64,000 nucleotides of DNA from Candidatus Pyrohabitans jungbluthii (GTDB lineage: Archaea > Hydrothermarchaeota > Hydrothermarchaeia > Hydrothermarchaeales > BMS3B). Position numbers and translations under genes: made by a program. The stretch lies in assembly GCA_002010065.2 (NCBI GenBank), contig MTMD02000015.1, positions 97,768-161,767 on the forward strand, in the 5' to 3' direction. Numbering within the stretch: position 1 is the first letter of the stretch; each line of letters begins with the position of its first letter. The notes beneath the pieces were generated by a model. The model had not been told where the DNA came from. It saw only the letters and a program-made list of their open reading frames with translations, and did no database searches. Positions 1 through 64,000 of this stretch are shown piece by piece.

Positions 1-1086
1 AGCGTTTGGGATCGCTGGGCAAAGCACATTAAGAAGGGGGGCAAGGTGGTAGGCACTCTTTCAAACTCGCCCATGGAGATTTTCCGGGCTGCGGATGTTT
101 TCACTGTGATATACAAGCGCCGCGAGGACCTGAACCGCAAGATTATAGAAGGCAAGTATGAGATGTATAAGTACATATACCACTTTGGCGTGGGCGAGTG
201 CGTTTGCAGGTACATCGCCGGCGGTGCTGGTTCGCCGATTCTCGGCGCATGCCCGGGATACGACTGGGTTGTTACAGACTTCGCCCCCAAGGATCCTGAG
301 TGGATAAAGCTGCTGAAAGACGTGGGAAGCGAATGGGACTTCGATTTTATAGAGATTGAGGCAGGCTTACCGAGGAAGGAGCGGGAGGAGGCGATCTATC
401 AGAAGCTCCTCTTCCTGAAGGAGAAGCTGGAGAGGCTCACAGGCAAAGAGATAACCGAGGAGAAGCTGCTGCGCAGCATTGAGCTTACCAATGAGGTTAC
501 GCGCATCTTTGCGAAGATAGACGAGCTGGTTAAGGCTGAGCCCCACCCGCTCAAGAGTTTTGACATCTACAATCTGAAGGTTATATGCACCGACTACATA
601 GGCGGCATTACAGAGGAGCTTCTTGGCGTGATGTACCTCCTGGAGCGGGAGCTTCGCGAGCGCGTGGAGCGCGGCGAGGGGTATGAGGGCAAGAAGATTC
701 TCCTTGCCGGAGGCTTCAGGAGTGAGTTCCTCTCGGCGATAGAGAACAACGGGGGCATAGTCACTGCCGCGTGGCCCTTCCAGAGGTTCACCGCCCACAT
801 GGAGGAGATAAAGGTAAAGGGTGACGCCCTGACAACGCTTGCGAAGTGGTACGCCACGCACCCAGGCTTGGGCACCGCTGAAGAAGATGCGGAGCTTTTC
901 AGGAAGCTGGTGGAACACTACGATGTTGACGCTGTTATATACCACCGCCAGGATCCATTCGGGCATGCGTGCACCTACAACAGCTACGAGGCGATTCGCG
1001 AAGCCGTAGATGTACCCTTCCTGACAATAGAGGCTTCTGAGAGCTATCCAGAGAAGCCCATAGCGGAGTTCCTCAGAAGCCTGTAG
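1..1086 (+). CDS. 2-hydroxyacyl-CoA dehydratase / benzoyl-CoA reductase D-component family protein, 5' end cut by window edge
   Basis: The reading frame is open from nt 1 (SVWDRWAKHIKKGGKVVGTLSNSPMEIFRAADVF...), so the listed GTG at 46 is probably internal. The overall sequence resembles HgdB/BcrB-type subunits. Confidence 0.6.
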   Translation, partial: SVWDRWAKHIKKGGKVVGTLSNSPMEIFRAADVFTVIYKRREDLNRKIIEGKYEMYKYIYHFGVGECVCRYIAGGAGSPILGACPGYDWVVTDFAPKDPEWIKLLKDVGSEWDFDFIEIEAGLPRKEREEAIYQKLLFLKEKLERLTGKEITEEKLLRSIELTNEVTRIFAKIDELVKAEPHPLKSFDIYNLKVICTDYIGGITEELLGVMYLLERELRERVERGEGYEGKKILLAGGFRSEFLSAIENNGGIVTAAWPFQRFTAHMEEIKVKGDALTTLAKWYATHPGLGTAEEDAELFRKLVEHYDVDAVIYHRQDPFGHACTYNSYEAIREAVDVPFLTIEASESYPEKPIAEFLRSL

Positions 1087-1139
1087 TTTTGTTTTTTCTT
1101 TTTCTGTTTTTCAAGATAAAAATTAAAAAAGAAAAAAGG
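1087..1139. terminator. A/T-rich spacer with oligo-T runs on both strands between convergent genes
   Basis: Sequence gttttgttttttctttttctgtttttcaag...aaaaaagaaaaaagg. Archaeal termination typically uses oligo-T tracts. Confidence 0.4.
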
Positions 1140-3086
1140 TTAGGCTGGCAGTCCCAGCTTTCTGCGTTTTTCCAGTATTACCTCCTCTATCATGTCAGCG
1201 CTTTCCTTGGGGTCTGGGCTGTGGATAAACTTCGCGCCAATAAGCTGCTCCGCATCCTTTGTTAGGAGGTTGGTGACAACCTCGCTGCCTGTAATGCGCG
1301 GCAGTGGATTCACATGCGTTGTTACTCCAAGAGCTACTGCCCAGGTGCCGATGCTGAGCGCCTTTTCTGTGTTGTACTCCGGCGCACTTGCAGCTACAGG
1401 AAGGTCTTTTATCGCCACGCCAAGCTTCTCAGCCAGCGCCTTGAGAAGCTGGTTTATCCTCGAGTTATCAACGCAGGAGCCGAAGTGGAGCACTGGCGGG
1501 AGAGCCTCTAAGCCGGCGGCCTCACCCAGAGCCTTTAGCACGCGCTGCAGGCGTTCGCCCGCTAGCTTGTAGCCCTCTGGTTTCATAAGCCCTGCCTTTG
1601 CGTGTGCGTGAGCCGCGCAGCCGGTAGCGAGCACGAGTATATCCCGCTTGACAAGCTCCTTCGCAAGTTCAACGTGCATAAGGTCGTGGGGCACGCGCGG
1701 GTTGTTGCAGCCAACTATAGCGACTGCGCCTTTAATGTCGCCATTTGCTATGCTTTCCACGAGCGGAGCAAGCGGATCCTCACTATTTATCTTGGAGAGT
1801 ACCTCCAGCAGGGCTTCGACGCTGAAGCCAGCGAGAAGCTCTGTCTTAAACTTCGGGATGTGCACCTTACTCGGGTCTCGCTGCTTGTAGTTCTCTATTG
1901 CCCGCCTCACAATCTCTTTAGCTACTTCGTCGGCGCGCTTCTCATCAAACTCTATGTGCTCTGCTCCGGGAATCTTCACTATCGGTGCGGTGGTAATAAT
2001 CTTGGTATGGAAGCACTGCGCTGCCGGCACGAGGGCAGGGAAGATGCACTGGTAGTCTACAACCATCGCATCTAGGGCGCCGGTGGCAATAACCAGCTCA
2101 GAGTTGAGCTCATTGCCCACCTGGGGTATGCCCTGTCTTTCCAGAATTTCATTTCCGGTGCAGCATATCCCAACGACGTTTATCCCCTTAGCTCCGGCTT
2201 TTTTAGCCTCCTCCTGCAGCGCCTCCGCAGCTTCAACTATCTTTTCGCTGAGTATTGGCACGTGCCCGTGGCAGGCTATGTTCACGTAGTCCGCTTCGAG
2301 CACGCCCATTCCTGCCTCGCTGAATTTGGGTTTAGGTGTGCCAAAGAGCACGTCCTGCAAATCTGTGCTCATATGCAGCCCGTAAAAGCCATCCGCCAAG
2401 CCAGCCTTGATGCACCCCAGGATAAGGTTAACCGGGTCTGCGTCATTGCCCATGCTGGTGCGGTGCATGCCCTCGAGTATTGGGAGCATTCCGCCTTCGG
2501 GCAGAACCCCAAGCTTAGACCACGTCTCAAGGCGCTCCTGCGTAGAGTGCATCTTTATCCATGTCCCGCCGTTCGCATGCGTAGCTCCTATCTCTTCAAG
2601 GGCGCGCATTGCTACCTGCTCCGCAAGCTTATTAACCTCCATGCTCTCCGCGTTGGGTATGCCCAGCATAGTGCCGAGGTTGCGGAGCTTCGCCTCGTCC
2701 TTAATCTGGTAGGGCGCCTCCCCTCTCGCTGCATGGAGCAGGGTAAGCGCCACGTGCCGAGCATGGTCCACATGCGAGGCAGCGCCGCCCAGAATGTTCC
2801 TAAGCAACCCCCTCGCCACCATCACATCGCCGGTTGCGCCGCACACACCGCGGTCCGCCTTGGCGGTGATTCTGCATGGCCCCATGGCGCAGTTTCTGCA
2901 GCTCAAGCCAGAGAAACAGTAGGGGCACTTGGGCTCCTGCTTGACCACGCGGTCGAAGGCTGTCTCAACACCAGCTTTCCTAGCAATCTCAAACATCTCC
3001 AGATTTGCAGGATCTATTGTTTTTTCAGAGTCGCTTCTCGCCTCTATTTCCCTCTTCTCCTTAGTAACCAAGCTTTCTACTTTCAA
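1140..3086 (-). CDS. cooS: Anaerobic carbon monoxide dehydrogenase catalytic subunit
   Basis: 648 aa with the N-terminal Cys cluster CPYCFSGLSCRNCAMGPCRI and CooS/HCP-family similarity throughout. TTG start lies 6-7 nt after GGAGGTGA. Confidence 0.85.
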   Translation of the reverse strand: MKVESLVTKEKREIEARSDSEKTIDPANLEMFEIARKAGVETAFDRVVKQEPKCPYCFSGLSCRNCAMGPCRITAKADRGVCGATGDVMVARGLLRNILGGAASHVDHARHVALTLLHAARGEAPYQIKDEAKLRNLGTMLGIPNAESMEVNKLAEQVAMRALEEIGATHANGGTWIKMHSTQERLETWSKLGVLPEGGMLPILEGMHRTSMGNDADPVNLILGCIKAGLADGFYGLHMSTDLQDVLFGTPKPKFSEAGMGVLEADYVNIACHGHVPILSEKIVEAAEALQEEAKKAGAKGINVVGICCTGNEILERQGIPQVGNELNSELVIATGALDAMVVDYQCIFPALVPAAQCFHTKIITTAPIVKIPGAEHIEFDEKRADEVAKEIVRRAIENYKQRDPSKVHIPKFKTELLAGFSVEALLEVLSKINSEDPLAPLVESIANGDIKGAVAIVGCNNPRVPHDLMHVELAKELVKRDILVLATGCAAHAHAKAGLMKPEGYKLAGERLQRVLKALGEAAGLEALPPVLHFGSCVDNSRINQLLKALAEKLGVAIKDLPVAASAPEYNTEKALSIGTWAVALGVTTHVNPLPRITGSEVVTNLLTKDAEQLIGAKFIHSPDPKESADMIEEVILEKRRKLGLPA

Positions 3087-3293
3087 TTCCCTTCACCTCC
3101 CTCTAGTTATATTCTACTGGAAACCATAAATAGTTTCCCCCCACGTTATGCCCGCCGTAGCCCTGTTTGAAGTCTTCAACACATTTTCTTTAGAATCATG
3201 CCAAGCTATTTAAACTAGGATTTTTAAATATAAAGATTGACTGCGGAATATACCTGCCCTAAAAAAGCATAGCATTTAGGGGGAGGATAAATT

Positions 3294-3704
3294 ATGGATA
3301 GAGATAAGATAGTTGAGTTTCTGAATCAGGATTTGAGCGGTGAAATTGAGGCAATTCTCGTTTACATGCGCAACGCTACCATTGCGCTGGGTGAAGCTTG
3401 CAAGGCAGGGCACGATATGGAAGGGATAGCCTTTGACGAGATGAGGCATGCGGAGTGGTTAGCTGACCTCATCGTGGAGCTGGGCGGCAAACCCGCGATG
3501 ACCCACCGAGAGCTTGATTTCGGGGGCGATTCTGCGAGAGATTTCGTTCGACGCGTGGTGGAGCTTGAGAAAGAAGCGATTGCCATGTACAAGGAGCACA
3601 TCGCTGCGATAGACGATGAGATGGTGAAGGAGAAGCTGCAGCACATCCTTCGCGAAGAAGAGTGGCACCTGGCGGAGTTTGAAGAGCTGTTGGAGGAACT
3701 GTAG
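3294..3704 (+). CDS. Ferritin-like (bacterioferritin-like) di-iron four-helix protein
   Basis: 136 aa with E..H type motifs (EIEAILVY, DEMRHAEW, EKEAIAMY, REEEWHLAE). GGGAGG sits upstream of the ATG. Confidence 0.55.
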   Translation: MDRDKIVEFLNQDLSGEIEAILVYMRNATIALGEACKAGHDMEGIAFDEMRHAEWLADLIVELGGKPAMTHRELDFGGDSARDFVRRVVELEKEAIAMYKEHIAAIDDEMVKEKLQHILREEEWHLAEFEELLEEL

Positions 3705-3745
3705 GGGGACATACAACAGGTTTTATTGTTTAGGAGTTGAATAAT

Positions 3746-5008
3746 TTGTTTAGTAAATCATTACTTCTGGTAATTGTACTTCTAGTGGGGGTATGGGTAA
3801 CTGGAATTACTGTGACAAAGCCAGCTAATACAGAAAAGGTGCAGGTAATAGTTGTTTTTAAGGAAAAGCCTGATCCAGCGTTGATAAAGAAACATGGCGG
3901 AGCGGTAAAGTATTCCTACAAAATAATCCCTGGGATAGCTGCAAGCTTACCCAGAAAAGCGGTTGCCGCTCTGGAGAGGAACCCCGCGGTGGCGTACATA
4001 GAGGAGGATGCGATTGTTGCCAAGCCTCCGTGGGCAGAAGGCAAAGAGAAGACTCAGCCTGTAGAGGTTCTGGAGTGGAATGTGGACAGGATAGACGCTG
4101 AGCTTGTATGGGATAGAGATGGAGACTTAGCTATAGACGAAGGAGCAAATGCTGGCTCAGGAATAAAGGTTGCAATTCTGGATACGGGCATAGACAAGGA
4201 CCACCCTGACCTACAGGAGAATATTAAAGGCGGGGTCAACTTCGTTTCAAAGCCCTGGTGGAAGCCTGCTAACCCTGATAAGTGGGACGACGACAACGGG
4301 CATGGTACCTACGTGGCTGGCATAGTAGCGGCGGTGGATAACGAGATTGGTGTACTCGGCGTGGCGCCAAAAGTCTGGCTCTATGCGGTGAAAGTGCTGG
4401 ACAGAACAGGTAGGGGATATGTGAGCGACGTCATTGCTGGTATCGATTGGGCCGTTGAGAATGGAATAGATGTGATATCTATGAGTCTCGGCTCCAGTTC
4501 GGATTCTCAGGCGCTTCACGATGCTGTTGACAGAGCGTACGCCACTGGCGTTGTTCTTGTTGCATCCGCAGGCAACAGCGGAGACGGCAATCCGGAAACA
4601 AATGAAGTAGAGTACCCAGCCAAATATTCCAGTGTGATTGCCGTTGCAGCAACCGACGTGCTGGACGGCACCCCTACTTGGAGCGCCGAGGGTGAGGAGG
4701 TAGAGCTATCCGCACCCGGCGTAGAGGTTCGCTCCACTTGGAGAGGTGGAAGATATGAAACGCATAGCGGGACCTCTGCGGCATGTCCCCACGTCTCAGG
4801 TACTGTGGCTCTAGTGCTTGCCACAAACATAACCGAAATCGCCCCGGACTATGACTACAACAAAAACGGTGCCTGGGAACCTGCTGAAGTTAGAACTTGG
4901 CTTCAAAGCACAGCAGACGACTTAGGCGCAAGTGGCAGAGACAACTTCTACGGCTATGGTCTTGTAGACGCCGAAGAAAGCGCAACAGGGGTGCAGTCGA
5001 ACCCCTAG
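3746..5008 (+). CDS. Secreted subtilisin-like serine protease (peptidase S8) with I9-type propeptide
   Basis: Catalytic triad motifs DTGIDKDHPDL, HGTYVAGIVAA and SGTSAACPHVSG, plus an N-terminal hydrophobic signal/anchor. The ORF opens at 3737; the TTG at 3746 has better spacing from AGGAG at 3732-3736. Confidence 0.85.
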   Translation: MFSKSLLLVIVLLVGVWVTGITVTKPANTEKVQVIVVFKEKPDPALIKKHGGAVKYSYKIIPGIAASLPRKAVAALERNPAVAYIEEDAIVAKPPWAEGKEKTQPVEVLEWNVDRIDAELVWDRDGDLAIDEGANAGSGIKVAILDTGIDKDHPDLQENIKGGVNFVSKPWWKPANPDKWDDDNGHGTYVAGIVAAVDNEIGVLGVAPKVWLYAVKVLDRTGRGYVSDVIAGIDWAVENGIDVISMSLGSSSDSQALHDAVDRAYATGVVLVASAGNSGDGNPETNEVEYPAKYSSVIAVAATDVLDGTPTWSAEGEEVELSAPGVEVRSTWRGGRYETHSGTSAACPHVSGTVALVLATNITEIAPDYDYNKNGAWEPAEVRTWLQSTADDLGASGRDNFYGYGLVDAEESATGVQSNP

Positions 5009-5013
5009 GTTTT

Positions 5014-5697
5014 TTACTTTTTGAGTATCCTTACCCCCTCTTTTGTTCCCAGGTGCACTTCGCTCACCATGCTGCTGGTGAAAAGTCCGTTCTCAAGTAC
5101 GCCCACTATTTTATTTATCTCAGTCTCCAGCTTCTCTGGCTCAGAGATTTCCCCGAAGTCTGCATCGAGAATATAATTTCCGTTGTCGGTTATTAAGGGG
5201 CCAACCTTGCCCTTAGCTCGGCGCATGGCAACGCTCTTTACTCCCATTTTTATCAATGCCCGCTCTGCAACGCGCCACGCAAAGGGTAGAACCTCTATGG
5301 GCACGGGCATGCTCAGCCTTTTGGTAAGCTTGCTTTCGTCCGCTATTACTATGAAGCGCTTGGCATTGCTCGCCACTACTTTTTCCCGGAAGAGCGCACC
5401 GCCGCCGCCCTTAACCAGCTCAAGCTTCTCACTTATCTGGTCAGCGCCATCTATGGCGATGTCCACCTGATCAAACTCCTCGAAGGTAGTTATGGGTATC
5501 CCAAACTCAAGGGCGTGAATTCGCGTATCTACGCTTGTTGGAATTGCCTTTATGCTCAACCCCTCCTCGCGAACCCTATCCCCAAGAGCGCGGATCGCGT
5601 AGTACGTCGTCGAACCCGTCCCCAAGCCAACGACGTCGCCATCTTTAACTTCTTTCACGGCGCTCTCTGCAGCGATGCGCTTAAGCTTCTCGCTCAT
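5014..5697 (-). CDS. rpiA: Ribose-5-phosphate isomerase A
   Basis: Motifs GLGTGSTTYYAI, DGADQ and KGGGGALFREK. Confidence 0.85.
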   Translation of the reverse strand: MSEKLKRIAAESAVKEVKDGDVVGLGTGSTTYYAIRALGDRVREEGLSIKAIPTSVDTRIHALEFGIPITTFEEFDQVDIAIDGADQISEKLELVKGGGGALFREKVVASNAKRFIVIADESKLTKRLSMPVPIEVLPFAWRVAERALIKMGVKSVAMRRAKGKVGPLITDNGNYILDADFGEISEPEKLETEINKIVGVLENGLFTSSMVSEVHLGTKEGVRILKK

Positions 5698-5698
5698 G

Positions 5699-6325
5699 CT
5701 ACTCTCTTCTCCCCAGCGTCTTATAAATCTTTGTTTTTATCAGGTTCATAAAGCCGGCGGGTGTGCCGAAGATATCAACTTTGCCTTTTATTATATCCTC
5801 CACACTCTCCACCATAACGCCCGCGCTGCCTATCTCAGCATAGGTATGAGCGTCGCTGCCAGCAGTGAACTTAAGCCCATGCTCCAGAGCGAAGCGAAGC
5901 GCCTTGCGATTTGAGCCCTGCATCGCACAGCGGGAGTTGAAAACTTCAATGGCATCGACGTAAGCGTAAAGCTCACTCAGCCCGCGAAGGCGGTAGATGC
6001 GGAAGGGGTCGAAGGGATGAGGCACAGCCACAAAGCCACCCTGAGAGTGGATTTCATCTACCACCTCAAAAAACTCCCTGGATTTAATCTCCTCCTGAAG
6101 GAAGTAACCCAGCACTTCACCACGGTCTGTTCTTATCTCGGCGCCGGCAATAACCACAAAGTCCTCGCTGCTAAGCTTCTTTGCCTCAAGCGCGCCTCGC
6201 GCTGTGCCGTGGTCGGTTATGGCTATGCCGTCCAAGCCTTTAGCTTTTGCTTGTTTTATTATCTCCTCAATCCTCATGCTGGAATCTCTGGAATACACCG
6301 AATGCACATGAAGGTCAATCCTCAT
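5699..6325 (-). CDS. PHP-domain metal-dependent phosphoesterase
   Basis: MRIDLHVHSVYSRDS start, later AITDHG and GSDAH motifs. Ends 1 nt before the rpiA start. Confidence 0.7.
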   Translation of the reverse strand: MRIDLHVHSVYSRDSSMRIEEIIKQAKAKGLDGIAITDHGTARGALEAKKLSSEDFVVIAGAEIRTDRGEVLGYFLQEEIKSREFFEVVDEIHSQGGFVAVPHPFDPFRIYRLRGLSELYAYVDAIEVFNSRCAMQGSNRKALRFALEHGLKFTAGSDAHTYAEIGSAGVMVESVEDIIKGKVDIFGTPAGFMNLIKTKIYKTLGRRE

Positions 6326-6419
6326 GGAGATTAAATTCGGCGAGGAGTAGATAAAACTTAGCCCCCGTAAGTTTTAACAGGCATTGACTGAGATATAACA
6401 TAACCGCGAGGATGAGGCG

Positions 6420-6638
6420 ATGATGGACGTGGGGATAATCATAGAGAGGCTCAGGGAGAGAAACCGCGAGCTAGAGGCTGAGATTGAGAAAAATCGTGAG
6501 ATAATCACAGCGCTTGAAGATTTCGCCTCCGGGAGCATAAGCCTTGAGGAGCTCAAGAGGGAGCTTCGTGATATAGGTGCACGCTATGGAGATGAGCTCA
6601 CCTCGCGAATACTTGAGATGCTTGAGGTGCAAGAATGA
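6420..6638 (+). CDS. Small coiled-coil hypothetical protein
   Basis: 72-aa charged helical ORF whose stop overlaps the next gene's start (ATGA). No recognisable family. Confidence 0.35.
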   Translation: MMDVGIIIERLRERNRELEAEIEKNREIITALEDFASGSISLEELKRELRDIGARYGDELTSRILEMLEVQE

Positions 6639-7417
6639 AGCTAGGAGCTATGAACAACCCGGGCGAAGAGGTTACTGCGCAGGTCAGGTTTATCGCCAGC
6701 AATGGCTTTGAGTTTGTGGAGCTCGCAATTGAGGCGCCTGAAGCTACGCCTGAATTGCTTAAGGAGAAAGAACAGGAGCTCAGAGATATACTCGAGGGCT
6801 ACAAGGTTGAAGTGGTGGCGCACCTGCCCTGGTACTTTGAGATTGCCCACCCCTACACCAGAGTAAGAGATGCATTTCTGGAAGAGGTGCACTTGGCGCT
6901 TGACGTCGCCGCTGCCTTCGACGCCCGCCTCGCTGGGCTGCACCTCCACAGGCTGCCAAAGTTTTTCAGGGAGAAGCAGCTGGAGATGCATATCTCAGCA
7001 CTTCACCAGGCGCTTGCCTTTGCAGAGGAGGTTGGGATAAAGCTTTGCATTGAAAACTCAGATCTGCGCAGCTTCCCCGCGGAGAGCGTCGCAAAGGTGC
7101 TAGAAGCTCTGCCCGAGCTTGGACTGGTGCTCGACGTGGGGCATGCACACATAGGCGCAACCAGCGAGGAGGTGCTGAGATTTATTCGCGCCTTTCGTCA
7201 TCGCATTGTGCATGTGCATGCCCACGACAACAATCTCAAAGACGACCTCCACCTGCCCATAGGCGCTGGCGCAATAGAGTGGGAGCGCATTTTGCCTGAG
7301 CTTAAAAGCTTTTACAATGGCAGAGTGACGCTGGAAATCCATTCCCGCGATCCAGACTACCTGCTGATAAGCAGGGAGAAGTTTCTGAAACTATGGAATC
7401 AAGAAGCAGCAAAGTAA
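6635..7417 (+). CDS. Sugar phosphate isomerase/epimerase (xylose isomerase-like TIM barrel)
   Basis: 260 aa with a family-like pattern (LCIEN, LDVGHAH, HVHAHDN, TLEI). Confidence 0.65.
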   Translation: MKLGAMNNPGEEVTAQVRFIASNGFEFVELAIEAPEATPELLKEKEQELRDILEGYKVEVVAHLPWYFEIAHPYTRVRDAFLEEVHLALDVAAAFDARLAGLHLHRLPKFFREKQLEMHISALHQALAFAEEVGIKLCIENSDLRSFPAESVAKVLEALPELGLVLDVGHAHIGATSEEVLRFIRAFRHRIVHVHAHDNNLKDDLHLPIGAGAIEWERILPELKSFYNGRVTLEIHSRDPDYLLISREKFLKLWNQEAAK

Positions 7418-7496
7418 TTTTAATTTTATTTATCGACATGAAGGTTACCCGGAACTAAAGTTCCGGATGACGAAGCTCCGCTAACGTTAAACCCCC

Positions 7497-7580
7497 GCGG
7501 GGGTACCCGAGAGGCCAAAGGGGGCAGACTTAAGATCTGCTGGCTAAGTGCCTACGTGGGTTCGAATCCCACCCCCCGCA
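7497..7580 (+). tRNA. tRNA-Leu (anticodon UAA)
   Basis: Cloverleaf read by hand. Acceptor GCGGGGG/CCCCCGC, anticodon stem GCAGA/TCTGC with loop CTTAAGA, long variable arm GGC-TAAGT-GCC, T arm GTGGG-TTCGAAT-CCCAC, discriminator A. No encoded CCA. Confidence 0.9.
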
Positions 7581-7675
7581 TATCCGCATGGTTGGTTTTG
7601 AGGTTTGCTACTCTTAATACCTCGTTTTTGATGCCTACATGTTAGAAGCACTACTCAAGCCAATAAGGGATGTTT

Positions 7676-7750
7676 GTGGTGAGCGACTCCACGCCATTAA
7701 TTCACCTCGCCAAGATAGGTTGCCTAAACATACTGAAGAGAAGCATGTAA
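7676..7750 (+). pseudogene. Remnant of a PIN-like (DUF3368-type) toxin N-terminus
   Basis: 24 codons, VVSDSTPLIHLAKIGCLNILKRSM then stop. They match the typical N-terminus of DUF3368/PIN-like proteins, but the rest is missing. Lies in an AT-rich stretch just 3' of tRNA-Leu. Confidence 0.3.
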
Positions 7751-7957
7751 TGGCAAGGTAGACAAACCTTTTGCATGGTTTTATTCTAACATTGTGTTGC
7801 GATATCAATTTTTCCCGCAGTGCGCTATTCCTCTTCAAAACCTGTCTAAGACTGTTAAATTTGTAGCATGTAGATGGTTGTGCACACGAATACCATTCTG
7901 TGCTTTGAAAGTCAAACTTTATATACTAAAAAATTTAAAATTTAAAAAGGTGGGAAG

Positions 7958-8128
7958 GTGATTGGCGGCTTTTTGGAAACGCTTGCAGAGATAAGCAGCG
8001 AAAATCCCACGCTTTATGGATTAATAGTGGTGGCGATAATACTGGTAGAGGGGCTGCTCCTTGCGCTGTTTTTGGAGCTGGTGTTCAGGATTTTAGGCAT
8101 AGAGGTGAAGGAAATTCCACATCATTAA
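7958..8128 (+). CDS. Small (56 aa) predicted membrane protein, below ORF-track cutoff
   Basis: GTG start preceded by AAAGGTGGGAAG. Translation VIGGFLETLAEISSENPTLYGLIVVAIILVEGLLLALFLELVFRILGIEVKEIPHH has one hydrophobic helix. Ends 9 nt before the TauE-USP gene. Confidence 0.35.
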   Translation: MIGGFLETLAEISSENPTLYGLIVVAIILVEGLLLALFLELVFRILGIEVKEIPHH

Positions 8129-8137
8129 GGTGATGCC

Positions 8138-9976
8138 ATGTATTTACCCCTTGCTGAAGTGGAGATAAGCGGCTGGTTGCTCTTGGCGATAGGCTTCTGT
8201 GTAGGCGTGCTCGCCGGCTTCTTTGGTATTGGGGGCGGATTTATTGTCACGCCTGCGCTCAACATCTTCGGCTTTCCAATGGCTTATGCCATAGGCACAG
8301 ACCTGTCGCAGATAATGGGCAACTCCATTGTGGCTACTTTTAAACACCGGAAGCTGGGCAACGTCGATCTGCGCCTGGGGTTCTTTATGATTATAGGCAC
8401 CGCCATAGGTGTGGAGGTGGGCAAAGAGGTGGTGCTCTACCTGGAGGAGATTGGCAAAGTGGGCAGCGTTGTGAGGTCTATCTATATTCTGCTCCTTGGT
8501 GGAACGGGCGCCTACATGCTCTTCGACTACTGGAAGTTTAAGAAGGAAGAGGAGGCGGGAGAGGAGAAGAAGGTGGTGACGGAGCGTGTGGGTAGCAAGC
8601 TCTCTGAGATGGTGCACCGAATAAATCTCCCGCCGAAGGTTGCCCTGCCACAGTCGAAAATAAAGTCCATCTCTCTGTGGGCAATTCTGCTGGTGGGCTT
8701 CATCACCGGTTTTCTCGCCGGCTTCCTCGGCGTTGGCGGCGGATTTATACGCATGCCTGCGATGATATACGCGCTGGGCGTGCCTACAACCATCGCGATA
8801 GGCACAGATTTGTTCGAGATAATATTCTCCTCTGCCATTGGTGCATTCCTCTATGCCACGGAGGGAAGAGTGGAGATAGTTGCCGCTGCGGTGATGGTGT
8901 GCGGCTCAGCGATAGGGGCGCAGATTGGTGCCTTGGCAACGAGCTATGTGCGCGGTATGAAGATACGCTTCTACTTCGCTTTAACAATACTATTTGCCGC
9001 AATCAGCGTGGTGATGAAGCAGCTCGCTGTCAGCCTTTCCATTCCTGTGCTTAGCACCTACGCAGGTTACCTCATCCTCTCAGTTGCAGGTTTAATGACC
9101 CTGAACATTACCCTGAGCACAGCCAAGGGTGTAATAGAGGAGAGGGCGGTGTATCCTGCTGTGAAGCGCAGGCTTCGCATACTCCTCGCCACAGGTGGCT
9201 CGCACCACGCTCTGCGCGCGATTCGCCTAGGCGCGCGACTTGCGAAGGGCTATGGTGCAGAGGTAACGCTGCTGGTGGTTAAGGACCCGAAAGAGGAGAT
9301 TCCCGTTGCTGAGGTGCAGCGCAGCGCAGGCAAAGTGCTAAAGGAGCTTGGGGTAAAGGCTGAGCTCACTGTGAGGCATGGCAACCCCGCCAAGGAGATA
9401 CTTAAGGCTTCCAAAGAGTACGACCTCCTCGTCATAGGTTCCCACGGAACGCGCAGTATAACAGAACACCTGCTGGGGGACAACGCCACACACATAGTGG
9501 AGAATATGAAGACCTCAACGCTTGTGGTTAAGCGGAAGGCGGAGGTCACCAAGATTCTCGCCTGTGTTAACCTGCCCCGCTACCGCGAGGCTGTTGTCAG
9601 ACGTGCAATAGAGCTTGCAAAGATTCTAAACGTACCTCTTGAGTTCCTGTATGTGCTACCTGAGCCGCTTATATACCCGATACGCCGCCTTCACCTGAGC
9701 AGCGAGGAGATTATGGAGCTTTACCCGGAGAAGCGCGAGGCTGCTGAGGAGATTATCAAGCTCGCTAAGAGCGAGGGTGTTAAAGCAAGCGTCAAATTCA
9801 GAGAGGGCATACCAGAGGAGGAAATACTGCTCGAGAAGCGGGAAATCGGCGCAGACCTCGTGATTCTGGGCGACTCTGGCTGGAGGGGCATACTCGGAGA
9901 GCTAATAGGCTCCCTTTCTGGGCACATAGTAAAGCATGCCCGCGTCTCTGTGCTTGTAGTGCATCGCAAGGCTTGA
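8138..9976 (+). CDS. TauE/SafE-family anion exporter fused to two C-terminal universal stress protein (USP) domains
   Basis: The N-terminal ~330 aa are polytopic with duplicated GIGGGFIVTPAL / GVGGGFIRMPAM motifs. The C-terminus carries two USP-like units (LLVIGSHGTRS...STLVVK and LVILGDSGWRG...VSVLVVH). Confidence 0.7.
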   Translation: MYLPLAEVEISGWLLLAIGFCVGVLAGFFGIGGGFIVTPALNIFGFPMAYAIGTDLSQIMGNSIVATFKHRKLGNVDLRLGFFMIIGTAIGVEVGKEVVLYLEEIGKVGSVVRSIYILLLGGTGAYMLFDYWKFKKEEEAGEEKKVVTERVGSKLSEMVHRINLPPKVALPQSKIKSISLWAILLVGFITGFLAGFLGVGGGFIRMPAMIYALGVPTTIAIGTDLFEIIFSSAIGAFLYATEGRVEIVAAAVMVCGSAIGAQIGALATSYVRGMKIRFYFALTILFAAISVVMKQLAVSLSIPVLSTYAGYLILSVAGLMTLNITLSTAKGVIEERAVYPAVKRRLRILLATGGSHHALRAIRLGARLAKGYGAEVTLLVVKDPKEEIPVAEVQRSAGKVLKELGVKAELTVRHGNPAKEILKASKEYDLLVIGSHGTRSITEHLLGDNATHIVENMKTSTLVVKRKAEVTKILACVNLPRYREAVVRRAIELAKILNVPLEFLYVLPEPLIYPIRRLHLSSEEIMELYPEKREAAEEIIKLAKSEGVKASVKFREGIPEEEILLEKREIGADLVILGDSGWRGILGELIGSLSGHIVKHARVSVLVVHRKA

Positions 9977-10023
9977 GCTTTTTACCTTGTGAATCTTGAG
10001 CAAAGTAGCGTTGCGGTGATGGA

Positions 10024-10236
10024 ATGTATAAGGATGAGGTTGTCCTACTTCACGACTTTCTTGTGAGGATTAAGGTGTTCCTCGAGAAGGGCGGTGCCTC
10101 GCTGTCCTGCTTTGAGGAGTATGAGAAGAACCCTGTGAGACCATACCATATCCACAGAAAAAAGAAGGAGCATGAAGCAGCACTTTTCCTACTTGCTAAA
10201 TGCCTCGAGAGGTTTTTCAGGGAGAATCCCAGGTGA
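10024..10236 (+). CDS. UPF0058-family small protein
   Basis: 70 aa. LLHDFLVRIKVFLE...PYHIHRKKKEHEAALFLLAKCL resembles archaeal UPF0058 proteins. Confidence 0.5.
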   Translation: MYKDEVVLLHDFLVRIKVFLEKGGASLSCFEEYEKNPVRPYHIHRKKKEHEAALFLLAKCLERFFRENPR

Positions 10237-10242
10237 AGTTTT

Positions 10243-10548
10243 ATGGGCGTGGAGGAAGCGGTTCGCAGCAAGAGCGGGGAGAGTTTTATAGACGTCATAG
10301 TATCTCCCAACGCCAAGAAGACCGAAATTGCAGGTTATGACGCCTGGAGAAAGAGGCTCTCTGTAAAGGTGGCTGCGAAAGCGAAAGCTGGCGAAGCTAA
10401 CCGCGCCCTTATCTCCTTCTTCGCCTCCCTTTTTGGAGTTTCCAAGGGTGATGTTAATATTGTGACGGGAGATAACTCTCGGGAGAAGACCCTGAGAGTA
10501 AGACTCCCGAGAGATGTGGTGCTAGAAGTTATAGATAGGGAGCTATGA
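10243..10548 (+). CDS. DUF167 (YggU/UPF0235) family protein
   Basis: VSPNAKKTEI...LSVKVAAKAKAGEANRALISFFASLFGVSKGDVNIVTGDNSREKTLRV. Confidence 0.7.
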   Translation: MGVEEAVRSKSGESFIDVIVSPNAKKTEIAGYDAWRKRLSVKVAAKAKAGEANRALISFFASLFGVSKGDVNIVTGDNSREKTLRVRLPRDVVLEVIDREL

Positions 10549-10937
10549 ACCTGGAAGAGTTTGAGAAGATACTGGAAGAGATAGAAGAGCTGCGCGAGGA
10601 GGCGCTCACTACGCCCATCCTAGTGGAGGGCAAGCGTGACATTCTCGCCCTTGAGAGGCTGGGAATAACCGGTGAGTTTTTCTGCGCATGCAACGGCAAG
10701 CCACTGTTTGAAACCTGCGAGGAGATAAGCCACGCATACAAGCGGGTTATTTTGCTCGTTGACCTAGACAGCGCGGGCATAGCTATAGGTAAAAAGGTCA
10801 AGCACTACCTTTCCCAGCTTGGCGTACATGTGGTGGAGAAGCACCGCCTAACGCTGCTGAGGAAGCTGGACACACATCAGGTAGAGCACCTCGCCACCCG
10901 CGTTGAACGGATTAAGAGGGAGCTCTTTCGCTGGTGA
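10545..10937 (+). CDS. Small Toprim-domain protein (UPF0292-like)
   Basis: LVEGKRDILALERLG followed by VILLVDLDSAG (Toprim E and DxD motifs). ATGA overlap with the upstream gene. Confidence 0.6.
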   Translation: MNLEEFEKILEEIEELREEALTTPILVEGKRDILALERLGITGEFFCACNGKPLFETCEEISHAYKRVILLVDLDSAGIAIGKKVKHYLSQLGVHVVEKHRLTLLRKLDTHQVEHLATRVERIKRELFRW

Positions 10938-11006
10938 GCGACGCTGCACAAAATTTTTATAGGGCTTTCTCTTTAAATCGCACATAAAGCTGAGAGGAGG
11001 AAAAGA

Positions 11007-11402
11007 ATGAGCACAAGAACAGGAGAGGTAAGGGAAATCAAGGTTGGCAAGTATGTGGTCATCGATGGCGAACCTTGCAAGGTAGTGAGCTATACCACTG
11101 CGAAGACAGGCAAGCACGGCCATGCGAAGGCAAACGTTGTTGGTATTGGCATATTTGACGGGGTTAAGCGCACCCTGGTTGCACCTGTGGATGCGAAGGT
11201 AGAGTTTCCAATAATAGACAAGCGCGTGGGACAGGTGCTTGCGATAATGGGCGATACGGTGCAGATAATGGACATGGAGACCTATGAGACCTTTGAAACC
11301 AAGATGCCTGCACCAGATGATATCGAAGGCGAGCTTAAGGAAGGCGTGGAGGTTGAATACATAGTAGCGATGGAGAGGCGTAAGTTAACGAGGGTGCGCT
11401 AA
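11007..11402 (+). CDS. eif5a: Translation initiation factor 5A
   Basis: Hypusination loop [14 protein letters not shown]. 131 aa, with GAGAGGAGG upstream of the start. Confidence 0.9.
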
Positions 11403-11403
11403 G

Positions 11404-12282
11404 GTGACTGTTTATTCCCTTCCTTCTACCTTCGGGAGGAGGGAGCTTGGTGTTGAGGAGGCAAGCTACGTCGTAGCTGGCATACCCTTCGACTCCAGTG
11501 AGAGCTACCGTTCTGGCTCGCGGGAGGCTCCGCAGGCGATACGCGAAGCCTCGCGGGAGATCGAGGACTTCGACATGCTTGAGGATTTCGACCTGCTTGA
11601 GCTAGCTATAGCGGACATTGGCGATATAGAGGTCTCCTTCGGGAGCAACGAGGAGACAAGGAAGCGTGTTGTTGAAACTGTGAGGTTTATACGGGATAAT
11701 CATGCTGTGCCCGTACTTTTAGGCGGAGAGCACACTATCTCTGCCTTTGCGATTGAAGCCTTTCCTGAGGACACCCTGTTCTTGAGTTTCGACGCCCACC
11801 TGGATTTCCGGGAGGATTACATCAACAACCCCTTCTCCCATGCATGTGTGCTTCGCCGTGCTGCGGAGCACTTGGGCTACGAGAACATCCTAGCGGTAGG
11901 TGTGAGAAGCGCATGCAGGGAGGAGCTGGAGGACGCAAAGAGGCTTGGTGTGAGCTTTATACCCTTTGATGAGTGCTACAACCTCGAGGCGCTGGAGAGC
12001 AGGCTGAGAAAGACTGTTGAAGGAAGGAAGGTCTACCTATCCATAGATATGGATGTCTTCGACCCGAAGGATGCTCGCGGAGTTGGCAACCCCGAGCCTC
12101 CTGGCTTCTTTTTCTTTGACTTTCTGCAGATTCTGGATTTTATAAAAGCTTGCAAGCTCGTGGGCTTTGACGTAACCGAGGTAATTCCTCGCTACGATGC
12201 TTACACGCCAGTGCTTGCAGCCAAGTTGATTTTCAAGGTGCTTGCAAGGTATGAGAAGAGATTAAAAGGCGCTATCCATTGA
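11404..12282 (+). CDS. speB: Agmatinase (ureohydrolase family)
   Basis: Mn-binding motifs GGEHTIS, FDAHLDFR and SIDMDVFDP. GTG start 1 nt after the aIF5A stop. Confidence 0.8.
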   Translation: MTVYSLPSTFGRRELGVEEASYVVAGIPFDSSESYRSGSREAPQAIREASREIEDFDMLEDFDLLELAIADIGDIEVSFGSNEETRKRVVETVRFIRDNHAVPVLLGGEHTISAFAIEAFPEDTLFLSFDAHLDFREDYINNPFSHACVLRRAAEHLGYENILAVGVRSACREELEDAKRLGVSFIPFDECYNLEALESRLRKTVEGRKVYLSIDMDVFDPKDARGVGNPEPPGFFFFDFLQILDFIKACKLVGFDVTEVIPRYDAYTPVLAAKLIFKVLARYEKRLKGAIH

Positions 12283-12614
12283 ATTTTAATATAAACAAAC
12301 CAGATGCAGCCTGTAAAATTCCTGTAAATTTATTAATGAAGGCTCTTAAAAAATGAGCCAAATGAAAACCCTTAACGAAATACGCAACGCTGGAATTGAA
12401 GCTATTGCCGAAGCTATGGTCAAATAGGAATTGTAAGGGAAATTAAGAACATTAGGTCTGATTAATTTTAAAGTTTTATACTATTACGCTTGACTCTATA
12501 GATGTCCAATCTTGCTTACAAAACACCGGAGATGTAGCACCTAGTACTCTGGACAAAATTTTTATACTTAAAACTCGTAATGCTTGCTGTCAAAAGTGAA
12601 AGCAGGGAACACAG

Positions 12615-13583
12615 ATGCATAGTGGGGGCTACAGTAATCTCAGGGAGATTGTTAAAGGTGCTTCAGTGGGAATGACACTCGCACTTCTCGCATACGTGGT
12701 ATCCACCAACTACCCCTCCCTAGATGCCCTATTCTTGGCTCTCTTTTTTGGCATGGGGGCGAAGGCGATTCTCGGAGAAGGAGCAATAAGCGAGAAAGCC
12801 CTAGATACGAGCATAAGATTCTTTATTCCCTGCGGTATAATACTTTATTCGGCAAACATCCCATTTTACATTTTCGGAATGACAAGCTCTCTCAGAATTG
12901 TTGAAATATTTTGGGTTATGGCATTATATGTTATAGTTATTCTGACTCTGGGCTCAATTTTAAACATGGAAAAGAGGATAACAGCCCTCCTCGCCACAGG
13001 CTCTGCAATATGCGGTGCTTCTGCCATAGCAATTCTCTCCCCTTTAATCAAAGCAAGGCGCGAGGACACGTCGATTGCAATCATGATAATAACCGCCGTG
13101 GGTCTCACTGGTGCAATGGTTTATCCCATACTTAAAGACATCCTGCATCTGAGCGAACTGAGCTATGCCTTTCTGTGTGGAGCAACCCTCCACCAGACAG
13201 GTCTGGTAAAGATAGCAGGCTCCTACGCTGGGGGTGAGGTGATCAGCTCTGCCCTTGCCTTCAAAGGTGTGAGGATAAGCATGATTGCCCTCGCAGCGAT
13301 AGCCGTGCCATATTCCCTTGAAAGGAAGCCTGCCTTTCCCCTCTTCATCCTCCCCTTTTTAATCCTCTCCTTTCTATTTTCCTTCGTTGAAAACCTGAAG
13401 AGCGTGGCTACGCTCATATCTCCCTTTGCCACCTTTGCCTTTGCAAGCGCCATGGCGAGCATAGGCTTGAGCGTTGACATGCAGAGTCTCTACAGAGCCA
13501 GGCTTCGCTACCTAAATGTAGCCTACGCTGCGTGGCTCATCGTTTTAATCTCTGTGCTCCTAGGTGAGGGGGTGACGCTATGA
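12615..13583 (+). CDS. YeiH/UPF0324-family membrane protein (putative sulfate exporter family)
   Basis: Polytopic, with the family-typical ATGSAICGASAIAILSP motif. Confidence 0.6.
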   Translation: MHSGGYSNLREIVKGASVGMTLALLAYVVSTNYPSLDALFLALFFGMGAKAILGEGAISEKALDTSIRFFIPCGIILYSANIPFYIFGMTSSLRIVEIFWVMALYVIVILTLGSILNMEKRITALLATGSAICGASAIAILSPLIKARREDTSIAIMIITAVGLTGAMVYPILKDILHLSELSYAFLCGATLHQTGLVKIAGSYAGGEVISSALAFKGVRISMIALAAIAVPYSLERKPAFPLFILPFLILSFLFSFVENLKSVATLISPFATFAFASAMASIGLSVDMQSLYRARLRYLNVAYAAWLIVLISVLLGEGVTL

Positions 13584-14653
13584 AGCTGAGGCTCTTCCAC
13601 AAGACCTTTATACTCTTCCTCCTCCTCTCCATACTTCCTATTATCGTGGTGGGCACCAGAATAACACTGCTCAACTTCAAAACCCTCAGCCAGATATCTC
13701 AGGAGATGGAAATCCCCCCTGATGTTTTCCAGCCAATGCTTGACAGGACCCTCCAGGAGGGGATAACCTACTCCTTCTATGTGATAATCATCGTAATTAT
13801 CGTGGCGATATTCTTTACCGCCAGCATCGTGGGACCGATTGAAAGGCTCAGAGAAGCAACTCTCAGGTTGAGCCACGGTGACTACTCCTACATCCCAGAG
13901 GTGAATACCGGAGACGAGCTCGAAGAACTGGCGGAGGCTTTCAAAGAAATGGCAGAAAAGCTTCAGCAGACAATGAGGGAACTTGAGCTGGCAAACAATC
14001 AGAAGAGGACTTTTCTGGATATAATGTGCCATGACCTTTCCAACTACCTCTCTATAATTGGAGGTTTTACCTCCCTCCTTCAGGAGAGGGAAACTGATGA
14101 GAATAAAAGGGAAATACTGAATATAATCCACAAAAATGCCAGAAAGATAGAGGAGGTGCTTGAAAATGCAAGGCGGTTTGCAAGACTTGAGAAGGGAACC
14201 GCTCTGCAGATGGAAGAGCGCGACCTAAAGGAAATTCTACTCTCTGTACATGAGGTTTTCTCTCAGAACAATGAGGGGAGTAGAATAAAGCTGAAGCTTC
14301 CGGATGGCACGATCATAGTTGAGGTGGATGAGCTGATAAAAGATGTATTTCTTAATTTAATCTCAAATGCGCTCAAGTACTCGAGGGATGAGGTGGAGGT
14401 GGAAGCAGAAGATCTGGGAGAATATGTGAGAGTGACGGTAAGAGACCTTGGTCCTGGAATACCCGATGAGCATAAGGAGGCCGTTTTTGAGAGGTTCTGG
14501 AGGTTTGAAAGGAGCGGAGTTAAGGGCACAGGCTTGGGGCTGGCGATAGCAAAAAGCATCGTTAAACTCCACGGGGGGAGGATATGGGTTGAAGATAACC
14601 AACCCAGGGGTAGCGTCTTTATCGTGGAGCTTCCAAAGCGACAGGGGGAGTAA
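13580..14653 (+). CDS. Membrane sensor histidine kinase (HAMP + HisKA + HATPase)
   Basis: Two N-terminal TM helices, a HAMP-like linker, H-box MCHDLSNYLS, N-box LISNALKYS, and G-boxes RDLGPGIP and GTGLGLAIAK. 4-nt overlap with the YeiH-like gene. Confidence 0.8.
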   Translation: MKLRLFHKTFILFLLLSILPIIVVGTRITLLNFKTLSQISQEMEIPPDVFQPMLDRTLQEGITYSFYVIIIVIIVAIFFTASIVGPIERLREATLRLSHGDYSYIPEVNTGDELEELAEAFKEMAEKLQQTMRELELANNQKRTFLDIMCHDLSNYLSIIGGFTSLLQERETDENKREILNIIHKNARKIEEVLENARRFARLEKGTALQMEERDLKEILLSVHEVFSQNNEGSRIKLKLPDGTIIVEVDELIKDVFLNLISNALKYSRDEVEVEAEDLGEYVRVTVRDLGPGIPDEHKEAVFERFWRFERSGVKGTGLGLAIAKSIVKLHGGRIWVEDNQPRGSVFIVELPKRQGE

Positions 14654-14704
14654 TAGAAAAACTTTTCATTTGTTAAACATTTTTTTAATTGTGGCAGTGA
14701 TATA

Positions 14705-15508
14705 ATGAGAAGGTTAATTCTGCTGGTGGCGGTGCTGGTTTTCCTTTCCGGCTGCACCGCTCAGAAGGATAGCGAAAGTCTGCATGCTGCTCTCGGGGAG
14801 GGGCAGCAGGTGGATATGCCAGAGGTATCACCTGCTGTGGATGTGAAAATAAGTGAGCTTCTTGAGAGGGCGCAGGAGTTCAACAACCACTACGTCAATG
14901 TGAGAGGGAAGGTGCTGGAGAGTGCCAACACCTCTGTGTACACCTACATAAAGCTCAGCGACGGCACCGGAGAGGTGTGGGTGGCTTTGCCAAAACAGAG
15001 CGTTAATGTGGGAGAGGAGATTAGTGTACCAAACGCCTACGTTCAGGTTGACTTCTACAGTGCTACTTTTAACACCACTCTGGACGTGATTCTGCTCGCT
15101 GAGAGGCTGGGAAGCCCAGAGCCCATGCTAGCGGGTACAATTCACAGCACTCTCCCTGCCAGAGAGCCGCCTAAGGTTATAAACGTAACTAAGCTGGAGG
15201 ACGGCTACACCGTTGAAGAGCTCTATGAAAAGAGGCAGGAGCTTAACAACAAGGTCGTGAAGCTGCGAGGCGTTGTGGTGAAGGTACTCCCCAACATAAT
15301 GAGCAGGACCTGGATTCACGTGCAGGATGGCACAGGCAATGAGAGCGAGGGCACCCATGACATTGTTGTTACCTACACCGGAAGCGAGAAGATATTGCCT
15401 GGCGACGTGGTAATCGTTGAGGGCAGGCTTAGTGCGGACAAGGACATTGGCTCTGGGTACTTCTTTAAGGTGATTATCGAGGACGCGAAAATAGAAAAAG
15501 AGGATTAG
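14705..15508 (+). CDS. Lipoprotein with two tandem OB-fold-like (BOF/YgiW-like) repeats
   Basis: Lipobox LVFLSGC. Internal duplication: NNHYVNVRGKVLES..YIKLSDGTGEVWV versus NNKVVKLRGVVVKV..WIHVQDGTGNESEG. Confidence 0.5.
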   Translation: MRRLILLVAVLVFLSGCTAQKDSESLHAALGEGQQVDMPEVSPAVDVKISELLERAQEFNNHYVNVRGKVLESANTSVYTYIKLSDGTGEVWVALPKQSVNVGEEISVPNAYVQVDFYSATFNTTLDVILLAERLGSPEPMLAGTIHSTLPAREPPKVINVTKLEDGYTVEELYEKRQELNNKVVKLRGVVVKVLPNIMSRTWIHVQDGTGNESEGTHDIVVTYTGSEKILPGDVVIVEGRLSADKDIGSGYFFKVIIEDAKIEKED

Positions 15509-16198
15509 TCACCTCACAAGAAATATGCTGTGGCACCCTTTAAGGGAGCAGGTGTTTGCTGAGATTACATTTATTGCCTCTTGAGCTCGTGCTGTATCGT
15601 TGGCTGCCAGCGCTTCCTCCAGGTTAACAACGTACTCCTCCTTCATCCTCTCTTCGGTGAGTTCTGGCAGGAACTTCGCCACCATCTGCTTGCTTTCAAA
15701 GTAGTACCTCTTAAACTCAGGGAAGTGTCTTTTCGCTTTTTCGATGTCTCCCTCACGCAGGGCTTTCTTAATCTCGCTGTACTCGTACTCCAGGTTTGCC
15801 ATGGCTCCGCCGCTGCGTTGGTGGCATACACTAACGCCGCAGCTACCAGCGATGTTAGAAATCACCTGCTCAGCCTTCGTGAAGTCTCGAGCATGGAGGT
15901 GCTCTCCCAGCATTGTGAGGTCTTCCTCAGCCACCATGAACCTGAGATGCTGCTCCCCAGCTTTTTCCTTTGCCTTCTCATAAACTTGAAGCAAAGCTTT
16001 GTAATGCTCCTCCGCCGACTTGGCGTCGCCTGCTGCGATAGCCTGCTTTAGCGCAGAGTATTCCTCCTCGAAGCTGCTCTGTATCTCCTTCGCCTCTATA
16101 ATCCTCTCCTTCTCAGGCTTAACCTCTTCAGCCGGCTGAGCGCAGCCAGAAAGGAACATTCCGACAAGGAGTAGGGGGATAAGCTTCCTGAGATTCAT
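15509..16198 (-). CDS. Lipoprotein with two tandem helical modules, each ending in C-x4-CH (putative dihaem cytochrome c-prime-like protein)
   Basis: Lipobox MFLSGC. Repeats are about residues 45-134 and 140-233 of the listed ORF, ending SCGVSVCHQ and TCSLKGCHSIF. The start is taken at the internal MNLRKL (ORF opens at 16219). Confidence 0.5.
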   Translation of the reverse strand: MNLRKLIPLLLVGMFLSGCAQPAEEVKPEKERIIEAKEIQSSFEEEYSALKQAIAAGDAKSAEEHYKALLQVYEKAKEKAGEQHLRFMVAEEDLTMLGEHLHARDFTKAEQVISNIAGSCGVSVCHQRSGGAMANLEYEYSEIKKALREGDIEKAKRHFPEFKRYYFESKQMVAKFLPELTEERMKEEYVVNLEEALAANDTARAQEAINVISANTCSLKGCHSIFLVR

Positions 16199-16448
16199 AG
16201 CATACCTCCTAATCATCATCCTACCATATCCCTATCCTAACAATTTTAAACATGGTACAGGCGAGCCCTACCCTTGCGATTTGTAAACCACCAAAATTAT
16301 CCCCCTGTAAAAGGAAGTGAAAGGTTATTCGCATTATTATCTCATTATGGGCACATTTAGCACATATTTCATAACCGCGTTGCAAAGGTTTACAGAGATA
16401 TATTAAATATCTAGTGGGTGTAAGTATTACTAAAAAGGAGGTGAGGGA

Positions 16449-17498
16449 TTGTATATGAAAGGACAGGTAATTTCCGCTCTGGTGTTGATTGCGCTGCTGA
16501 GCGCACCTGCGTATGCGTTAGAGAAGACTATAATCCTAGTTTCGGACAATCCCGCGGATCTGGCGATTGCCCAGTCTCTGGGGGAGAAGCTTAACATAGA
16601 TATTGTAATAACTCCCTGGGGCACACTGAGCGACGAGGCGATTGAGAAAATCCAGGCGAGTGGTGCCACGCAGGTGTATGTGATAGGCGGCGAGGTTGCT
16701 GTGCCAGACGTGGAGGTAAAGCTGAATGTCAAGGTGAAGAGGTTCGCAGGCAAGGACAGGCACCACACCTCTGCGCTTGTGGCACAGGAGTGGGGCACCG
16801 CTGAAGAGGTGGTTATTGCCGAGGGCTACGATGAGGAGGGTATTAAAGAAGCGATGGCGAAGGCCAAGGCTAAAGGCGTGCCAATGCTTTTTGTTAAGCC
16901 TGGAGAAGTGCCCGAGGAGGTTGCTCAAGCTATTGAAAAGCTCAAATGCAAGGCTGCGGTAGTGGTGCCAGCGCCCAACATGGTTAAAGAAAGGGTGAGA
17001 GCAAAAATAAGAGAACACGGCGTAGAGGAGATAAACGAGACCGCCGTAAACTTCGAGGAAAGGGCTGCTACGGCTATAGAAGCCGCGGAGGAGGCGATAG
17101 CCCAGGCGGAGGCGAATACCGGTGAGATTACCGATGGAAGGAGTGTGGCAGCGGCGAGACTGGTTGTAAATGCAAAGAAGCATCTTGACAGGGCGAAGGA
17201 AGCCTTCAGCGAAGGTAGCTACGGGGAAGCTTTTGGCTTAGCAGTTGCCGCAAAGGCGCAGGCGGAGGCGGCGATAAAAATCTCCCAGGGCGTAGTGGTC
17301 GGAAATTTCAAGCACGCGGTTGTTAACGCGGAGCAGGAAATTAAAGCGAAAGGCATTGCGAAGGTGAAGGGTGAGATAGATGTGGAGGCAGGGAAACACG
17401 GGGTCAAAATAGGAATGCACAGAGAAATGGAGGTTATGCCAGGCATGGACAACGCCACTGAGAAATATCCCCCTGCAGCACCGCCCATGAAGAGGTGA
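16449..17498 (+). CDS. Secreted protein with cell-wall-binding-repeat-2-like N-terminal units and an Ala/Glu-rich helical C-terminal half
   Basis: Signal peptide ALLSAPAYA. TIILVSDNPADLAIAQSLG...QVYVIGGEVAVP...RFAGKDRHHTSALVAQEW matches the CWB2 pattern. TTG start after AAGGAGGTGAGG. Confidence 0.5.
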   Translation: MYMKGQVISALVLIALLSAPAYALEKTIILVSDNPADLAIAQSLGEKLNIDIVITPWGTLSDEAIEKIQASGATQVYVIGGEVAVPDVEVKLNVKVKRFAGKDRHHTSALVAQEWGTAEEVVIAEGYDEEGIKEAMAKAKAKGVPMLFVKPGEVPEEVAQAIEKLKCKAAVVVPAPNMVKERVRAKIREHGVEEINETAVNFEERAATAIEAAEEAIAQAEANTGEITDGRSVAAARLVVNAKKHLDRAKEAFSEGSYGEAFGLAVAAKAQAEAAIKISQGVVVGNFKHAVVNAEQEIKAKGIAKVKGEIDVEAGKHGVKIGMHREMEVMPGMDNATEKYPPAAPPMKR

Positions 17499-17525
17499 AT
17501 TCGCTTAAAGGGGGGTCCAAGCCCC

Positions 17526-18518
17526 TCATTCCTTTTTGTACATGGCTATACGCTGGGTAAACCTCTCCTCTTTGTAAATCTTATACCCGAATTCCAGCTC
17601 TACTTGGGCGAGCCTTTCAAAACCTTCGCTGCGCAGCGTTGCGGAGAGCACATCCCTTGAGAACTTCTCATCTGCAATGGGGCGCCAGATTGCAAGCTCC
17701 CATAAATCCTGGGGGTAGAAGTCCCCGCACTTCTCAGCTTCAATGGGCTCCAGCAGGAGAAGCTTTCCTCCGCGCTGCAGAAGCTCTGCCGCATTTCTGA
17801 GCGCTCCCGTGGCATCTTCCACATACTCGAGCAAAGCGTCCACAATCACCCAGTCACAGCTTTCATTGCGAAGGGGCACAGCATGCTCAACATCGTAGGC
17901 GAGAAAGCTTCCGTAGCTGAGCCACTCCTTCACGCGCCTCAGTATGGTGGTTGAGAGATTGCCACATATCAGCCTGGCGTTGTTGTGCTTTGCCTTTTGC
18001 AGATAGCTTTTAATCCCGGTGGCTGCATCAAACACAACCTCCCTCATGCGCGGGTTGAGCAAGCTCTCGAAGGCGGCTATACGACGCATCGCAAGCTCGT
18101 CGGGCTCACTCCTCCTCCCCCTGCTATCCTCTGCAGGGATGCTGCGCCTCTCAAAGAGCTCATAAAAGCGCTTCCAGGGCACCACCCTAATCGAGTACCT
18201 CAGCTTCGGCGAGAGTTTCGCAGCCCTGCCACGGTTGTCCAGCTCGAGTTTAAGCTTTTCGCTCGCGGAGGAGAATTCCACCTCAAGCTTATCTCCGCGA
18301 GGGTTAAGCGCTGAGATGCGGTACTCTCTGCCCTTGCCCACTCTCGGCATTATGGCGATGTACACATTGCCCTCGGGAAGCTCTGCTCCGGTGAAGCTAC
18401 CCAGCCTCTCGCGGGAGTAGAGCTTCAGAAGCGCATACTCACCTTTGCTGAGCCTCTCCACTCTAACCGGGAGGTGAATCGCCCTCTTTTTACCCCTGCG
18501 CAGCGCAACCAGCGTCAT
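17526..18518 (-). CDS. Two-domain protein: unknown N-terminal domain + class I SAM-dependent methyltransferase-like C-terminal domain
   Basis: The C-terminal half has VFDAATGIKSYL (degenerate motif I), a DWVIVDALLEYV acidic loop and GGKLLLLEP. 4-nt overlap with the FmdE-like gene. Confidence 0.5.
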   Translation of the reverse strand: MTLVALRRGKKRAIHLPVRVERLSKGEYALLKLYSRERLGSFTGAELPEGNVYIAIMPRVGKGREYRISALNPRGDKLEVEFSSASEKLKLELDNRGRAAKLSPKLRYSIRVVPWKRFYELFERRSIPAEDSRGRRSEPDELAMRRIAAFESLLNPRMREVVFDAATGIKSYLQKAKHNNARLICGNLSTTILRRVKEWLSYGSFLAYDVEHAVPLRNESCDWVIVDALLEYVEDATGALRNAAELLQRGGKLLLLEPIEAEKCGDFYPQDLWELAIWRPIADEKFSRDVLSATLRSEGFERLAQVELEFGYKIYKEERFTQRIAMYKKE

Positions 18519-19240
18519 ATCTCCACTTTTTCTAGCTCTCGAATCTCAAAATCACCGCTGCAAAGCCTGCACACGCCATTGCTGAGCCTCGTCGCCTCTG
18601 TAATTTCGTTGCACACCGTGCAGCGCTTCGGCGAGGCTATGTACTGCATATCCAGAGGGTACATGAGCTTCGAGAGGTCAACCTCAACGCGGGTGACAAT
18701 AAAAAGCTCAGAGTCGCTCATCCTGTGCCACTTTAATATAAGTTCCCTCTCTATTTTCTGAAGCCGCTTTCGCTCAGCCAGCGCTTTTTCAAGGTCCCCC
18801 TTCGCATAAACGCGATAGAACTGCTCTAGCTGCTTGCCATAGTCGATGTGCTCCTCGTCAACGTCTGGCTTGCACTTAATTCTCAGCGCTTCCCCGGTGG
18901 CGAGGTTTCCGAAGATGGCGGCAAACTTTCCGTGGTCCAAGAAGACCAGCCTACCGCTTCCAAAGCTGCACTGCGTGGCTGCGGCTATACCATCGGCGGC
19001 GCATGTGAGAATCTCAACTGCCGCCACAAGGTCACGCTTTCTTTTCAGATCAAGCAGGCGCACTGCAAGGTGCCCCATCCTCGTACCTAAGTAGCTGGCG
19101 GTGCATATATGCCCATGCACCTTTGGCACCGTTTCAAGAGCCTCACGCAGCGAGGGGTAGCTTGGCGCGCGCTTCCCATGCCCGCGCTTCCTCATGCTCG
19201 GCAGCAAATCTTCTATTTCAAAGTCTGGAGTATAGCTCAT
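18515..19240 (-). CDS. FmdE/FwdE-family protein with C-terminal zinc ribbon
   Basis: HGHICTASYLGTRMG and ILTCAADGIAAATQCSFGSGRLVFLDHGKFAA (FmdE pattern). C-terminal CTVCNE...CRLCSG. Confidence 0.7.
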   Translation of the reverse strand: MSYTPDFEIEDLLPSMRKRGHGKRAPSYPSLREALETVPKVHGHICTASYLGTRMGHLAVRLLDLKRKRDLVAAVEILTCAADGIAAATQCSFGSGRLVFLDHGKFAAIFGNLATGEALRIKCKPDVDEEHIDYGKQLEQFYRVYAKGDLEKALAERKRLQKIERELILKWHRMSDSELFIVTRVEVDLSKLMYPLDMQYIASPKRCTVCNEITEATRLSNGVCRLCSGDFEIRELEKVEI

Positions 19241-20580
19241 CCTGTAGCCTCCTTTTCTAGGGCTATGCTCCTGAAGGAGCGCCTCTCCACACCGGGGAGG
19301 ACGCGCAGCATGGCGGGAGCCTCTCCGGGTGGTGCTACATTGGGTACTTCAACCTTATAAAGCCTCGCGAGGGCGTCGAAGAGCAAAGTTCTGAGCTCAT
19401 CCTGCGAGAAGTGAGAGGTTTCAATCACCGGATTGAGGTGGTGGTACTCCCACCAGTTGCATGAGCGCAGCTTTAATCCAAGCTCAGAGGCGTGCCTGAA
19501 CAGGTAGGTGTCGGGGTAGGGAGTTTGAACAGCAAACGTAGCCTCGCCTCCCAGCGAGCACACCTCCTCGGCTAAGCGTATGGTAGCCTCCACGCTTTCC
19601 CTAGTGTCCCAGGGGTGCCCTATCATGAAGCCGCATACCGGCGTTATCCCCTCGCGTACAAACTTACGAACTACGTCGAGTAGCCTCTCCAAGGCGATCT
19701 CCTTCTTTATGGCGTCCACCACCTCCTGAGAGCCGCTCTCTATACCGAAGCGCACAACCTCGCAGCCTGCGCTCGCCATGGCTTCAATCAGTTTCTCATC
19801 AACGTGGTCAAGGCGAAGCTCCGCGTACCACCGCATCCCTAACCTCGACACGAGGGAGCATATCCTGAGGGCGCGTTTCCTGTCGTAGGCGAAGTTGGGG
19901 TCTATGACGAAGAAGGAGCTCAACCCAAGGCTGCGAAGATGCTCAACTTCGCGAGCCACGCTCTCAGGGGTGCGCATTCTCAGCTTACCGGACATGGCGC
20001 GGGAAGAGCAGTACACGCAGCTGTAGGCGCATCCTCGCGACGTCGCTATTGCGCCTGGCAAAGCGTAGGCTTTCAGGTTGAGCAGGTGCCTCGCGGGTAG
20101 AGGGAGCGCATCCAGGTCGCGAACCCGCCACACGCCGTTGCTCTTCGCTTTGCCTTCGCTGAGGTAGGCGATGCCCTTAACGCTGCGCACGTCTTTGCCC
20201 TTCTCAAGGCGGGACACGAGCTCAGCGAAGGCGAGTTCACCCTCGCCGCGAACCGCAAAGTTAAACCCGTGCCTAAGCACCTCCTCATAGCGAAAGGTGG
20301 CGTGAATCCCGCCTATCGCCACGAGCTTTCCCTGCTCCTTCGCCGCCTCGAGTACCGCAAGCGCATAGGGGTAGTTCTGTGTGTAGCTGGAAACCCCGAC
20401 AAGCTCAGCTTCTGCGATGCGCTGCTCAAGCTTCGCTTTCCCCAGGTTAAGGTCAAGAATCTCTACGCGATGCCCTCGCTGCTCAAGCATCGCCGCTATG
20501 TACGCAAGTCCCAAGGGGGGCATCGCCACCCTCTTCTCCGAGGCGCTGCTGTGGGGAACCTCTACGAGAAGCACATCCAA
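19237..20580 (-). CDS. Class B (cobalamin-binding-domain) radical SAM enzyme
   Basis: N-terminal Rossmann-like B12-binding-type segment (PPLGLAYIAAMLEQRGHRVEILD...VAIGGIHATF), then CAYSCVYC (CxxxCxxC) and a radical SAM core. Confidence 0.85.
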   Translation of the reverse strand: MDVLLVEVPHSSASEKRVAMPPLGLAYIAAMLEQRGHRVEILDLNLGKAKLEQRIAEAELVGVSSYTQNYPYALAVLEAAKEQGKLVAIGGIHATFRYEEVLRHGFNFAVRGEGELAFAELVSRLEKGKDVRSVKGIAYLSEGKAKSNGVWRVRDLDALPLPARHLLNLKAYALPGAIATSRGCAYSCVYCSSRAMSGKLRMRTPESVAREVEHLRSLGLSSFFVIDPNFAYDRKRALRICSLVSRLGMRWYAELRLDHVDEKLIEAMASAGCEVVRFGIESGSQEVVDAIKKEIALERLLDVVRKFVREGITPVCGFMIGHPWDTRESVEATIRLAEEVCSLGGEATFAVQTPYPDTYLFRHASELGLKLRSCNWWEYHHLNPVIETSHFSQDELRTLLFDALARLYKVEVPNVAPPGEAPAMLRVLPGVERRSFRSIALEKEATG

Positions 20581-20822
20581 GGTACTTCCTCCACAAAGCC
20601 CTTCTCCATCCAGAGCTTCAGCAGCCGCTTAGCCTCTTCGCGGTGCTCTGAAAACTCCCGCTCTATTAACTCCTCAACCTCCTGCATGGTTTTACCGTGC
20701 ACTTCTTCCCAGAGTCTCGTCGCAGCTTCGTTGAGCACGTATATGCCATCCCTCGCCATGAGGATAACCCTCTTGCCCTCGCGCTTCCATACCATATTCG
20801 CCCTCGCCAGCCTGTACTCCAT
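20562..20822 (-). CDS. PqqD-family protein (RiPP recognition element-like peptide chaperone)
   Basis: 86 aa. The pattern GIYVLNEAATRLWEEVHGKTMQEVEELIEREF...EEAKRLLKLWMEKGFVEE is typical of PqqD/MftB-like proteins. GGGGAGG sits 8 nt upstream of the ATG. Confidence 0.7.
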   Translation of the reverse strand: MEYRLARANMVWKREGKRVILMARDGIYVLNEAATRLWEEVHGKTMQEVEELIEREFSEHREEAKRLLKLWMEKGFVEEVPWMCFS

Positions 20823-20823
20823 G

Positions 20824-21516
20824 CTACAACCTCCCCAGTGCGCGGAGCAGCTCCTCTACTCGTGAGCGCTTCACCACGCCTGCTTCGCACGCCGCGCCGC
20901 GAAAGCCCAGTATATCGCTTCCTATGCTAACCGCACGCTCTAGGTGTGGGATGCGGAGCGAGCCCGAGATGCAGGTCTCCATCCCGCGTTCATGGGCGAG
21001 GTCAACAAACTCGCGAAGCCTCTCCACAGAGGCGAAGTCCAGGATGTTTCGCCCGTCCTTTACTGCGGTGTCCAGCATAATAACATCACAGCTTACGTGC
21101 TTCACAAATTCGAAGGGGTTGGCACTGCCAGTGCGCCAGTAGTCAGCATAGCCAGAGATAATCAGCTTAGCTCCACCACCCTCCTCGGCAAGCGCACGCT
21201 TTAAAGCCCTGGAGAGTTTCTCCGCCTGCTCTGTTGTCTTAACGCCGTAGAAGGAGGCGACAACGTAGTCCACACCTAAACGAGCCACGCCGTATGCAGC
21301 CAAGCTTGCGGTGCCTGGCTTGAAGTCTAGGTCGCCTATGCTCGCCGCAACCTCAATGCGAGGCGGAAGAAGCTCCATCACTTCCTTTATCACCCAGGGC
21401 TTGTTGGCGCCCAGCGTCCCCTCCCCGGGGTTCTTTATGTCGAGAATATCCACGCCGCCTGCTGCCAGAACCTCGCTTGCCTCTTTCTTGTCCTTTATGC
21501 TTATGAGCACCCTCAT
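20824..21516 (-). CDS. mfnB: (5-formylfuran-3-yl)methyl phosphate synthase family protein (MfnB/DUF556)
   Basis: MRVLISIKDKKEASEVLAAGGVDILDIKNPGEGTLGANKPWVIKEV plus a later MLDTAVKDGRNILDF. Collinear with MfnB of Methanocaldococcus as I recall it. Confidence 0.75.
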   Translation of the reverse strand: MRVLISIKDKKEASEVLAAGGVDILDIKNPGEGTLGANKPWVIKEVMELLPPRIEVAASIGDLDFKPGTASLAAYGVARLGVDYVVASFYGVKTTEQAEKLSRALKRALAEEGGGAKLIISGYADYWRTGSANPFEFVKHVSCDVIMLDTAVKDGRNILDFASVERLREFVDLAHERGMETCISGSLRIPHLERAVSIGSDILGFRGAACEAGVVKRSRVEELLRALGRL

Positions 21517-22028
21517 CTTTCCATCCCCAGCACCGTCAGAGCCTTGCTCACCTCGTAGGCGGTGATGCGCTTGCCCTTCCGCAGCTTCGAGATCTCGGCG
21601 CGGTAACTGCTGTAGTCTTCAGGGGTAAATCTTAGTTTGGGCGTGGAAAAGAGCGCCACCCAGGCGAAGTGGTTGAGAAAGGGCAAAGCTTCAGGCTCGA
21701 GAAGGCTGAGCACGAACGACGCTACTCTAACATCGACGCCGCTCAGGCTAATAAGCTTCCTAAGCGCTTTCTCCGGGGGCAGCGCAAAAGCCTCTTCGGT
21801 GGTGTGCTTGAGTATGTTGGGCTCATTTGCGCTCGCATACGCGGCTAGTGAAGCGTCGACGAAAGCGGCGATACGCACCAACTCAAAGTATGTTAGATAC
21901 TTTGGCTCGCGTTCAGCAAGCACACGGGAGATCTTAAGCATGGCTTCCTCTCGCTGGTATGGCCTACTCCCTGCGCTGAAACGCGCCGCAAGGGTACGAA
22001 GCTTCTCTTCGCTTATGTGGTGAAGCAA
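21513..22028 (-). CDS. Hypothetical protein, weak helix-hairpin-helix / OGG-fold-like signature
   Basis: 171-aa ORF with a TTG start (an in-frame ATG at codon 30 is an alternative). LISLSGVDVRVASFVLSLLEPEALPFLNHFAW resembles the HhH segment of OGG-fold proteins, but function is unassigned. 4-nt overlap with mfnB. Confidence 0.3.
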   Translation of the reverse strand: MLHHISEEKLRTLAARFSAGSRPYQREEAMLKISRVLAEREPKYLTYFELVRIAAFVDASLAAYASANEPNILKHTTEEAFALPPEKALRKLISLSGVDVRVASFVLSLLEPEALPFLNHFAWVALFSTPKLRFTPEDYSSYRAEISKLRKGKRITAYEVSKALTVLGMER

Positions 22029-22075
22029 TTTTGACCCTCGTGAAATTTTTATTTAACTCCGCCTCATAACATGCT
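22029..22075. promoter_or_regulatory. 47-bp divergent promoter region with a shared A/T box
   Basis: AAATTTTTATTTAA at 22043-22056 lies about 20-25 nt from both the minus-strand TTG (22028) and the plus-strand ATG (22076). This suggests short or leaderless transcripts in both directions. Confidence 0.4.
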
Positions 22076-22237
22076 ATGGCAATCTGGAAATGCCCCCGCT
22101 GCGGCGCTACAAAGCAGGTGGTGTGCCCCGTATGCGGCGCGGACAAGCGTGCCGGCGAGACCTGCGATTACTGTGGAAGCGAGTTCTCCTTCACCCTGTG
22201 CCCAAAATGCGGATATGAGCAGAGGCATAGCAGATAA
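22076..22237 (+). CDS. 53-aa double zinc-ribbon-like peptide (four CxxC pairs), below ORF-track cutoff
   Basis: Hand translation: MAIWKCPRCGATKQVVCPVCGADKRAGETCDYCGSEFSFTLCPKCGYEQRHSR. The listed ORF 22071..22265 is a different frame of the same DNA. Confidence 0.5.
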   Translation: MAIWKCPRCGATKQVVCPVCGADKRAGETCDYCGSEFSFTLCPKCGYEQRHSR

Positions 22238-22270
22238 AATTTTTATACGTGCTAAGCGAGGATAAGCCCA

Positions 22271-23008
22271 ATGGCGTTGCTTCAGATTCAAGGTATACGC
22301 AAGAGTTTCTCTGGCTTGGTCGCATTGAAGAACGTGAACTTCGAGGTGAGAGAGGGAGAGATTCTTGGCTTAGTCGGCCCCAACGGGGCGGGTAAGTCAA
22401 CGCTTATAAACATAATCTCCGGGATATACCGCCCTGACAGCGGTAAGGTGGTGTTCAGGGGCAGGGAGATAACAGGGCTGCCGCCCCACAGGATATGCCG
22501 CCTGGGCATTACCAGAACCTTCCAGAATGTGGAAACCTTTCCGGAGCTCACTGCGTTGGAGAATGTGCTGGTGGGCGCGCTCTTCGGAAAGAGAAATGGC
22601 GACCGAAGCGAGGCAATGGAAAGAGCTGAAGAAATGCTGCGTTTTGTGGACTTCCCGAGGGAGAAGTTTGAGGTTAAGGTTAGAAATCTCAACGTTGGAG
22701 AGCTTAAAAAGCTCCAGCTAGCTCGTGCCCTTGCAACTGAGCCCAAGCTTCTCCTCCTAGACGAGGTGACAACGGGTTTGAATCCGAAGGAGAGCAAAGA
22801 TGCGGTGAAGATGATAAGGAAAATCCGCGATAGTGGGGTTACAATACTCATGGTGGAGCATATAATGAGGATAATCATGGGGGTGAGCGACCGCATAGTG
22901 GTGCTCAACTACGGGGAGAAGATAGCCGAGGGCACACCCCGCGAGGTTGCCAGCGACCAGCGTGTTATTGAATCCTACTTGGGTGAGGCGTACAGTTTTG
23001 AGGGTTAG
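22271..23008 (+). CDS. livG: Branched-chain amino acid-type ABC transporter ATP-binding protein LivG
   Basis: Walker A GPNGAGKST, signature LNVGELKKLQLARAL, Walker B LLLLDE, LivG-type C-terminus VIESYLG. Confidence 0.85.
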   Translation: MALLQIQGIRKSFSGLVALKNVNFEVREGEILGLVGPNGAGKSTLINIISGIYRPDSGKVVFRGREITGLPPHRICRLGITRTFQNVETFPELTALENVLVGALFGKRNGDRSEAMERAEEMLRFVDFPREKFEVKVRNLNVGELKKLQLARALATEPKLLLLDEVTTGLNPKESKDAVKMIRKIRDSGVTILMVEHIMRIIMGVSDRIVVLNYGEKIAEGTPREVASDQRVIESYLGEAYSFEG

Positions 23009-23010
23009 AC

Positions 23011-23715
23011 ATGCTACGCGTGGAGAAGGTAAATGCGGCCTACGGCTCACTTCAGGTGCTATGGGATGTGAGCTTCGAGGTAAGAGAGGGAGAGATAGTT
23101 ACCATAATCGGCTCCAACGGTGCGGGTAAGACAACGATAGCGAATGTGATAACGGGCTTGCTAAAGCCACTCTCCGGCAGGGTTACCTTCGACGGCGAGG
23201 ACATAACCAACATGCCCGCGAATGAGCGCGTTAAGCTAGGAATTGCGCTTGTGCCCGAGGGGAGAGAGATATTTCCAAAGATGACGGTGCTGGACAACCT
23301 GCTGCTGGGCGCATACACGGTGAGGAACAAGGGCGAGGTTGAGGAGAGGCTTAAGTGGGTTTACGACATCTTCCCAAAGCTTAAAGAGCGCGAGACCCAG
23401 CTGGCTGGGACACTGAGCGGTGGAGAGCAGCAGATGGTCGCTATAGCTCGAAGCTTAATGGCAAACCCGAAGCTTCTGATTCTGGACGAACCATCTCTTG
23501 GCCTTGCGCCGATAGTTGTGATAAAGGTGTTTGAGATTATAGAGAGGCTCAATCGAGAGGGGGTTACCATACTGCTTTCTGCGCAGAATGTGTACCGCGC
23601 CCTGGAAATATCGTCAAGAGCGTACGTGCTTGAGACGGGCAGAATAACCTTAGAGGGCAGGGGCAAAGAGCTGCTGGAGAATCCGTACGTTAAAGAGGCT
23701 TATTTAGGAGTTTAG
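23011..23715 (+). CDS. livF: Branched-chain amino acid-type ABC transporter ATP-binding protein LivF
   Basis: GSNGAGKTT, LSGGEQQMVAIARSL, LLILDEPS, C-terminal VKEAYLG. Confidence 0.85.
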   Translation: MLRVEKVNAAYGSLQVLWDVSFEVREGEIVTIIGSNGAGKTTIANVITGLLKPLSGRVTFDGEDITNMPANERVKLGIALVPEGREIFPKMTVLDNLLLGAYTVRNKGEVEERLKWVYDIFPKLKERETQLAGTLSGGEQQMVAIARSLMANPKLLILDEPSLGLAPIVVIKVFEIIERLNREGVTILLSAQNVYRALEISSRAYVLETGRITLEGRGKELLENPYVKEAYLGV

Positions 23716-23718
23716 CGG

Positions 23719-24747
23719 ATGCACGAGGTGTGCGTTCTCGGCGCTGGGCCAGCTGGCGCAAGCGCCGCGGCTGAGCTTGAGAGGCTGGGCATAGATTATG
23801 TGCTTATAGATAAGGCGCAGTTCCCTAGGAGCAAGCCCTGCGGAGGCGTTTTGCCATGGCGGGTGGTGGAGGAGCTTCGTTTGCCTCAGGAAGTTATGGA
23901 GCGCCCCCTCAAGGGCTATCGCATATTCTCACCCTCGCTGGAAAAGGTAGAGAGCAGGTTTCCCTCGCAGGGCGCGGCGGTGCGCCGCTCGACCTTTGAC
24001 GCCTTCCTGCTCCGCTCGCTTAAGCAGGAGCCAAGGCAAGCGAAGGTCACCTCAGTAAAGGAGGGCGACGATTGCGTTGAGCTAATCGCCGGCAAACGGA
24101 GGGTTAGGGCGAGGTACCTCATCGCCGCCGACGGGGCGAACAGTGTGGCGAGGCGCAGCCTAGGTATAGCATATGGGAAACTTGCCCTTGCGTGCCAGTA
24201 TCACGTTGCCCTTCCAGGTGAAGTAATAGCGGAGCGCATAGGTGAGTGGTTTGAGGTGTACTACTTCTTCTCTTACGGCTACGGGTGGCTAACCCCGCTT
24301 CGCAGCGCTGTTAAGGTCGGGATCGGCGGCCTTGGAAGCGCCTTCTCCCGCCGTGCGCTCGACGCCTTCATTAAAACCTCACCCATAGCAGAGAAGCTGG
24401 CTGGAGGAAAGATTGTCCGCTACGAGGCGCACCGCATACCAATGCAGGGGCCTTCGCCAACGCTTGCGACAAAGCGCGTGCTCTTCGCGGGCGATGCAGG
24501 GGGCTTTGTATTTCCGGGCACAGGAGAGGGGATATACTATGCGATAAGGAGCGGCAAAGCAGCAGCGCAAGCTGTTGCAAAGGCGATGCAGGGCGAGCCC
24601 CTTACCGAGGCATACAAGAGGGAGACGCACAAAGCGGGGTTGCTCTCCCTGCGGGAAGTGAACTTTCTCGAAGACACCTTAGCGTCGCCACATGAAGCGG
24701 AGCGCTACGTGCGAAGGCTGAAGAAGCTTGCCAGAGGTTTCCAATAA
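23719..24747 (+). CDS. Geranylgeranyl reductase-family FAD-dependent oxidoreductase
   Basis: GAGPAGASAA dinucleotide fold, KPCGG motif, GDAGGFVFPGTGEGIYYA. Confidence 0.7.
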   Translation: MHEVCVLGAGPAGASAAAELERLGIDYVLIDKAQFPRSKPCGGVLPWRVVEELRLPQEVMERPLKGYRIFSPSLEKVESRFPSQGAAVRRSTFDAFLLRSLKQEPRQAKVTSVKEGDDCVELIAGKRRVRARYLIAADGANSVARRSLGIAYGKLALACQYHVALPGEVIAERIGEWFEVYYFFSYGYGWLTPLRSAVKVGIGGLGSAFSRRALDAFIKTSPIAEKLAGGKIVRYEAHRIPMQGPSPTLATKRVLFAGDAGGFVFPGTGEGIYYAIRSGKAAAQAVAKAMQGEPLTEAYKRETHKAGLLSLREVNFLEDTLASPHEAERYVRRLKKLARGFQ

Positions 24748-24797
24748 GTCTTGCAGTAGTCCTCTTTGTGAATGCGCAGAGAACACAGGTGATATTT

Positions 24798-26012
24798 TTG
24801 AAATTTGAAGAATTGAAACTTAAAGAAGAAGTTGCCAAGGCGATATCTGATTTTGGTTTTTCTGAAACCACTTCGATTCAAGCTAGGGTGATTCCTCCAG
24901 CGCTTGAGGGTAGAGATGTAATAGGCGAGGCTCCCACCGGTTCTGGTAAAACCCTCGCCTTCGCCATACCAATCGCTGAGAAGATTAAGCGTGATGCTGG
25001 CGTTCAGGCGCTGGTTGTAACCCCAACGAGGGAGCTTGCACTTCAGGTTAGCGAGGTCATAGCTAAGACAACGCGCTACCTGCGCATCCGCGTTGCTACA
25101 GTGTATGGCGGCGTAGCTATAGAGCCGCAGATTCGTGAGCTTCGCAGCGCAGGCGTTGTGGTGGGCACACCTGGAAGGCTGCTCGACCACCTGCGCAGAG
25201 GCACGCTTAAGCTGGGGAAGGTGAAGATACTTGTGCTGGACGAAGCAGACCGCATGCTCGACATGGGTTTCATTGAAGACGTGCAGCGCATAATCCGCCA
25301 CACACCAAGAGAGAGACAGACGCTTCTCTTCTCAGCGACTATTCCACCGGAAATAAAGCGCCTCGCCTCGCGTTTCATGCGCAGCTACCTCCACATTCGC
25401 AATGTAGAGGAGGATAAGCCGGAGATTGAGGAGTGCTTCATTGAGGTTCGCGAGGGAGAGAAGTTCCAGCTCCTGCAGGCGCTTCTCGAGGCTGAGAAGC
25501 CGGAGTCAGCGATAATATTCTGCAACACCAAGATCGTTGCCAGCATTGTGGCTGCCAACTTGGCGAAGCATGGAATGAGCGTCGCTGCGATACACGGCGA
25601 CCTCTCGCAAGCGAAGCGGGAGAGGGTGATGAACAGCTTCCGCGCCGAGAAGCTCCGCATTCTCGTCGCCACCGATGTGGCAGCTCGCGGTATCGACATA
25701 CCAGCAGTGAGCCACATCTTCAACTACGACATTCCAGACAACGGCGACGATTACACCCACAGGATAGGCAGGACTGCACGTGGAGGAGCGAAGGGCAAGG
25801 CGTTCTGCCTGCTCTCGCCGAGTCATCACGACAATATGCGTCGCGTACACAGCGCATTTCCCCACATAGAGCGTAGGGAGTTCGACGCAGAGCTTTCCCG
25901 CTATCCAGCGCTGGACTATCGCTTGGGCAGGCTTCTTCCCAGGAAGGGGCGGCGAAGCTTCTCCAGATCTTTCCCCAGAAGGCGCGGTGGCAGGGATAAG
26001 AAGCGCAGGTAG
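24798..26012 (+). CDS. DEAD-box ATP-dependent RNA helicase with Arg-rich C-terminal tail
   Basis: Q motif TSIQ, APTGSGKT, PTRELA, DEAD (VLDEADRML), SAT, HRIGRTAR. The ORF opens at 24768, but the TTG at 24798 follows AGGTGA and gives the usual MKFEEL start. Confidence 0.85.
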   Translation: MKFEELKLKEEVAKAISDFGFSETTSIQARVIPPALEGRDVIGEAPTGSGKTLAFAIPIAEKIKRDAGVQALVVTPTRELALQVSEVIAKTTRYLRIRVATVYGGVAIEPQIRELRSAGVVVGTPGRLLDHLRRGTLKLGKVKILVLDEADRMLDMGFIEDVQRIIRHTPRERQTLLFSATIPPEIKRLASRFMRSYLHIRNVEEDKPEIEECFIEVREGEKFQLLQALLEAEKPESAIIFCNTKIVASIVAANLAKHGMSVAAIHGDLSQAKRERVMNSFRAEKLRILVATDVAARGIDIPAVSHIFNYDIPDNGDDYTHRIGRTARGGAKGKAFCLLSPSHHDNMRRVHSAFPHIERREFDAELSRYPALDYRLGRLLPRKGRRSFSRSFPRRRGGRDKKRR

Positions 26013-26324
26013 CTACTCCTGACTTACTATCTCAACAATTGCGCTCACTGGTAAGCGTACCTCTTTACCCTTTTCCTCGCCCTTTTCAACTCTGAAAACC
26101 GCCACTCTGGGCGATGTCCCGTGAAACTCAATTTTCCTTGTAATGTAGTCCTTTTCTTCTCCGCCCTGCCTCACCCTAACCCTGAAGGCAACATCGCGGT
26201 AGCCAGCGATGTATGCGATGTCATCAAAGCCGAAGCTTTCGCCAGCGATGGAGCCGTTCTCGCACAGGAGCATTATCGTCGCGATGTGCTTTCCCTGCTT
26301 GAGGCAGACATCGAGAATGCCCAT
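26013..26324 (-). CDS. Hypothetical protein (103 aa)
   Basis: Start taken at the internal ATG (MGILDVCLKQGKH...) because the longer listed ORF would run through the divergent promoter. GAGG lies about 9 nt upstream. No family recognised. Confidence 0.4.
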   Translation of the reverse strand: MGILDVCLKQGKHIATIMLLCENGSIAGESFGFDDIAYIAGYRDVAFRVRVRQGGEEKDYITRKIEFHGTSPRVAVFRVEKGEEKGKEVRLPVSAIVEIVSQE

Positions 26325-26441
26325 GGTTAAAACCTCTGGGTTTAACAATAATAAAGCAGCTTTTCCACAACACTTGCCCACGGAAAAGTTTATATTATAT
26401 GATAAATCATGATAATTTACCTCTTGTGAGCAGGTGGTATC

Positions 26442-27905
26442 ATGTTGCTCAAGGATTTTCTCAGACCGAGTCTTGAGGCTCTCATCGAGGAGAGCAATGT
26501 GATTAAGGAGGACAAGCCTCTTAAGAGCTTGGCCTATGTGGGGATGCCCTGCCAGATTCAGGCTGTGAGGAAGGCGCAATTTTTTGAGGTTAAGTCAAAG
26601 CAGGAGTGGCCCCGCAGGATTAAGGTTACCCTCGGGCTCTTCTGTGCGGAGAGCTTCCCCTACCGCGAGCTGGTGAAGCTCGTGGAGAGCAAAGGCATTA
26701 GCATGGATAAGATAAAGAAGTGGGACATAAAGGGCAAGCTTCTGGGGTACCACGATGAGGGTGTGCTCAAGATACCCCTTAAGGAGGCGAAGAAGTTCGC
26801 CCGTGAAAACTGCCACTACTGCCTTGACTACACCGCTGAGCTCGCGGACATAAGCGTCGGCGCTGTGGGCTCTCCCAAGGGCTGGAATACGGTAATAGCG
26901 AGGACGCCGCGCGGCTTGGCGATAGTCGAAGGTGCCATACACGAGGGCTACCTCGAGACCAGAGAAGTGGACGAGGGCGATAAAGGTTTAGGGCTGCTGA
27001 GGAAGCTCTCAAAGCGCAAGTTTAAGGGCGCGTGGAAGAACAAGGCGAAGAAAGAGGAGAAGGGCGCCAAGGTAATGCACCTGGATACAACGCATGAGCG
27101 CGACCTGGAGAAGCTGCTCTCTCTCACCACTGTAGAGCATCGCATAGACGAGCTCATACGCGATGTTGTTGAACCTGGGCTGTGCGTCACCTGCGGCGCA
27201 TGCGAGGCGAGCTGTGCAGAGAAGATTATTAAGATAGACGAAGATGGCACGCCCCAGAAGCTGAAAGATTGCGAGTCCACAGACTGCGGGCGATGCTATT
27301 CGCTCTGCCCGCGCACAACACTGCCAATAGATTTAATTGAGGAGCACCTCTTCGGGAGCAGGCGCTACCAGTTTGAGAAGCGCATTCTGGGGCAGTACAT
27401 CGCCATATTCTCCTGCCGCGCTGCCAGCGAAGGCATAAGGAAGCGTGGACAGGACGGAGGCGTGGCCACGGCGCTTCTGAAATACATGCTCGACCATGGT
27501 ATCGTCGACGCTGCCGTGAGCGTTACCCAGGGTGATAAGCCCTGGTATCCGGTGAACTACGTCTCCACCAGCAGGGAAGACCTTATGAGAAGCGCCGGTA
27601 CAATATACAGCACAGCCCCCACGATAATCGCCGCGAAGCGTGCACTCAAGCAGCACGAAGAGTTCTCCAAGTACTACAGTTTCCTTGTATCGAAAGGCTT
27701 TTTACCAGAGCTGGCGATCGCTCAGGAAGAGGCGAGCAAGGCCAAGAAGGGCGAGGTTGTAGTGCAGGTTGACGAGGAAGAGCTTAAGCGCAGGCGTGCA
27801 AAGATAGAGGCGGCGCTTGAGCGCATCTCTAAGCCAGCAGTGAAGATGATGATAGAGCAGGGCAAGCATGAGAAAGCTATAGAGATGCTTGTGAAGGAGA
27901 GATGA
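26442..27905 (+). CDS. FrhB/FdhB/FpoF-family F420-binding iron-sulfur flavoprotein with permuted domain order
   Basis: Residues about 30-200 match the FrhB C-terminal part (VGMPCQIQAVRK, CHYCLDYTAELADISVGAVGSPKGWNTVIART). Residues 248-290 hold two ferredoxin-type Cys motifs (CVTCGACEASC, CGRCYSLCP). Residues about 315-405 match the FrhB N-terminal part (RGQDGGVATALLKYML). Confidence 0.75.
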   Translation: MLLKDFLRPSLEALIEESNVIKEDKPLKSLAYVGMPCQIQAVRKAQFFEVKSKQEWPRRIKVTLGLFCAESFPYRELVKLVESKGISMDKIKKWDIKGKLLGYHDEGVLKIPLKEAKKFARENCHYCLDYTAELADISVGAVGSPKGWNTVIARTPRGLAIVEGAIHEGYLETREVDEGDKGLGLLRKLSKRKFKGAWKNKAKKEEKGAKVMHLDTTHERDLEKLLSLTTVEHRIDELIRDVVEPGLCVTCGACEASCAEKIIKIDEDGTPQKLKDCESTDCGRCYSLCPRTTLPIDLIEEHLFGSRRYQFEKRILGQYIAIFSCRAASEGIRKRGQDGGVATALLKYMLDHGIVDAAVSVTQGDKPWYPVNYVSTSREDLMRSAGTIYSTAPTIIAAKRALKQHEEFSKYYSFLVSKGFLPELAIAQEEASKAKKGEVVVQVDEEELKRRRAKIEAALERISKPAVKMMIEQGKHEKAIEMLVKER

Positions 27906-28726
27906 GCATGACGAACATAGGAGTGCTTAAAACTGGTAATATTGCCACTTCTCTCGTTTTAGAGCTTTTACTTGACGAGCGGGCAGACCGCGAGGATATT
28001 AGCGTTGAGGTGTTTTCCACAGGTGCAAAGATGCAGGCAGATGATGCGGAGAAGCTTCTCTCCCGCGTTGATCTCGACGCCTACGATTTAATACTGTACA
28101 CCACCCCCAATCCCAGCGCGCCAGGACCAAAGAAGGTGATAGAGGCACTCAAAGGCAAGCGCGCCATTGTAATTGGCGACGCTCCCGGGGTTAAGATGAA
28201 GGAGAAGCTGGAGGAGTATGGCTTAGGGTATATCTTTATCCTTGCGGACTCCATGATAGGGGCAAGGCGGGAGTTTTTAGACGCTACGGAGATGGCGCTC
28301 TTCAATGCGGACATGCTCAAGGTGCTCGCCGCCACGGGTGCGCTCCGCTTAGTGCAGGAAGAAGTGGACGCGGCGATAGCAGCTGTCAGGAATGGTGAGG
28401 ACTATCTGCCCCGCATTGTTGTAAACGCCGCCAAGGCTGTGGCGAGAGGAAGGTTCTCCAACCCATACGCCAAGGCGAAGGCGAGGGCTGCCTACGAGGC
28501 GGCGGCGCTGGTGGGAGAGCTTAATGTTAAGGGGTGCTTCGTCGTCAAGGAGGCGGAGAAGTACATCCCGATAGTAGCCGGTGCCCACGAGCTGCTGCGA
28601 AGCGCAGCCCGGCTGTGCGACGAGGTTAGAGAACTGGAAAAAGCCACAGACGCCCTTGTGAGGACACCCCACGCGAGAAGCGGAGAGGTGCTGAGCAAGA
28701 CAAAGCTGCTAGAGAAGCCAGAGTAG
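27902..28726 (+). CDS. mtd: F420-dependent methylenetetrahydromethanopterin dehydrogenase
   Basis: Collinear with Mtd as I recall it (LLLDERADREDI, NPSAPGPKK, IGDAPG, MIGARREFLD, MLKVLAATGA, VRTPHA). ATGA overlap with the upstream gene. Confidence 0.85.
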   Translation: MSMTNIGVLKTGNIATSLVLELLLDERADREDISVEVFSTGAKMQADDAEKLLSRVDLDAYDLILYTTPNPSAPGPKKVIEALKGKRAIVIGDAPGVKMKEKLEEYGLGYIFILADSMIGARREFLDATEMALFNADMLKVLAATGALRLVQEEVDAAIAAVRNGEDYLPRIVVNAAKAVARGRFSNPYAKAKARAAYEAAALVGELNVKGCFVVKEAEKYIPIVAGAHELLRSAARLCDEVRELEKATDALVRTPHARSGEVLSKTKLLEKPE

Positions 28727-28779
28727 CCACCAAAACCTTTTTTATAAAGTTAATTTGAGATTTATAGTAGGGTAAAGAG

Positions 28780-29058
28780 ATGAGTGCAGTAGTTGAAATA
28801 AGCAAAAAACTCGGGATTCCGGAAAAAGAACTTGTTTTGAAGGGTATTATTTCCTTTATCGAGAAGGAAATCAGACTGTCTGAGGGAGAGATAGCTGACC
28901 TTAGAGAAAAGTATGACGTTGCAACAAAGGAAGAACTCTATGAGAAGATTAAATCCAAAGATATAGAGAGCCATCCCGCCTGGGAGGATTACATAACCTG
29001 GAAGAATAAGGAGAAATACATCGAAGAGCTTAAAGGCTATCTTAAAAACCTCAGGTGA
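28780..29058 (+). CDS. Small helical protein, putative antitoxin partner of the downstream DUF6516-like gene
   Basis: 92 aa, charged, in an AT-rich islet, 4 nt upstream of the next ORF. No family recognised. Confidence 0.35.
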   Translation: MSAVVEISKKLGIPEKELVLKGIISFIEKEIRLSEGEIADLREKYDVATKEELYEKIKSKDIESHPAWEDYITWKNKEKYIEELKGYLKNLR

Positions 29059-29062
29059 TTCA

Positions 29063-29449
29063 TTGTCCCTCCTCGAAATTTATCTAAAACTCAAACGCAG
29101 GGCTGAAAGAGATTATCCAGATATTGTAAAATCCACGAAATTGATGGGAGGGAAGAGTAATCTTCCGAACAAGCTCCGTATTTATTTCTTAGATGACAGT
29201 TTTCTTGATATCTGGCTCACCCTTGACGGTGACTATTCATACCACTGGGAGAGCACCCTGCAGACCGGGTTGATTCATCGCTGGGATAATGCCCCTGACC
29301 ATCCCGAAATTACCACATTCCCCAAACATTTTCACGAAGGTGCAAAAGAGAACGTTAAAGAGAGCCACATCAGTGAAGACCCCGAAAAGGCTTTCTCTGA
29401 AATATTGGATTTTATAAGGACGAAATTAAAAGGTGTGGAGCAGGGCTAA
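29063..29449 (+). CDS. DUF6516-like protein (family annotated in some databases as TumE-type toxin)
   Basis: YSYHWES...IHRWDNAPDHPEITTFPKHFHEG matches the RxDNAPHH...FPHHKH pattern I associate with DUF6516. Confidence 0.5.
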   Translation: MSLLEIYLKLKRRAERDYPDIVKSTKLMGGKSNLPNKLRIYFLDDSFLDIWLTLDGDYSYHWESTLQTGLIHRWDNAPDHPEITTFPKHFHEGAKENVKESHISEDPEKAFSEILDFIRTKLKGVEQG

Positions 29450-29863
29450 TTAATCCAGCGCAGTTGTGAACATATACTGCGTCGTCGTGGGGAGCTCTCT
29501 GCGGAGTATGCGAATCTCCGGCTTGTATATAAAAAGCTCCTCACCCTCGCAGCTTTTTTCAAGAATCTTAGCCACAGCGATGCATTCCGCTCTGCCCGCG
29601 ATTCGAGCAGTGCCCTTTCCAAACCTGTCGCTGCTCAGCTCTATATAAATCGGCAAACGTAGTGCGCCGTGAAGGTGCTCAGGCACAAGCTTGGCAAGCT
29701 TCTCAAGCTCCGCCCGCTTGAAACGGTGAAGCTCGCCGTCGCGAAGCCTTATCGCCGGCTTTTCCTCGCGAAGAAGTTCGCGCAGGCTGCGCTTCTCTAT
29801 TGCTAAATGACGGTTGAGCGCTCGTATCTGCTTGGCGAGGATGCGAAAGGTTCTGTCTTCCAT
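29450..29863 (-). CDS. UPF0216 (DUF61) family archaeal protein
   Basis: 137 aa. The C-terminal RRELPTTTQYMFT pattern is typical of UPF0216. Confidence 0.5.
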   Translation of the reverse strand: MEDRTFRILAKQIRALNRHLAIEKRSLRELLREEKPAIRLRDGELHRFKRAELEKLAKLVPEHLHGALRLPIYIELSSDRFGKGTARIAGRAECIAVAKILEKSCEGEELFIYKPEIRILRRELPTTTQYMFTTALD

Positions 29864-29947
29864 GTCTTTAGCCTCAGGGGTAACAAAGGGCAGGTTTAGT
29901 ATAAATAGGATGGCTATCTACTGGTTGCTGGGGGGTTCCTATAAATT

Positions 29948-30475
29948 TCATAGCACCTCGTCAGGGAGCAGCGGCACGGTATCCCAGTAGAGCGCCGCCT
30001 CGTCGCCGCTCATGCACCGCCAATGCTTCTCTCCACCCGCTGCGAGGAAAACGCAGATCTCGCCAGCGCATGCCAGGGCACCGCGCTCGTGCTCTGGATA
30101 GAGCAGGACGTAGCGATGCCCCCTGCTCCCTCGCCAAGAGAGCAGGGCTTCGCTGGCGTTGCCTCCACCTGCGTAGAGGTTTTCCGCTATGCTTGAGTAA
30201 GGTATGCCGTACTCGCTGGCGTAGTGGCTCACGCAGTAGCCTTCCGGCGTAACGTGGTCGAAATAGCCTCTCGTCAGCATGTCCTGCGCTCTGAACTTCG
30301 CCAGACGGTAAAAGCGGGAGTCCCAGGCTATCTCGCCTCTGCCGTAGCTTTCGCGGAAAGCGTTTATCTCTTCAAAAGCCCTGAGCTCCTCCTGAGTTGG
30401 ACGCACACTAACATAATACTTCCCTGCTGCAGAGGCTAAAGCGAGGATGACAAGCAGGGCGAAGATTCGTTTCAT
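29948..30475 (-). CDS. Secreted CAP/SCP (PR-1-like) domain protein
   Basis: Signal peptide, then INAFRESYGRGEIAWD...AQDMLTRGYFDHVTPEG...WRGSRGHRYVLL. Confidence 0.7.
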   Translation of the reverse strand: MKRIFALLVILALASAAGKYYVSVRPTQEELRAFEEINAFRESYGRGEIAWDSRFYRLAKFRAQDMLTRGYFDHVTPEGYCVSHYASEYGIPYSSIAENLYAGGGNASEALLSWRGSRGHRYVLLYPEHERGALACAGEICVFLAAGGEKHWRCMSGDEAALYWDTVPLLPDEVL

Positions 30476-30601
30476 AAAACATAGAAGGAGGTATTAACGT
30501 GAACTACTCCAGTGGCAATGAAGCTATTTTTGCATAGGCAATACTAAAACTCGTCCACAAAATAAGAGAATGTAAGTTGAAAAAGTTAAAAAAAGCTACC
30601 C

Positions 30602-31249
30602 TCACCTCGCCTCCATAATCGCCTTGATGCGCTTGAGTTTGAAGAAGTTCTCCCTCTCCATCTCGTCCAAGCGCATCTTTATGTACTTCACAGTAGCTTC
30701 AAGGCGGGGGATGAGCACATTCTCCAGCGCATTAACGCGACGCTTTGTGCTCTCTATCTCCTTGGCGAGGAGCTTTATGCTGCGCTCCACCTCAGCAAGC
30801 TGAACTACAGCAGCGAGAGCTTCTTCGAATCGCGCCGCGGCTTCGTCCAGCTGCGAGGTGGTGTCCGCCAAGCCGTAGCCACGTTCAATAACAGAGCGCG
30901 ATGTCTCCTGGAGCTCCAGCACTGGCACGCGCACGCCCATGATGCTCCGCGTGTAGGTCTCTATCCCAGGTGTCTCCTTGGCGGCGTAGGCACACTGGGT
31001 AACCTTCATCACACCCATGCTCGCCTGAGCCAATATTAAGGCGTTGAAGGCTTCGCGGAGCCTGGCTTCTGCCTGGCGCCGCGCTCCCTTCGCCTCTTCC
31101 AAAATATTGAAAAACTCCATTATAAGGGCGTCGCGCTTCTCCTTGAGCAGACGGTGTCCCTTCTTGGCGAGCTTCACCTTAGTCTTGAGCTTCAACAGCT
31201 CCATTCGCGTCGGGTTGACGCCCTCTATAAGGTCTGCCATCGTCGCCAC
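30602..31249 (-). CDS. atpD: A-type ATP synthase subunit D
   Basis: 215 aa with typical [11 protein letters not shown]...[12 protein letters not shown]. Follows atpB by 1 nt. Confidence 0.9.
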
Positions 31250-31250
31250 C

Positions 31251-32648
31251 CTAACTGCTGCGATACTTGGGGTGGTACTTCTGGATGAACTCGTCCTTAA
31301 TGCGCTTGAGCTCGCGCTCTGGCAGAATGCTCAGCAGATCCCAGCCGATCTCCAGGGTGCGCTCTATATCGCGGTCCTCGTCCCTGCCCTGTGCCACGAA
31401 CTCGCGCTCAAAACGATCCGCGAACTCCAGGTACTTCTTATCCTTCTCTGTCAGAGCTTCCTCACCTACCACCGCCACGAGGTCGCGCAGATCTCTGCCC
31501 TCAGCGTAGGCGCTGTATAACTGGTCGCTCACGTTGGCATGGTCTTCGCGGGTTCTGCCCTTGCCAATACCGCCCTTCATTAAGCGCGAAAGCGAAGGCA
31601 GCACGTCCACGGGTGGGTAGATACCCTTGCGGTAAAGCTCACGAGACAAGACGATCTGTCCCTCGGTGATGTAACCTGTGAGGTCAGGTATTGGGTGGGT
31701 TATATCATCGTCCGGCATGGTTAATATAGGCATCTGAGTTATTGAGCCCTTGCTTCCAGCTACTCTGCCAGCGCGCTCGTAGATCGTGGCCAGGTCGGTG
31801 TACATGTAGCCGGGGTAGCCTCTTCGTCCGGGCACCTCACCGCGAGCGGCGGCTATTTCGCGCAAAGCCTCGCAGTAGTTAGTCATATCTGTGAGGATAA
31901 CCAGAACGTGCATTCCCTGCTCGTACGCAAAGTACTCCGCCGTGGTTAGAGCCATTCTCGGCGTAATTATTCGCTCAATCGCGGGGTCGTCGGCGAGGTT
32001 GAGAAACGCTGTAACCTTCTCCAGCGCGCCGGTGCGCTCGAAGTCGCGCATGAAAAAGCTTGCCTCCTCATAGGTTATACCCATCGCCGCGAACACCACT
32101 GCGAACTCTTCCTCCTCGCCAAGAACTCGTGCCTGTCTCGCAATCTGAGCCGCGAGTTCATTGTGGGGCAAGCCTGAACCTGAGAAGATGGGCAGCTTCT
32201 GCCCGCGCACAAGGGTGTTCATCCCGTCTATGGTGGAGATACCCGTCTGTATGAAGTCCCTGGGGAACTCCCTTGCCGCGGGATTTATCGGGTAACCGTG
32301 GATATCCAGCTCGTCCTCGGGTATTATCTCAGGTCCCTTATCTATTGGTCTGCCAGTACCATCGAATATCCTGCCCAGCATGTCCATGCTCACGGGCAGC
32401 TTCACAGTCTCGCCAGTGAAGCGCACCTTTGTCTTTGAGGTGTCTATTCCGCGGGTGCCCTCGAATACCTGCACCACTGCCTTGCCCATGTGAGCTTCAA
32501 GCACCTGACCGCGGCGCTTCTCCCCGAGGGGGGTCTCAATCTCAACCACTTCGCCGTAGCCCACGCCCTCTACGCCTTCAACAACCATGAGGGGGCCCGC
32601 AACCTCGGTTACTGAGGTATACTCCTTAATCGTGCTCTTCGCCACCAT
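31251..32648 (-). CDS. atpB: A-type ATP synthase subunit B
   Basis: 465 aa with strong family similarity ([25 protein letters not shown]). Confidence 0.95.
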
Positions 32649-34415
32649 TTACCTGACCTCCTCCTTAGCCACGAGGGCTTCTATCTGAGCCTTCATCTTG
32701 CTCCGTATCTCTGCTATCGCCTCGTCCACCTTCTCTTCGGGCACATACTTCAGGCGGGCGATGTCGTCCTTAACCTCGAGCTCAGCTATCTCCTTCGCGG
32801 CCACGCCTCTTGAAACGGCGTCCGTAGCCATGTCATAAAACTCCAGCATGACTTCAAGCATCTTGTACTGCTTGCTGGCGCTGCAGTAGGTGTCAACGTC
32901 GTGGAAGGCGTTCTGCTGCAGGAAGTCTTCGCGTATAACTCGCGCGCCTTCCAGCACGATGCGCTCCTTTTCGGGCAAAGCATCGGGACCCACGAGCTGC
33001 ACAATCTCCTGAAGCTCAGCCTCCTTCTGGAGCAGCGCCATCGCCTTGTTTCTCAGGTCAAGCCAGTTCTCGCCCACATTGTCTTTCCACCAGGTGGAGA
33101 TGCTGTCAAGGTAGAGCGAATAGCTGCGCAGCCAGTTTATCGCCGGGAAGTGCCTGCGGTCAGCGAGGCTCGCGTCCAGCGCCCAGAACACCTTGGTTAT
33201 GCGCAGCGTGTTTTGGGTCACGGGTTCAGAGAAATCGCCACCGGGCGGGGAAACAGCACCTATGACGGTTAAGCTACCTATGCGTTCATTGCTTCCTAAT
33301 GTTATAACCCTGCCCGCGCGCTCATAGAAGTTAGCCAAGCGAGAGGCGAGGTAAGCGGGATAACCTTCTTCGCCGGGCATCTCTTCAAGTCTGCCCGAGA
33401 TTTCTCTCATAGCCTCTGCCCATCGCGAGGTGGAGTCCGCCATTAGCGCAACGCTATAGCCCATATCGCGGTAGTACTCGCCCAGGGTTATGCCTGTGTA
33501 AACGCTCGCATCTCTGGCTGCGACAGGCATGTTGCTGGTGTTTGCGATAAGCACAGTGCGCTCCATTAATGGCTTGCCAGTCTTTGGATCTTCAAGGTGG
33601 GGGAACTCCTCAAGCACTTCCGTCATCTCATTCCCGCGCTCACCGCAGCCTATGTAGATGAACACGTGGGCATCGCTCCACTTCGCCAGCTGGTGCCCCA
33701 TCACAGTCTTGCCCGCGCCGAAGGGTCCGGGTATAGAGGCGGTGCCACCCTTGGCAACTGGGAAGAAGGTATCGATAATGCGCTGACCCGAGAGGAGGGG
33801 CTCGCTTGGATCAAGCTTCTCCTTATATGGCCTGCCCCTGCGCACAGGCCAGCGCTGCATCAGCTTAACTTCCTTCTCGCCCTGGTCAGTTTTAATCACG
33901 GCGATTGTCTCTTCCACGGTGTACTTGCCAGCATCCGCGATCTCCACAACCTCGCCGCTTATCCCGGGCGGCACCATTATCTTATGCATTATAAGCTCAG
34001 TCTCGGGCACCTCGCCCAGGAAGTCGCCCTCAACCACGCGGTCGCCCTTCTTGACGAGCGGAGTAAAGTCCCACTTCTTCTTCCTATCCAAGCTGGGCAC
34101 ATCCACGCCGCGCTTGATGAAGGTGCCAGTCTCGTCCCTTATAACCTCCAGGGGGCGCTGCACACCATCGTACATCTGCTTCAGTATTCCCGGACCCAGC
34201 TCAACGCTAAGCTGGGCACCCGTTCCCTGGACGGGCTCGCCCGGCTTCAAGCCAGCGGTCTCCTCATAAACCTGAATCGTCGCCCTATCACCTTCGAGTT
34301 CTATAATCTCTCCCATGAGCCTCTCTTCACCTACTCGCACGACCTCGTACATCATGCTTCCGCGCATTCCCTCAGCAACCACCACAGGACCGGCGATTTT
34401 GATTATTTTTCCCAT
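32649..34415 (-). CDS. atpA: A-type ATP synthase catalytic subunit A
   Basis: 588 aa, Walker A GPFGAGKT, no intein. Abuts atpB. Confidence 0.95.
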
Positions 34416-34435
34416 AATCTACCACCTCATGACCA

Positions 34436-34756
34436 TTATTCTATCTTTATATCCACGCCCACGGCGCGGCGCACAAGCTCCTTAAGCGGGTCCACCTTCT
34501 TCTCTATGGGCCCAGCTTTGTCAGGTATCTCCACCAGAAGCGGAAAGCTCCTCTTTTCCAGCAGTTTCTCCACGTCGCCGCGTATCTTGTCCACCAGACG
34601 CTCTGTTATGATCACAAGCCCCACATTTTCCTTCTTGACCACCTCACGCAGCCTCTCCAGCGCCTCCTCAGGCGAGTTTACGGCATAGCCCTCCTTAACT
34701 CCAGCCAGGCGAAATCCAACAACGGTGTCAAAGTCTGCGATAACGCTTATCTTCAT
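34436..34756 (-). CDS. atpF: A-type ATP synthase subunit F
   Basis: 106 aa with the MKISVIADFDTVVGFRLAGV pattern. Confidence 0.85.
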   Translation of the reverse strand: MKISVIADFDTVVGFRLAGVKEGYAVNSPEEALERLREVVKKENVGLVIITERLVDKIRGDVEKLLEKRSFPLLVEIPDKAGPIEKKVDPLKELVRRAVGVDIKIE

Positions 34757-34764
34757 TGCACCAC

Positions 34765-35382
34765 CTACTTGAAGAGCACCTTCGCTACACTGCTTCGAAG
34801 CTCTGCGCTTATGCGCTCTAAGCGAGTTTCAAAGGTATTGTCCACCTCTGCCTTGCCGTCCTTGCTTCGAACCACCACTCCGCCTATGCTGGAGATGGTG
34901 TCCTTGGCTAGGGTAACCTTCACCTTCGCTTCTTTGGATATCTCCTGGAGGAACGACTTGGAGAGTATCTTTTTGTCCTCCTTTCTTCCGAGTATCTCCA
35001 CATCGCCACCTATTGTTTCTATAGCCTCCAAAATAAGCTTTTTGAGAATCTCGGGATAGCGCTCCTCCTTCGCCACGTCGGCGAGAGCCTTCTCAGCGCG
35101 GGAGAATGCCTCCTTAATAACCTCCTCCTTGGCGTCGAGGAGAGCCTTCCTTGCCCTGAGCTTTGCATTTGCAACTATCCTGGCGCGCTCCTGCTCAGCC
35201 TCACGCTTTCCGCGGGAGATTATCTCCGCCTTCTTGGCTTTCGCCTTCGCCTCAGCCTCGCTTCTTATCTCCGCTGCCTGCGCTTTAGCCTCGTTGAGTA
35301 TTCTTTCTACCTCAGCCTTGGCATCCTCCTCAATTTTGGCGATAATCTTCTCGACCTTCTCTTTCTGAACGGCGATCGCCAT
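34765..35382 (-). CDS. atpE: A-type ATP synthase subunit E
   Basis: About 205 aa with an Ala/Glu/Lys-rich N-terminal helix and a globular C-terminus. Start at the internal ATG, which is preceded by GAGAGGAGG (ORF opens at 35430). Confidence 0.8.
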   Translation of the reverse strand: MAIAVQKEKVEKIIAKIEEDAKAEVERILNEAKAQAAEIRSEAEAKAKAKKAEIISRGKREAEQERARIVANAKLRARKALLDAKEEVIKEAFSRAEKALADVAKEERYPEILKKLILEAIETIGGDVEILGRKEDKKILSKSFLQEISKEAKVKVTLAKDTISSIGGVVVRSKDGKAEVDNTFETRLERISAELRSSVAKVLFK

Positions 35383-35407
35383 AACACAAAACCTCCTCTC
35401 GGGTGAG

Positions 35408-35722
35408 CTACTCTCCAAGCACCTGGGCAACTATCAGCTCAACAGCCTTATTAACGCGTCTCTTTGCTTTTTTCTTCTCTTCCTCGGCCTTCTTCTCGCT
35501 TTCCGCGATAATCTTCTCAGCCTCTTTCTCACCCTCTTTTCTTGCAGCCTCTATCTCCTTCTTAACCTCTTCCCTGGCTTCTGCCTCAGCATCCTCTATA
35601 AGCTTCCTCGCCTTCTCCCTCTCCTCTTCCACAAGCTTCTTGGCATCCTCTTCCGCCTTTTTAATCATCTCCTCAGCCCTTTGCTCCGCCTTTTGTATCT
35701 CGGCTATGGCTTCGATAACCAT
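35408..35722 (-). CDS. atpH: A-type ATP synthase subunit H
   Basis: 104-aa highly charged helical protein at the head of the operon. GAGGTGA lies upstream. Confidence 0.65.
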   Translation of the reverse strand: MVIEAIAEIQKAEQRAEEMIKKAEEDAKKLVEEEREKARKLIEDAEAEAREEVKKEIEAARKEGEKEAEKIIAESEKKAEEEKKKAKRRVNKAVELIVAQVLGE

Positions 35723-35986
35723 CCTTTCACCTCTTTAAAGTCTTGGTCAGCTCCCCCCTCACACTGAAAAGAACCCTTCAGAAGGCTCTCCCGATATACG
35801 CCACCTACGCACATGCCATAACCTCTTTAAAAGAAATTTCCAACTCACAAGCCATTCCAGTGGTGGGCAGTTGTATTATTTAAATTTTTCGATGGTTCCG
35901 GTTTTTTGGTCTCCTTCCGGCACGCACCCAAACCAAAAGGTTTTTATACTGGGACTGGGGAAGAATCTTTTCAGGAGGTTGTGGGA

Positions 35987-36235
35987 ATGTATTATGTGAA
36001 TGGGTTAGAGTATCTTGGGAGAGATGTGGTAATTCGCGGAAGGACAATGAAAGGCGTCGAAGCGAAGCGCTTTGTGACGATTAAGAAGACTGACAGGATG
36101 CCCACCAAGGAGGAGGTTCTGCAGTGGGCGAGGGAGTGGAAGCCCAAAGATAACGCAAAGCTCAAAAAAGTGTGGGTAATGCAGATGGAAGGCAACAAGT
36201 GGCGCAAGGTCATGGATGTGATCAACTTAGAATAA
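35987..36235 (+). CDS. Small hypothetical protein (82 aa)
   Basis: Internal ATG preceded by CAGGAGG (ORF opens at 35906). No family recognised. Confidence 0.35.
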   Translation: MYYVNGLEYLGRDVVIRGRTMKGVEAKRFVTIKKTDRMPTKEEVLQWAREWKPKDNAKLKKVWVMQMEGNKWRKVMDVINLE

Positions 36236-36243
36236 TAAGGCGG

Positions 36244-36999
36244 CTATCTTCCAGCCAGCTCTTCTATTTTTTCTGAAAGCTGGACTATCTTTTTGAGGGC
36301 GGGGGATTCTGTTTTTATGTCTATTAGAGGAATATTTTTAATGTCCGCCTCCACCACAGCTTTGTCGTAGGGTATAGCTTCGAGCACCTCGATGTCCAGC
36401 TCCTGCTTAATAAAATCCTTCTGCTCCTCGCTTGCCACTTTGTTTGCAACTGCATAAACCTGCCTCACACCTATCTCCCGGGAGAGCTTAGCAAGGCGGT
36501 TCGCCATTGTTATTGCCTTCGCCCCAGGCTCAACCACCACAAGCATGAGGTCGAAATTCTCAGCGACGCTCCTGCCCAGATGCTCCACCCCCGCCTCGGT
36601 GTCCAGTATAAGCAACTCCCTGCGCTTTAGCACGAGATGGCGGAGGATCGCCTTGAGGAAGGTGTTCTCAGGGCAGAGGCACCCCTGTCCAGCTTCCTCC
36701 ACGGTGCCCATTACGAGCAGCCTTATACCGTCTCTGACGGCGGAGAAGCGCTCTGGGATGTCATCCACGCGAGGGTTGAGGTTGTACATCCCGGGTGCTA
36801 TAACTGCGCGCTCGTTTATCAGCTCTTTCAGCTGCGAAATCGGCGTGGGGTTCTCAACACCTATCGCTGAGTGAAGGTTCATACTGGGGTCGGCATCCAC
36901 CGCAATGACGCTGTAGCCGCGCTCCGCAAACAGCCTCGCCAAAGTTCCTGAAATAGTGGTCTTTCCCACGCCTCCCTTTCCAGAAATAACTATCTTCAT
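36244..36999 (-). CDS. cooC: CooC-type Ni-insertion ATPase (CO dehydrogenase maturation factor)
   Basis: Deviant Walker A GKGGVGKTT, MinD/ParA fold and a CooC-type CxC motif (GQGCLCPEN). Confidence 0.75.
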   Translation of the reverse strand: MKIVISGKGGVGKTTISGTLARLFAERGYSVIAVDADPSMNLHSAIGVENPTPISQLKELINERAVIAPGMYNLNPRVDDIPERFSAVRDGIRLLVMGTVEEAGQGCLCPENTFLKAILRHLVLKRRELLILDTEAGVEHLGRSVAENFDLMLVVVEPGAKAITMANRLAKLSREIGVRQVYAVANKVASEEQKDFIKQELDIEVLEAIPYDKAVVEADIKNIPLIDIKTESPALKKIVQLSEKIEELAGR

Positions 37000-37003
37000 C
37001 TCA

Positions 37004-37414
37004 CTACCTCAGCAGCTTCTCTGCCTCTTCCAGCTTTTTGCTAAGTTCAGTGTATGCCTCAAGGGAGAGCTTACCCGCGACGTAATCTTGGTAAATCTGA
37101 GAGCGCCTCTCCTCAAGGCTTGCGGGGGTGTCCCTCACCAGCGGATCCGTGCCTATCTCCGCCTCCAGCTCATCGGTTATACCATCGCCATCGCTATCTG
37201 AAATCAGAGGCTGCTCCGCCAGAGGTTCAGGGAAGGTTTCAAAAGGTTGAGCTTCAATCGCCTCTGCTCCGCTCTGGCTTTCGCTTCCGGGGGGCTTGTA
37301 GAGGATCGCATAGGCTAAGCTAGATATAATCATAATTCCCACGCCAAACAGCGCAGCCACCTGTGGATTAATCAGTGGCTTCTTTTTCTCCTTCCGGCGT
37401 CGCCTCTTTGCCAT
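37004..37414 (-). CDS. Membrane-anchored protein with a DxDxDG calcium-binding-like motif
   Basis: Basic N-terminus plus one TM helix, then DSDGDGITDELE. Ends 4 nt before cooC. Confidence 0.4.
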   Translation of the reverse strand: MAKRRRRKEKKKPLINPQVAALFGVGIMIISSLAYAILYKPPGSESQSGAEAIEAQPFETFPEPLAEQPLISDSDGDGITDELEAEIGTDPLVRDTPASLEERRSQIYQDYVAGKLSLEAYTELSKKLEEAEKLLR

Positions 37415-37477
37415 GCCTTAAAAAACTCGCCTAACAACAGCCTCAAAATTGAAATACCCCGAGGTAAAGATTACCCT

Positions 37478-38224
37478 ATGAAGGAGAAGAGGCTCGCGAA
37501 GGAGCTCTTCGACAAGCGTGCTGAGGGCTATGCAAAGGGGTGCTTTGCCAGCGAGGAGCACGTCGAAGCTATGCTACTGGCTGCTGAGCCAGAGGCTACG
37601 CAGCTTGCCCTGGACGTAGCCTGCGGTCACGGTTTTCTTACAGAGGCGCTTGCCACGAGGACAAAGCTCGCTGCCGGCATAGACCTCGCCAGTGAGATGC
37701 TGCCAAAGCAAGGCAAGGCCTGCTACCTGGTTGGCGACGCAGAATACCTGCCCTTCCGCGAGGAGAGCCTTGATCTCATTGTTTGCAGGTTTTCTTTTCA
37801 CCACTTTCCCTCGCCCGAGCATGCGCTAGCTGAGATACATCGCGTGCTCAAGCAAGGCGGCACGCTTGTACTCGCCGACGGGATAAGCTCAGAGCTGGAG
37901 GAAAAGTCGCACTACCTCAACCAGGTGGAGAAGCTTCGCGACCCATCGCATGTGAAGCTTTACAAGAAGTCAGAACTGCTCCGCATGCTGGTTGAAGGCG
38001 GGTTTGTCATAGCAAAGGTATTTCACTGGGAGCTGCATCAGGAGCTGGAGGACTGGCTTTCCAGGGCGGCTGGAGATGAGAGCTTAAAAGCTCGCCTCAG
38101 GGAGATTATGAGAAGAGAGCTTGAGGAGAACCGCACAGGCCTAATCTTCTGGGAGGATGGAGGTAAAACCTATTTCGCCTACCAGACGGTTATTATAACT
38201 GCAACAAAGCAATTTTTGAAGTGA
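37478..38224 (+). CDS. Class I SAM-dependent methyltransferase (UbiE/Methyltransf_11-like)
   Basis: LDVACGHGFL motif I, LIVCRFSFHHF, GGTLVLAD. Confidence 0.75.
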   Translation: MKEKRLAKELFDKRAEGYAKGCFASEEHVEAMLLAAEPEATQLALDVACGHGFLTEALATRTKLAAGIDLASEMLPKQGKACYLVGDAEYLPFREESLDLIVCRFSFHHFPSPEHALAEIHRVLKQGGTLVLADGISSELEEKSHYLNQVEKLRDPSHVKLYKKSELLRMLVEGGFVIAKVFHWELHQELEDWLSRAAGDESLKARLREIMRRELEENRTGLIFWEDGGKTYFAYQTVIITATKQFLK

Positions 38225-38245
38225 AAATTGCGCATATTTTTAGCC

Positions 38246-38533
38246 ATGGTTTACGAGAGGAAGTTTGAGGTAATCGAGGAGCTTCGCTGTGTGCACTGCG
38301 GTAAGAAGTTCATCCAGGACGTTATCTGGAACCGGGACTTCAGAATAAGGGCGAGAAAGACGCCGCTGGCAAGCGAAGAGTTCTCGCAACTCTGCCCTGA
38401 GCACAGGTTTGAATTCTACGCGGGTGAGATAGCCTATGCTTACACCCGGAGAATAATCTACGACCGCGACGTGGAGAAGATGGGAGTTGGCTTAGAGCGA
38501 CTGTGGGATTTTATTCGGCGTACGAGGGGATAG
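38246..38533 (+). CDS. Hypothetical small protein
   Basis: ORF opens at 38228 (TTG); the ATG at 38246 is preferred. Contains CVHCGKKF...CPEH. No family recognised. Confidence 0.3.
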   Translation: MVYERKFEVIEELRCVHCGKKFIQDVIWNRDFRIRARKTPLASEEFSQLCPEHRFEFYAGEIAYAYTRRIIYDRDVEKMGVGLERLWDFIRRTRG

Positions 38534-38693
38534 AGCGCAATTGGGTATAAATCTGAAAAACCGGTTTGGACTTTTCTAATATCCAGATGCAGATGGGTTA
38601 GCGCACAAACATGTATTACTTTTGGAAATTACGGAAGACTATTTATATTACTAGTGTTCATACATAAATGTTAGGGAAAGGGAGGTGAAATAA

Positions 38694-39065
38694 ATGAGAG
38701 GGATGATTATTTTAGTAGTCCTATTGACAACATTAGCTGCTTCTGCTTCAGCTTTCACAGTAACTAAATGGAAGACCAAAGAACTCTCCGTGGCAGGAAA
38801 TGTAACCTTTACATCATCCATTAGTGCTACAGACGGAGAAACTATTACAATCAACATAACGAACACCACAGCCACTATCAGCAACGTGGTACTGAAAAAA
38901 GCCACGCCTAAGCCTAAAAATTCCGCTGCGTATATCAATAACACAGTTATTGCTGGAGATGGAAAAAGCGTGAGCCTAGAGGTCAACAATGCCGGAAAGA
39001 AGACACTCCACCTGTGGCTCTACCTTAACACGGGCGAGCATGTTGGTGTAAACGTCCATTTCTAA
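38694..39065 (+). CDS. Small secreted Thr/Asn-rich beta-type protein in an AT-rich islet
   Basis: Signal peptide LAASASA. GGGAGGTGA lies upstream. No family recognised. Confidence 0.4.
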   Translation: MRGMIILVVLLTTLAASASAFTVTKWKTKELSVAGNVTFTSSISATDGETITINITNTTATISNVVLKKATPKPKNSAAYINNTVIAGDGKSVSLEVNNAGKKTLHLWLYLNTGEHVGVNVHF

Positions 39066-39200
39066 AATTCTCTCTTTTTTTATTTTGTTCATAAAAGGTA
39101 CTGAAAGCCCCTAAGGAGCACGCCTGAGCCATCACAAAAGCCTGCTTTAAGCAACAAAATTATGGTGGTATTATCAATGTTAGGTTTTGGGCTGCAGTGT

Positions 39201-39431
39201 ATGAAGAAACTCAGATATATAATCTCAGACCCGGAAATCTGCCATGGGAAACCTGTTTTTAAGGGCACCAGAGTTCTTGTCTCAGACGTGCTGGACCTGC
39301 TCGCTGCTGGAAAGGATGTGGAGGAAATCCTACAGGAGTATCCTCAGCTCAATGAGAAGATGGTAAGGGAAGCCTTAGAGTATGCTGCAATGCTGGTGAA
39401 GAGGGAGCATGTCATTGAAGTTTCTGCTTGA
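39201..39431 (+). CDS. DUF433-family antitoxin-like protein
   Basis: ISDPEICHGKPVFKGTRVLVSDVLDLLAAGKDVEEILQEYPQL. Start at the internal ATG (ORF opens at 39162). Confidence 0.7.
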   Translation: MKKLRYIISDPEICHGKPVFKGTRVLVSDVLDLLAAGKDVEEILQEYPQLNEKMVREALEYAAMLVKREHVIEVSA

Positions 39432-39750
39432 TGAGAACATCCCCAGCTCTGTGTTTAAATTTCTGAAGATAAGGGGATACAAGGCGTTTTATGTTCCAAA
39501 GGGTGCTAAAGATAGAGATGTTGCAGAACTCGCAAAAAGGGAAAAAGCTGTGCTGGTTACGAGAGACTACGATTTTGCAAATATACTGCTCTACCCACCT
39601 CAGGAGTTCCACGGCATAATAATACTGAAGGTCCACCCTCCAGTGGCAGAGAAACTGATAAGCTCTATGAAAAGTGTGCTGAAAGCCACAGAAGATTTCA
39701 GAGGTAAAGTCTTTGTTGTGCTGGAGGACAGGATTAGAGTTTTAGAGTAG
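39409..39750 (+). CDS. DUF5615-family (PIN/Mut7-C-like) putative toxin
   Basis: MSLKFLLDENIPSSVFKFLK...VLVTRDYDF. Overlaps the DUF433 gene by 23 nt. Confidence 0.65.
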   Translation: MSLKFLLDENIPSSVFKFLKIRGYKAFYVPKGAKDRDVAELAKREKAVLVTRDYDFANILLYPPQEFHGIIILKVHPPVAEKLISSMKSVLKATEDFRGKVFVVLEDRIRVLE

Positions 39751-39775
39751 TTTCCGAATTTGAAATGTTAAGGCA

Positions 39776-39848
39776 AGCCCCGAGGGGGATTTGAACCCCC
39801 GACCTGCTGATTACAAGTCAGCCGCTCTTCCAGCTGAGCTACCGGGGC
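39776..39848 (-). tRNA. tRNA-Thr (anticodon UGU)
   Basis: Reverse complement GCCCCGGTAGCTCAGCTGGAAGAGCGGCTGACTTGTAATCAGCAGGTCGGGGGTTCAAATCCCCCTCGGGGCT. Anticodon stem GCTGA/TCAGC with loop CTTGTAA, T arm GGGGG-TTCAAAT-CCCCC. Confidence 0.9.
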
Positions 39849-39902
39849 ATCACCTGAATTTAAAAAGCAAACATTGCAAACTATTTCTGAATCTGTCAAT
39901 CT

Positions 39903-40337
39903 CTAATGTTCTGGAACCTCAACAGTAATCTCGGCGATCAGCTTTTGTTCCGGGCTTCGGAGCAGGGCAACAAAGTCGCGGGGAAGCTCTCGTGCAGAGT
40001 GGCTTGCGCCCACCATGAGCGTTCTTCCGCAGGTGAAGGTGCTCTTCCTCACCACTATATCTCTCGCGTCTGTGAAGCTCAGCTTTTCATGCCCACGCCC
40101 GTGTATCGTCACCTCTCTATCACCTGCCTTTAGCACAAGGGTTATCACCGCATTGCTGTTCCTCGCCAGGCGCTTGAATCGCTCTGGAAAGTCCGCTAAG
40201 GCTTTGTCCGCAGCGACGCCTACAATGCAGTCGCCTCTCGGCGAAAGCTCCTCATCCTTTGTAATCTCAAGGGTGGTGCGGTGCTCTGCAAGGATGTTCT
40301 CATGACCTCTGGCTAAGACTATAACTTTTTCAATCAT
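39903..40337 (-). CDS. DUF371-family protein
   Basis: ARGHENILAEHRTTLEITKDEELSPRGDCIVGV pattern. Start at an internal ATG (ORF opens at 40358). Confidence 0.6.
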   Translation of the reverse strand: MIEKVIVLARGHENILAEHRTTLEITKDEELSPRGDCIVGVAADKALADFPERFKRLARNSNAVITLVLKAGDREVTIHGRGHEKLSFTDARDIVVRKSTFTCGRTLMVGASHSARELPRDFVALLRSPEQKLIAEITVEVPEH

Positions 40338-40380
40338 TAGCCTACAAATTAAATACACAAAATAAAAATCTGGTGGTGCG

Positions 40381-40938
40381 ATGTACTACTGCGAGGGTTG
40401 CGGCAGAGAGACGGAGCATGAGATAGTAAAGCAGCGGGGCAGTGAGTTTCTACTCAGGTGCAGCGAATGCGGACATGTTCACCTCATCACAGACAAGCCT
40501 CGCTTAAAGGAGGTAAGCGTGATAATAAGCAGATACGAAACCAGCGAGCGCAAGATGATAACGTTTCCCGCAGAAGAGGAGGTTGGTATAGGCGATGAGG
40601 TGGTGGTGGAGGGAGAGCCTGCACGGATTACTGCGATAGACACAGAGAGCGGGAGGAGGGTTAAGAAGGCGAAGCTCGAGGATATAAAAACCCTGTGGTG
40701 CATCTCCCTAGCTATACCTGTGAGAGTGAAGTACTCGCTCCACTTTCGCGGTATCACCACCTCTGGCGAAATACACACAAGCAGGGAGCGGGTTTTCAGC
40801 GTGGGTGAGGTTGTGGTTACGCCCAGGGAAACCTTCGTAATCGAGAAAATTAAAACAAAAGATAGGATGCTTAAGCGGGGCTCGGCGTATGCGGAGGAGA
40901 TAGTGAGAATCTATGGCAAGAAAAAGCTACGAAGATAA
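40381..40938 (+). CDS. Archaeal zinc-finger protein (HVO_0476-like)
   Basis: N-terminal ribbon MYYCEGCGRETEHEIV...RCSECGHVH. Overlaps the pcm start by 26 nt. Confidence 0.45.
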   Translation: MYYCEGCGRETEHEIVKQRGSEFLLRCSECGHVHLITDKPRLKEVSVIISRYETSERKMITFPAEEEVGIGDEVVVEGEPARITAIDTESGRRVKKAKLEDIKTLWCISLAIPVRVKYSLHFRGITTSGEIHTSRERVFSVGEVVVTPRETFVIEKIKTKDRMLKRGSAYAEEIVRIYGKKKLRR

Positions 40939-41569
40939 GCGCCGCGAGATGGTGGAGAGGCTTGTGAGCTATGGCTACCTCAGGAGTGAGAGGGTAATTC
41001 TAGCTATGCTGCGCGTGCCAAGGCACGAGTTTGTGCCAGAAGATAAGAAGGAGTACGCCTACTCCGACGAACCCCTGCCGATAGGTGAGGGGCAGACCAT
41101 AAGCGCCCCTCACATGATAGCGATAATGTGCGAAGCTCTTGAGATTGAGCGTGATCACAAGGTACTGGAGATTGGCACCGGCTCCGGCTACCATGCCTGT
41201 GTTGTAAGCTTAATCGCAGACAAAGGGGAAGTCTACTCCGTGGAGAGACATGCGAAGCTTGCAGAGGAGGCAAAGAGGAACATCGCCCGCGCCGGGTGCT
41301 GCGGCAGGATTACCATAGTAGTGGGCGACGGCACCAAGGGTTACGAGGAAAAGGCACCCTACGACAGAATCTACGTTACCGCGGGTGCGCCACGCGTCCC
41401 GCCGCCTCTGCTAATGCAGCTCAAGATAGGGGGTAAGCTTTTAATTCCCATCGGCTCCAAGCTTGGTCAGGAGCTAATGAGGATAACACGGGTAGGCGAA
41501 GATGAATACAGGGAAGAAAACCTGGGTGGCTGCGTTTTTGTGCCCCTGGTGGGGGAATACGGGTGGTAA
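40913..41569 (+). CDS. pcm: Protein-L-isoaspartate O-methyltransferase
   Basis: TISAPHMIA, VLEIGTGSGYHA and the family C-terminal VPLV. Confidence 0.9.
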   Translation: MARKSYEDKRREMVERLVSYGYLRSERVILAMLRVPRHEFVPEDKKEYAYSDEPLPIGEGQTISAPHMIAIMCEALEIERDHKVLEIGTGSGYHACVVSLIADKGEVYSVERHAKLAEEAKRNIARAGCCGRITIVVGDGTKGYEEKAPYDRIYVTAGAPRVPPPLLMQLKIGGKLLIPIGSKLGQELMRITRVGEDEYREENLGGCVFVPLVGEYGW

Positions 41570-41998
41570 TCACTCCTTCTCGCAGCACTCTCCTCTAGGG
41601 ATGGGCTTGCCGTGGGGACACTGCCTGGGATGCCCCAGCTTTATGCACACCGCCTCGGCGATAGCTTCGCTAATGTGGTGCTCCAGAGCGCACGCATGCT
41701 CATGAACATCGCTGTTTAATTCCATATCCAGTAGCTCAGTTAGCAGAAGCTCAGCCAGGCGATGGCTCCGTATAACCTGCCTTGCTAGCGCCTCACCCTT
41801 CTCCGTAAGCTGGATTCCCACCCGTGGCTCATACTCAACGAGGCCAAGCTTTTCCATCTTCTTGAGCATTTCCACAGCGCTCGGCGGTGCAATTTTGAGG
41901 CTCTCTGCGATTTCATTGATCTTCGCGTACTCCTTGCCCTCTTCCTTGAGGAAGATCCACAGCGTCTCCAGATACTCCTCCATGCTTTCTGAAATCAT
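41570..41998 (-). CDS. DtxR/MntR-family metal-dependent repressor (no SH3/FeoA domain), Cys-rich C-terminus
   Basis: Winged HTH N-terminus, RSHRLAELLL, metal-site HEHACALEHH, then CIKLGHPRQCPHGKPIPRGECC. Confidence 0.8.
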   Translation of the reverse strand: MISESMEEYLETLWIFLKEEGKEYAKINEIAESLKIAPPSAVEMLKKMEKLGLVEYEPRVGIQLTEKGEALARQVIRSHRLAELLLTELLDMELNSDVHEHACALEHHISEAIAEAVCIKLGHPRQCPHGKPIPRGECCEKE

Positions 41999-42669
41999 GT
42001 CCCCAACCTCTTAACATATATCTGCCTGGCAATCTCCTCGTCTATTGCGAGGTCGGTTTCGCCTACCCTTATGACGAAAGCAGGGCGCTTCTGGTGAAGC
42101 CTCAGCGTGCTGCCTGGAATTATCCCCATGCTTCCAAGGCGGTCAAGCGTAGCATGACTCTTTGGAGTTATAAAGACTATCTTCGCCTGACTTCCAACCT
42201 CCAGCTCGGTGAGGGGAAGCACCAAGGGTGAAAGCTCCCTCCTGAACTTTGCACAGCACTCACCTCGTGGGATGGGCTTGCCATGGGGGCAGGTAGGAGG
42301 ATGCCCCAAAAATGTGCACACGCTCTCTGTAACCTCTGGGCTAAGTAGGTGCTCAAACTCGCACGCATGGCTTTCTGCCAGGCTCTCGCTAACCTCCAGC
42401 ACATCGCTGAGGAGGCGCTCCGCCAGGCGATGCCTCCTTACTATTTCTCGCGCAATAGCTTCGCCCTCGCCTGTGAGCTCTATCTCCTCGCCTCGGAGGG
42501 TGATCAGACCATGCTTTACCATGTAATCCACAACTTGCCTTGCGTCATCTTCCTTTGTAAATTCAAGCAGGTCAGAGAGGGAGCTTTTACCCCCCTCTTT
42601 AAGCGTCCATATCTCCTCGAGAAGCTCTTCCACGCGCTTCCCGTGACGGTGGCGATGCTCAGCTCTCAT
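41995..42669 (-). CDS. DtxR-family repressor fused to a C-terminal FeoA/SH3-like domain
   Basis: RRHRLAERLL, ESHACEFEHL, CTFLGHPPTCPHGKPIPRGECC, then a FeoA-like LTELEVGSQAKIVFI...GIIPGSTLRL. Confidence 0.8.
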   Translation of the reverse strand: MRAEHRHRHGKRVEELLEEIWTLKEGGKSSLSDLLEFTKEDDARQVVDYMVKHGLITLRGEEIELTGEGEAIAREIVRRHRLAERLLSDVLEVSESLAESHACEFEHLLSPEVTESVCTFLGHPPTCPHGKPIPRGECCAKFRRELSPLVLPLTELEVGSQAKIVFITPKSHATLDRLGSMGIIPGSTLRLHQKRPAFVIRVGETDLAIDEEIARQIYVKRLGT

Positions 42670-42838
42670 CTCTTCTCCTCCATATCCGCTTTATCAGCTT
42701 TAATATTTTTGATTCTCCGGCAAGGGTGTAACCGCACCTGGGACAGCACTTTAGCGAGCAGCTCTTAGTGTGGAGCGGGCACGCTCTGCAGGCTTCGCGA
42801 GCCTCATCGAATTCGTAGCCGCAGAGAGGGCACTTCAT
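42659..42838 (-). CDS. 59-aa zinc-ribbon protein translationally coupled to feoB
   Basis: Only the last 59 codons of listed ORF 42659..43249: MKCPLCGYEFDEAREACRACPLHTKSCSLKCCPRCGYTLAGESK.... The ATG overlaps the feoB stop (ATGA) and the 3' end overlaps the DtxR-FeoA start by 11 nt. Confidence 0.5.
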   Translation of the reverse strand: MKCPLCGYEFDEAREACRACPLHTKSCSLKCCPRCGYTLAGESKILKLIKRIWRRRDES

Positions 42839-44802
42839 AGGCTCACCCCGAAGTGGCGGAGCAGGAAGTTGACCGCGGCACCTACAATAAAGGCGAAGGG
42901 GAAGATGAAGCTCACCATGACGAGAGCCACGCGCAGTCCGCGCTCCTTGATTATTATCAGGAAGTTGGCTATGCAGGGCACGAAGAGGGTTATCGTAACC
43001 AGCGCCACCACTATCTGCACTGGCGAGAGCATTCCCGCCTCGGCAAGGGCGAATAAGCCAGCGGCGCCATAATCGCGGCGCAGGAAGCCAACGATGAAGG
43101 CGTCGGTGGCCTCGCTGGGCAGGCCGAGCAGGCTCACTACCACAGGCGAGGCGAAGCTCCGAATTGCCGCGAGAGCGCCCAGCTTGTCCAGAGTGAAGAG
43201 GAGCAGCGTGCCCAAGATGAAGAGGGGCACAGCCTCGCGCAGGTACCACTCCATCCTGGCGAGGGTTTTGGCTACGATGTTCCCAAGCTGAGGAATGCGC
43301 AGGGGAGGTATTTCAAGTATAAAATCGGTGCTCTCACCCTTTACTAAGCGCGCCGCTAGGAAACCCACGAGCAACATTACCAGCACCACCACGCTTGCCC
43401 AGATCAGCACTGCCTTCGCAGATAAGCTTGCGAGCATCCCCAGGATAACGCCCAGCTGAGCAGAGCAGGGCACCGCGAGAGCTAAGAGGAGCGTCGCTAT
43501 TATGCGCTCCTTCCTAGTCTCCAGGATGCGCGTTGTGAGCGTCGCCATTGTGTCGCAGCCCAGACCGAGAATCATAGGCAGCACAGCCTTGCCGTTTAAC
43601 CCGATAACCTTAAAAATCCGGTTGGTCATTATGGCTAACCTCGGAAGGTAGCCCGAGTCCTCGAGAATACCGAAGGCTATGAAGAAGGTACCCACTATCG
43701 GCAGGATTATGGCTATCGCATAAGTGAGAGCCATTGTTATAATGCCGAACTCACCCACCAGCAGCTCCTGAATCAGGGGGAATGGTACAGTAGCCGTGAC
43801 CACGCGCTCCGCGAAGGGGTTAATGTACTTCTCGAAGAGCACTCCCTCAAAGAAGTCCACCAGCGTACCCGCGCCGAATACGCCCACGAATTCATACATC
43901 GCTATGAGCACCAGGATGAGGAAAGGTATGCCATAGACGGGGTGCATTGTAAGCGTGCCCAGCTTGGCGAGCATTGACCCGCCCTTTGGCGCGCTCTTTC
44001 TAACAACGCTGGCGACGATCTCGTCCACAACGCGAAGACGGTCGCGGTTTATCGCATAGTGCAGACTTCCACCTACCTTGCGCAACGCTGCGCTGCGAAT
44101 CTTTTCTATCGCAGCTATCTTTTCCACAGGAAGCGAGGCATAAAGCCAAGAAGCGAGACTCTCGTCACCAGCTACAAGCATCGCCGCGAGGGCGCGCCTG
44201 GAAATTCTCGCCTCTGGAAGAAGAGAAGCGATTCTCCCTATCGCATCTTCAATCTCGGGGGAGTACCTGAAGGAGTAGGGAGAGCGCCTAGCCTCAGATA
44301 TGGTTTTAACCAGCTTCCCCAGGCCTTTCTTCTGCGTCGCTATCGTCGAGATTACAGGTACGCGGAAGATCTCGCTTAGCTTGGCCTTATCTATGCTTAT
44401 CCCCCTGCTCCTTGCCTCGTCCTCCATGTTGAGCACTATTATGAAAGGCAAGCCCATTTCAGCGAGCTGAAGGGTTATAAGCAGCCCTCGGCGCAGGTTC
44501 TTTGAGTCTATAACCTGCACCACTGCGCTTAAATCCTCGTTGAGCAGGATATCTCTGGTAACCCGCTCGTCCTCGCTCATGGGTATTAAATCGTTCACGC
44601 CTGGAGTATCGATTATCAGCGTTTCATTATCGAAGCTCGCCGTGCCCTGAGATATCTCTACCGTCGTACCGGGGTAGTTGCTCACAGTCACATACTTCCC
44701 GGTGAGAAAACCGAAGATTACGCTCTTACCCACATTGGGGTTCCCTACAAGCGCTACTCTGCGAGAAGCCTTTGCAATGCTCTTGCTCTCATGGCAGTGC
44801 AT
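42835..44802 (-). CDS. feoB: Ferrous iron transporter FeoB
   Basis: G domain GNPNVGKS, DTPG, and a long polytopic C-terminal domain. 655 aa. Confidence 0.9.
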   Translation of the reverse strand: MHCHESKSIAKASRRVALVGNPNVGKSVIFGFLTGKYVTVSNYPGTTVEISQGTASFDNETLIIDTPGVNDLIPMSEDERVTRDILLNEDLSAVVQVIDSKNLRRGLLITLQLAEMGLPFIIVLNMEDEARSRGISIDKAKLSEIFRVPVISTIATQKKGLGKLVKTISEARRSPYSFRYSPEIEDAIGRIASLLPEARISRRALAAMLVAGDESLASWLYASLPVEKIAAIEKIRSAALRKVGGSLHYAINRDRLRVVDEIVASVVRKSAPKGGSMLAKLGTLTMHPVYGIPFLILVLIAMYEFVGVFGAGTLVDFFEGVLFEKYINPFAERVVTATVPFPLIQELLVGEFGIITMALTYAIAIILPIVGTFFIAFGILEDSGYLPRLAIMTNRIFKVIGLNGKAVLPMILGLGCDTMATLTTRILETRKERIIATLLLALAVPCSAQLGVILGMLASLSAKAVLIWASVVVLVMLLVGFLAARLVKGESTDFILEIPPLRIPQLGNIVAKTLARMEWYLREAVPLFILGTLLLFTLDKLGALAAIRSFASPVVVSLLGLPSEATDAFIVGFLRRDYGAAGLFALAEAGMLSPVQIVVALVTITLFVPCIANFLIIIKERGLRVALVMVSFIFPFAFIVGAAVNFLLRHFGVSL

Positions 44803-44811
44803 GCTATCACC

Positions 44812-44829
44812 AATTAGGTTCGCCTAATT
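44812..44829. promoter_or_regulatory. Perfect 7-4-7 palindrome AATTAGG-TTCG-CCTAATT, candidate DtxR-type iron box
   Basis: Read directly from the sequence. It lies 9 nt upstream of the feoB ATG and about 20 nt downstream of an A/T tract (44845-44858) shared with the divergent MFS gene. The TTAGG/CCTAA arms resemble DtxR/IdeR box half-sites. Confidence 0.5.
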
Positions 44830-44903
44830 TTGGGCGCATAACGTGTAAAAAAATTCCAAAACAGTTACCGACGCTGCACCTTCTAAATTATCAAAGGAGG
44901 GGT

Positions 44904-46379
44904 ATGCAGCGTCTCCAGCCCAAGAGATGGCTCTCGGGAGACGAGGTGAGGAAGAGTCTCGGCAACCTCATCTACGATGGAGTATTTTCCCAGGCGATGG
45001 CGGTGCTTGCCGGCGGCCCGATACTGGCGGCGTACGCCTTAGCCTTGGGTGCTGACAACTCCTACATAGGCTTAATAGCCGCCCTATCATTCTTCGCCGA
45101 ATTTGTGCAGCTGCCAGCGATTTACCTGGTGGAGAGGCTGAAGAAGCGCAAGTACATAGTCATCGCTTTTTCCTTCGCTTCAAGGCTGTTCATTGCGCTG
45201 ATAGCGGCCCTACCCCTGCTGCCTGTGAACACGCTGAACGCCCTGCTCCTCTTCCTTGCAGCTCACTACCTCTTAGCCAAGGTTTCCAACACCGCGTGGA
45301 ACTCCTGGATGCGCGATCTCGTACCCATTGAAATAAGGGGCATGTTCTACGCACGCAGGATGAGGCTCAGTCTGGCTCTCTCTGCCACACTCGCAATAGC
45401 CGCGGGCTTCTTCCTTGACCGCCTGGGCACAGTAGAGGCTTATTCCTTTGTTTTCCTGCTCGCCTTCCTGCTGGGCGTGCTCTCCACATTCTTCGTCTCT
45501 CGTATAGAGGAGCCTCAGATGTACAGTAGCAGGTTCTCCTTCCGGGTAATCTTGGAGCCATTCGCAGAGAGAAACTTCCGCAACCTGGTGTACTTCGTCG
45601 CCCTGTGGAGCCTCGCCTCAAACATGGTTCTCCCCTTCCTCGCGGTTTACATGTTCAAGGTGCTGAATCTAAGCGTTGCCATCGTTATGATTCTGAACGT
45701 CGTCAGCCAGCTCACCAGCATATACTTCCTGCGTTTTCTGGGTGAGATAAGTGACGCCTACGGCAACAAGCCTTTGCTGGCGATAGCGGGCAGCGTGTTC
45801 TCCTTGAGCATATTCCTGTGGACATTCTCCACCATGCCGGGGACGCACGCGCTCACGCTCCCCCTCATCTTCATACTCCATATCTTCCTGGGCTTTGCAG
45901 TGGCAAGCATAAACCTGTGCTCTGCCAACATAGCGGCAAAGCTCTCCCCACCCGAGAGGTCAACGAGCTACCTGGCAACGCTGGCGCTGGTAACTGCGCT
46001 CTTCTCTGGTTTGGGCGCGTTAATCTCTGGTAGGATGCTGGACTTCTTTGTGGAGCGCAGGCTATCGCTGGTGATACAGTGGTTCGAGCCCGAGCGCGAA
46101 GTGGACATAGAGGTGATGGACTTCACGGGCTACGACTTCCACTTCTTAATCGCCTTCTTCATAACCCTCTTTGCCCTTCACCGCCTCGCCTTTGTGCGCG
46201 AAGCTGGAGAGGCGCCCACACGAGTGGTCAGAAATGAGCTCATGAGCATGGTGCGCCGCGACCTCCGCGGCATAGCCACCGTCGGAGGTGTGCACCTGCT
46301 CAGCCCGCGCATAATATATGCCCCCATACTGAGCTACACCCAGAAAATAAGGAGAAGGCGGAAATACTACGGGGGGTAA
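44904..46379 (+). CDS. MFS transporter
   Basis: About 12 predicted TM helices. Start at the ATG preceded by AAAGGAGGGG (ORF opens at 44772, inside the feoB promoter). Confidence 0.7.
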   Translation: MQRLQPKRWLSGDEVRKSLGNLIYDGVFSQAMAVLAGGPILAAYALALGADNSYIGLIAALSFFAEFVQLPAIYLVERLKKRKYIVIAFSFASRLFIALIAALPLLPVNTLNALLLFLAAHYLLAKVSNTAWNSWMRDLVPIEIRGMFYARRMRLSLALSATLAIAAGFFLDRLGTVEAYSFVFLLAFLLGVLSTFFVSRIEEPQMYSSRFSFRVILEPFAERNFRNLVYFVALWSLASNMVLPFLAVYMFKVLNLSVAIVMILNVVSQLTSIYFLRFLGEISDAYGNKPLLAIAGSVFSLSIFLWTFSTMPGTHALTLPLIFILHIFLGFAVASINLCSANIAAKLSPPERSTSYLATLALVTALFSGLGALISGRMLDFFVERRLSLVIQWFEPEREVDIEVMDFTGYDFHFLIAFFITLFALHRLAFVREAGEAPTRVVRNELMSMVRRDLRGIATVGGVHLLSPRIIYAPILSYTQKIRRRRKYYGG

Positions 46380-46584
46380 GAAAAAGACGGCAGTTAGGAA
46401 ATCTGCGCCCAGCTGCCATCTTACTTAGGATATACTACTCCCACGTGCATATATAAATGTTCTGGATAGAATTGCTAACCGGGCTATATGGAATAATTAG
46501 CCAGATTAACAGTGGCTCAGTGTAGGGACACAAGCGACGCTAGAGGTTTAGGTTTATTAACGAGCAGGAGGGTAAGAAAGGGTA

Positions 46585-47688
46585 ATGAAAGCAGGAATAA
46601 TACTCCTCCTAAGCTACGCCTCGGCGATGATGAGTTCCATCTTCATGCCGAATTACTCTCAAGCTCTTGGGGCGAGCAGCTTTGAGATTGGCATAATAGG
46701 CACAGCCTATGGCATTGCCATATTCCTCTCCTCCTACCTATTCGGCAGGGCTTCTGACATGCGGGACAGGAAGAGCTTTGTGCTTTTGGGCTTAGGCTTA
46801 GCGGCTATCGCCTATTTGATGCAGATACTCGCCTTTGACCCCACCTCGCTGATGCTCATCCGAGCCTTCGTGGGCTTCACCATGGGAATCTTTACCCCAC
46901 CCCTCATCGCCTACACCTACGACGCTGGCGAGAAGCTTGGGAGCCTAGCTGCATTCGGCTCCCTGGGCTGGGCTTTCGGAAGCCTGCTCGCTGGCGTCGT
47001 GGCTAAAACGGGGGAGGTTTACCTACCTGAAAACCTTTTCATGCCCTATTGGCTCGTCTTTGCCCTTTGCGCTGCGCTCTTCCTCGCCTCCTTCGCCATA
47101 GCGCTTACTCTGCCCAATGTGAAAACGTCTAGGGTAGAGGTGCCCCTCTTTCCCTTGGATTTGATAAAAAGAAACTACCACATCTACCTCCCCAATTTAT
47201 TGCGCCACTCAGGTGCCTTTGCCATATGGATAATCTTTCCCCTCTACCTGGCGCAACTCGGGGCGAGCAAGCTCTGGATAGGCGTAATATATTTCGTCAA
47301 TACCTTTGCCCAGTTCTTCATAATGCGCCGGCTGAACTACAGCTCGCCGGCTAAGCTGGTGGAGCTTGGCTTGGTGCTGAGCATGGTGGTGTTCTTCTCC
47401 TACACTTTAACCAAGAGCTACCTGGCAGTGCTCCCAATTCAGGTGTTTCTCGCCCTCTCCTACTCCATGCTCTACGTGGGTTCGCTGCGCTACCTTGCGG
47501 AGAACAACCCTGAGACTGCGACGAGCGTTGGCCTGCTCGGCTCCTTCATCAGCATATCCATGGCAGCCGGACCCTTCCTTGGAGGCGCAATCTCCCATGC
47601 GTACGGCTACCACGCTGCGATGTACCTCGCCTCAGCGCTCACCTTAGTTGCCCTCTTGATAAAGAAAAGCAGGAGAGGTGAGCCATGA
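46585..47688 (+). CDS. MFS transporter
   Basis: Polytopic 367 aa with an MFS-like GRASDMRDRK loop between TM2 and TM3. Confidence 0.75.
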   Translation: MKAGIILLLSYASAMMSSIFMPNYSQALGASSFEIGIIGTAYGIAIFLSSYLFGRASDMRDRKSFVLLGLGLAAIAYLMQILAFDPTSLMLIRAFVGFTMGIFTPPLIAYTYDAGEKLGSLAAFGSLGWAFGSLLAGVVAKTGEVYLPENLFMPYWLVFALCAALFLASFAIALTLPNVKTSRVEVPLFPLDLIKRNYHIYLPNLLRHSGAFAIWIIFPLYLAQLGASKLWIGVIYFVNTFAQFFIMRRLNYSSPAKLVELGLVLSMVVFFSYTLTKSYLAVLPIQVFLALSYSMLYVGSLRYLAENNPETATSVGLLGSFISISMAAGPFLGGAISHAYGYHAAMYLASALTLVALLIKKSRRGEP

Positions 47689-48122
47689 GCTTTGTGCCCT
47701 TCGCCGTAGGCGTTGGTACCTTCATGGCAAATTACCTTCTTCTCTCAGCCCTCTTCTCAGCTTTCCCCGAGCTTATAGAGCACACCTTTCCGGCTGAGCC
47801 ATGGTGGACCTCGCTTAATCCTCTCCTCCTCAACCTCTACGTAGGCATCGCGGCGCCAGTGATGGAGGAGATTATTTTCCGCGGTTTTCTCCTGGAAAGG
47901 CTTCGCAGGAGGATAAACCAAAGCGCAGCGCTTCTTGCTTCGAGTGCAGCCTTTGGGGCATACCACCTCCTCTTCGGCTGGGGCTGGTTTAAGGCGGTTG
48001 ACATGACTCTCGTGGGCATGATCTTTGGCGCCGTCTACCTGCGCTACCGCTTGGCTGGAAGCATCGCAAGTCACATAGCTAACAACGCAGCGAGCATCCT
48101 CGCAACCCTAGCATTAGCTTAG
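47685..48122 (+). CDS. CPBP-family intramembrane glutamic endopeptidase
   Basis: EEIIFRGFLL, FGAYH and HIANN motifs. ATGA overlap with the MFS gene. Confidence 0.75.
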   Translation: MSFVPFAVGVGTFMANYLLLSALFSAFPELIEHTFPAEPWWTSLNPLLLNLYVGIAAPVMEEIIFRGFLLERLRRRINQSAALLASSAAFGAYHLLFGWGWFKAVDMTLVGMIFGAVYLRYRLAGSIASHIANNAASILATLALA

Positions 48123-48779
48123 TATGAACCTGAGCTTTATCGCCTTGTAGGGGCACTCCTCCACACACGCCCAGCACAGCGAACATTCGTGCAGTTCTCT
48201 GCCATGAGCCACGTCCAAGTTCATCTCACACACGCGGTTACAGCGCTCGCAGGTGGTGCACTCCTCGCCAATACGGAGGCGGAATACCGCTAACTTACCC
48301 AAGAGGCTAAACCACCCGCCGAGAGGGCAGAAGGAGGTGCAGAACACTCTGCCATACACGAGGCTGCTAAGCACTATGGCAAAAAGTCCGCCCAGTGCGA
48401 CGTAGCGGGGCGTAATCTCACTTGCGAAACTTAACCCAGTGGTGGTGGAGTAGTAGAGCAGCAGTGCCACTGCTGCAAGGATGACATACTTCAAGCGCTT
48501 GTCCACATTGGCTCTTCTCCTGCTCATAGGCGCAAGAAAGTTGAAAACTGCAGCAAGAGGGCAAAGCCACCCGCAGAACACACGGCCAAAACTCAGCCCC
48601 AGAAACACGCTCGCTAAAAGGAGCACCTTCATCTCCGCGGAGTAAACCTGGAAGAAGGCACCCTCAACCTTAAAAAAATCACTGAAGTAGTGCCCGAAAG
48701 CAGCAAATCCATCGGTAACGTACATCACACTTACCACAAGTACAAAGGTTAAAAACAGCCGCCTTACGTCCTGTATCAT
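48114..48779 (-). CDS. NapH/MauN-like membrane polyferredoxin
   Basis: TM helices with CGWLCPL and CTSFCPLG motifs. C-terminal CTTCERCNRVC and CSLCWACVEECP. Confidence 0.65.
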   Translation of the reverse strand: MIQDVRRLFLTFVLVVSVMYVTDGFAAFGHYFSDFFKVEGAFFQVYSAEMKVLLLASVFLGLSFGRVFCGWLCPLAAVFNFLAPMSRRRANVDKRLKYVILAAVALLLYYSTTTGLSFASEITPRYVALGGLFAIVLSSLVYGRVFCTSFCPLGGWFSLLGKLAVFRLRIGEECTTCERCNRVCEMNLDVAHGRELHECSLCWACVEECPYKAIKLRFILS

Positions 48780-48883
48780 GGGCTCCGCCTTTTATATTGT
48801 TAACCTTGCTACAGAAGGGGGCTCTGCCCCATCTCTATACCCCCGATTTAGGGAGAATACCAATATAAAAGTAAGTGGTAATT

Positions 48884-49729
48884 ATGCTTCCCGATGTTCA
48901 AACCCGAGCGCCTGAGATAAGGATGCCCCTCTCGCGAGTGGGGGTGAACAACGTCCGCAAGCTGCTTAGAGTTAGACGCGGCGAGGGAAAGCGCGACATT
49001 GTGCTCCTCGCTAACTTTGAGTGCTATGTGGACCTGCCCAGCTTTCAGAAGGGTACTCACATGTCCAGAAACCTGGAGGCGATAAATGAGATTATAGAGA
49101 AAGCCTCTGAGAAGCCAGTGTACAAGCTCGAGGAGCTGTGCAGTGATGTGGTGCTGGAGATTCTCCGCCGCCACAGCTACGCCAGCGTAAGCGAGGTTTC
49201 AATGGAGAGCAATCTCATGGTCCATCGCAGATCGCCTCTTGGCAGAGCTACGCAGGACTTCGTGAAGCTAATTGCAAAGGCAAAGGCGGAGCGCAGCAAT
49301 GGGGTTACCCTCACCCGGGAGGTGGGCGCCGAGATTCAGGGCATCATATTCCACTTCGCAGGCGAAAGCGAGGGCAAGATGTGCACCCAGCGCGCAAAGG
49401 CGAGGCTGAGCATATCTACGCGTGGGGATGAGTACGTACCCCTCGAAGACATCTTGGACATCCTCGAGGCATCGCTGAGCGCAAAGGCATACGGAGCGCT
49501 GAGCAGGGAGGAGGAGAGCATAGTGCTCTCTCAGGCATGTGCCTCTCCCCGCTCTCCCCGCGAGGTTGTGGGTGCGATACTCGCGGGTGTTAAGGAGAAG
49601 TTCCCGAAGCTCAGCGAGGATGCACGCATAGCAGCGCAGTGCACAGCTCAGGAGCCGCTCTTCACCTTTAAAAGCATCGCGAGGGTAGAGCTGAGTTTTG
49701 GAGAGCTTAAGGGTTCCACATGGGCATAG
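48884..49729 (+). CDS. mptA: GTP cyclohydrolase MptA/FolE2 family
   Basis: RMPLSRVGV..., QKGTHMSRN. ORF opens at GTG 48875; the ATG at 48884 is chosen. Confidence 0.75.
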   Translation: MLPDVQTRAPEIRMPLSRVGVNNVRKLLRVRRGEGKRDIVLLANFECYVDLPSFQKGTHMSRNLEAINEIIEKASEKPVYKLEELCSDVVLEILRRHSYASVSEVSMESNLMVHRRSPLGRATQDFVKLIAKAKAERSNGVTLTREVGAEIQGIIFHFAGESEGKMCTQRAKARLSISTRGDEYVPLEDILDILEASLSAKAYGALSREEESIVLSQACASPRSPREVVGAILAGVKEKFPKLSEDARIAAQCTAQEPLFTFKSIARVELSFGELKGSTWA

Positions 49730-52149
49730 CGGTAATCTTCGCCTCAAGCAAGCGCAGCCTCAGGCTGTGGGTTCACTCGAATAAGAAACGCATTCTCGAG
49801 GGAGAAATCAAACTCAGGCAGGGCAAGGTGCACCACCTCCTTTCTCAAAAGCTTCGCAACCCCATGCCACGCAAGGCTCTGGTGAAGCTTCTCTCCTCTG
49901 TAGAATGCGTTATCCCTCGCGGCTCTGAGCCCTTCGTGAGAGAAGCCCTTGCCGAGGCGGGGATAACCTTCAGGGAGGCTGAGCTGTGCATTCCCTGCCT
50001 CCACAGGGGCAAGCTCAGCTTTTTGAACGCCGATGCGGTGCTCCTCCACGGCAGGCGCGCCTGCGCTGAGTGCGCAGCAGAAGAGCTCAAAAGAGAGCTC
50101 AGCTTCAGGGGCTACTCTGGAAAAACGTTTAAGAGGTTTCTGAAGCTGCTTCTGCGCTACCGCGACTTTGAGCGAGTGGTTAAAATTCTGGATGCGAGGG
50201 TGGACGTTACAAGCGAGGAGCTGAGCCTCTACGACGTTATCGAGGGGGCGCAAAGCACCGGACGGAGCGTGGCGAGCCTTGAGATTGACCCCGAGTTTAA
50301 GAAGCTCCTGCTCAGGCGGGGTATAAAAAGGCTCATGCCAGTGCAGGAGATGGCGCTTAAGAGCGGTCTCCTCGAGGGCAAAAACCTTCTGGTTGTAAGC
50401 GCCACAGCCTCTGGCAAAACCCTCATAGGCGAACTCGCAGGCATTGAGCGCGCCCTGAAAGATGAGCGCTTCCTGTTTCTCGTACCTCTAGTGGCGATAG
50501 CCAACCAGAAGTACCAAGACTTCAAGGTTTACGAGGAGCTTGGCCTGCGTGTGGCTATTCGCGTTGGGATGAGCAGAATCCGGGAAAGCGAAGAGCTTGT
50601 GGTGGTGGACAGCGATTTGAGCGAGGCGAACATTATCGTGGGAACATACGAGGGTATAGATGCGCTGCTCAGGCGCGGTCACAAAGGGGAACTTGGGAGG
50701 GTGGGCGTAGTAGTTATAGATGAACTCCACATGCTGAGCGAGGAGGAGCGGGGCGCTGAGATAGATGGTCTTATCGCCAGGCTTCGCGGGGCTTTTCCTG
50801 GGGCGCAGCTCATCTGCTTATCCGCGACGATAGGCAACGCTTCCCAGCTGGCTGAGCACTACTCCCTTAAACCTGTAATTTATACCTCCCGTCCAGTACC
50901 CTTAGAGAGGCACCTCATCTTCCTGCGCAGTGAAGCGGAGAAGCGCCAAGCAATAGTGAAGCTTGTTAGAAAGGAGAGTGAAAGCGTCTCATCCAAGGGA
51001 TTCAGAGGGCAGAGTATAGTATTCACCAACTCCCGCTTTAAGGCAGCCAGCCTGGCAGCCTTCCTCAGGAACCGCGGGATTCGTGCACAGAGCTACCATG
51101 CTGGCTTAACCTATGCCCAGAGGAAGCGGATAGAGGAAGCGTTCCTTCGTGGAGAACTCGAATGCGTGGTAACCACCGCTGCTCTCGGTGCAGGCGTGGA
51201 TTTTCCAGCTTCGCAGGTCATCTTTGAGACGCTGAGCATGGGCAACCGCTGGCTCAGCGTAGCTGAGTTCCACCAGATGCTCGGCAGGGCTGGGAGACCA
51301 GGATACCACGACCGCGGCAAGGTGGTGCTTCTTGCTGAGCAGGGCAGAAAGCTGCTTTCAAGCAGAGAAAGCGAGGAAGAGGTAGCGATTACGCTTCTAA
51401 GCGGAAGCGTGGAGAGTGTAGAGGTCGTAGCGGAAGATGAAGAGCTCATGGCTCAGGTGCTGGCTAACCTCTGCACCTTTGAAAGCTACGAAGACGCTGA
51501 GAAGGCCAGCAAGGCTATGTTCTGCTACGGAGGTGAGTTTGAGCACTGGTTGAGCAGGCTCGAGGCTCTTGGCCTTGTCTACGAGGGCAAACCCACGAAG
51601 CTCGGAAGAATTGCTGCGGAGCACTTCCTTCTCCCTGGGGAGGCAAGGATGATAGCTGACAGCGCAGCGACGCCACCCTTGGAGCTTCTTTCAAAGTTGC
51701 TGCCCTTTACCAACGCCTACATTTCGCCCACGCTCAAGTCGAGGCTGGAGGAAAGCTATCACACGGCGGTAAGCGCGAGGTACTTCGATGCCGTGGGCAT
51801 AATCTTTGAGGAGCCGAAGCGGGAGTTTGAGGAGGTGCTGAATCTGGTAAAAGATGATTTCCTCGCGTGCAAGTGCAAGGCTTTCCCCTACTGCGAGCAT
51901 CCGTCGCAGGAGCTTTCGAAGAAGGTGGTGCTTCTCAGAAAGGCTGGGAGAAGCTCAAAGGACATAGCCAGAGCGCTGAGCGTTTATAAAATGCTCGTGT
52001 ACTCGGGCGATATTTTCAACTGGCTGGAGAGTGCTGTGAGAAAGCTCGAGGCGATGGAGAGGATATACCTGCTTAGAGGCGAGAGGAGGAATGCAAAGCT
52101 CGCGAGAGAGCTCAGGCTTAGTGTGGAGGTGCCAGCAGGTAGGGGCTGA
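49720..52149 (+). CDS. Ski2-like superfamily 2 helicase with N-terminal C4 zinc finger (ASH-Ski2-like)
   Basis: CIPC...CAEC in the first about 120 aa, Walker A SATASGKT, DExH VVIDELHML, SAT, QMLGRAGRPG. Overlaps the mptA end by 10 nt. Confidence 0.7.
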   Translation: MGIAVIFASSKRSLRLWVHSNKKRILEGEIKLRQGKVHHLLSQKLRNPMPRKALVKLLSSVECVIPRGSEPFVREALAEAGITFREAELCIPCLHRGKLSFLNADAVLLHGRRACAECAAEELKRELSFRGYSGKTFKRFLKLLLRYRDFERVVKILDARVDVTSEELSLYDVIEGAQSTGRSVASLEIDPEFKKLLLRRGIKRLMPVQEMALKSGLLEGKNLLVVSATASGKTLIGELAGIERALKDERFLFLVPLVAIANQKYQDFKVYEELGLRVAIRVGMSRIRESEELVVVDSDLSEANIIVGTYEGIDALLRRGHKGELGRVGVVVIDELHMLSEEERGAEIDGLIARLRGAFPGAQLICLSATIGNASQLAEHYSLKPVIYTSRPVPLERHLIFLRSEAEKRQAIVKLVRKESESVSSKGFRGQSIVFTNSRFKAASLAAFLRNRGIRAQSYHAGLTYAQRKRIEEAFLRGELECVVTTAALGAGVDFPASQVIFETLSMGNRWLSVAEFHQMLGRAGRPGYHDRGKVVLLAEQGRKLLSSRESEEEVAITLLSGSVESVEVVAEDEELMAQVLANLCTFESYEDAEKASKAMFCYGGEFEHWLSRLEALGLVYEGKPTKLGRIAAEHFLLPGEARMIADSAATPPLELLSKLLPFTNAYISPTLKSRLEESYHTAVSARYFDAVGIIFEEPKREFEEVLNLVKDDFLACKCKAFPYCEHPSQELSKKVVLLRKAGRSSKDIARALSVYKMLVYSGDIFNWLESAVRKLEAMERIYLLRGERRNAKLARELRLSVEVPAGRG

Positions 52150-52277
52150 AAAGTTTCCATGTATGTGGAGAAACGTTATGCATTTATTTCTTCATATAAC
52201 GATACCTTTAGTGAGAATTATAAGGATTGCTAATTAGATTTATCATCATAATTTGGCTTATTGGCAGGAGATAGAGA

Positions 52278-52835
52278 ATGAAAATCCTCATCACAGGCAA
52301 GCCCGGCTGCGGAAAAACCACACTCTTGGCACGCGTTGCTGAGCAGCTTGGTAGCCGAGCAGGTGGAATGATTACCCGAGAAATTAGAGAAGGTAGAAAG
52401 AGGGTGGGCTTCTCTGTGGAGAATCTCTTGACCAAAGAGAGCGCCACCTTTGCGCATGTGGATTTTCCAAAGGCGAAGCGCGTTGGTAAGTACGGCGTGG
52501 ACGTGGCTGCGCTGGAGCGGGTTGGGGTTAGAGCGATAGAGCAGGCTCTCAGTGAGTGCGAGGTTGTGCTCATAGACGAGATAGCGCCCATGGAGCTTTA
52601 CAGCGAGGCGTTTATTAAAGTGGTTGAAAAAGCCTTCTCCTCGCCCAAGAGCGTTGTGGCAAGCATTCATCTAAAATCAAGGCACCCGCTCATAACTTCT
52701 TTGAAGTCGAGAAATGACGTTATTATATATACGATAGACGAAGAGAATAGGGATGAGGTGTTCAGAAAGGTGATGGAGGTGCTCAGGAATGAAGGGGAGG
52801 ATAGTGGCATTCAGGCAGAGCAGGCGGGTGGTTGA
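52278..52835 (+). CDS. Nucleoside-triphosphatase THEP1 family
   Basis: MKILITGKPGCGKTT and VLIDEIAPMEL. Confidence 0.75.
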   Translation: MKILITGKPGCGKTTLLARVAEQLGSRAGGMITREIREGRKRVGFSVENLLTKESATFAHVDFPKAKRVGKYGVDVAALERVGVRAIEQALSECEVVLIDEIAPMELYSEAFIKVVEKAFSSPKSVVASIHLKSRHPLITSLKSRNDVIIYTIDEENRDEVFRKVMEVLRNEGEDSGIQAEQAGG

Positions 52836-53037
52836 CCCTCGCTATGGCATAGTCAAGCCCTACCAGGATGGGAATTACTTGGGCAAGAAGGTGGTGTATA
52901 CAACGCCAACGGGCAGACGAATCGTAGGGAAGGTGTGGAAGCATCACGGCGATGCCCTGCTGGTGCGCTTCTCTCGAGGCTTGCCGGGGCAGGCGCTGGG
53001 AAGCGAGGTGGAGTTCTTCCCAGCAATAAAATCCTAA
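52789..53037 (+). CDS. rpl35ae: Ribosomal protein eL33 (L35Ae)
   Basis: GRIVAFRQSRR...GKVWKHHGDALLVRFSRGLPGQALG. GGAGGTG lies upstream. The start sits 47 nt inside the THEP1 ORF. Confidence 0.8.
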   Translation: MKGRIVAFRQSRRVVDPRYGIVKPYQDGNYLGKKVVYTTPTGRRIVGKVWKHHGDALLVRFSRGLPGQALGSEVEFFPAIKS

Positions 53038-53618
53038 ACATTTAATATACTGTCGAGCGCAGCATATAGCTCTTCCAGTGTACCGTTATTCTCTATGCGG
53101 TAATCCGCAAGCTTCGCTAACTCAGCTATCCTCTTCTCCGTCTCTGCGCTGTCGTTCTTCAAAAACTCCTCATAGCTTATAGTAGCCTCTCCCTTCTCTC
53201 CTCTTTTAACCGCGCGCTGGTAGCGCACCTCCTGGGAGGCGTAGATGTATATCAGCACACTATTTTCGAAACTCCTTATCATCTCCACCTCCTCGGGATA
53301 GCGCACCCCGTCCACAATCACAACCTGAGCCTCACTTGCTAAGATATCCCGCTTCAGCGCCCATGCGATAACTCCATCGCCGAACTCTCTACGCAGCGCA
53401 GAGCCGAGAGCTATGAAATTCTCCCTCTTCAGCTCAAGGTTCAGCCTCTGCAGAATATCCTTGAGCACATCTGAGAAACGGAAAACTCTGCCGTCGTATT
53501 TCTCAGCTATGTACCTGCTTGCCTCGCTTTTCCCGGATCCTATCTTACCCATTATCCCTATTACAACCCTCTTGCCTATCTTCACCACCTCTGCAGGGGT
53601 TAGCTTTTTATTGCACAT
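53034..53618 (-). CDS. P-loop nucleotide kinase (CoaE/dNMP-kinase-like)
   Basis: GIMGKIGSGKSE Walker A and VIVDGVRYPEE. Start at the internal ATG (ORF opens at 53675). Confidence 0.5.
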   Translation of the reverse strand: MCNKKLTPAEVVKIGKRVVIGIMGKIGSGKSEASRYIAEKYDGRVFRFSDVLKDILQRLNLELKRENFIALGSALRREFGDGVIAWALKRDILASEAQVVIVDGVRYPEEVEMIRSFENSVLIYIYASQEVRYQRAVKRGEKGEATISYEEFLKNDSAETEKRIAELAKLADYRIENNGTLEELYAALDSILNV

Positions 53619-53635
53619 CCTAATAAATATATGCG

Positions 53636-54244
53636 ATGAACCTCCTCTTGACAGTTGGAGCCGGTATAGCTGCACTGTTTTTGGTTAGTGTTGTGATAGT
53701 TTTCCTCAGCTCCTGGATTCTGGGACGTTCGCGGGGATACTCAGCTTACGCCAGCCCTGCCCAGCATTACTCACGCCATGAGGAGTTTGAGGAGCTTGAG
53801 GACTCGCCTGTGAGAAGTGCAAAAAGCTACGCTGCAGAGGAAACACCTCAGACTAATGCCATGGACAACAGCCTGATACAGGAGATTCTTTCTGTTGAGC
53901 TGCCCGACGAGGTGCCTTCGAGTACGCATGCTAGTGTGCAGACCCCTCTTAAAGCTGAGGAGCCTCCCAAGAACCCCCTCGTATCCCTCATAGAGGAGTT
54001 TGATTTTTCCGACGATGGCGGTGGCGCCTCGGATATAGCTACCGAAGCACCGGAGGATGAAACATTCAAGGAGCTTCTGGGTGAGGATGAGGAGGTATCA
54101 GCACCTGAGATCATAGAAGTTGAAAAAAGGAGTTACACAAGCTATCCCGACTGTTTTGGAAACGATTTTAAAAATTGTAGTAGAGACTGCGGCTTTGCAG
54201 AGGAATGCAAACGCACCGTTGAAATTCTGGGGGAGTTTATTTAA
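53636..54244 (+). CDS. Membrane-anchored acidic protein with C-terminal Cys motif
   Basis: One N-terminal TM helix, a long acidic low-complexity region, and C-terminal CFGNDFKNCSRDCGFAEEC. No family recognised. Confidence 0.4.
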   Translation: MNLLLTVGAGIAALFLVSVVIVFLSSWILGRSRGYSAYASPAQHYSRHEEFEELEDSPVRSAKSYAAEETPQTNAMDNSLIQEILSVELPDEVPSSTHASVQTPLKAEEPPKNPLVSLIEEFDFSDDGGGASDIATEAPEDETFKELLGEDEEVSAPEIIEVEKRSYTSYPDCFGNDFKNCSRDCGFAEECKRTVEILGEFI

Positions 54245-54422
54245 ATTTGCTCAGCCTGCGCCTTATCGCTTCAAGCTCCTCCCGCGAGAGCTTTGTTCCA
54301 TACTTGAGCTCCCTTAACTCCTGCTTGAGTTCTGTGGAGATATAAAAGAGGAGGATGTTAAAGAATAAGCTGAGAAGCAGAAGTGCTCCCAAGACTACTG
54401 CAGTAGCTCCCCCTTCAATCAT
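54237..54422 (-). CDS. Small membrane protein (61 aa)
   Basis: One TM helix plus a charged helix. Its 3' end overlaps the convergent gene by 8 nt. Confidence 0.35.
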   Translation of the reverse strand: MIEGGATAVVLGALLLLSLFFNILLFYISTELKQELRELKYGTKLSREELEAIRRRLSKFK

Positions 54423-54486
54423 GCTTATAATTTTACATAGGTATATAAAAGAATGATGTTTACAGAGATGTCACAGTTGGGTGTCA

Positions 54487-55359
54487 CTACACGATCATGG
54501 ACTCGAGACGACGAATGCGCTCCGCCGTGGGGGGATGCGTTGAGAAAAGCGCAAGCAAGGCATCGCCACGGAGGGGGTTGACTATGAACATGTGCGCCGT
54601 CGAAGGATTGGCGTCGCGAAGTGGCATTCTGGCAACGCCGTACTCCAGCTTGCGCAGGGCATTTGCCAGCGCCCAGGGCTTCTTTGTTATCCTCGCCCCG
54701 GTTTCGTCCGCAAGGTATTCTCTTGTGCGGGAGATTGCTAGCTGGATTATAAGCGCCGCTATGGGTGCTAGAATCGCCAGAACGAGGACACCTATATAGT
54801 GGGCTGCACCCTCTCTATCGCGTCCACCAACGCCGAAAATCGCAACCCACCTCGCCCAGGTGGCGAGCATTGTGATGACGCCAGCGATTGTGGCGGCGAT
54901 TGTGCTTATGAGGGTATCGCGGTTTTTGATGTGCGCCAGCTCGTGGGCGAGCACACCCTCAAGCTCCTCTTCGCTGAGGAGGTCGAGTATCCCAGTGGTT
55001 ACCGCCACCGCCGCATGCTTGGGGTCTCTGCCTGTCGCAAAGGCATTGGGCGTAGCCGTGGGGATTATGTACACCCGAGGCTTTGGCAGCCTTGCCTTCA
55101 TGGCCAGGTTCTCCACAATGCGGTGAAGCCTTGGCGCCTCGCTGGGTGACACCTCCTTTGCTCGGTACATCGCCAGAACGATCTTGTCGCTGTACCAGTA
55201 GGCAGAGAAGTTCATGACCACCGCGAAGATGAAGGCGAGTATCATGCCCCCTACGCCTGCGATGGCTCTGCCTATGATAACCAAGAGCCCGGTGAGGAGC
55301 GCAAGCAGCAATGTGGTTCTTATCATACCGCCCATTCTACCACCGAGTTTTCTAACCAA
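54487..55359 (-). CDS. htpX: Zinc metalloprotease HtpX (peptidase M48)
   Basis: [10 protein letters not shown] (HExxH), TM helices, later EYLADE. The exact start is uncertain. Confidence 0.85.
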
Positions 55360-55392
55360 AGGTTACCATAATCAAAGGTTTATATAATGCAG

Positions 55393-55917
55393 CTAAGGGC
55401 TGAAAAACTTCTCGCTCCAGTCGATTTTCCCGGGCTTAAACTCCTCCCCATCGCCTGCAACAATCTTATCTATCCTCTCCACCACCTCTTCAGGCGTTAG
55501 CTCAGAGGTATCCACCTCGTAAACTTCGCTGTGCACCTCAAGGCTCTCTATCAAGCAAACATCCAGCGCCTCAGCTTCTAGATTTTCCTGTATTTTCCTC
55601 TCTGCAAAGCCCTTCTTCTTTAGCCTCTTTCTCAGCACCTCCGGAGAAGTGCGCAGCACAACCACCGTAGCATTGCTGAAGGGAAGGAGATGCGCCAGAT
55701 GTCCCTCGATGACCACATCACCTGAAGCAAGGTTCTTAATCTTCTCGAAGAGTTTCTCCACGTCCACCTCCACACTATCTCGCTCTACGTCGTAGCCAGC
55801 CGCAGCCTCGTGGGCAAATTTATTTACCTCAATCAGCTTAATGCCATGTTTTTTGCAGAAAAGCCCTGCCACAGTGCTCTTACCTGTGCCCGGCGTGCCA
55901 GTGATAATCAGAATCAT
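55393..55917 (-). CDS. Adenylate kinase-like NTPase (Fap7/AK6 family)
   Basis: MILIITGTPGTGKST. About 174 aa, the typical archaeal Fap7 size. Confidence 0.7.
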   Translation of the reverse strand: MILIITGTPGTGKSTVAGLFCKKHGIKLIEVNKFAHEAAAGYDVERDSVEVDVEKLFEKIKNLASGDVVIEGHLAHLLPFSNATVVVLRTSPEVLRKRLKKKGFAERKIQENLEAEALDVCLIESLEVHSEVYEVDTSELTPEEVVERIDKIVAGDGEEFKPGKIDWSEKFFSP

Positions 55918-56489
55918 TTTTCGCTCTCTTCGCCTCCAGTGCGCCTGAAGCCGAGAGCCTCAAGATCGCGGTAAATCATTGTGCGCGAGACACCGAAGAC
56001 CTCTGCCACGCGGGCGACGTTTATAACTGACGGGTCATTGTTCAGAAGCTCAAGGGCGCGCTTTATGCGCTCCCTTCGAATCTCCGCGTCTTTAACCTCC
56101 TCCAGATCCTCCTCGTTTATCGCCACGATCATGGTGGTGTAAACCCTGCCGGGGAGGGGTGTGTCTATGGTCTTTGTGTACACGCTGACTATTTCCCCAC
56201 GCTTATTCTCAAGGAAGGAGTTTATCAAGCTTGCAGCCTTTGCAACGGAGTGTTCCCTTGAGTATCCCCTCACATTAACACCAATAACCTCTTTCTTTCT
56301 TGGCTCGCTTCCATTAATCGCAAGGGTTATGTTAACACTCGCCCCCGAGACACCGAGGTTTATTTCATACTCAGCGCTGGTTATTACCCCATCCACCTTT
56401 TTGAGTTCCTCATTTATGCTCTCAACCGCTTTGTCAAGGGCACTGCCAACGTCGTTGCCCGTTGCGGTCTTGCTTATAATTTTCATCAA
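55914..56489 (-). CDS. Protein with two beta-alpha-beta-beta modules and a C-terminal helix-turn-helix
   Basis: The C-terminal VARVAEVFGVSRTMIYRDLEALG looks like an HTH. The N-terminal halves (KIISKTATGNDVGSALDKAV... and VIGVNVRGYSREHSVAKAAS...) look duplicated. 4-nt overlap with the Fap7-like gene. Confidence 0.4.
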   Translation of the reverse strand: MMKIISKTATGNDVGSALDKAVESINEELKKVDGVITSAEYEINLGVSGASVNITLAINGSEPRKKEVIGVNVRGYSREHSVAKAASLINSFLENKRGEIVSVYTKTIDTPLPGRVYTTMIVAINEEDLEEVKDAEIRRERIKRALELLNNDPSVINVARVAEVFGVSRTMIYRDLEALGFRRTGGEESEK

Positions 56490-56533
56490 AGAAAATTGAA
56501 CAGCTCAGATATAAATAGATTTACCTATAGCTC

Positions 56534-57145
56534 TTATAGCTCTCCAGTAATGCGGAAGTGGAGCTTTGCAAAATTTGCAAGCGCTTCCCTGCCATGCCTT
56601 CTTATCAGCTCTCTCGCAGCATCTTTAACATGCGTACTACCCCTGGGCAGCGTAAGCCCTGCCTTGCGGGAGAGCATCTCCTGCTTGCGAAGGAACTCCG
56701 CCCTCGCCAGAAGGGCAGCGGCTGCCACATGCACCAAACTTTCAGCGCGCTCTTCAAAAACCAGCTTCTCTGCAAGCTTCACATCCAAGTGAGATAGCAC
56801 CACATCTGGCGAAGCGAACCTGTCTACCACCACCTTGCCTGGGGAGCATCTCTCTTCTATTTGCTTCACCGCCTGTGCATGCATCCAGCCCAGAATCTCG
56901 TTGAGGTTGTAGCGACCGCCTGTTGCGCGGTGCAGCGCATTGTAGCGCGTGGGCGAGAGCCTGACAATCACATGGGGGAACTTCTTAACCTCCTTTTCAA
57001 GGGCAAATATTCTCTGGATACTCATCTTTTTAGGATCACGGAGGTTGAGTCTGCGAAGCGCCTCAGCGTCACCGCAAACGCAGGCTACGACAACATAGCC
57101 AAAGTAGTCCCCCTTTCCAGCTTCGTCACAGCCTGCGACTATCAT
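56534..57145 (-). CDS. Type 2 RNase H, RNase HIII-like catalytic domain without N-terminal substrate-binding domain
   Basis: AGCDEAGKGDYFGYVVV, LSPTRYNAL, YNLNEILGWMHAQAV, VDRFAS, AESLVHVAAAALLARAEFL, LPRGSTHV and AKLHF resemble bacterial RNase HIII more than archaeal RNase HII. Confidence 0.6.
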   Translation of the reverse strand: MIVAGCDEAGKGDYFGYVVVACVCGDAEALRRLNLRDPKKMSIQRIFALEKEVKKFPHVIVRLSPTRYNALHRATGGRYNLNEILGWMHAQAVKQIEERCSPGKVVVDRFASPDVVLSHLDVKLAEKLVFEERAESLVHVAAAALLARAEFLRKQEMLSRKAGLTLPRGSTHVKDAARELIRRHGREALANFAKLHFRITGEL

Positions 57146-58815
57146 TTCCCTGCCCTCTGCTGCTCGTACAGCTCGCGAATCCTCTGCACTGTATCTGCCT
57201 CGTCGGGCGACTTGTCATCACGGATTCTTACCACGCGCGGAAAGCGCAGCGCAAATCCGCTGTTGTAGTTGGGGGAGCGCTGGATCTCCTGATAGGCGAC
57301 TTCCACAACGACGCTTGGCTTCAGCCTGACCTCGCCAGCTTCCTCGTACTCAATCAGCGGCTTAAGGCGGCGGGTGAACTCCTCCAGCTGCTCCTCGGTT
57401 ATGCCCGTGCCCACTCTACCCACGGTGAGAAGCTCCCCGGTGTCCTCATCGCGGGCAGCGAGAATGTAGCTGCTCAGCCAGCCCGCGCGCTTTCCTGTGC
57501 CCCAGAGGGCACCGGTGATCACCAGGTCAAGCGTCTCCATCACCGGCTTTATTTTGTACATGTAGCCAACGCGGGCACCTGGTATGTAGGGTGCCTTTAA
57601 GTTTTTAATCATCATGCCCTCGTGACCTTGGGCAAGGGCACGGGAGTAGAACTCGTGAGCCTCCTTGACGTTGCTGGTAACCAGCTGCTCGGCAAGCTCA
57701 AACTTGCCCTTTTCCTCCTGAATTATGCCACGCAAAGCTTCACGGCGCTTCTCAAAGGGCAAGTCTATCATCACCTCCCCCTCAAGGTAAAGGATGTCGA
57801 AGAGGTATGTCTCGAAAGGTATTTCTGCAATCATCTTCTCAACATCATACTTCCTCCTGAAGCGGCGGAGGATGTCCTGAAAGGCGCGGGGGCGTCGCGT
57901 CTTAGGGTCAACAGCCACTGCCTCGCCCTCGACTATTGCTTCCCTTGCCTTTATGGCACGGGCAGCGCGCTTGGCAATGTCGGGCAGTGCGTTGGTCACA
58001 TTCTCCAGACGCCGGGAGAATATCTTAACATCTCCGCCGCGCTTGTGAATCTGCACCCTCGCGCCGTCGTACTTTATCTCCAGCGCCGCCTTTCCAAGCT
58101 CCTGGAAGACCTTCTCTATACTTGGCGCAATCTGGGCAAGCATGGGCTTGATCGGTCTGCCCACCTCCATCTTTATCTTGCTCAGCCCCTCCTCGCCCTC
58201 GCGCTTCGCAACCTTCGCCACAATCCCAAAGTCGTTAGCCACCATGTAAGCGCGCTCCACCACGGCGACACTAACATTGAACGCCTGCGCAATCGCATCC
58301 CTAAGCAAGCCCTCCGCAACTCCAACGCGGAGTTCGCCGAGCACTGTTCGCACTATGTACTTCCCCTCCTTGGGGGAAGCACTGGCTAAAAGGTCCGTCA
58401 GGATGCGAATCTTCTTATCCTGCGACCCCTTGCCACTGACTTGGGCTATTTTCTTAAAAGCCTCGTAGACCTGACGAACGCTCAACTTTCTTGCAAAAAG
58501 GGTAAGCTGCACCTTCTTTGCTAGAAGCTGCTCCACAGCCTCGCCCACGTCGCCTGCCTTGGCGACGACGTTTTTAACTTCGCCCGCGCTAACGCCGCTG
58601 ACGAAGGCAACCGCCTCGTAGAGCAGGCTCGGTCCCACTCCAAGCTCCATCTCGCTCCATTCCGGAAATACCTCTCCGATTAGTAGGCTCGGAGTTATGT
58701 CCAGAAGGTCATCAGGCACGCTCTTAAGGAACTCGGCTACAATTTTTGTTTTTTCCAGCTTGCTGGTCGTTGCTTCGAGATTTTCATAAACAGAAACAAG
58801 CCTAGCATACTCCAT
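57142..58815 (-). CDS. lig: ATP-dependent DNA ligase
   Basis: Adenylation motif EIKYDGARVQIH, 557 aa, archaeal LigI-like throughout. Confidence 0.9.
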   Translation of the reverse strand: MEYARLVSVYENLEATTSKLEKTKIVAEFLKSVPDDLLDITPSLLIGEVFPEWSEMELGVGPSLLYEAVAFVSGVSAGEVKNVVAKAGDVGEAVEQLLAKKVQLTLFARKLSVRQVYEAFKKIAQVSGKGSQDKKIRILTDLLASASPKEGKYIVRTVLGELRVGVAEGLLRDAIAQAFNVSVAVVERAYMVANDFGIVAKVAKREGEEGLSKIKMEVGRPIKPMLAQIAPSIEKVFQELGKAALEIKYDGARVQIHKRGGDVKIFSRRLENVTNALPDIAKRAARAIKAREAIVEGEAVAVDPKTRRPRAFQDILRRFRRKYDVEKMIAEIPFETYLFDILYLEGEVMIDLPFEKRREALRGIIQEEKGKFELAEQLVTSNVKEAHEFYSRALAQGHEGMMIKNLKAPYIPGARVGYMYKIKPVMETLDLVITGALWGTGKRAGWLSSYILAARDEDTGELLTVGRVGTGITEEQLEEFTRRLKPLIEYEEAGEVRLKPSVVVEVAYQEIQRSPNYNSGFALRFPRVVRIRDDKSPDEADTVQRIRELYEQQRAGK

Positions 58816-58949
58816 GATTCAAATTCGCCCCCATGCAATATTAGCTTTTCTGATGGAGAGCAATGCCACGTGGTTAACATGCACATTTACTTCCCAGACA
58901 AAATTTAAATAACGGTATTATCCATTATCATGCGAAAGGAGGCGATAGT

Positions 58950-59423
58950 ATAGCGCTGACCCACGTGGATGATAAGGGTGTGAAGATGGTTGAAATCTCT
59001 GCGAAGCCCGAGGTGAAGCGCGTCGCCAGGGCGAGGGGCAAGATAATACTTCGCGAGGAAACAGTCAGAAGAATTAAAGAGGGTAAGGTGGAGAAGGGCA
59101 ACGTGCTCACAACTGCGCAAATAGCTGCTACGCTGGCGGTGAAGCGAACCTCTGAGCTTATTCCCATGTGCCATCCCCTGCCAATCACAGGCGTGAGGGT
59201 TGAGTTTGAGTTTCACACCAACGCGATTGAAGCGATGGTTGAGGTCACCACCGTCGCAAAAACTGGTGTGGAGATGGAAGCTGTTACCGGCGTGAGCGTC
59301 GCCCTGCTCACCATTTGGGACATGGTTAAGGCAATTGAGAAGGACGAGCAAGGGCAATATCCGGTCACGCGGATAACTGATATTTACGTGGAGGAAAAGA
59401 TAAAGGAGGCTCTACATGAGTGA
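58950..59423 (+). CDS. moaC: Cyclic pyranopterin monophosphate synthase MoaC (start codon uncertain, possibly ATA)
   Basis: IPMCHPLP and [23 protein letters not shown]. The conserved N-terminal LTHVD lies upstream of the first canonical start (GTG 58965). ATA at 58950 sits 7 nt after GGAGG. Confidence 0.8.
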
Positions 59424-59958
59424 GACGACAAGAAAACACCGCGAGGAGGCACCGCAGAGTGTAAAGGCAGCGGTTATCACAATCTCAGACTCCAAGTTCG
59501 AGTACCTGTGGACAAAGGACGAGAAGCTGGAAGAAACAGAAGATGTTTCTGGCAAACTGATAGTGGATGCCCTTAAAAAGGCGGGGCATGAGGTTGTTTT
59601 CTACACCATAATACCAGACCACGCGGGTTTGATTGCCGAAATGGTGGACTACATCATCGACCGCTACTCGCCAGAAGCTATAATAACCACGGGTGGCACT
59701 GGGATAGGCCCCCGTGATGTTACCATCGAAGCCCTGCAGAGCCTCTACGAGAAGAGTTTAGAGGGCTTTGGCGAGCTTTTCAGGCAGCGCAGTTTCGCGG
59801 AGATAGGGAGCGCGGCTATGCTATCGCGGGCGAGCTGCGGGGTTATATCTGGGACGATTGTGTTCTCCCTCCCAGGTTCTCCAAATGCCTGCAAGCTTGG
59901 CATTGAGCTTATTCTCAGCGAGCTCACGCACTTAGTGAAGCACGCGAGAGGTGGCTAG
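59416..59958 (+). CDS. moaB: Molybdenum cofactor biosynthesis protein B (MoaB/MogA family)
   Basis: [14 protein letters not shown] and FSLPGSPNA. 8-nt overlap with moaC. Confidence 0.8.
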
Positions 59959-60754
59959 CTTGAGAGTAATAAGCGTTGTCTCTGCGAGGAGCGACTCAGG
60001 CAAGACGACGGTTATTGAACACCTGGTGGCGGAGCTAAGAAAGCGGGGCTATCGCGTGGCGACGATTAAGCACATCCCGAAGGCGAACTTCACCGTAGAT
60101 AAGGAGGGTAGCGATACCTGGAAGCATGCGCGCGCTGGCGCTAGCGTGGTGGTCGGGCTCAGCCCAAACGAGGCTGCGTTTATAGTTAAAACCGACGAGG
60201 AGCTGAGTGTAGCCGAGGTGCTTGAAAAATTGCGAAGCTTCGGCAGCTTCGACTTTGTGTTAATCGAAGGCTTCAGGAAGGAGAGCTACCCCAAAATAGT
60301 CGCAGCTTCCAGTGAGGAGGATGCGCGCTCGCTAATCGACCAAACCACAATTGCGGTGAGCGGTGTGCTCGCCGGTTCTGACGAGGGTGTAGAGCTGGGC
60401 GTGCCCGTGATAGACGCCACAACGCAGGTGGAGAAGCTAGCGGACCTACTGGAGAGCGAGGAGATTAAGCTCAGGAGCATAACTGCGAAGCTTCCCGGGC
60501 TAAACTGTAAGGAGTGCGGCAGTGATAGCTGCGCCGACATGGCGAGGCGAATCCTTCGAGGTGAGCGCAGCCTTGAAGACTGCGTGGTGCTGAGCGCGGG
60601 AAAAAGGGCCGAGATTAAAATCTCTGGCAGAGATGTGCCCATGGGGAGCTTCGTCCAGGACTTGGTGCGTAGTGTGGTGCTGGGAATAGTGTCAACGCTG
60701 AAGAAGGCGAATGCCGAAGAGGGCGATATTGTGGAGATAAAGGTGCGGGTTTAG
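59951..60754 (+). CDS. mobB: MobB (molybdopterin-guanine dinucleotide biosynthesis adapter) fused to a C-terminal Cys-motif domain
   Basis: P-loop ARSDSGKTT and IKH motif in the first about 160 aa. The C-terminal part has LNCKECGSDSCADMARRILRGERSLEDC. An alternative TTG start is at 59960. Confidence 0.7.
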   Translation: MASLRVISVVSARSDSGKTTVIEHLVAELRKRGYRVATIKHIPKANFTVDKEGSDTWKHARAGASVVVGLSPNEAAFIVKTDEELSVAEVLEKLRSFGSFDFVLIEGFRKESYPKIVAASSEEDARSLIDQTTIAVSGVLAGSDEGVELGVPVIDATTQVEKLADLLESEEIKLRSITAKLPGLNCKECGSDSCADMARRILRGERSLEDCVVLSAGKRAEIKISGRDVPMGSFVQDLVRSVVLGIVSTLKKANAEEGDIVEIKVRV

Positions 60755-61702
60755 ATGATTCGCGATAGTTACGGCAGGCCCATAACGAGCATGCGCATAA
60801 GCATTACCCAGAGGTGTAACTTCCGCTGCCGCTACTGCCACCACGAGGGTATAACAGAAACCTCGCTGTATGAGATGACACCCCAAGAGATTCGCCGCAT
60901 CGTCTCGCTTGGGGCGCGCTTTGGAGTGCGCAAGGTCAAACTCACGGGGGGAGAGCCTCTCGTTCGTGAAGATGTGGTTGAAATCGTGGAAGAAGTTTCG
61001 AAAGTTAAGGGTATAGAAGACCTTTCCATGACCACCAACGCCTATTACCTTGCGGACTACGCCCAGGAGTTAAAGCACGCTGGACTGGACAGGGTGAACA
61101 TTAGCTTAGACACCCTTAGGCGAGAGGTATTCAGCTGGATTACCCGCGGGGGCGACCTTAGTAGGGTTATAGCAGGCGTTGAGGCGGCGATCGACGCAGG
61201 GTTAACGCCGGTGAAGATAAACATGGTGGTGATGCGCGGGGTTAACGACGACGAGATAGGCAGGATGATTTCTGAGTTCTCTCGCGATGATGTTGTTCTC
61301 CAGCTTATTGAACTGGTTGCAAGCGACCGCGAGTTCTTCCAGCGCTACTTCTATGACCTAGACGCCTTTGAGGAAGAGCTTGCAAAGCGCGCTATAGAGG
61401 TGCATGAGCGCAGGTTCATGCACGGGCGCAGGCAGTACCAGCTCAATGGAGCAAGGGTAGAGGTTATCAAGCCGATGCACAACTCGCGATTCTGCGCCCA
61501 CTGCACCCGCCTGCGAGTCACCGCTGACGGCAAGTTCAAGCCATGCTTGATGCGCAGCGACAACCTGGTGGACTTCCTCACGCCAATGCGGCAAGGCGCC
61601 AGCGACGAGGAGCTTGAGAAGCTTTTTAAGGAGGCGGTGCTGCGAAGGGTGCCATTCTTCAGGGAGAGTGGAGATGGAGAAGAAGGTAAGGGAGAAGCTT
61701 AA
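60755..61702 (+). CDS. moaA: GTP 3',8-cyclase MoaA (radical SAM)
   Basis: CNFRCRYCH, KLTGGEPL and C-terminal CAHCTRLRVTADGKFKPC. Starts immediately after the mobB stop. Confidence 0.9.
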   Translation: MIRDSYGRPITSMRISITQRCNFRCRYCHHEGITETSLYEMTPQEIRRIVSLGARFGVRKVKLTGGEPLVREDVVEIVEEVSKVKGIEDLSMTTNAYYLADYAQELKHAGLDRVNISLDTLRREVFSWITRGGDLSRVIAGVEAAIDAGLTPVKINMVVMRGVNDDEIGRMISEFSRDDVVLQLIELVASDREFFQRYFYDLDAFEEELAKRAIEVHERRFMHGRRQYQLNGARVEVIKPMHNSRFCAHCTRLRVTADGKFKPCLMRSDNLVDFLTPMRQGASDEELEKLFKEAVLRRVPFFRESGDGEEGKGEA

Positions 61703-61965
61703 GGAGCTGTTTGTTGAAGAGACGCGAGTGAATAGATGGGCGCGGGAATACGCACAGGAAAATGGCGCCCAGCGAAAACATTAGTTAAATTTTTAGCACC
61801 CTGCGACAAAAACTACTTTTGCGCATCCGAAATAAAAAGTACTAAGAGAGGTTTGCAGAGTTTGGGGTCGTGTTTTATGAGTGATTTACTGAGGTATTTT
61901 TAAATATTATTTCATTTAGAAATATGCTTGATGACTTTAAGAAAGACGTTTAAAAAATTAGTGAG

Positions 61966-62277
61966 ATGGCTATGGAATTATGCTCAAATCCCTGCATAAT
62001 TATTCCAGATAACAGAGGATACTATACCACATATGACAAAGCTATACCATATCAAAATCAAAACACTAGCCGGAAGATTCCTGCATACACCTTCCATATA
62101 TATCTTAAAAATTCAGATGAAATGAGATATGTTATTTGGACAAGCTATAAAAATCCGATAATACTGAGGAATTTGCTATTTGCTCTGCTTGTTGGTCTTT
62201 TTGTACAGGCTATTGGTATTCTTATTGAAAAAAGAGAGGAATATATACAAATGGTCAAACGTCTTATCATTCGGTAA
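61966..62277 (+). CDS. Orphan hypothetical protein with C-terminal TM helix in a very AT-rich islet
   Basis: 103-aa ORF whose composition differs markedly from its neighbours. No family recognised. Confidence 0.3.
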   Translation: MAMELCSNPCIIIPDNRGYYTTYDKAIPYQNQNTSRKIPAYTFHIYLKNSDEMRYVIWTSYKNPIILRNLLFALLVGLFVQAIGILIEKREEYIQMVKRLIIR

Positions 62278-62395
62278 TAACAAAGTTACGCCGTTAAACA
62301 CCATATTTTGTGTTTTTTAGACCATATATTGAGAAGAGTTCTACGATGTAAATAACACGGTAATCCTTTTAAGCATCTCAAATATTATTACCACC

Positions 62396-63055
62396 ATGCG
62401 AGTGGCTGCGGTAATCCCTGTGTACAACGAGGAAAAGACCATCGAATTTCTGGTGAGGCGCACCCTGAAATTTGTTGACAAGGTAGTGGTGGTAGACGAC
62501 GGCTCCAGCGATGCCAGCGCGGCTAGAGCGAGGGCTGCAGGGGCGCAGGTGATATCCCTGGGGAAAAACACGGGCAAAGCGAATGCGCTTCGTGAGGGTT
62601 TTAAGGCGGTTCGCGACTACGATGTGGTTGTAACGCTGGATGGAGACCTACAGCACTCCCCCGGTGAGATTCCTGCGCTTCTTGAGTGCATTCAGAAGGG
62701 TAACGACCTATGCATTGGAAGCAGGTTCCTCTCGGGCAGCGAGGGAATGCCTCTCCAGCGCAGGCTTTCCAACAGGCTAACCTCATTGATTATAAGCATG
62801 TTAGCAGGGAAACGCATAAGCGACCCGCAGAGCGGCTTCCGCGCCATCCGCGGTGATAAGCTAGCGCAGCTTGAGCTCAGAGCAGAGCGCTACGCCATAG
62901 AGCATGTGATGATACTGGAGGCGGCGAGAAAGGGTTTCAAGATTGGAGAGGTGCCCATATCAACTATATACGGCGAGGAGAAGTCCTACATTCACCCTCT
63001 CAAGGACACGCTTCGTGTTGTATACTACATTCTACGCTTTCTGGTGAGGGGTTAG
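62396..63055 (+). CDS. Family 2 glycosyltransferase (dolichyl-phosphate sugar synthase-like)
   Basis: VIPVYNEE, VVVDDGSSD, LDGDLQH and a C-terminal TM segment. Confidence 0.8.
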   Translation: MRVAAVIPVYNEEKTIEFLVRRTLKFVDKVVVVDDGSSDASAARARAAGAQVISLGKNTGKANALREGFKAVRDYDVVVTLDGDLQHSPGEIPALLECIQKGNDLCIGSRFLSGSEGMPLQRRLSNRLTSLIISMLAGKRISDPQSGFRAIRGDKLAQLELRAERYAIEHVMILEAARKGFKIGEVPISTIYGEEKSYIHPLKDTLRVVYYILRFLVRG

Positions 63056-63057
63056 CC

Positions 63058-64000
63058 ATGATAGTTTACTCCGACGCGTACCTTCGCCACGATAATGCCT
63101 CGCATCCCGAGAACGCCGCAAGGCTTAAAGCAATAATGGATTACCTAAAGGAAAAGCTTGAGAGGCTTGACATAACCGAGCCACGCAGAGCAACGCGCAA
63201 CCAGGTGTGTGCAGTGCACAGCGAAGAGCACTACGAGTTTATTCGCACGCTCAGCGAAGCTGGAGGCGGAAGCATCGGCTTAGACACCTACGTCACCCCT
63301 CATAGCCTTGAGGTTGCGTTGTTGGCTGCAGGAGGTGCGATTACCGCCGTTGAACTGGCTATGCAAAAAGGCTATGCCTTCGCTCTCGTTAGGCCTCCGG
63401 GACATCACGCAACCCGTAGCGAAGCTATGGGCTTTTGCCTTTTCAACAACATAGCAATTGCAGCGCGCTACGCGCTCTCGCAGGGCATGGCAAGGCGAGT
63501 GTTAATCCTCGACACCGACGTTCACCACGGCAATGGCACGCAGGATATATTTTACTCTAGCGCAGAGGTGCTCTTTATCTCACTCCACCAGCATCCCCTA
63601 TACCCTGGAACTGGCTACGTGGAAGAACTCGGCGAGGGCGAAGGCCGGGGATTCACAGTAAACATCCCCTTGCCTCCGGGTACAGGTGACGAGAGCTACC
63701 TGCGCGCTATCGAGGAGATTGTCCTACCGATAGCGGAGCAGTTCTCCCCTCAGCTAGTGCTTGTTTCGGCAGGTTATGACACAGCCAAGGAGGACCCCCT
63801 CGGTGGCATGCTCTTAAGCCAGAGAAGCTACTATGAGATTGGGAGACGGGTAAAAGCGTTGGCAAAGCCAATCGCTTTCACCCTCGAAGGAGGCTACAGC
63901 TTGAGCGCCCTTGCGAGAGGGGTGTACTCAACCCTTGCGGGACTCTTTGGTCTAGATATGAAGGAGGCGCGCAGGGAGGAGGCGCTACTGGTTAAGGCGG
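63058..64000 (+). CDS. Histone deacetylase/AcuC/AphA-family deacetylase, 3' end cut by window edge
   Basis: Not in the ORF track because it is open at the window edge. Hand translation from ATG 63058 gives MIVYSDAYLRHDNASHPENAARL..., RPPGHHA, DTDVHHGNGTQ. Confidence 0.8.
   Translation, partial: MIVYSDAYLRHDNASHPENAARLKAIMDYLKEKLERLDITEPRRATRNQVCAVHSEEHYEFIRTLSEAGGGSIGLDTYVTPHSLEVALLAAGGAITAVELAMQKGYAFALVRPPGHHATRSEAMGFCLFNNIAIAARYALSQGMARRVLILDTDVHHGNGTQDIFYSSAEVLFISLHQHPLYPGTGYVEELGEGEGRGFTVNIPLPPGTGDESYLRAIEEIVLPIAEQFSPQLVLVSAGYDTAKEDPLGGMLLSQRSYYEIGRRVKALAKPIAFTLEGGYSLSALARGVYSTLAGLFGLDMKEARREEALLVKA

Follow-up and report, generated by a model that had tools for sequence, protein, structure and literature searches.

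The 64-kb window (the whole stretch of DNA analysed here) comes from a deep-subsurface archaeon of the phylum Hydrothermarchaeota, and shares 99% identity with Ca. Pyrohabitans sp. JdFR-17. It contains six genes, designated g1 to g6, which form one translationally coupled operon, probably read as a single transcript, and a divergent gene, zr53, which is part of the same unit (Table 1). Translational coupling is indicated by the 4-nt ATGA overlaps read from the sequence at 21513-21516, 19237-19240 and 18515-18518; g2 and g3 are separated by a 1-nt gap (position 20823), and g3 and g4 overlap by 19 nt (20562-20580), given the TTG start of g4. This start is supported by the orthologues of g4, whose M-D-L-L-L-V-E N-terminus begins at the same place with ATG. 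GGAGG-type sites precede g3, g4 and g5 at a distance of 4-15 nt, and weaker ones are found before g6 (GTGGAG) and g2 (GGGGATGG). An A/T box at 22043-22056, which reads TTAAATAAAAATTT on the minus strand, lies 15 nt upstream of the g1 start inside the divergent spacer; this putative promoter is a candidate archaeal TATA region, from which near-leaderless transcripts may run both ways. The re-read coordinates reproduce the ORFs, overlaps and operon structure described in the first-pass annotation, and the ORF list of the g1-g6 region likewise holds no precursor-like ORF inside the operon.

Table 1. Genes and other features of the operon and its divergent neighbour (positions in the window)
Feature	Coordinates	Strand	Length and remarks
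g1	21513-22028	minus	171 aa
g2	20824-21516	minus	230 aa
g3	20562-20822	minus	86 aa
g4	19237-20580	minus	447 aa, TTG start
g5	18515-19240	minus	241 aa
g5 N-terminal extension (MSYTPDFEIEDLLPSMRKRGHGKRAPSYPSL)	19136-19240	minus	about 35 aa, cluster-specific
g6	17526-18518	minus	330 aa
zr53	22076-22237	plus	53 aa, divergent from the g1-g6 operon
Divergent intergenic spacer	22029-22075		47 nt, between g1 and zr53

All the domain assignments of the first-pass annotation were confirmed by comparison with profiles, PDB structures and two confident AlphaFold models. The product of g2 is a predicted MfnB-type 4-HFC-P synthase, the maker of the furan moiety of methanofuran. It matches PF04476 with 205 bits and the MJ1099 structure 4RC1 with an E-value of 2e-57, and its alignment keeps the D-x-K (D26/K28) and D-T-A-x-K motifs, equivalent to the Schiff-base Lys27, Lys155 and two Asp of MfnB. 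Its score of 225 bits does not reach the cut-offs of the NCBIfam equivalogs for MfnB (341 bits). The 86-aa protein g3 is predicted to be a PqqD-like or RiPP-recognition-element (RRE) protein; its PqqD score (PF05402, 29.7 bits) exceeds the gathering score of 23.4, and the failure to score that the first-pass annotation had named as a refutation was not observed. A profile of seven g3 orthologues finds as its best match the lasso-peptide leader-binding protein TbiB1 (5V1U, E 0.0055), and also matches two further PqqD-family chaperones.

The product of g4 carries a B12-binding domain (90 bits) and a Radical_SAM domain (83.5 bits), as proposed earlier, with a CxxxCxxC core (C184-x3-C188-x2-C191), further conserved cysteines at 241, 273 and 316, and a C-terminal region of about 110 aa that ends in an invariant RRSFRSIA. 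It is thus predicted to be a class-B-type radical SAM (rSAM) enzyme. No NCBIfam equivalog is reached at cut-off, the best being TIGR04013 (145 against 251 bits), and the scores against the RiPP and natural-product class B families are 129-145 bits versus cut-offs of 251-750; clustering with enzymes of known non-peptide function, which would have spoken against a peptide-type role, was not found in these comparisons. Among solved structures, TokK, CysS and OxsB give matches that extend into the B12 domain, and the best match, restricted to the rSAM core, is AprD4. Since AprD4 is a non-methylating dehydratase, methylation by g4 is not assured. The orthogroup of g4 has a sharp boundary, with identities of at least 46% followed by a fall to 41%, and the closest outgroup rSAMs (35-41% identity) belong to RiPP-like clusters with PqqD, SPASM maturases and small ORFs.

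The protein g5 was correctly recognised as an FmdE-family member with a zinc ribbon (PF02663, 100 bits; C-terminal treble-clef CxxC...CxxC; PDB matches 2GVI and 3D00). No other protein of the cluster is conserved as well (72% identity in loci whose rSAM shows 59-62%), and the metal-ligand motif of g5, VHGHIC...LTCAADG, is invariant in the family members compared, in agreement with the Zn/Ni site described for the HGHxC...C motif of FmdE proteins (PMC2954224). In g6, Pfam recognises Methyltransf_11 only in residues 164-254, and the two-domain architecture claimed for this protein is borne out by its AlphaFold model (pLDDT 89.4), which predicts an eight-stranded beta domain at residues about 14-114, a disordered linker in which RSEP is invariant and, at the C-terminus, a class I SAM methyltransferase domain. 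Foldseek brings this last domain closest to MitM, TleD and RebM, which methylate small molecules (E 1e-10). This family, with an invariant FYPQDLWE.A.WRP motif, comprises only 28 clusters, all of them full-length two-domain proteins from the MfnB-rSAM-FmdE-methyltransferase system.

No Pfam or NCBIfam family was matched by g1 in the profile search, and its close relatives amount to only five clusters among 5.8 billion proteins. Its AlphaFold model (pLDDT 93.3) is all-helical and finds as best PDB folds the OGG1/Ogg HhH glycosylases (Foldseek probability 0.99, E about 1e-2, TM 0.45-0.49), which substantiates the earlier description as HhH-like; distant relatives match weakly the OGG-like families PF21790 and PF22175. 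All family members show PF[LIV][NT] after the hairpin, at the position occupied by the catalytic Asp in HhH-GPD enzymes, and g1, with its predicted OGG-like helix-hairpin-helix fold, is probably non-catalytic. The product of zr53 contains four CxxC pairs, of the double zinc ribbon or rubredoxin-like type, with sub-cut-off matches to Pfam DZR and Zn_Ribbon and to an NCBIfam RCKP-type rubredoxin-like domain. It is found in the same divergent position at loci L003-L006 (77-100% identity). Its functional tie to g1 is indicated by L021, L024 and L025, where it forms the N-terminal part of a fusion with a g1-like domain. Together, the two proteins would make up a unit of their own, probably a regulator that binds nucleic acid or, alternatively, a rubredoxin-like electron donor.

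The conservation of the block was studied in 13 non-redundant related loci, with rSAM identities of 51-84%. The genes that occur most regularly beside the rSAM gene are those for MfnB (11 of 13), FmdE (9 of 13) and the two-domain methyltransferase (8 of 13). The complete block with the divergent zinc-ribbon gene recurs in L004, L006 and L003 (84%, 62% and 59% rSAM identity, respectively), and the rSAM-FmdE-methyltransferase part in L001/L008, L012, L009, L019 and L020. MfnB is missing at the Hydrothermarchaeum profundi locus and L012; L007 and L021 have PqqD and the rSAM, with no FmdE or methyltransferase next to them; in L025, FmdE follows inserted genes and the contig ends before any methyltransferase could show. 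The block is therefore real and conserved across the phylum, and is not the chance juxtaposition whose possibility the first-pass annotation had raised. The families of the rSAM, the methyltransferase and the 171-aa protein are almost confined to Hydrothermarchaeota.

The PqqD-rSAM pair stressed in the initial interpretation is not an invariant core, which calls for a correction (the domain calls and the operon structure stood). Stand-alone PqqD occurs in seven of the 13 loci and is missing in six, and in one clade (clade B) its slot is taken by an Amidohydro_2 gene, with the addition of an SsuA/TauA-type binding protein and permease; these last two genes adjoin the cluster in five loci. Amidohydro_2 proteins are metal-dependent decarboxylases and hydrolases. 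A neighbour-joining tree places PqqD as ancestral with at least three independent losses, so that it appears to be an ancestral yet dispensable member.

These losses are mirrored in FmdE wherever its sequence is available. In the extension of g5, the acidic-hydrophobic segment EIEDLL precedes a basic, Gly-rich one; the solved FmdE proteins lack this extension, and their HGHxC motif lies at about residue 15. In the PqqD-bearing loci with a known FmdE (the window, L003-L006, L022 and L001), this protein shows [FC][ED]IE[DP][LF]L before the basic segment; in the PqqD-less loci with a known FmdE, it starts at MPKG.. (L009, L019, L020) or MKFPSL (L025), or is degenerate (L012). Each loss of PqqD with a known FmdE gene thus coincides with loss of the EIEDLL-type extension, a correlation built on about 12 loci, three inferred loss events and a shared motif of 4-6 residues. 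The alignments therefore show PqqD presence tracking a leader-like FmdE extension, which is a candidate docking site for the PqqD-like protein. Elsewhere, in about 5.7e5 six-frame positions of all the sequence examined, the motif occurs only in a RiPP-like precursor peptide.

According to these data, the operon may represent a tailoring or maturation module that is specific to Hydrothermarchaeota and connected with methanofuran, a reading that we favour tentatively and hold at somewhat less than an even chance. What is observed directly is that an MfnB-type synthase, a B12-domain rSAM, an FmdE-like Zn protein and a dedicated methyltransferase are kept together phylum-wide. The PqqD-like protein would bind the FmdE extension, as an RRE binds a leader, and so dock FmdE onto the rSAM. 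The radical reaction, most plausibly a cobalamin-mediated C-methylation, would target an FmdE residue or a ligand at the His2Cys2 metal/Cys site, and the translationally coupled methyltransferase would add a conventional (heteroatom) methyl. The coupling of MfnB would tie the product to methanofuran or formylmethanofuran-dehydrogenase chemistry, which is, to our knowledge, the only other context known for FmdE genes. In Ta1109, an unknown ligand was seen at 1.8 A from the Cys that binds the metal, a finding considered by its authors to be consistent with a thioester bond (PMC2954224), and FmdE is a recurrent partner of methyltransferase domains, being fused to a tRNA-methyltransferase (UPF0066) domain (PMC2954224, PMC11237513) and found in L001 in a second FmdE/UbiE-methyltransferase pair. 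Hydrothermarchaeota possess fwdABCDEFG and the H4MPT pathway (PMC6775978). Against this reading stand L007 and L021, where PqqD must bind something else because FmdE is not adjacent, as well as the loci of H. profundi and L012, which have no MfnB, and the lack of fwd, fmd and further mfn genes in the vicinity.

Known systems resemble parts of this module. Like the FmdE/FwdE proteins of formylmethanofuran dehydrogenase operons (also 2GLZ), g5 has the HGHxC...C core and the treble-clef zinc finger, with the methanofuran context supplied by MfnB; however, it is coupled to an rSAM and a methyltransferase instead of fmd/fwd catalytic genes, none of which was recognised in the window, and carries its own extension. 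Post-translational methylation of a C1-metabolism protein by an archaeal B12-rSAM together with a class I methyltransferase is known from Mmp10, the TIGR04014 glutamine C-methyltransferase and McmA, although these enzymes use no RRE, and g4 has no Mmp10 match and scores 91 against the 360-bit TIGR04014 cut-off. The lineage reportedly lacks MCR, according to one study of Hydrothermarchaeota. The class B RiPP and natural-product methyltransferases (ApyD, rSAM_ocin_1, PhpK, TokK, CysS, TsrM) share with g4 the N-terminal B12-binding domain and CxxxCxxC, and the nearest, uncharacterised relatives of g4 have PqqD and SPASM maturases as neighbours; but g4 lies far under the cut-offs of those families, and its reaction and use of cobalamin are predictions. 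As in PqqD/PqqE (PQQ) and MftB/MftC (mycofactocin), pairs of an RRE protein and an rSAM that mature peptide-derived cofactors, a small stand-alone PqqD-family gene lies directly upstream of the rSAM gene, which it overlaps here, and the context of the cluster is of the cofactor rather than the antibiotic type, devoid of protease, immunity and exporter genes. Contrary to those systems, g4 is a predicted B12-domain class B enzyme without SPASM that scores negligibly against the models for PqqE and mycofactocin, there is no precursor-peptide gene next to it, several lineages do without PqqD, and the partners MfnB, FmdE and two-domain methyltransferase are not known from them.

A free small-molecule pathway, somewhat unlikely in our estimation, would fit the Amidohydro_2/SsuA/TauA clade and the natural-product-like methyltransferase fold better than docking does. 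The cluster would then start from the MfnB product and make or tailor a furan metabolite, for instance a methylated form of methanofuran or some other furan cofactor, with the rSAM C-methylating or rearranging an intermediate, the methyltransferase acting on O or N, FmdE serving as an accessory metalloenzyme and PqqD as a client-free chaperone. The translational coupling of a MfnB that retains its active-site residues, the six loci without PqqD, and the lack in the window of a RiPP-type protease, exporter or precursor gene agree with it. However, we know of no methylated methanofuran and of no small-molecule rSAM pathway with PqqD/RRE, the nearest rSAM relatives all lie in peptide-type clusters, and the co-loss of PqqD and the FmdE extension is left unexplained. 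Moreover, the described pathway, MfnA-F, operates without an rSAM, FmdE or methyltransferase step (PMC11365854), and no mfn gene other than g2 was recognised in the window.

A classical RiPP or peptide-derived cofactor, with PqqD and the B12-rSAM modifying a precursor encoded elsewhere in the Pyrohabitans genome and FmdE, the methyltransferase and MfnB as further tailoring or attachment enzymes, is unlikely. Besides the outgroup clusters, it draws on L021, L024 and L025, where a gene for a conserved 32-aa peptide, MEKEKxEWKLK[IV]EDFEKAACYRDHGDYRP.., with the gene of an RRE-fused SPASM rSAM after it, is divergent from and adjoins the zr-g1, MfnB and B12-rSAM genes; the leader of the peptide contains IED[FL], the same motif type as the FmdE extension. 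Nevertheless, tblastn (E up to 100) detected no homologue of the peptide or its SPASM maturase in the window or the other ten non-redundant loci (types A, B and C, and L007), the peptide-bearing L024 and L025 lack stand-alone PqqD, there is no protease or exporter, and the methyltransferase and FmdE families belong specifically to the present system rather than to the peptide cluster.

That two unrelated modules, housekeeping methanofuran synthesis (g1 and MfnB) and PqqD-rSAM-FmdE-methyltransferase, merely share one transcript through genome compaction or inheritance is quite improbable: H. profundi and L012 do carry the second module without MfnB and g1, L007 and L021 have MfnB-PqqD-rSAM without FmdE and methyltransferase, and synteny within one phylum may partly be plain inheritance, but MfnB stays directly upstream of the rSAM or its PqqD/amidohydrolase slot in four architectures and at rSAM identities as low as 51%, amid wholly reshuffled flanking genes, and the 4-nt overlaps point to translational coupling.

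The three alternatives initially offered (cofactor tailoring, maturation with FmdE as partner or substrate, and an archaeal RiPP) are not separable computationally; the PqqD-extension evidence favours FmdE as partner or client, and the 32-aa peptide keeps the RiPP alive. As the first-pass annotation had suspected, the gene combination is not a described pathway in the literature searched. For the FmdE family, long without an explanation, the operon of g5 provides an unusual opening to experiment.

The six minus-strand genes of the operon (g1, helix-hairpin-helix (HhH)-like; g2, MfnB; g3, PqqD-like; g4, a B12-type radical SAM enzyme, rSAM; g5, FmdE-like; g6, a methyltransferase, MT) follow one another with hardly any non-coding DNA between them. 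Three junctions are ATGA overlaps, one is a 1-nt gap, and g3 overlaps the start of g4 by 19 nt, conditional on a TTG start of g4, which is credible because its orthologues open with the identical sequence M-D-L-L-L-V-E at an ATG. GGAGG Shine-Dalgarno-like elements are found upstream of the internal genes, and an A/T box (TTAAATAAAAATTT) lies inside the 47-nt spacer common to g1 and zr53, a divergent gene for a 53-aa zinc ribbon. When ORFs and junctions were reread from the sequence, this layout, as described in the first-pass annotation, proved accurate throughout, and the ORF calls bore out its statement that no precursor-peptide ORF lies inside the operon. A 75-aa ORF that fully overlaps zr53 on the opposite strand is probably spurious; in L003, one of the related database loci, the gene caller annotated the wrong strand over the zr53 homologue. 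Directly beside zr53 stands a pair of LivG/LivF-type ABC ATPase genes that has neither a permease nor a binding-protein gene in its vicinity and is followed by one for a geranylgeranyl-reductase-like flavoprotein; the pair is conserved in the closest relatives only (L004, L005). The CooS, Mtd, ATP synthase, FolE2/MptA and molybdenum-cofactor genes of the window are ordinary in the lineage and have no link to the cluster.

Coordinates of the operon, its surroundings and the corresponding features of related loci
Locus	Position (nt)	Strand	Feature
Window	17526-22028	-	Operon g1-g6
Window	21513-22028	-	g1
Window	21513-21516, 19237-19240, 18515-18518	-	ATGA overlaps
Window	20823	-	1-nt gap at junction
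Window	20562-20580	-	g3/g4 overlap
Window	22043-22056		A/T box
Window	22076-22237	+	zr53
Window	22064-22291	-	75-aa ORF
Window	22271-23715	+	LivG/LivF-type pair
Window	1140-3086	-	CooS-type CO dehydrogenase (Prismane family)
Window	26442-28726	+	FrhB-like protein and F420-dependent methylene-H4MPT dehydrogenase (Mtd)
Window	30602-35430	-	A-type ATP synthase operon
Window	48875-49729	+	FolE2/MptA-type GTP cyclohydrolase
Window	59416-61702	+	MoaB-like, MobB, MoaA
L003	8370-8543	+	57-aa ORF on wrong strand
L001	4122-4667, 11357-12127, 18754-19260		FmdE-family paralogues
L001	6308-7820	-	Lrp/AsnC-like gene and variant rSAM
L019	1473-3016	-	Lrp/AsnC-like gene and variant rSAM
L020	3341-4780	-	Lrp/AsnC-like gene and variant rSAM
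L021	289-1825	-	Lrp/AsnC-like gene and variant rSAM
L007	2295-3353	-	Variant rSAM alone
L021	6490-6585	-	32-aa peptide gene (GGAGG site)
L025	599-694	-	32-aa peptide gene
L024	963-1058	-	32-aa peptide gene
L021	6706-7134		zr-g1 fusion
L025	837-1277		zr-g1 fusion
L024	~1190-1576		zr-g1 fusion
L017/L018	798-4234		Outgroup B12-rSAM and neighbours

The rSAM region of the window shares 99% identity with a contig of Ca. Pyrohabitans sp. JdFR-17 (Hydrothermarchaeota), and the rSAM orthogroup comes from Hydrothermarchaeota wherever the source is named, with the single exception of L012 (JAZFUP010000158.1, 4.8 kb), labelled Thermodesulfobacteriota bacterium. This permease-rSAM-FmdE-MT contig is probably archaeal and mis-binned into a bacterial MAG, since its permease is 69% identical to that of Hydrothermarchaeum profundi. 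A metagenome scan yielded only four further orthologous loci (L022, L024, L025 and a duplicate of H. profundi). Hydrothermarchaeota are archaea of subseafloor crustal fluids with formylmethanofuran dehydrogenase and an H4MPT Wood-Ljungdahl pathway (PMC6775978).

Apart from the window and two near-identical copies of it, 13 non-redundant related loci were compared, and five architectures were recognised. Type A (window, L003-L006, L022) has zr53 divergent from g1-MfnB-PqqD-rSAM-FmdE-MT; type B (L009, L019, L020) reads SBP-permease-(DUF1284)-MfnB-Amidohydro_2-rSAM-membrane protein-FmdE-MT, in which SBP is an SsuA/TauA-type binding protein; type C (L001/L008, L012), SBP-permease-(PqqD)-rSAM-FmdE-MT; type D (L007, L021), (zr-g1 fusion)-MfnB-short PqqD-rSAM; and type E (L024, L025), zr-g1 fusion-MfnB-rSAM, with FmdE further downstream in L025. 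Because MfnB, rSAM, FmdE and MT are kept together while the flanking genes are wholly different between types, chance juxtaposition is excluded. Types B and C, as well as L021, have upstream of the cluster a divergent pair made up of an Lrp/AsnC-like gene and an MSMEG_0568-type variant rSAM (NF045502, above cut-off); the variant rSAM stands without its partner in L007, and the pair is not found in the 64-kb window. An alternative haem pathway (AhbAB/AhbCD) was considered for this AsnC-like protein and 350-aa rSAM and rejected: NCBIfam places the rSAM in the MSMEG_0568/variant-rSAM family, and the AsnC-like protein matches best Lrp-type regulators (below cut-off) and AhbB with only 22.6 bits. 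The literature searched, including work on FmdE since 2015 and on archaeal RiPPs, holds no account of this FmdE/MfnB/PqqD/B12-rSAM/methyltransferase system, in agreement with the first-pass statement that the combination was not recognised as a described pathway. The system is confirmed as real, conserved and undescribed, and its earlier interpretation as partly supported.

The call of a PqqD or RiPP recognition element (RRE) signature on the 86-aa g3 was upheld by the profile search, which passes the PF05402 threshold (29.7 bits, gathering score 23.4, residues 19-75). The protein is PqqD-like rather than PqqD itself, since the NCBIfam PqqD equivalogs are not reached (18 vs 46 bits). A profile built from seven g3 orthologues finds as best match the leader-peptide-binding TbiB1 (5V1U, E 0.0055) and, weakly, two lasso-peptide PqqD chaperones (E 0.15-0.34). 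As for g4, its CxxxCxxC core (C184, C188, C191) is invariant across 24 orthologues and its N-terminal domain is of the B12-binding type (PF02310, 90 bits, E 1e-25), in line with the proposed class B assignment; the matches to TokK, CysS and OxsB, cobalamin-binding enzymes in the PDB, take in this N-terminal domain. No curated NCBIfam family is reached by g4, the best being TIGR04013, BchE, ApyD, PhpK and AprD4 with 120-145 bits against cut-offs of 251-750. Among solved structures, the rSAM core comes closest to that of the dehydratase AprD4, which does not methylate; methylation by g4 is therefore not assured.

A sharp gap divides the g4 orthogroup (identities of 46% or more) from its next relatives (at most 41%). 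The closest outgroup rSAMs (35-41% identity) are found in RiPP-like surroundings, which comprise a PqqD-fused enzyme preceded by a 67-aa ORF, clusters with SPASM maturases, three tandem ORFs of ~99 aa, and three paralogous B12-rSAMs around one PqqD gene. In a neighbour-joining tree, PqqD is ancestral to the Hydrothermarchaeota clade and has been lost at least three times (the type B clade, L012 and L024/L025). On these grounds g4 appears to descend from peptide-recognising systems. The PqqD-rSAM pair pointed out by the first-pass annotation is indeed present, adjacent and overlapping, with PqqD in the equivalent position in seven other non-redundant loci; the pair is not the invariant core, as PqqD is dispensable to the system despite this ancestry, which that annotation had not foreseen. 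In L017/L018, an outgroup B12-rSAM gene (37% identity) is preceded by one for a 143-aa ribbon-helix-helix protein and has a tail-to-tail neighbour that encodes a tungsten-type aldehyde:ferredoxin oxidoreductase.

The best-conserved member of the cluster is g5, with 72% identity where the rSAM shows ~60%. The name FmdE rests on co-transcription with formylmethanofuran dehydrogenase subunit genes, and no fmd or fwd genes occur in the window or in any compared locus. FmdE genes have been seen with formylmethanofuran dehydrogenase operons for some 30 years with no known role, and the protein is missing from the solved formylmethanofuran dehydrogenase complex. The predicted FmdE-like protein with a zinc ribbon was recovered as a core FmdE domain (PF02663, 100 bits; VHGHIC and LTCAADG invariant) followed by a C-terminal treble-clef zinc finger, whose C-x2-C...C-x2-C aligns with residues 174-197 of 2GVI and is also seen in 3D00, so that g5 belongs to the two-domain FmdE subclass. 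Its metal ligands agree with the FHGHxC...C site described for FmdE (PMC2954224). Within 20 kb, H. profundi (L001) encodes three FmdE-family paralogues, one of which is divergently paired with a UbiE-like methyltransferase, so that FmdE-methyltransferase pairing recurs, and another of which is fused to a DksA/TraR-type zinc finger beside an MJ0043_C protein.

In addition, g5 carries an N-terminal extension of ~35 aa that is missing from the solved FmdE proteins. Wherever PqqD is present and FmdE is known, this extension opens with a stretch of acidic and hydrophobic residues (FEIEDLLPSM, CEIEDLLPTM or FDIEPFLE); where PqqD is absent, FmdE opens at the basic segment that otherwise comes after this stretch (MPKGKKGG..., MKFPSL) or has a degenerate start (MIEKEMTSM). 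The motif [EDR]IE[DP][LF][LFE] was not found elsewhere in the ~5.7e5 six-frame positions scanned, with the sole exception of the leader of a 32-aa peptide. This is most simply read as recognition of an IED[FL]-type segment, in the window carried by g5, by the RRE domains of the lineage; the small sample (three inferred co-loss events) and the shortness of the motif make this a lead rather than a result.

The assignment of g2 as an MfnB-type 4-HFC-P synthase was corroborated by PF04476 (205 bits) and by the MJ1099 structure (4RC1, E 2e-57, residues 3-226). Its D26 and K28 align with D25 and K27 of MJ1099, and the D and K of its MLDTAVKDG with D151 and K155, the numbering of the two essential Asp (D25, D151) being our own assignment. 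Lys27, Lys155 and two Asp of the active site are essential in MfnB (PMC6604932, PMC11365854). The idea of an inactive MfnB, raised by the Val that g2 has in place of Lys85, a residue first considered essential, was withdrawn because the equivalents of Lys27 and Lys155, the residues which those papers name, are both kept. Since its scores stay under the NCBIfam MfnB equivalog cut-offs (225 vs 341 bits, NF002573; 219.5 vs 304, NF002575), g2 represents a divergent subfamily; its capping loop reads EAGVVKRS, against KGGDRNNG in MJ1099. No other recognisable mfn gene is present within the 64-kb window.

The two domains proposed for g6 are seen in its AlphaFold model (pLDDT 89), in which an eight-stranded beta domain is joined by a disordered linker with an invariant RSEP to a class I methyltransferase domain confined to the C-terminal half. 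Fold searches relate the latter to small-molecule methyltransferases; with the whole model they are dominated by this catalytic domain and leave the N-terminal domain without class. In a set of 5.8 billion proteins the family has only 28 clusters, each of them full-length. The HhH-like character of g1, which belongs to no protein family, was supported by an all-helical AlphaFold model (pLDDT 93), for which OGG-type helix-hairpin-helix glycosylases are the best matches in the PDB; its family has five close clusters in the same protein set, and distant relatives weakly match OGG-like Pfam families. Because Asn or Thr occupies, throughout the family, the motif position that holds the catalytic Asp in HhH-GPD enzymes, g1 is regarded as a probable binding protein rather than an enzyme. 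In three loci, g1 in shortened form is fused to the zinc ribbon (four CxxC) in one gene of 142-146 aa, and this Rosetta-stone link indicates that the separate zr53 and g1 of the window form one functional unit. The zinc ribbon is 77-100% conserved, above every enzyme of the cluster.

A model centred on the FmdE-like protein is put forward tentatively, as quite possible yet somewhat short of probable. The PqqD-like protein would dock the FmdE-like protein onto the B12-rSAM, which would perform a radical step, most plausibly a cobalamin-mediated C-methylation, on the FmdE-like protein itself or on a ligand at its His2Cys2/Cys site; the coupled methyltransferase g6 would then add a conventional methyl group, and MfnB would link the system to methanofuran chemistry. 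Cited in its support are Ta1109, where an unknown ligand 1.8 A from a metal-ligand Cys was considered by its authors consistent with a thioester bond (PMC2954224), and FmdE fusions to molybdopterin-binding and UPF0066 (tRNA-methyltransferase-type) domains (PMC2954224, PMC11237513); the second FmdE/methyltransferase pair of H. profundi is also counted in its favour. That g5 is a leader-bearing client or carrier, whose EIEDLL the RRE would read like a RiPP leader while B12-rSAM and MT modify g5 or a furan-derived ligand on its metal/Cys site, is unlikely on present evidence.

A pathway for a free small-molecule furan, to which the Amidohydro_2 in the PqqD slot of type B, the transporter of related loci and the natural-product-like methyltransferase all point, is considered rather doubtful. 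A classical RiPP, or a peptide cofactor, whose precursor is not linked to the operon would fit the outgroup settings and the 32-aa peptide, MEKEKxEWKLK[IV]EDFEKAACYRDHGDYRP[VI]xE, which the scan of homologous loci for small ORFs found 75-81% identical in L021, L024 and L025. The peptide matches no NCBIfam family; its gene has an RRE-fused SPASM rSAM gene downstream, and both are divergent from the adjoining zr-g1, MfnB and B12-rSAM genes; with the second SPASM rSAM, variant rSAM, methyltransferase and TPR protein added in L021, this is an undescribed RiPP or peptide-cofactor-like cluster. However, neither the window nor the ten remaining non-redundant loci (L007 and those of types A, B and C) carry the peptide, and the peptide reading of the operon is improbable. 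No precursor gene was found in the operon or the 64-kb window, and no leader peptidase or exporter adjoins the operon there; a 41-aa ORF upstream of PqqD in H. profundi was discarded as AT-rich and not conserved. Two unrelated modules that happen to share a common transcript are very improbable. The SAO system (Haft's organometallic) was rejected, as the SsuA/TauA-type transporter of related loci resembles SaoX/SaoP weakly, with family-level scores only, and Haft's preprint makes no mention of FmdE, B12 or a methyltransferase. RNA modification, an idea prompted by the HhH protein, by FmdE-TrmO fusions and by the beta domain at the N-terminus of g6, is unsupported: the g6 catalytic domain matches small-molecule methyltransferases, and no RNA-binding domain was identified.

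Under ordinary readings too, three lineage-specific protein families are defined here: g1, the two-domain methyltransferase and this rSAM clade. The FmdE-like protein is placed in a defined system of four to six genes with clear enzymology (rSAM, methyltransferase, RRE and furan synthase), suited to co-expression and mass spectrometry, by which FmdE function becomes experimentally approachable. If the FmdE-like protein is indeed the client or carrier, the FmdE family would gain its first functional assignment, and archaeal C1 metabolism would offer a new example of a folded protein modified under RRE guidance, possibly with a new protein-bound or carrier-assembled furan cofactor as the product. 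RRE-guided rSAM chemistry would then reach an archaeal phylum and a non-SPASM cobalamin-type enzyme. The cluster also suggests that RREs may be repurposed for docking a folded partner protein, and it hints at an unrecognised modification in the methanofuran-dependent C1 metabolism of subsurface carboxydotrophs.
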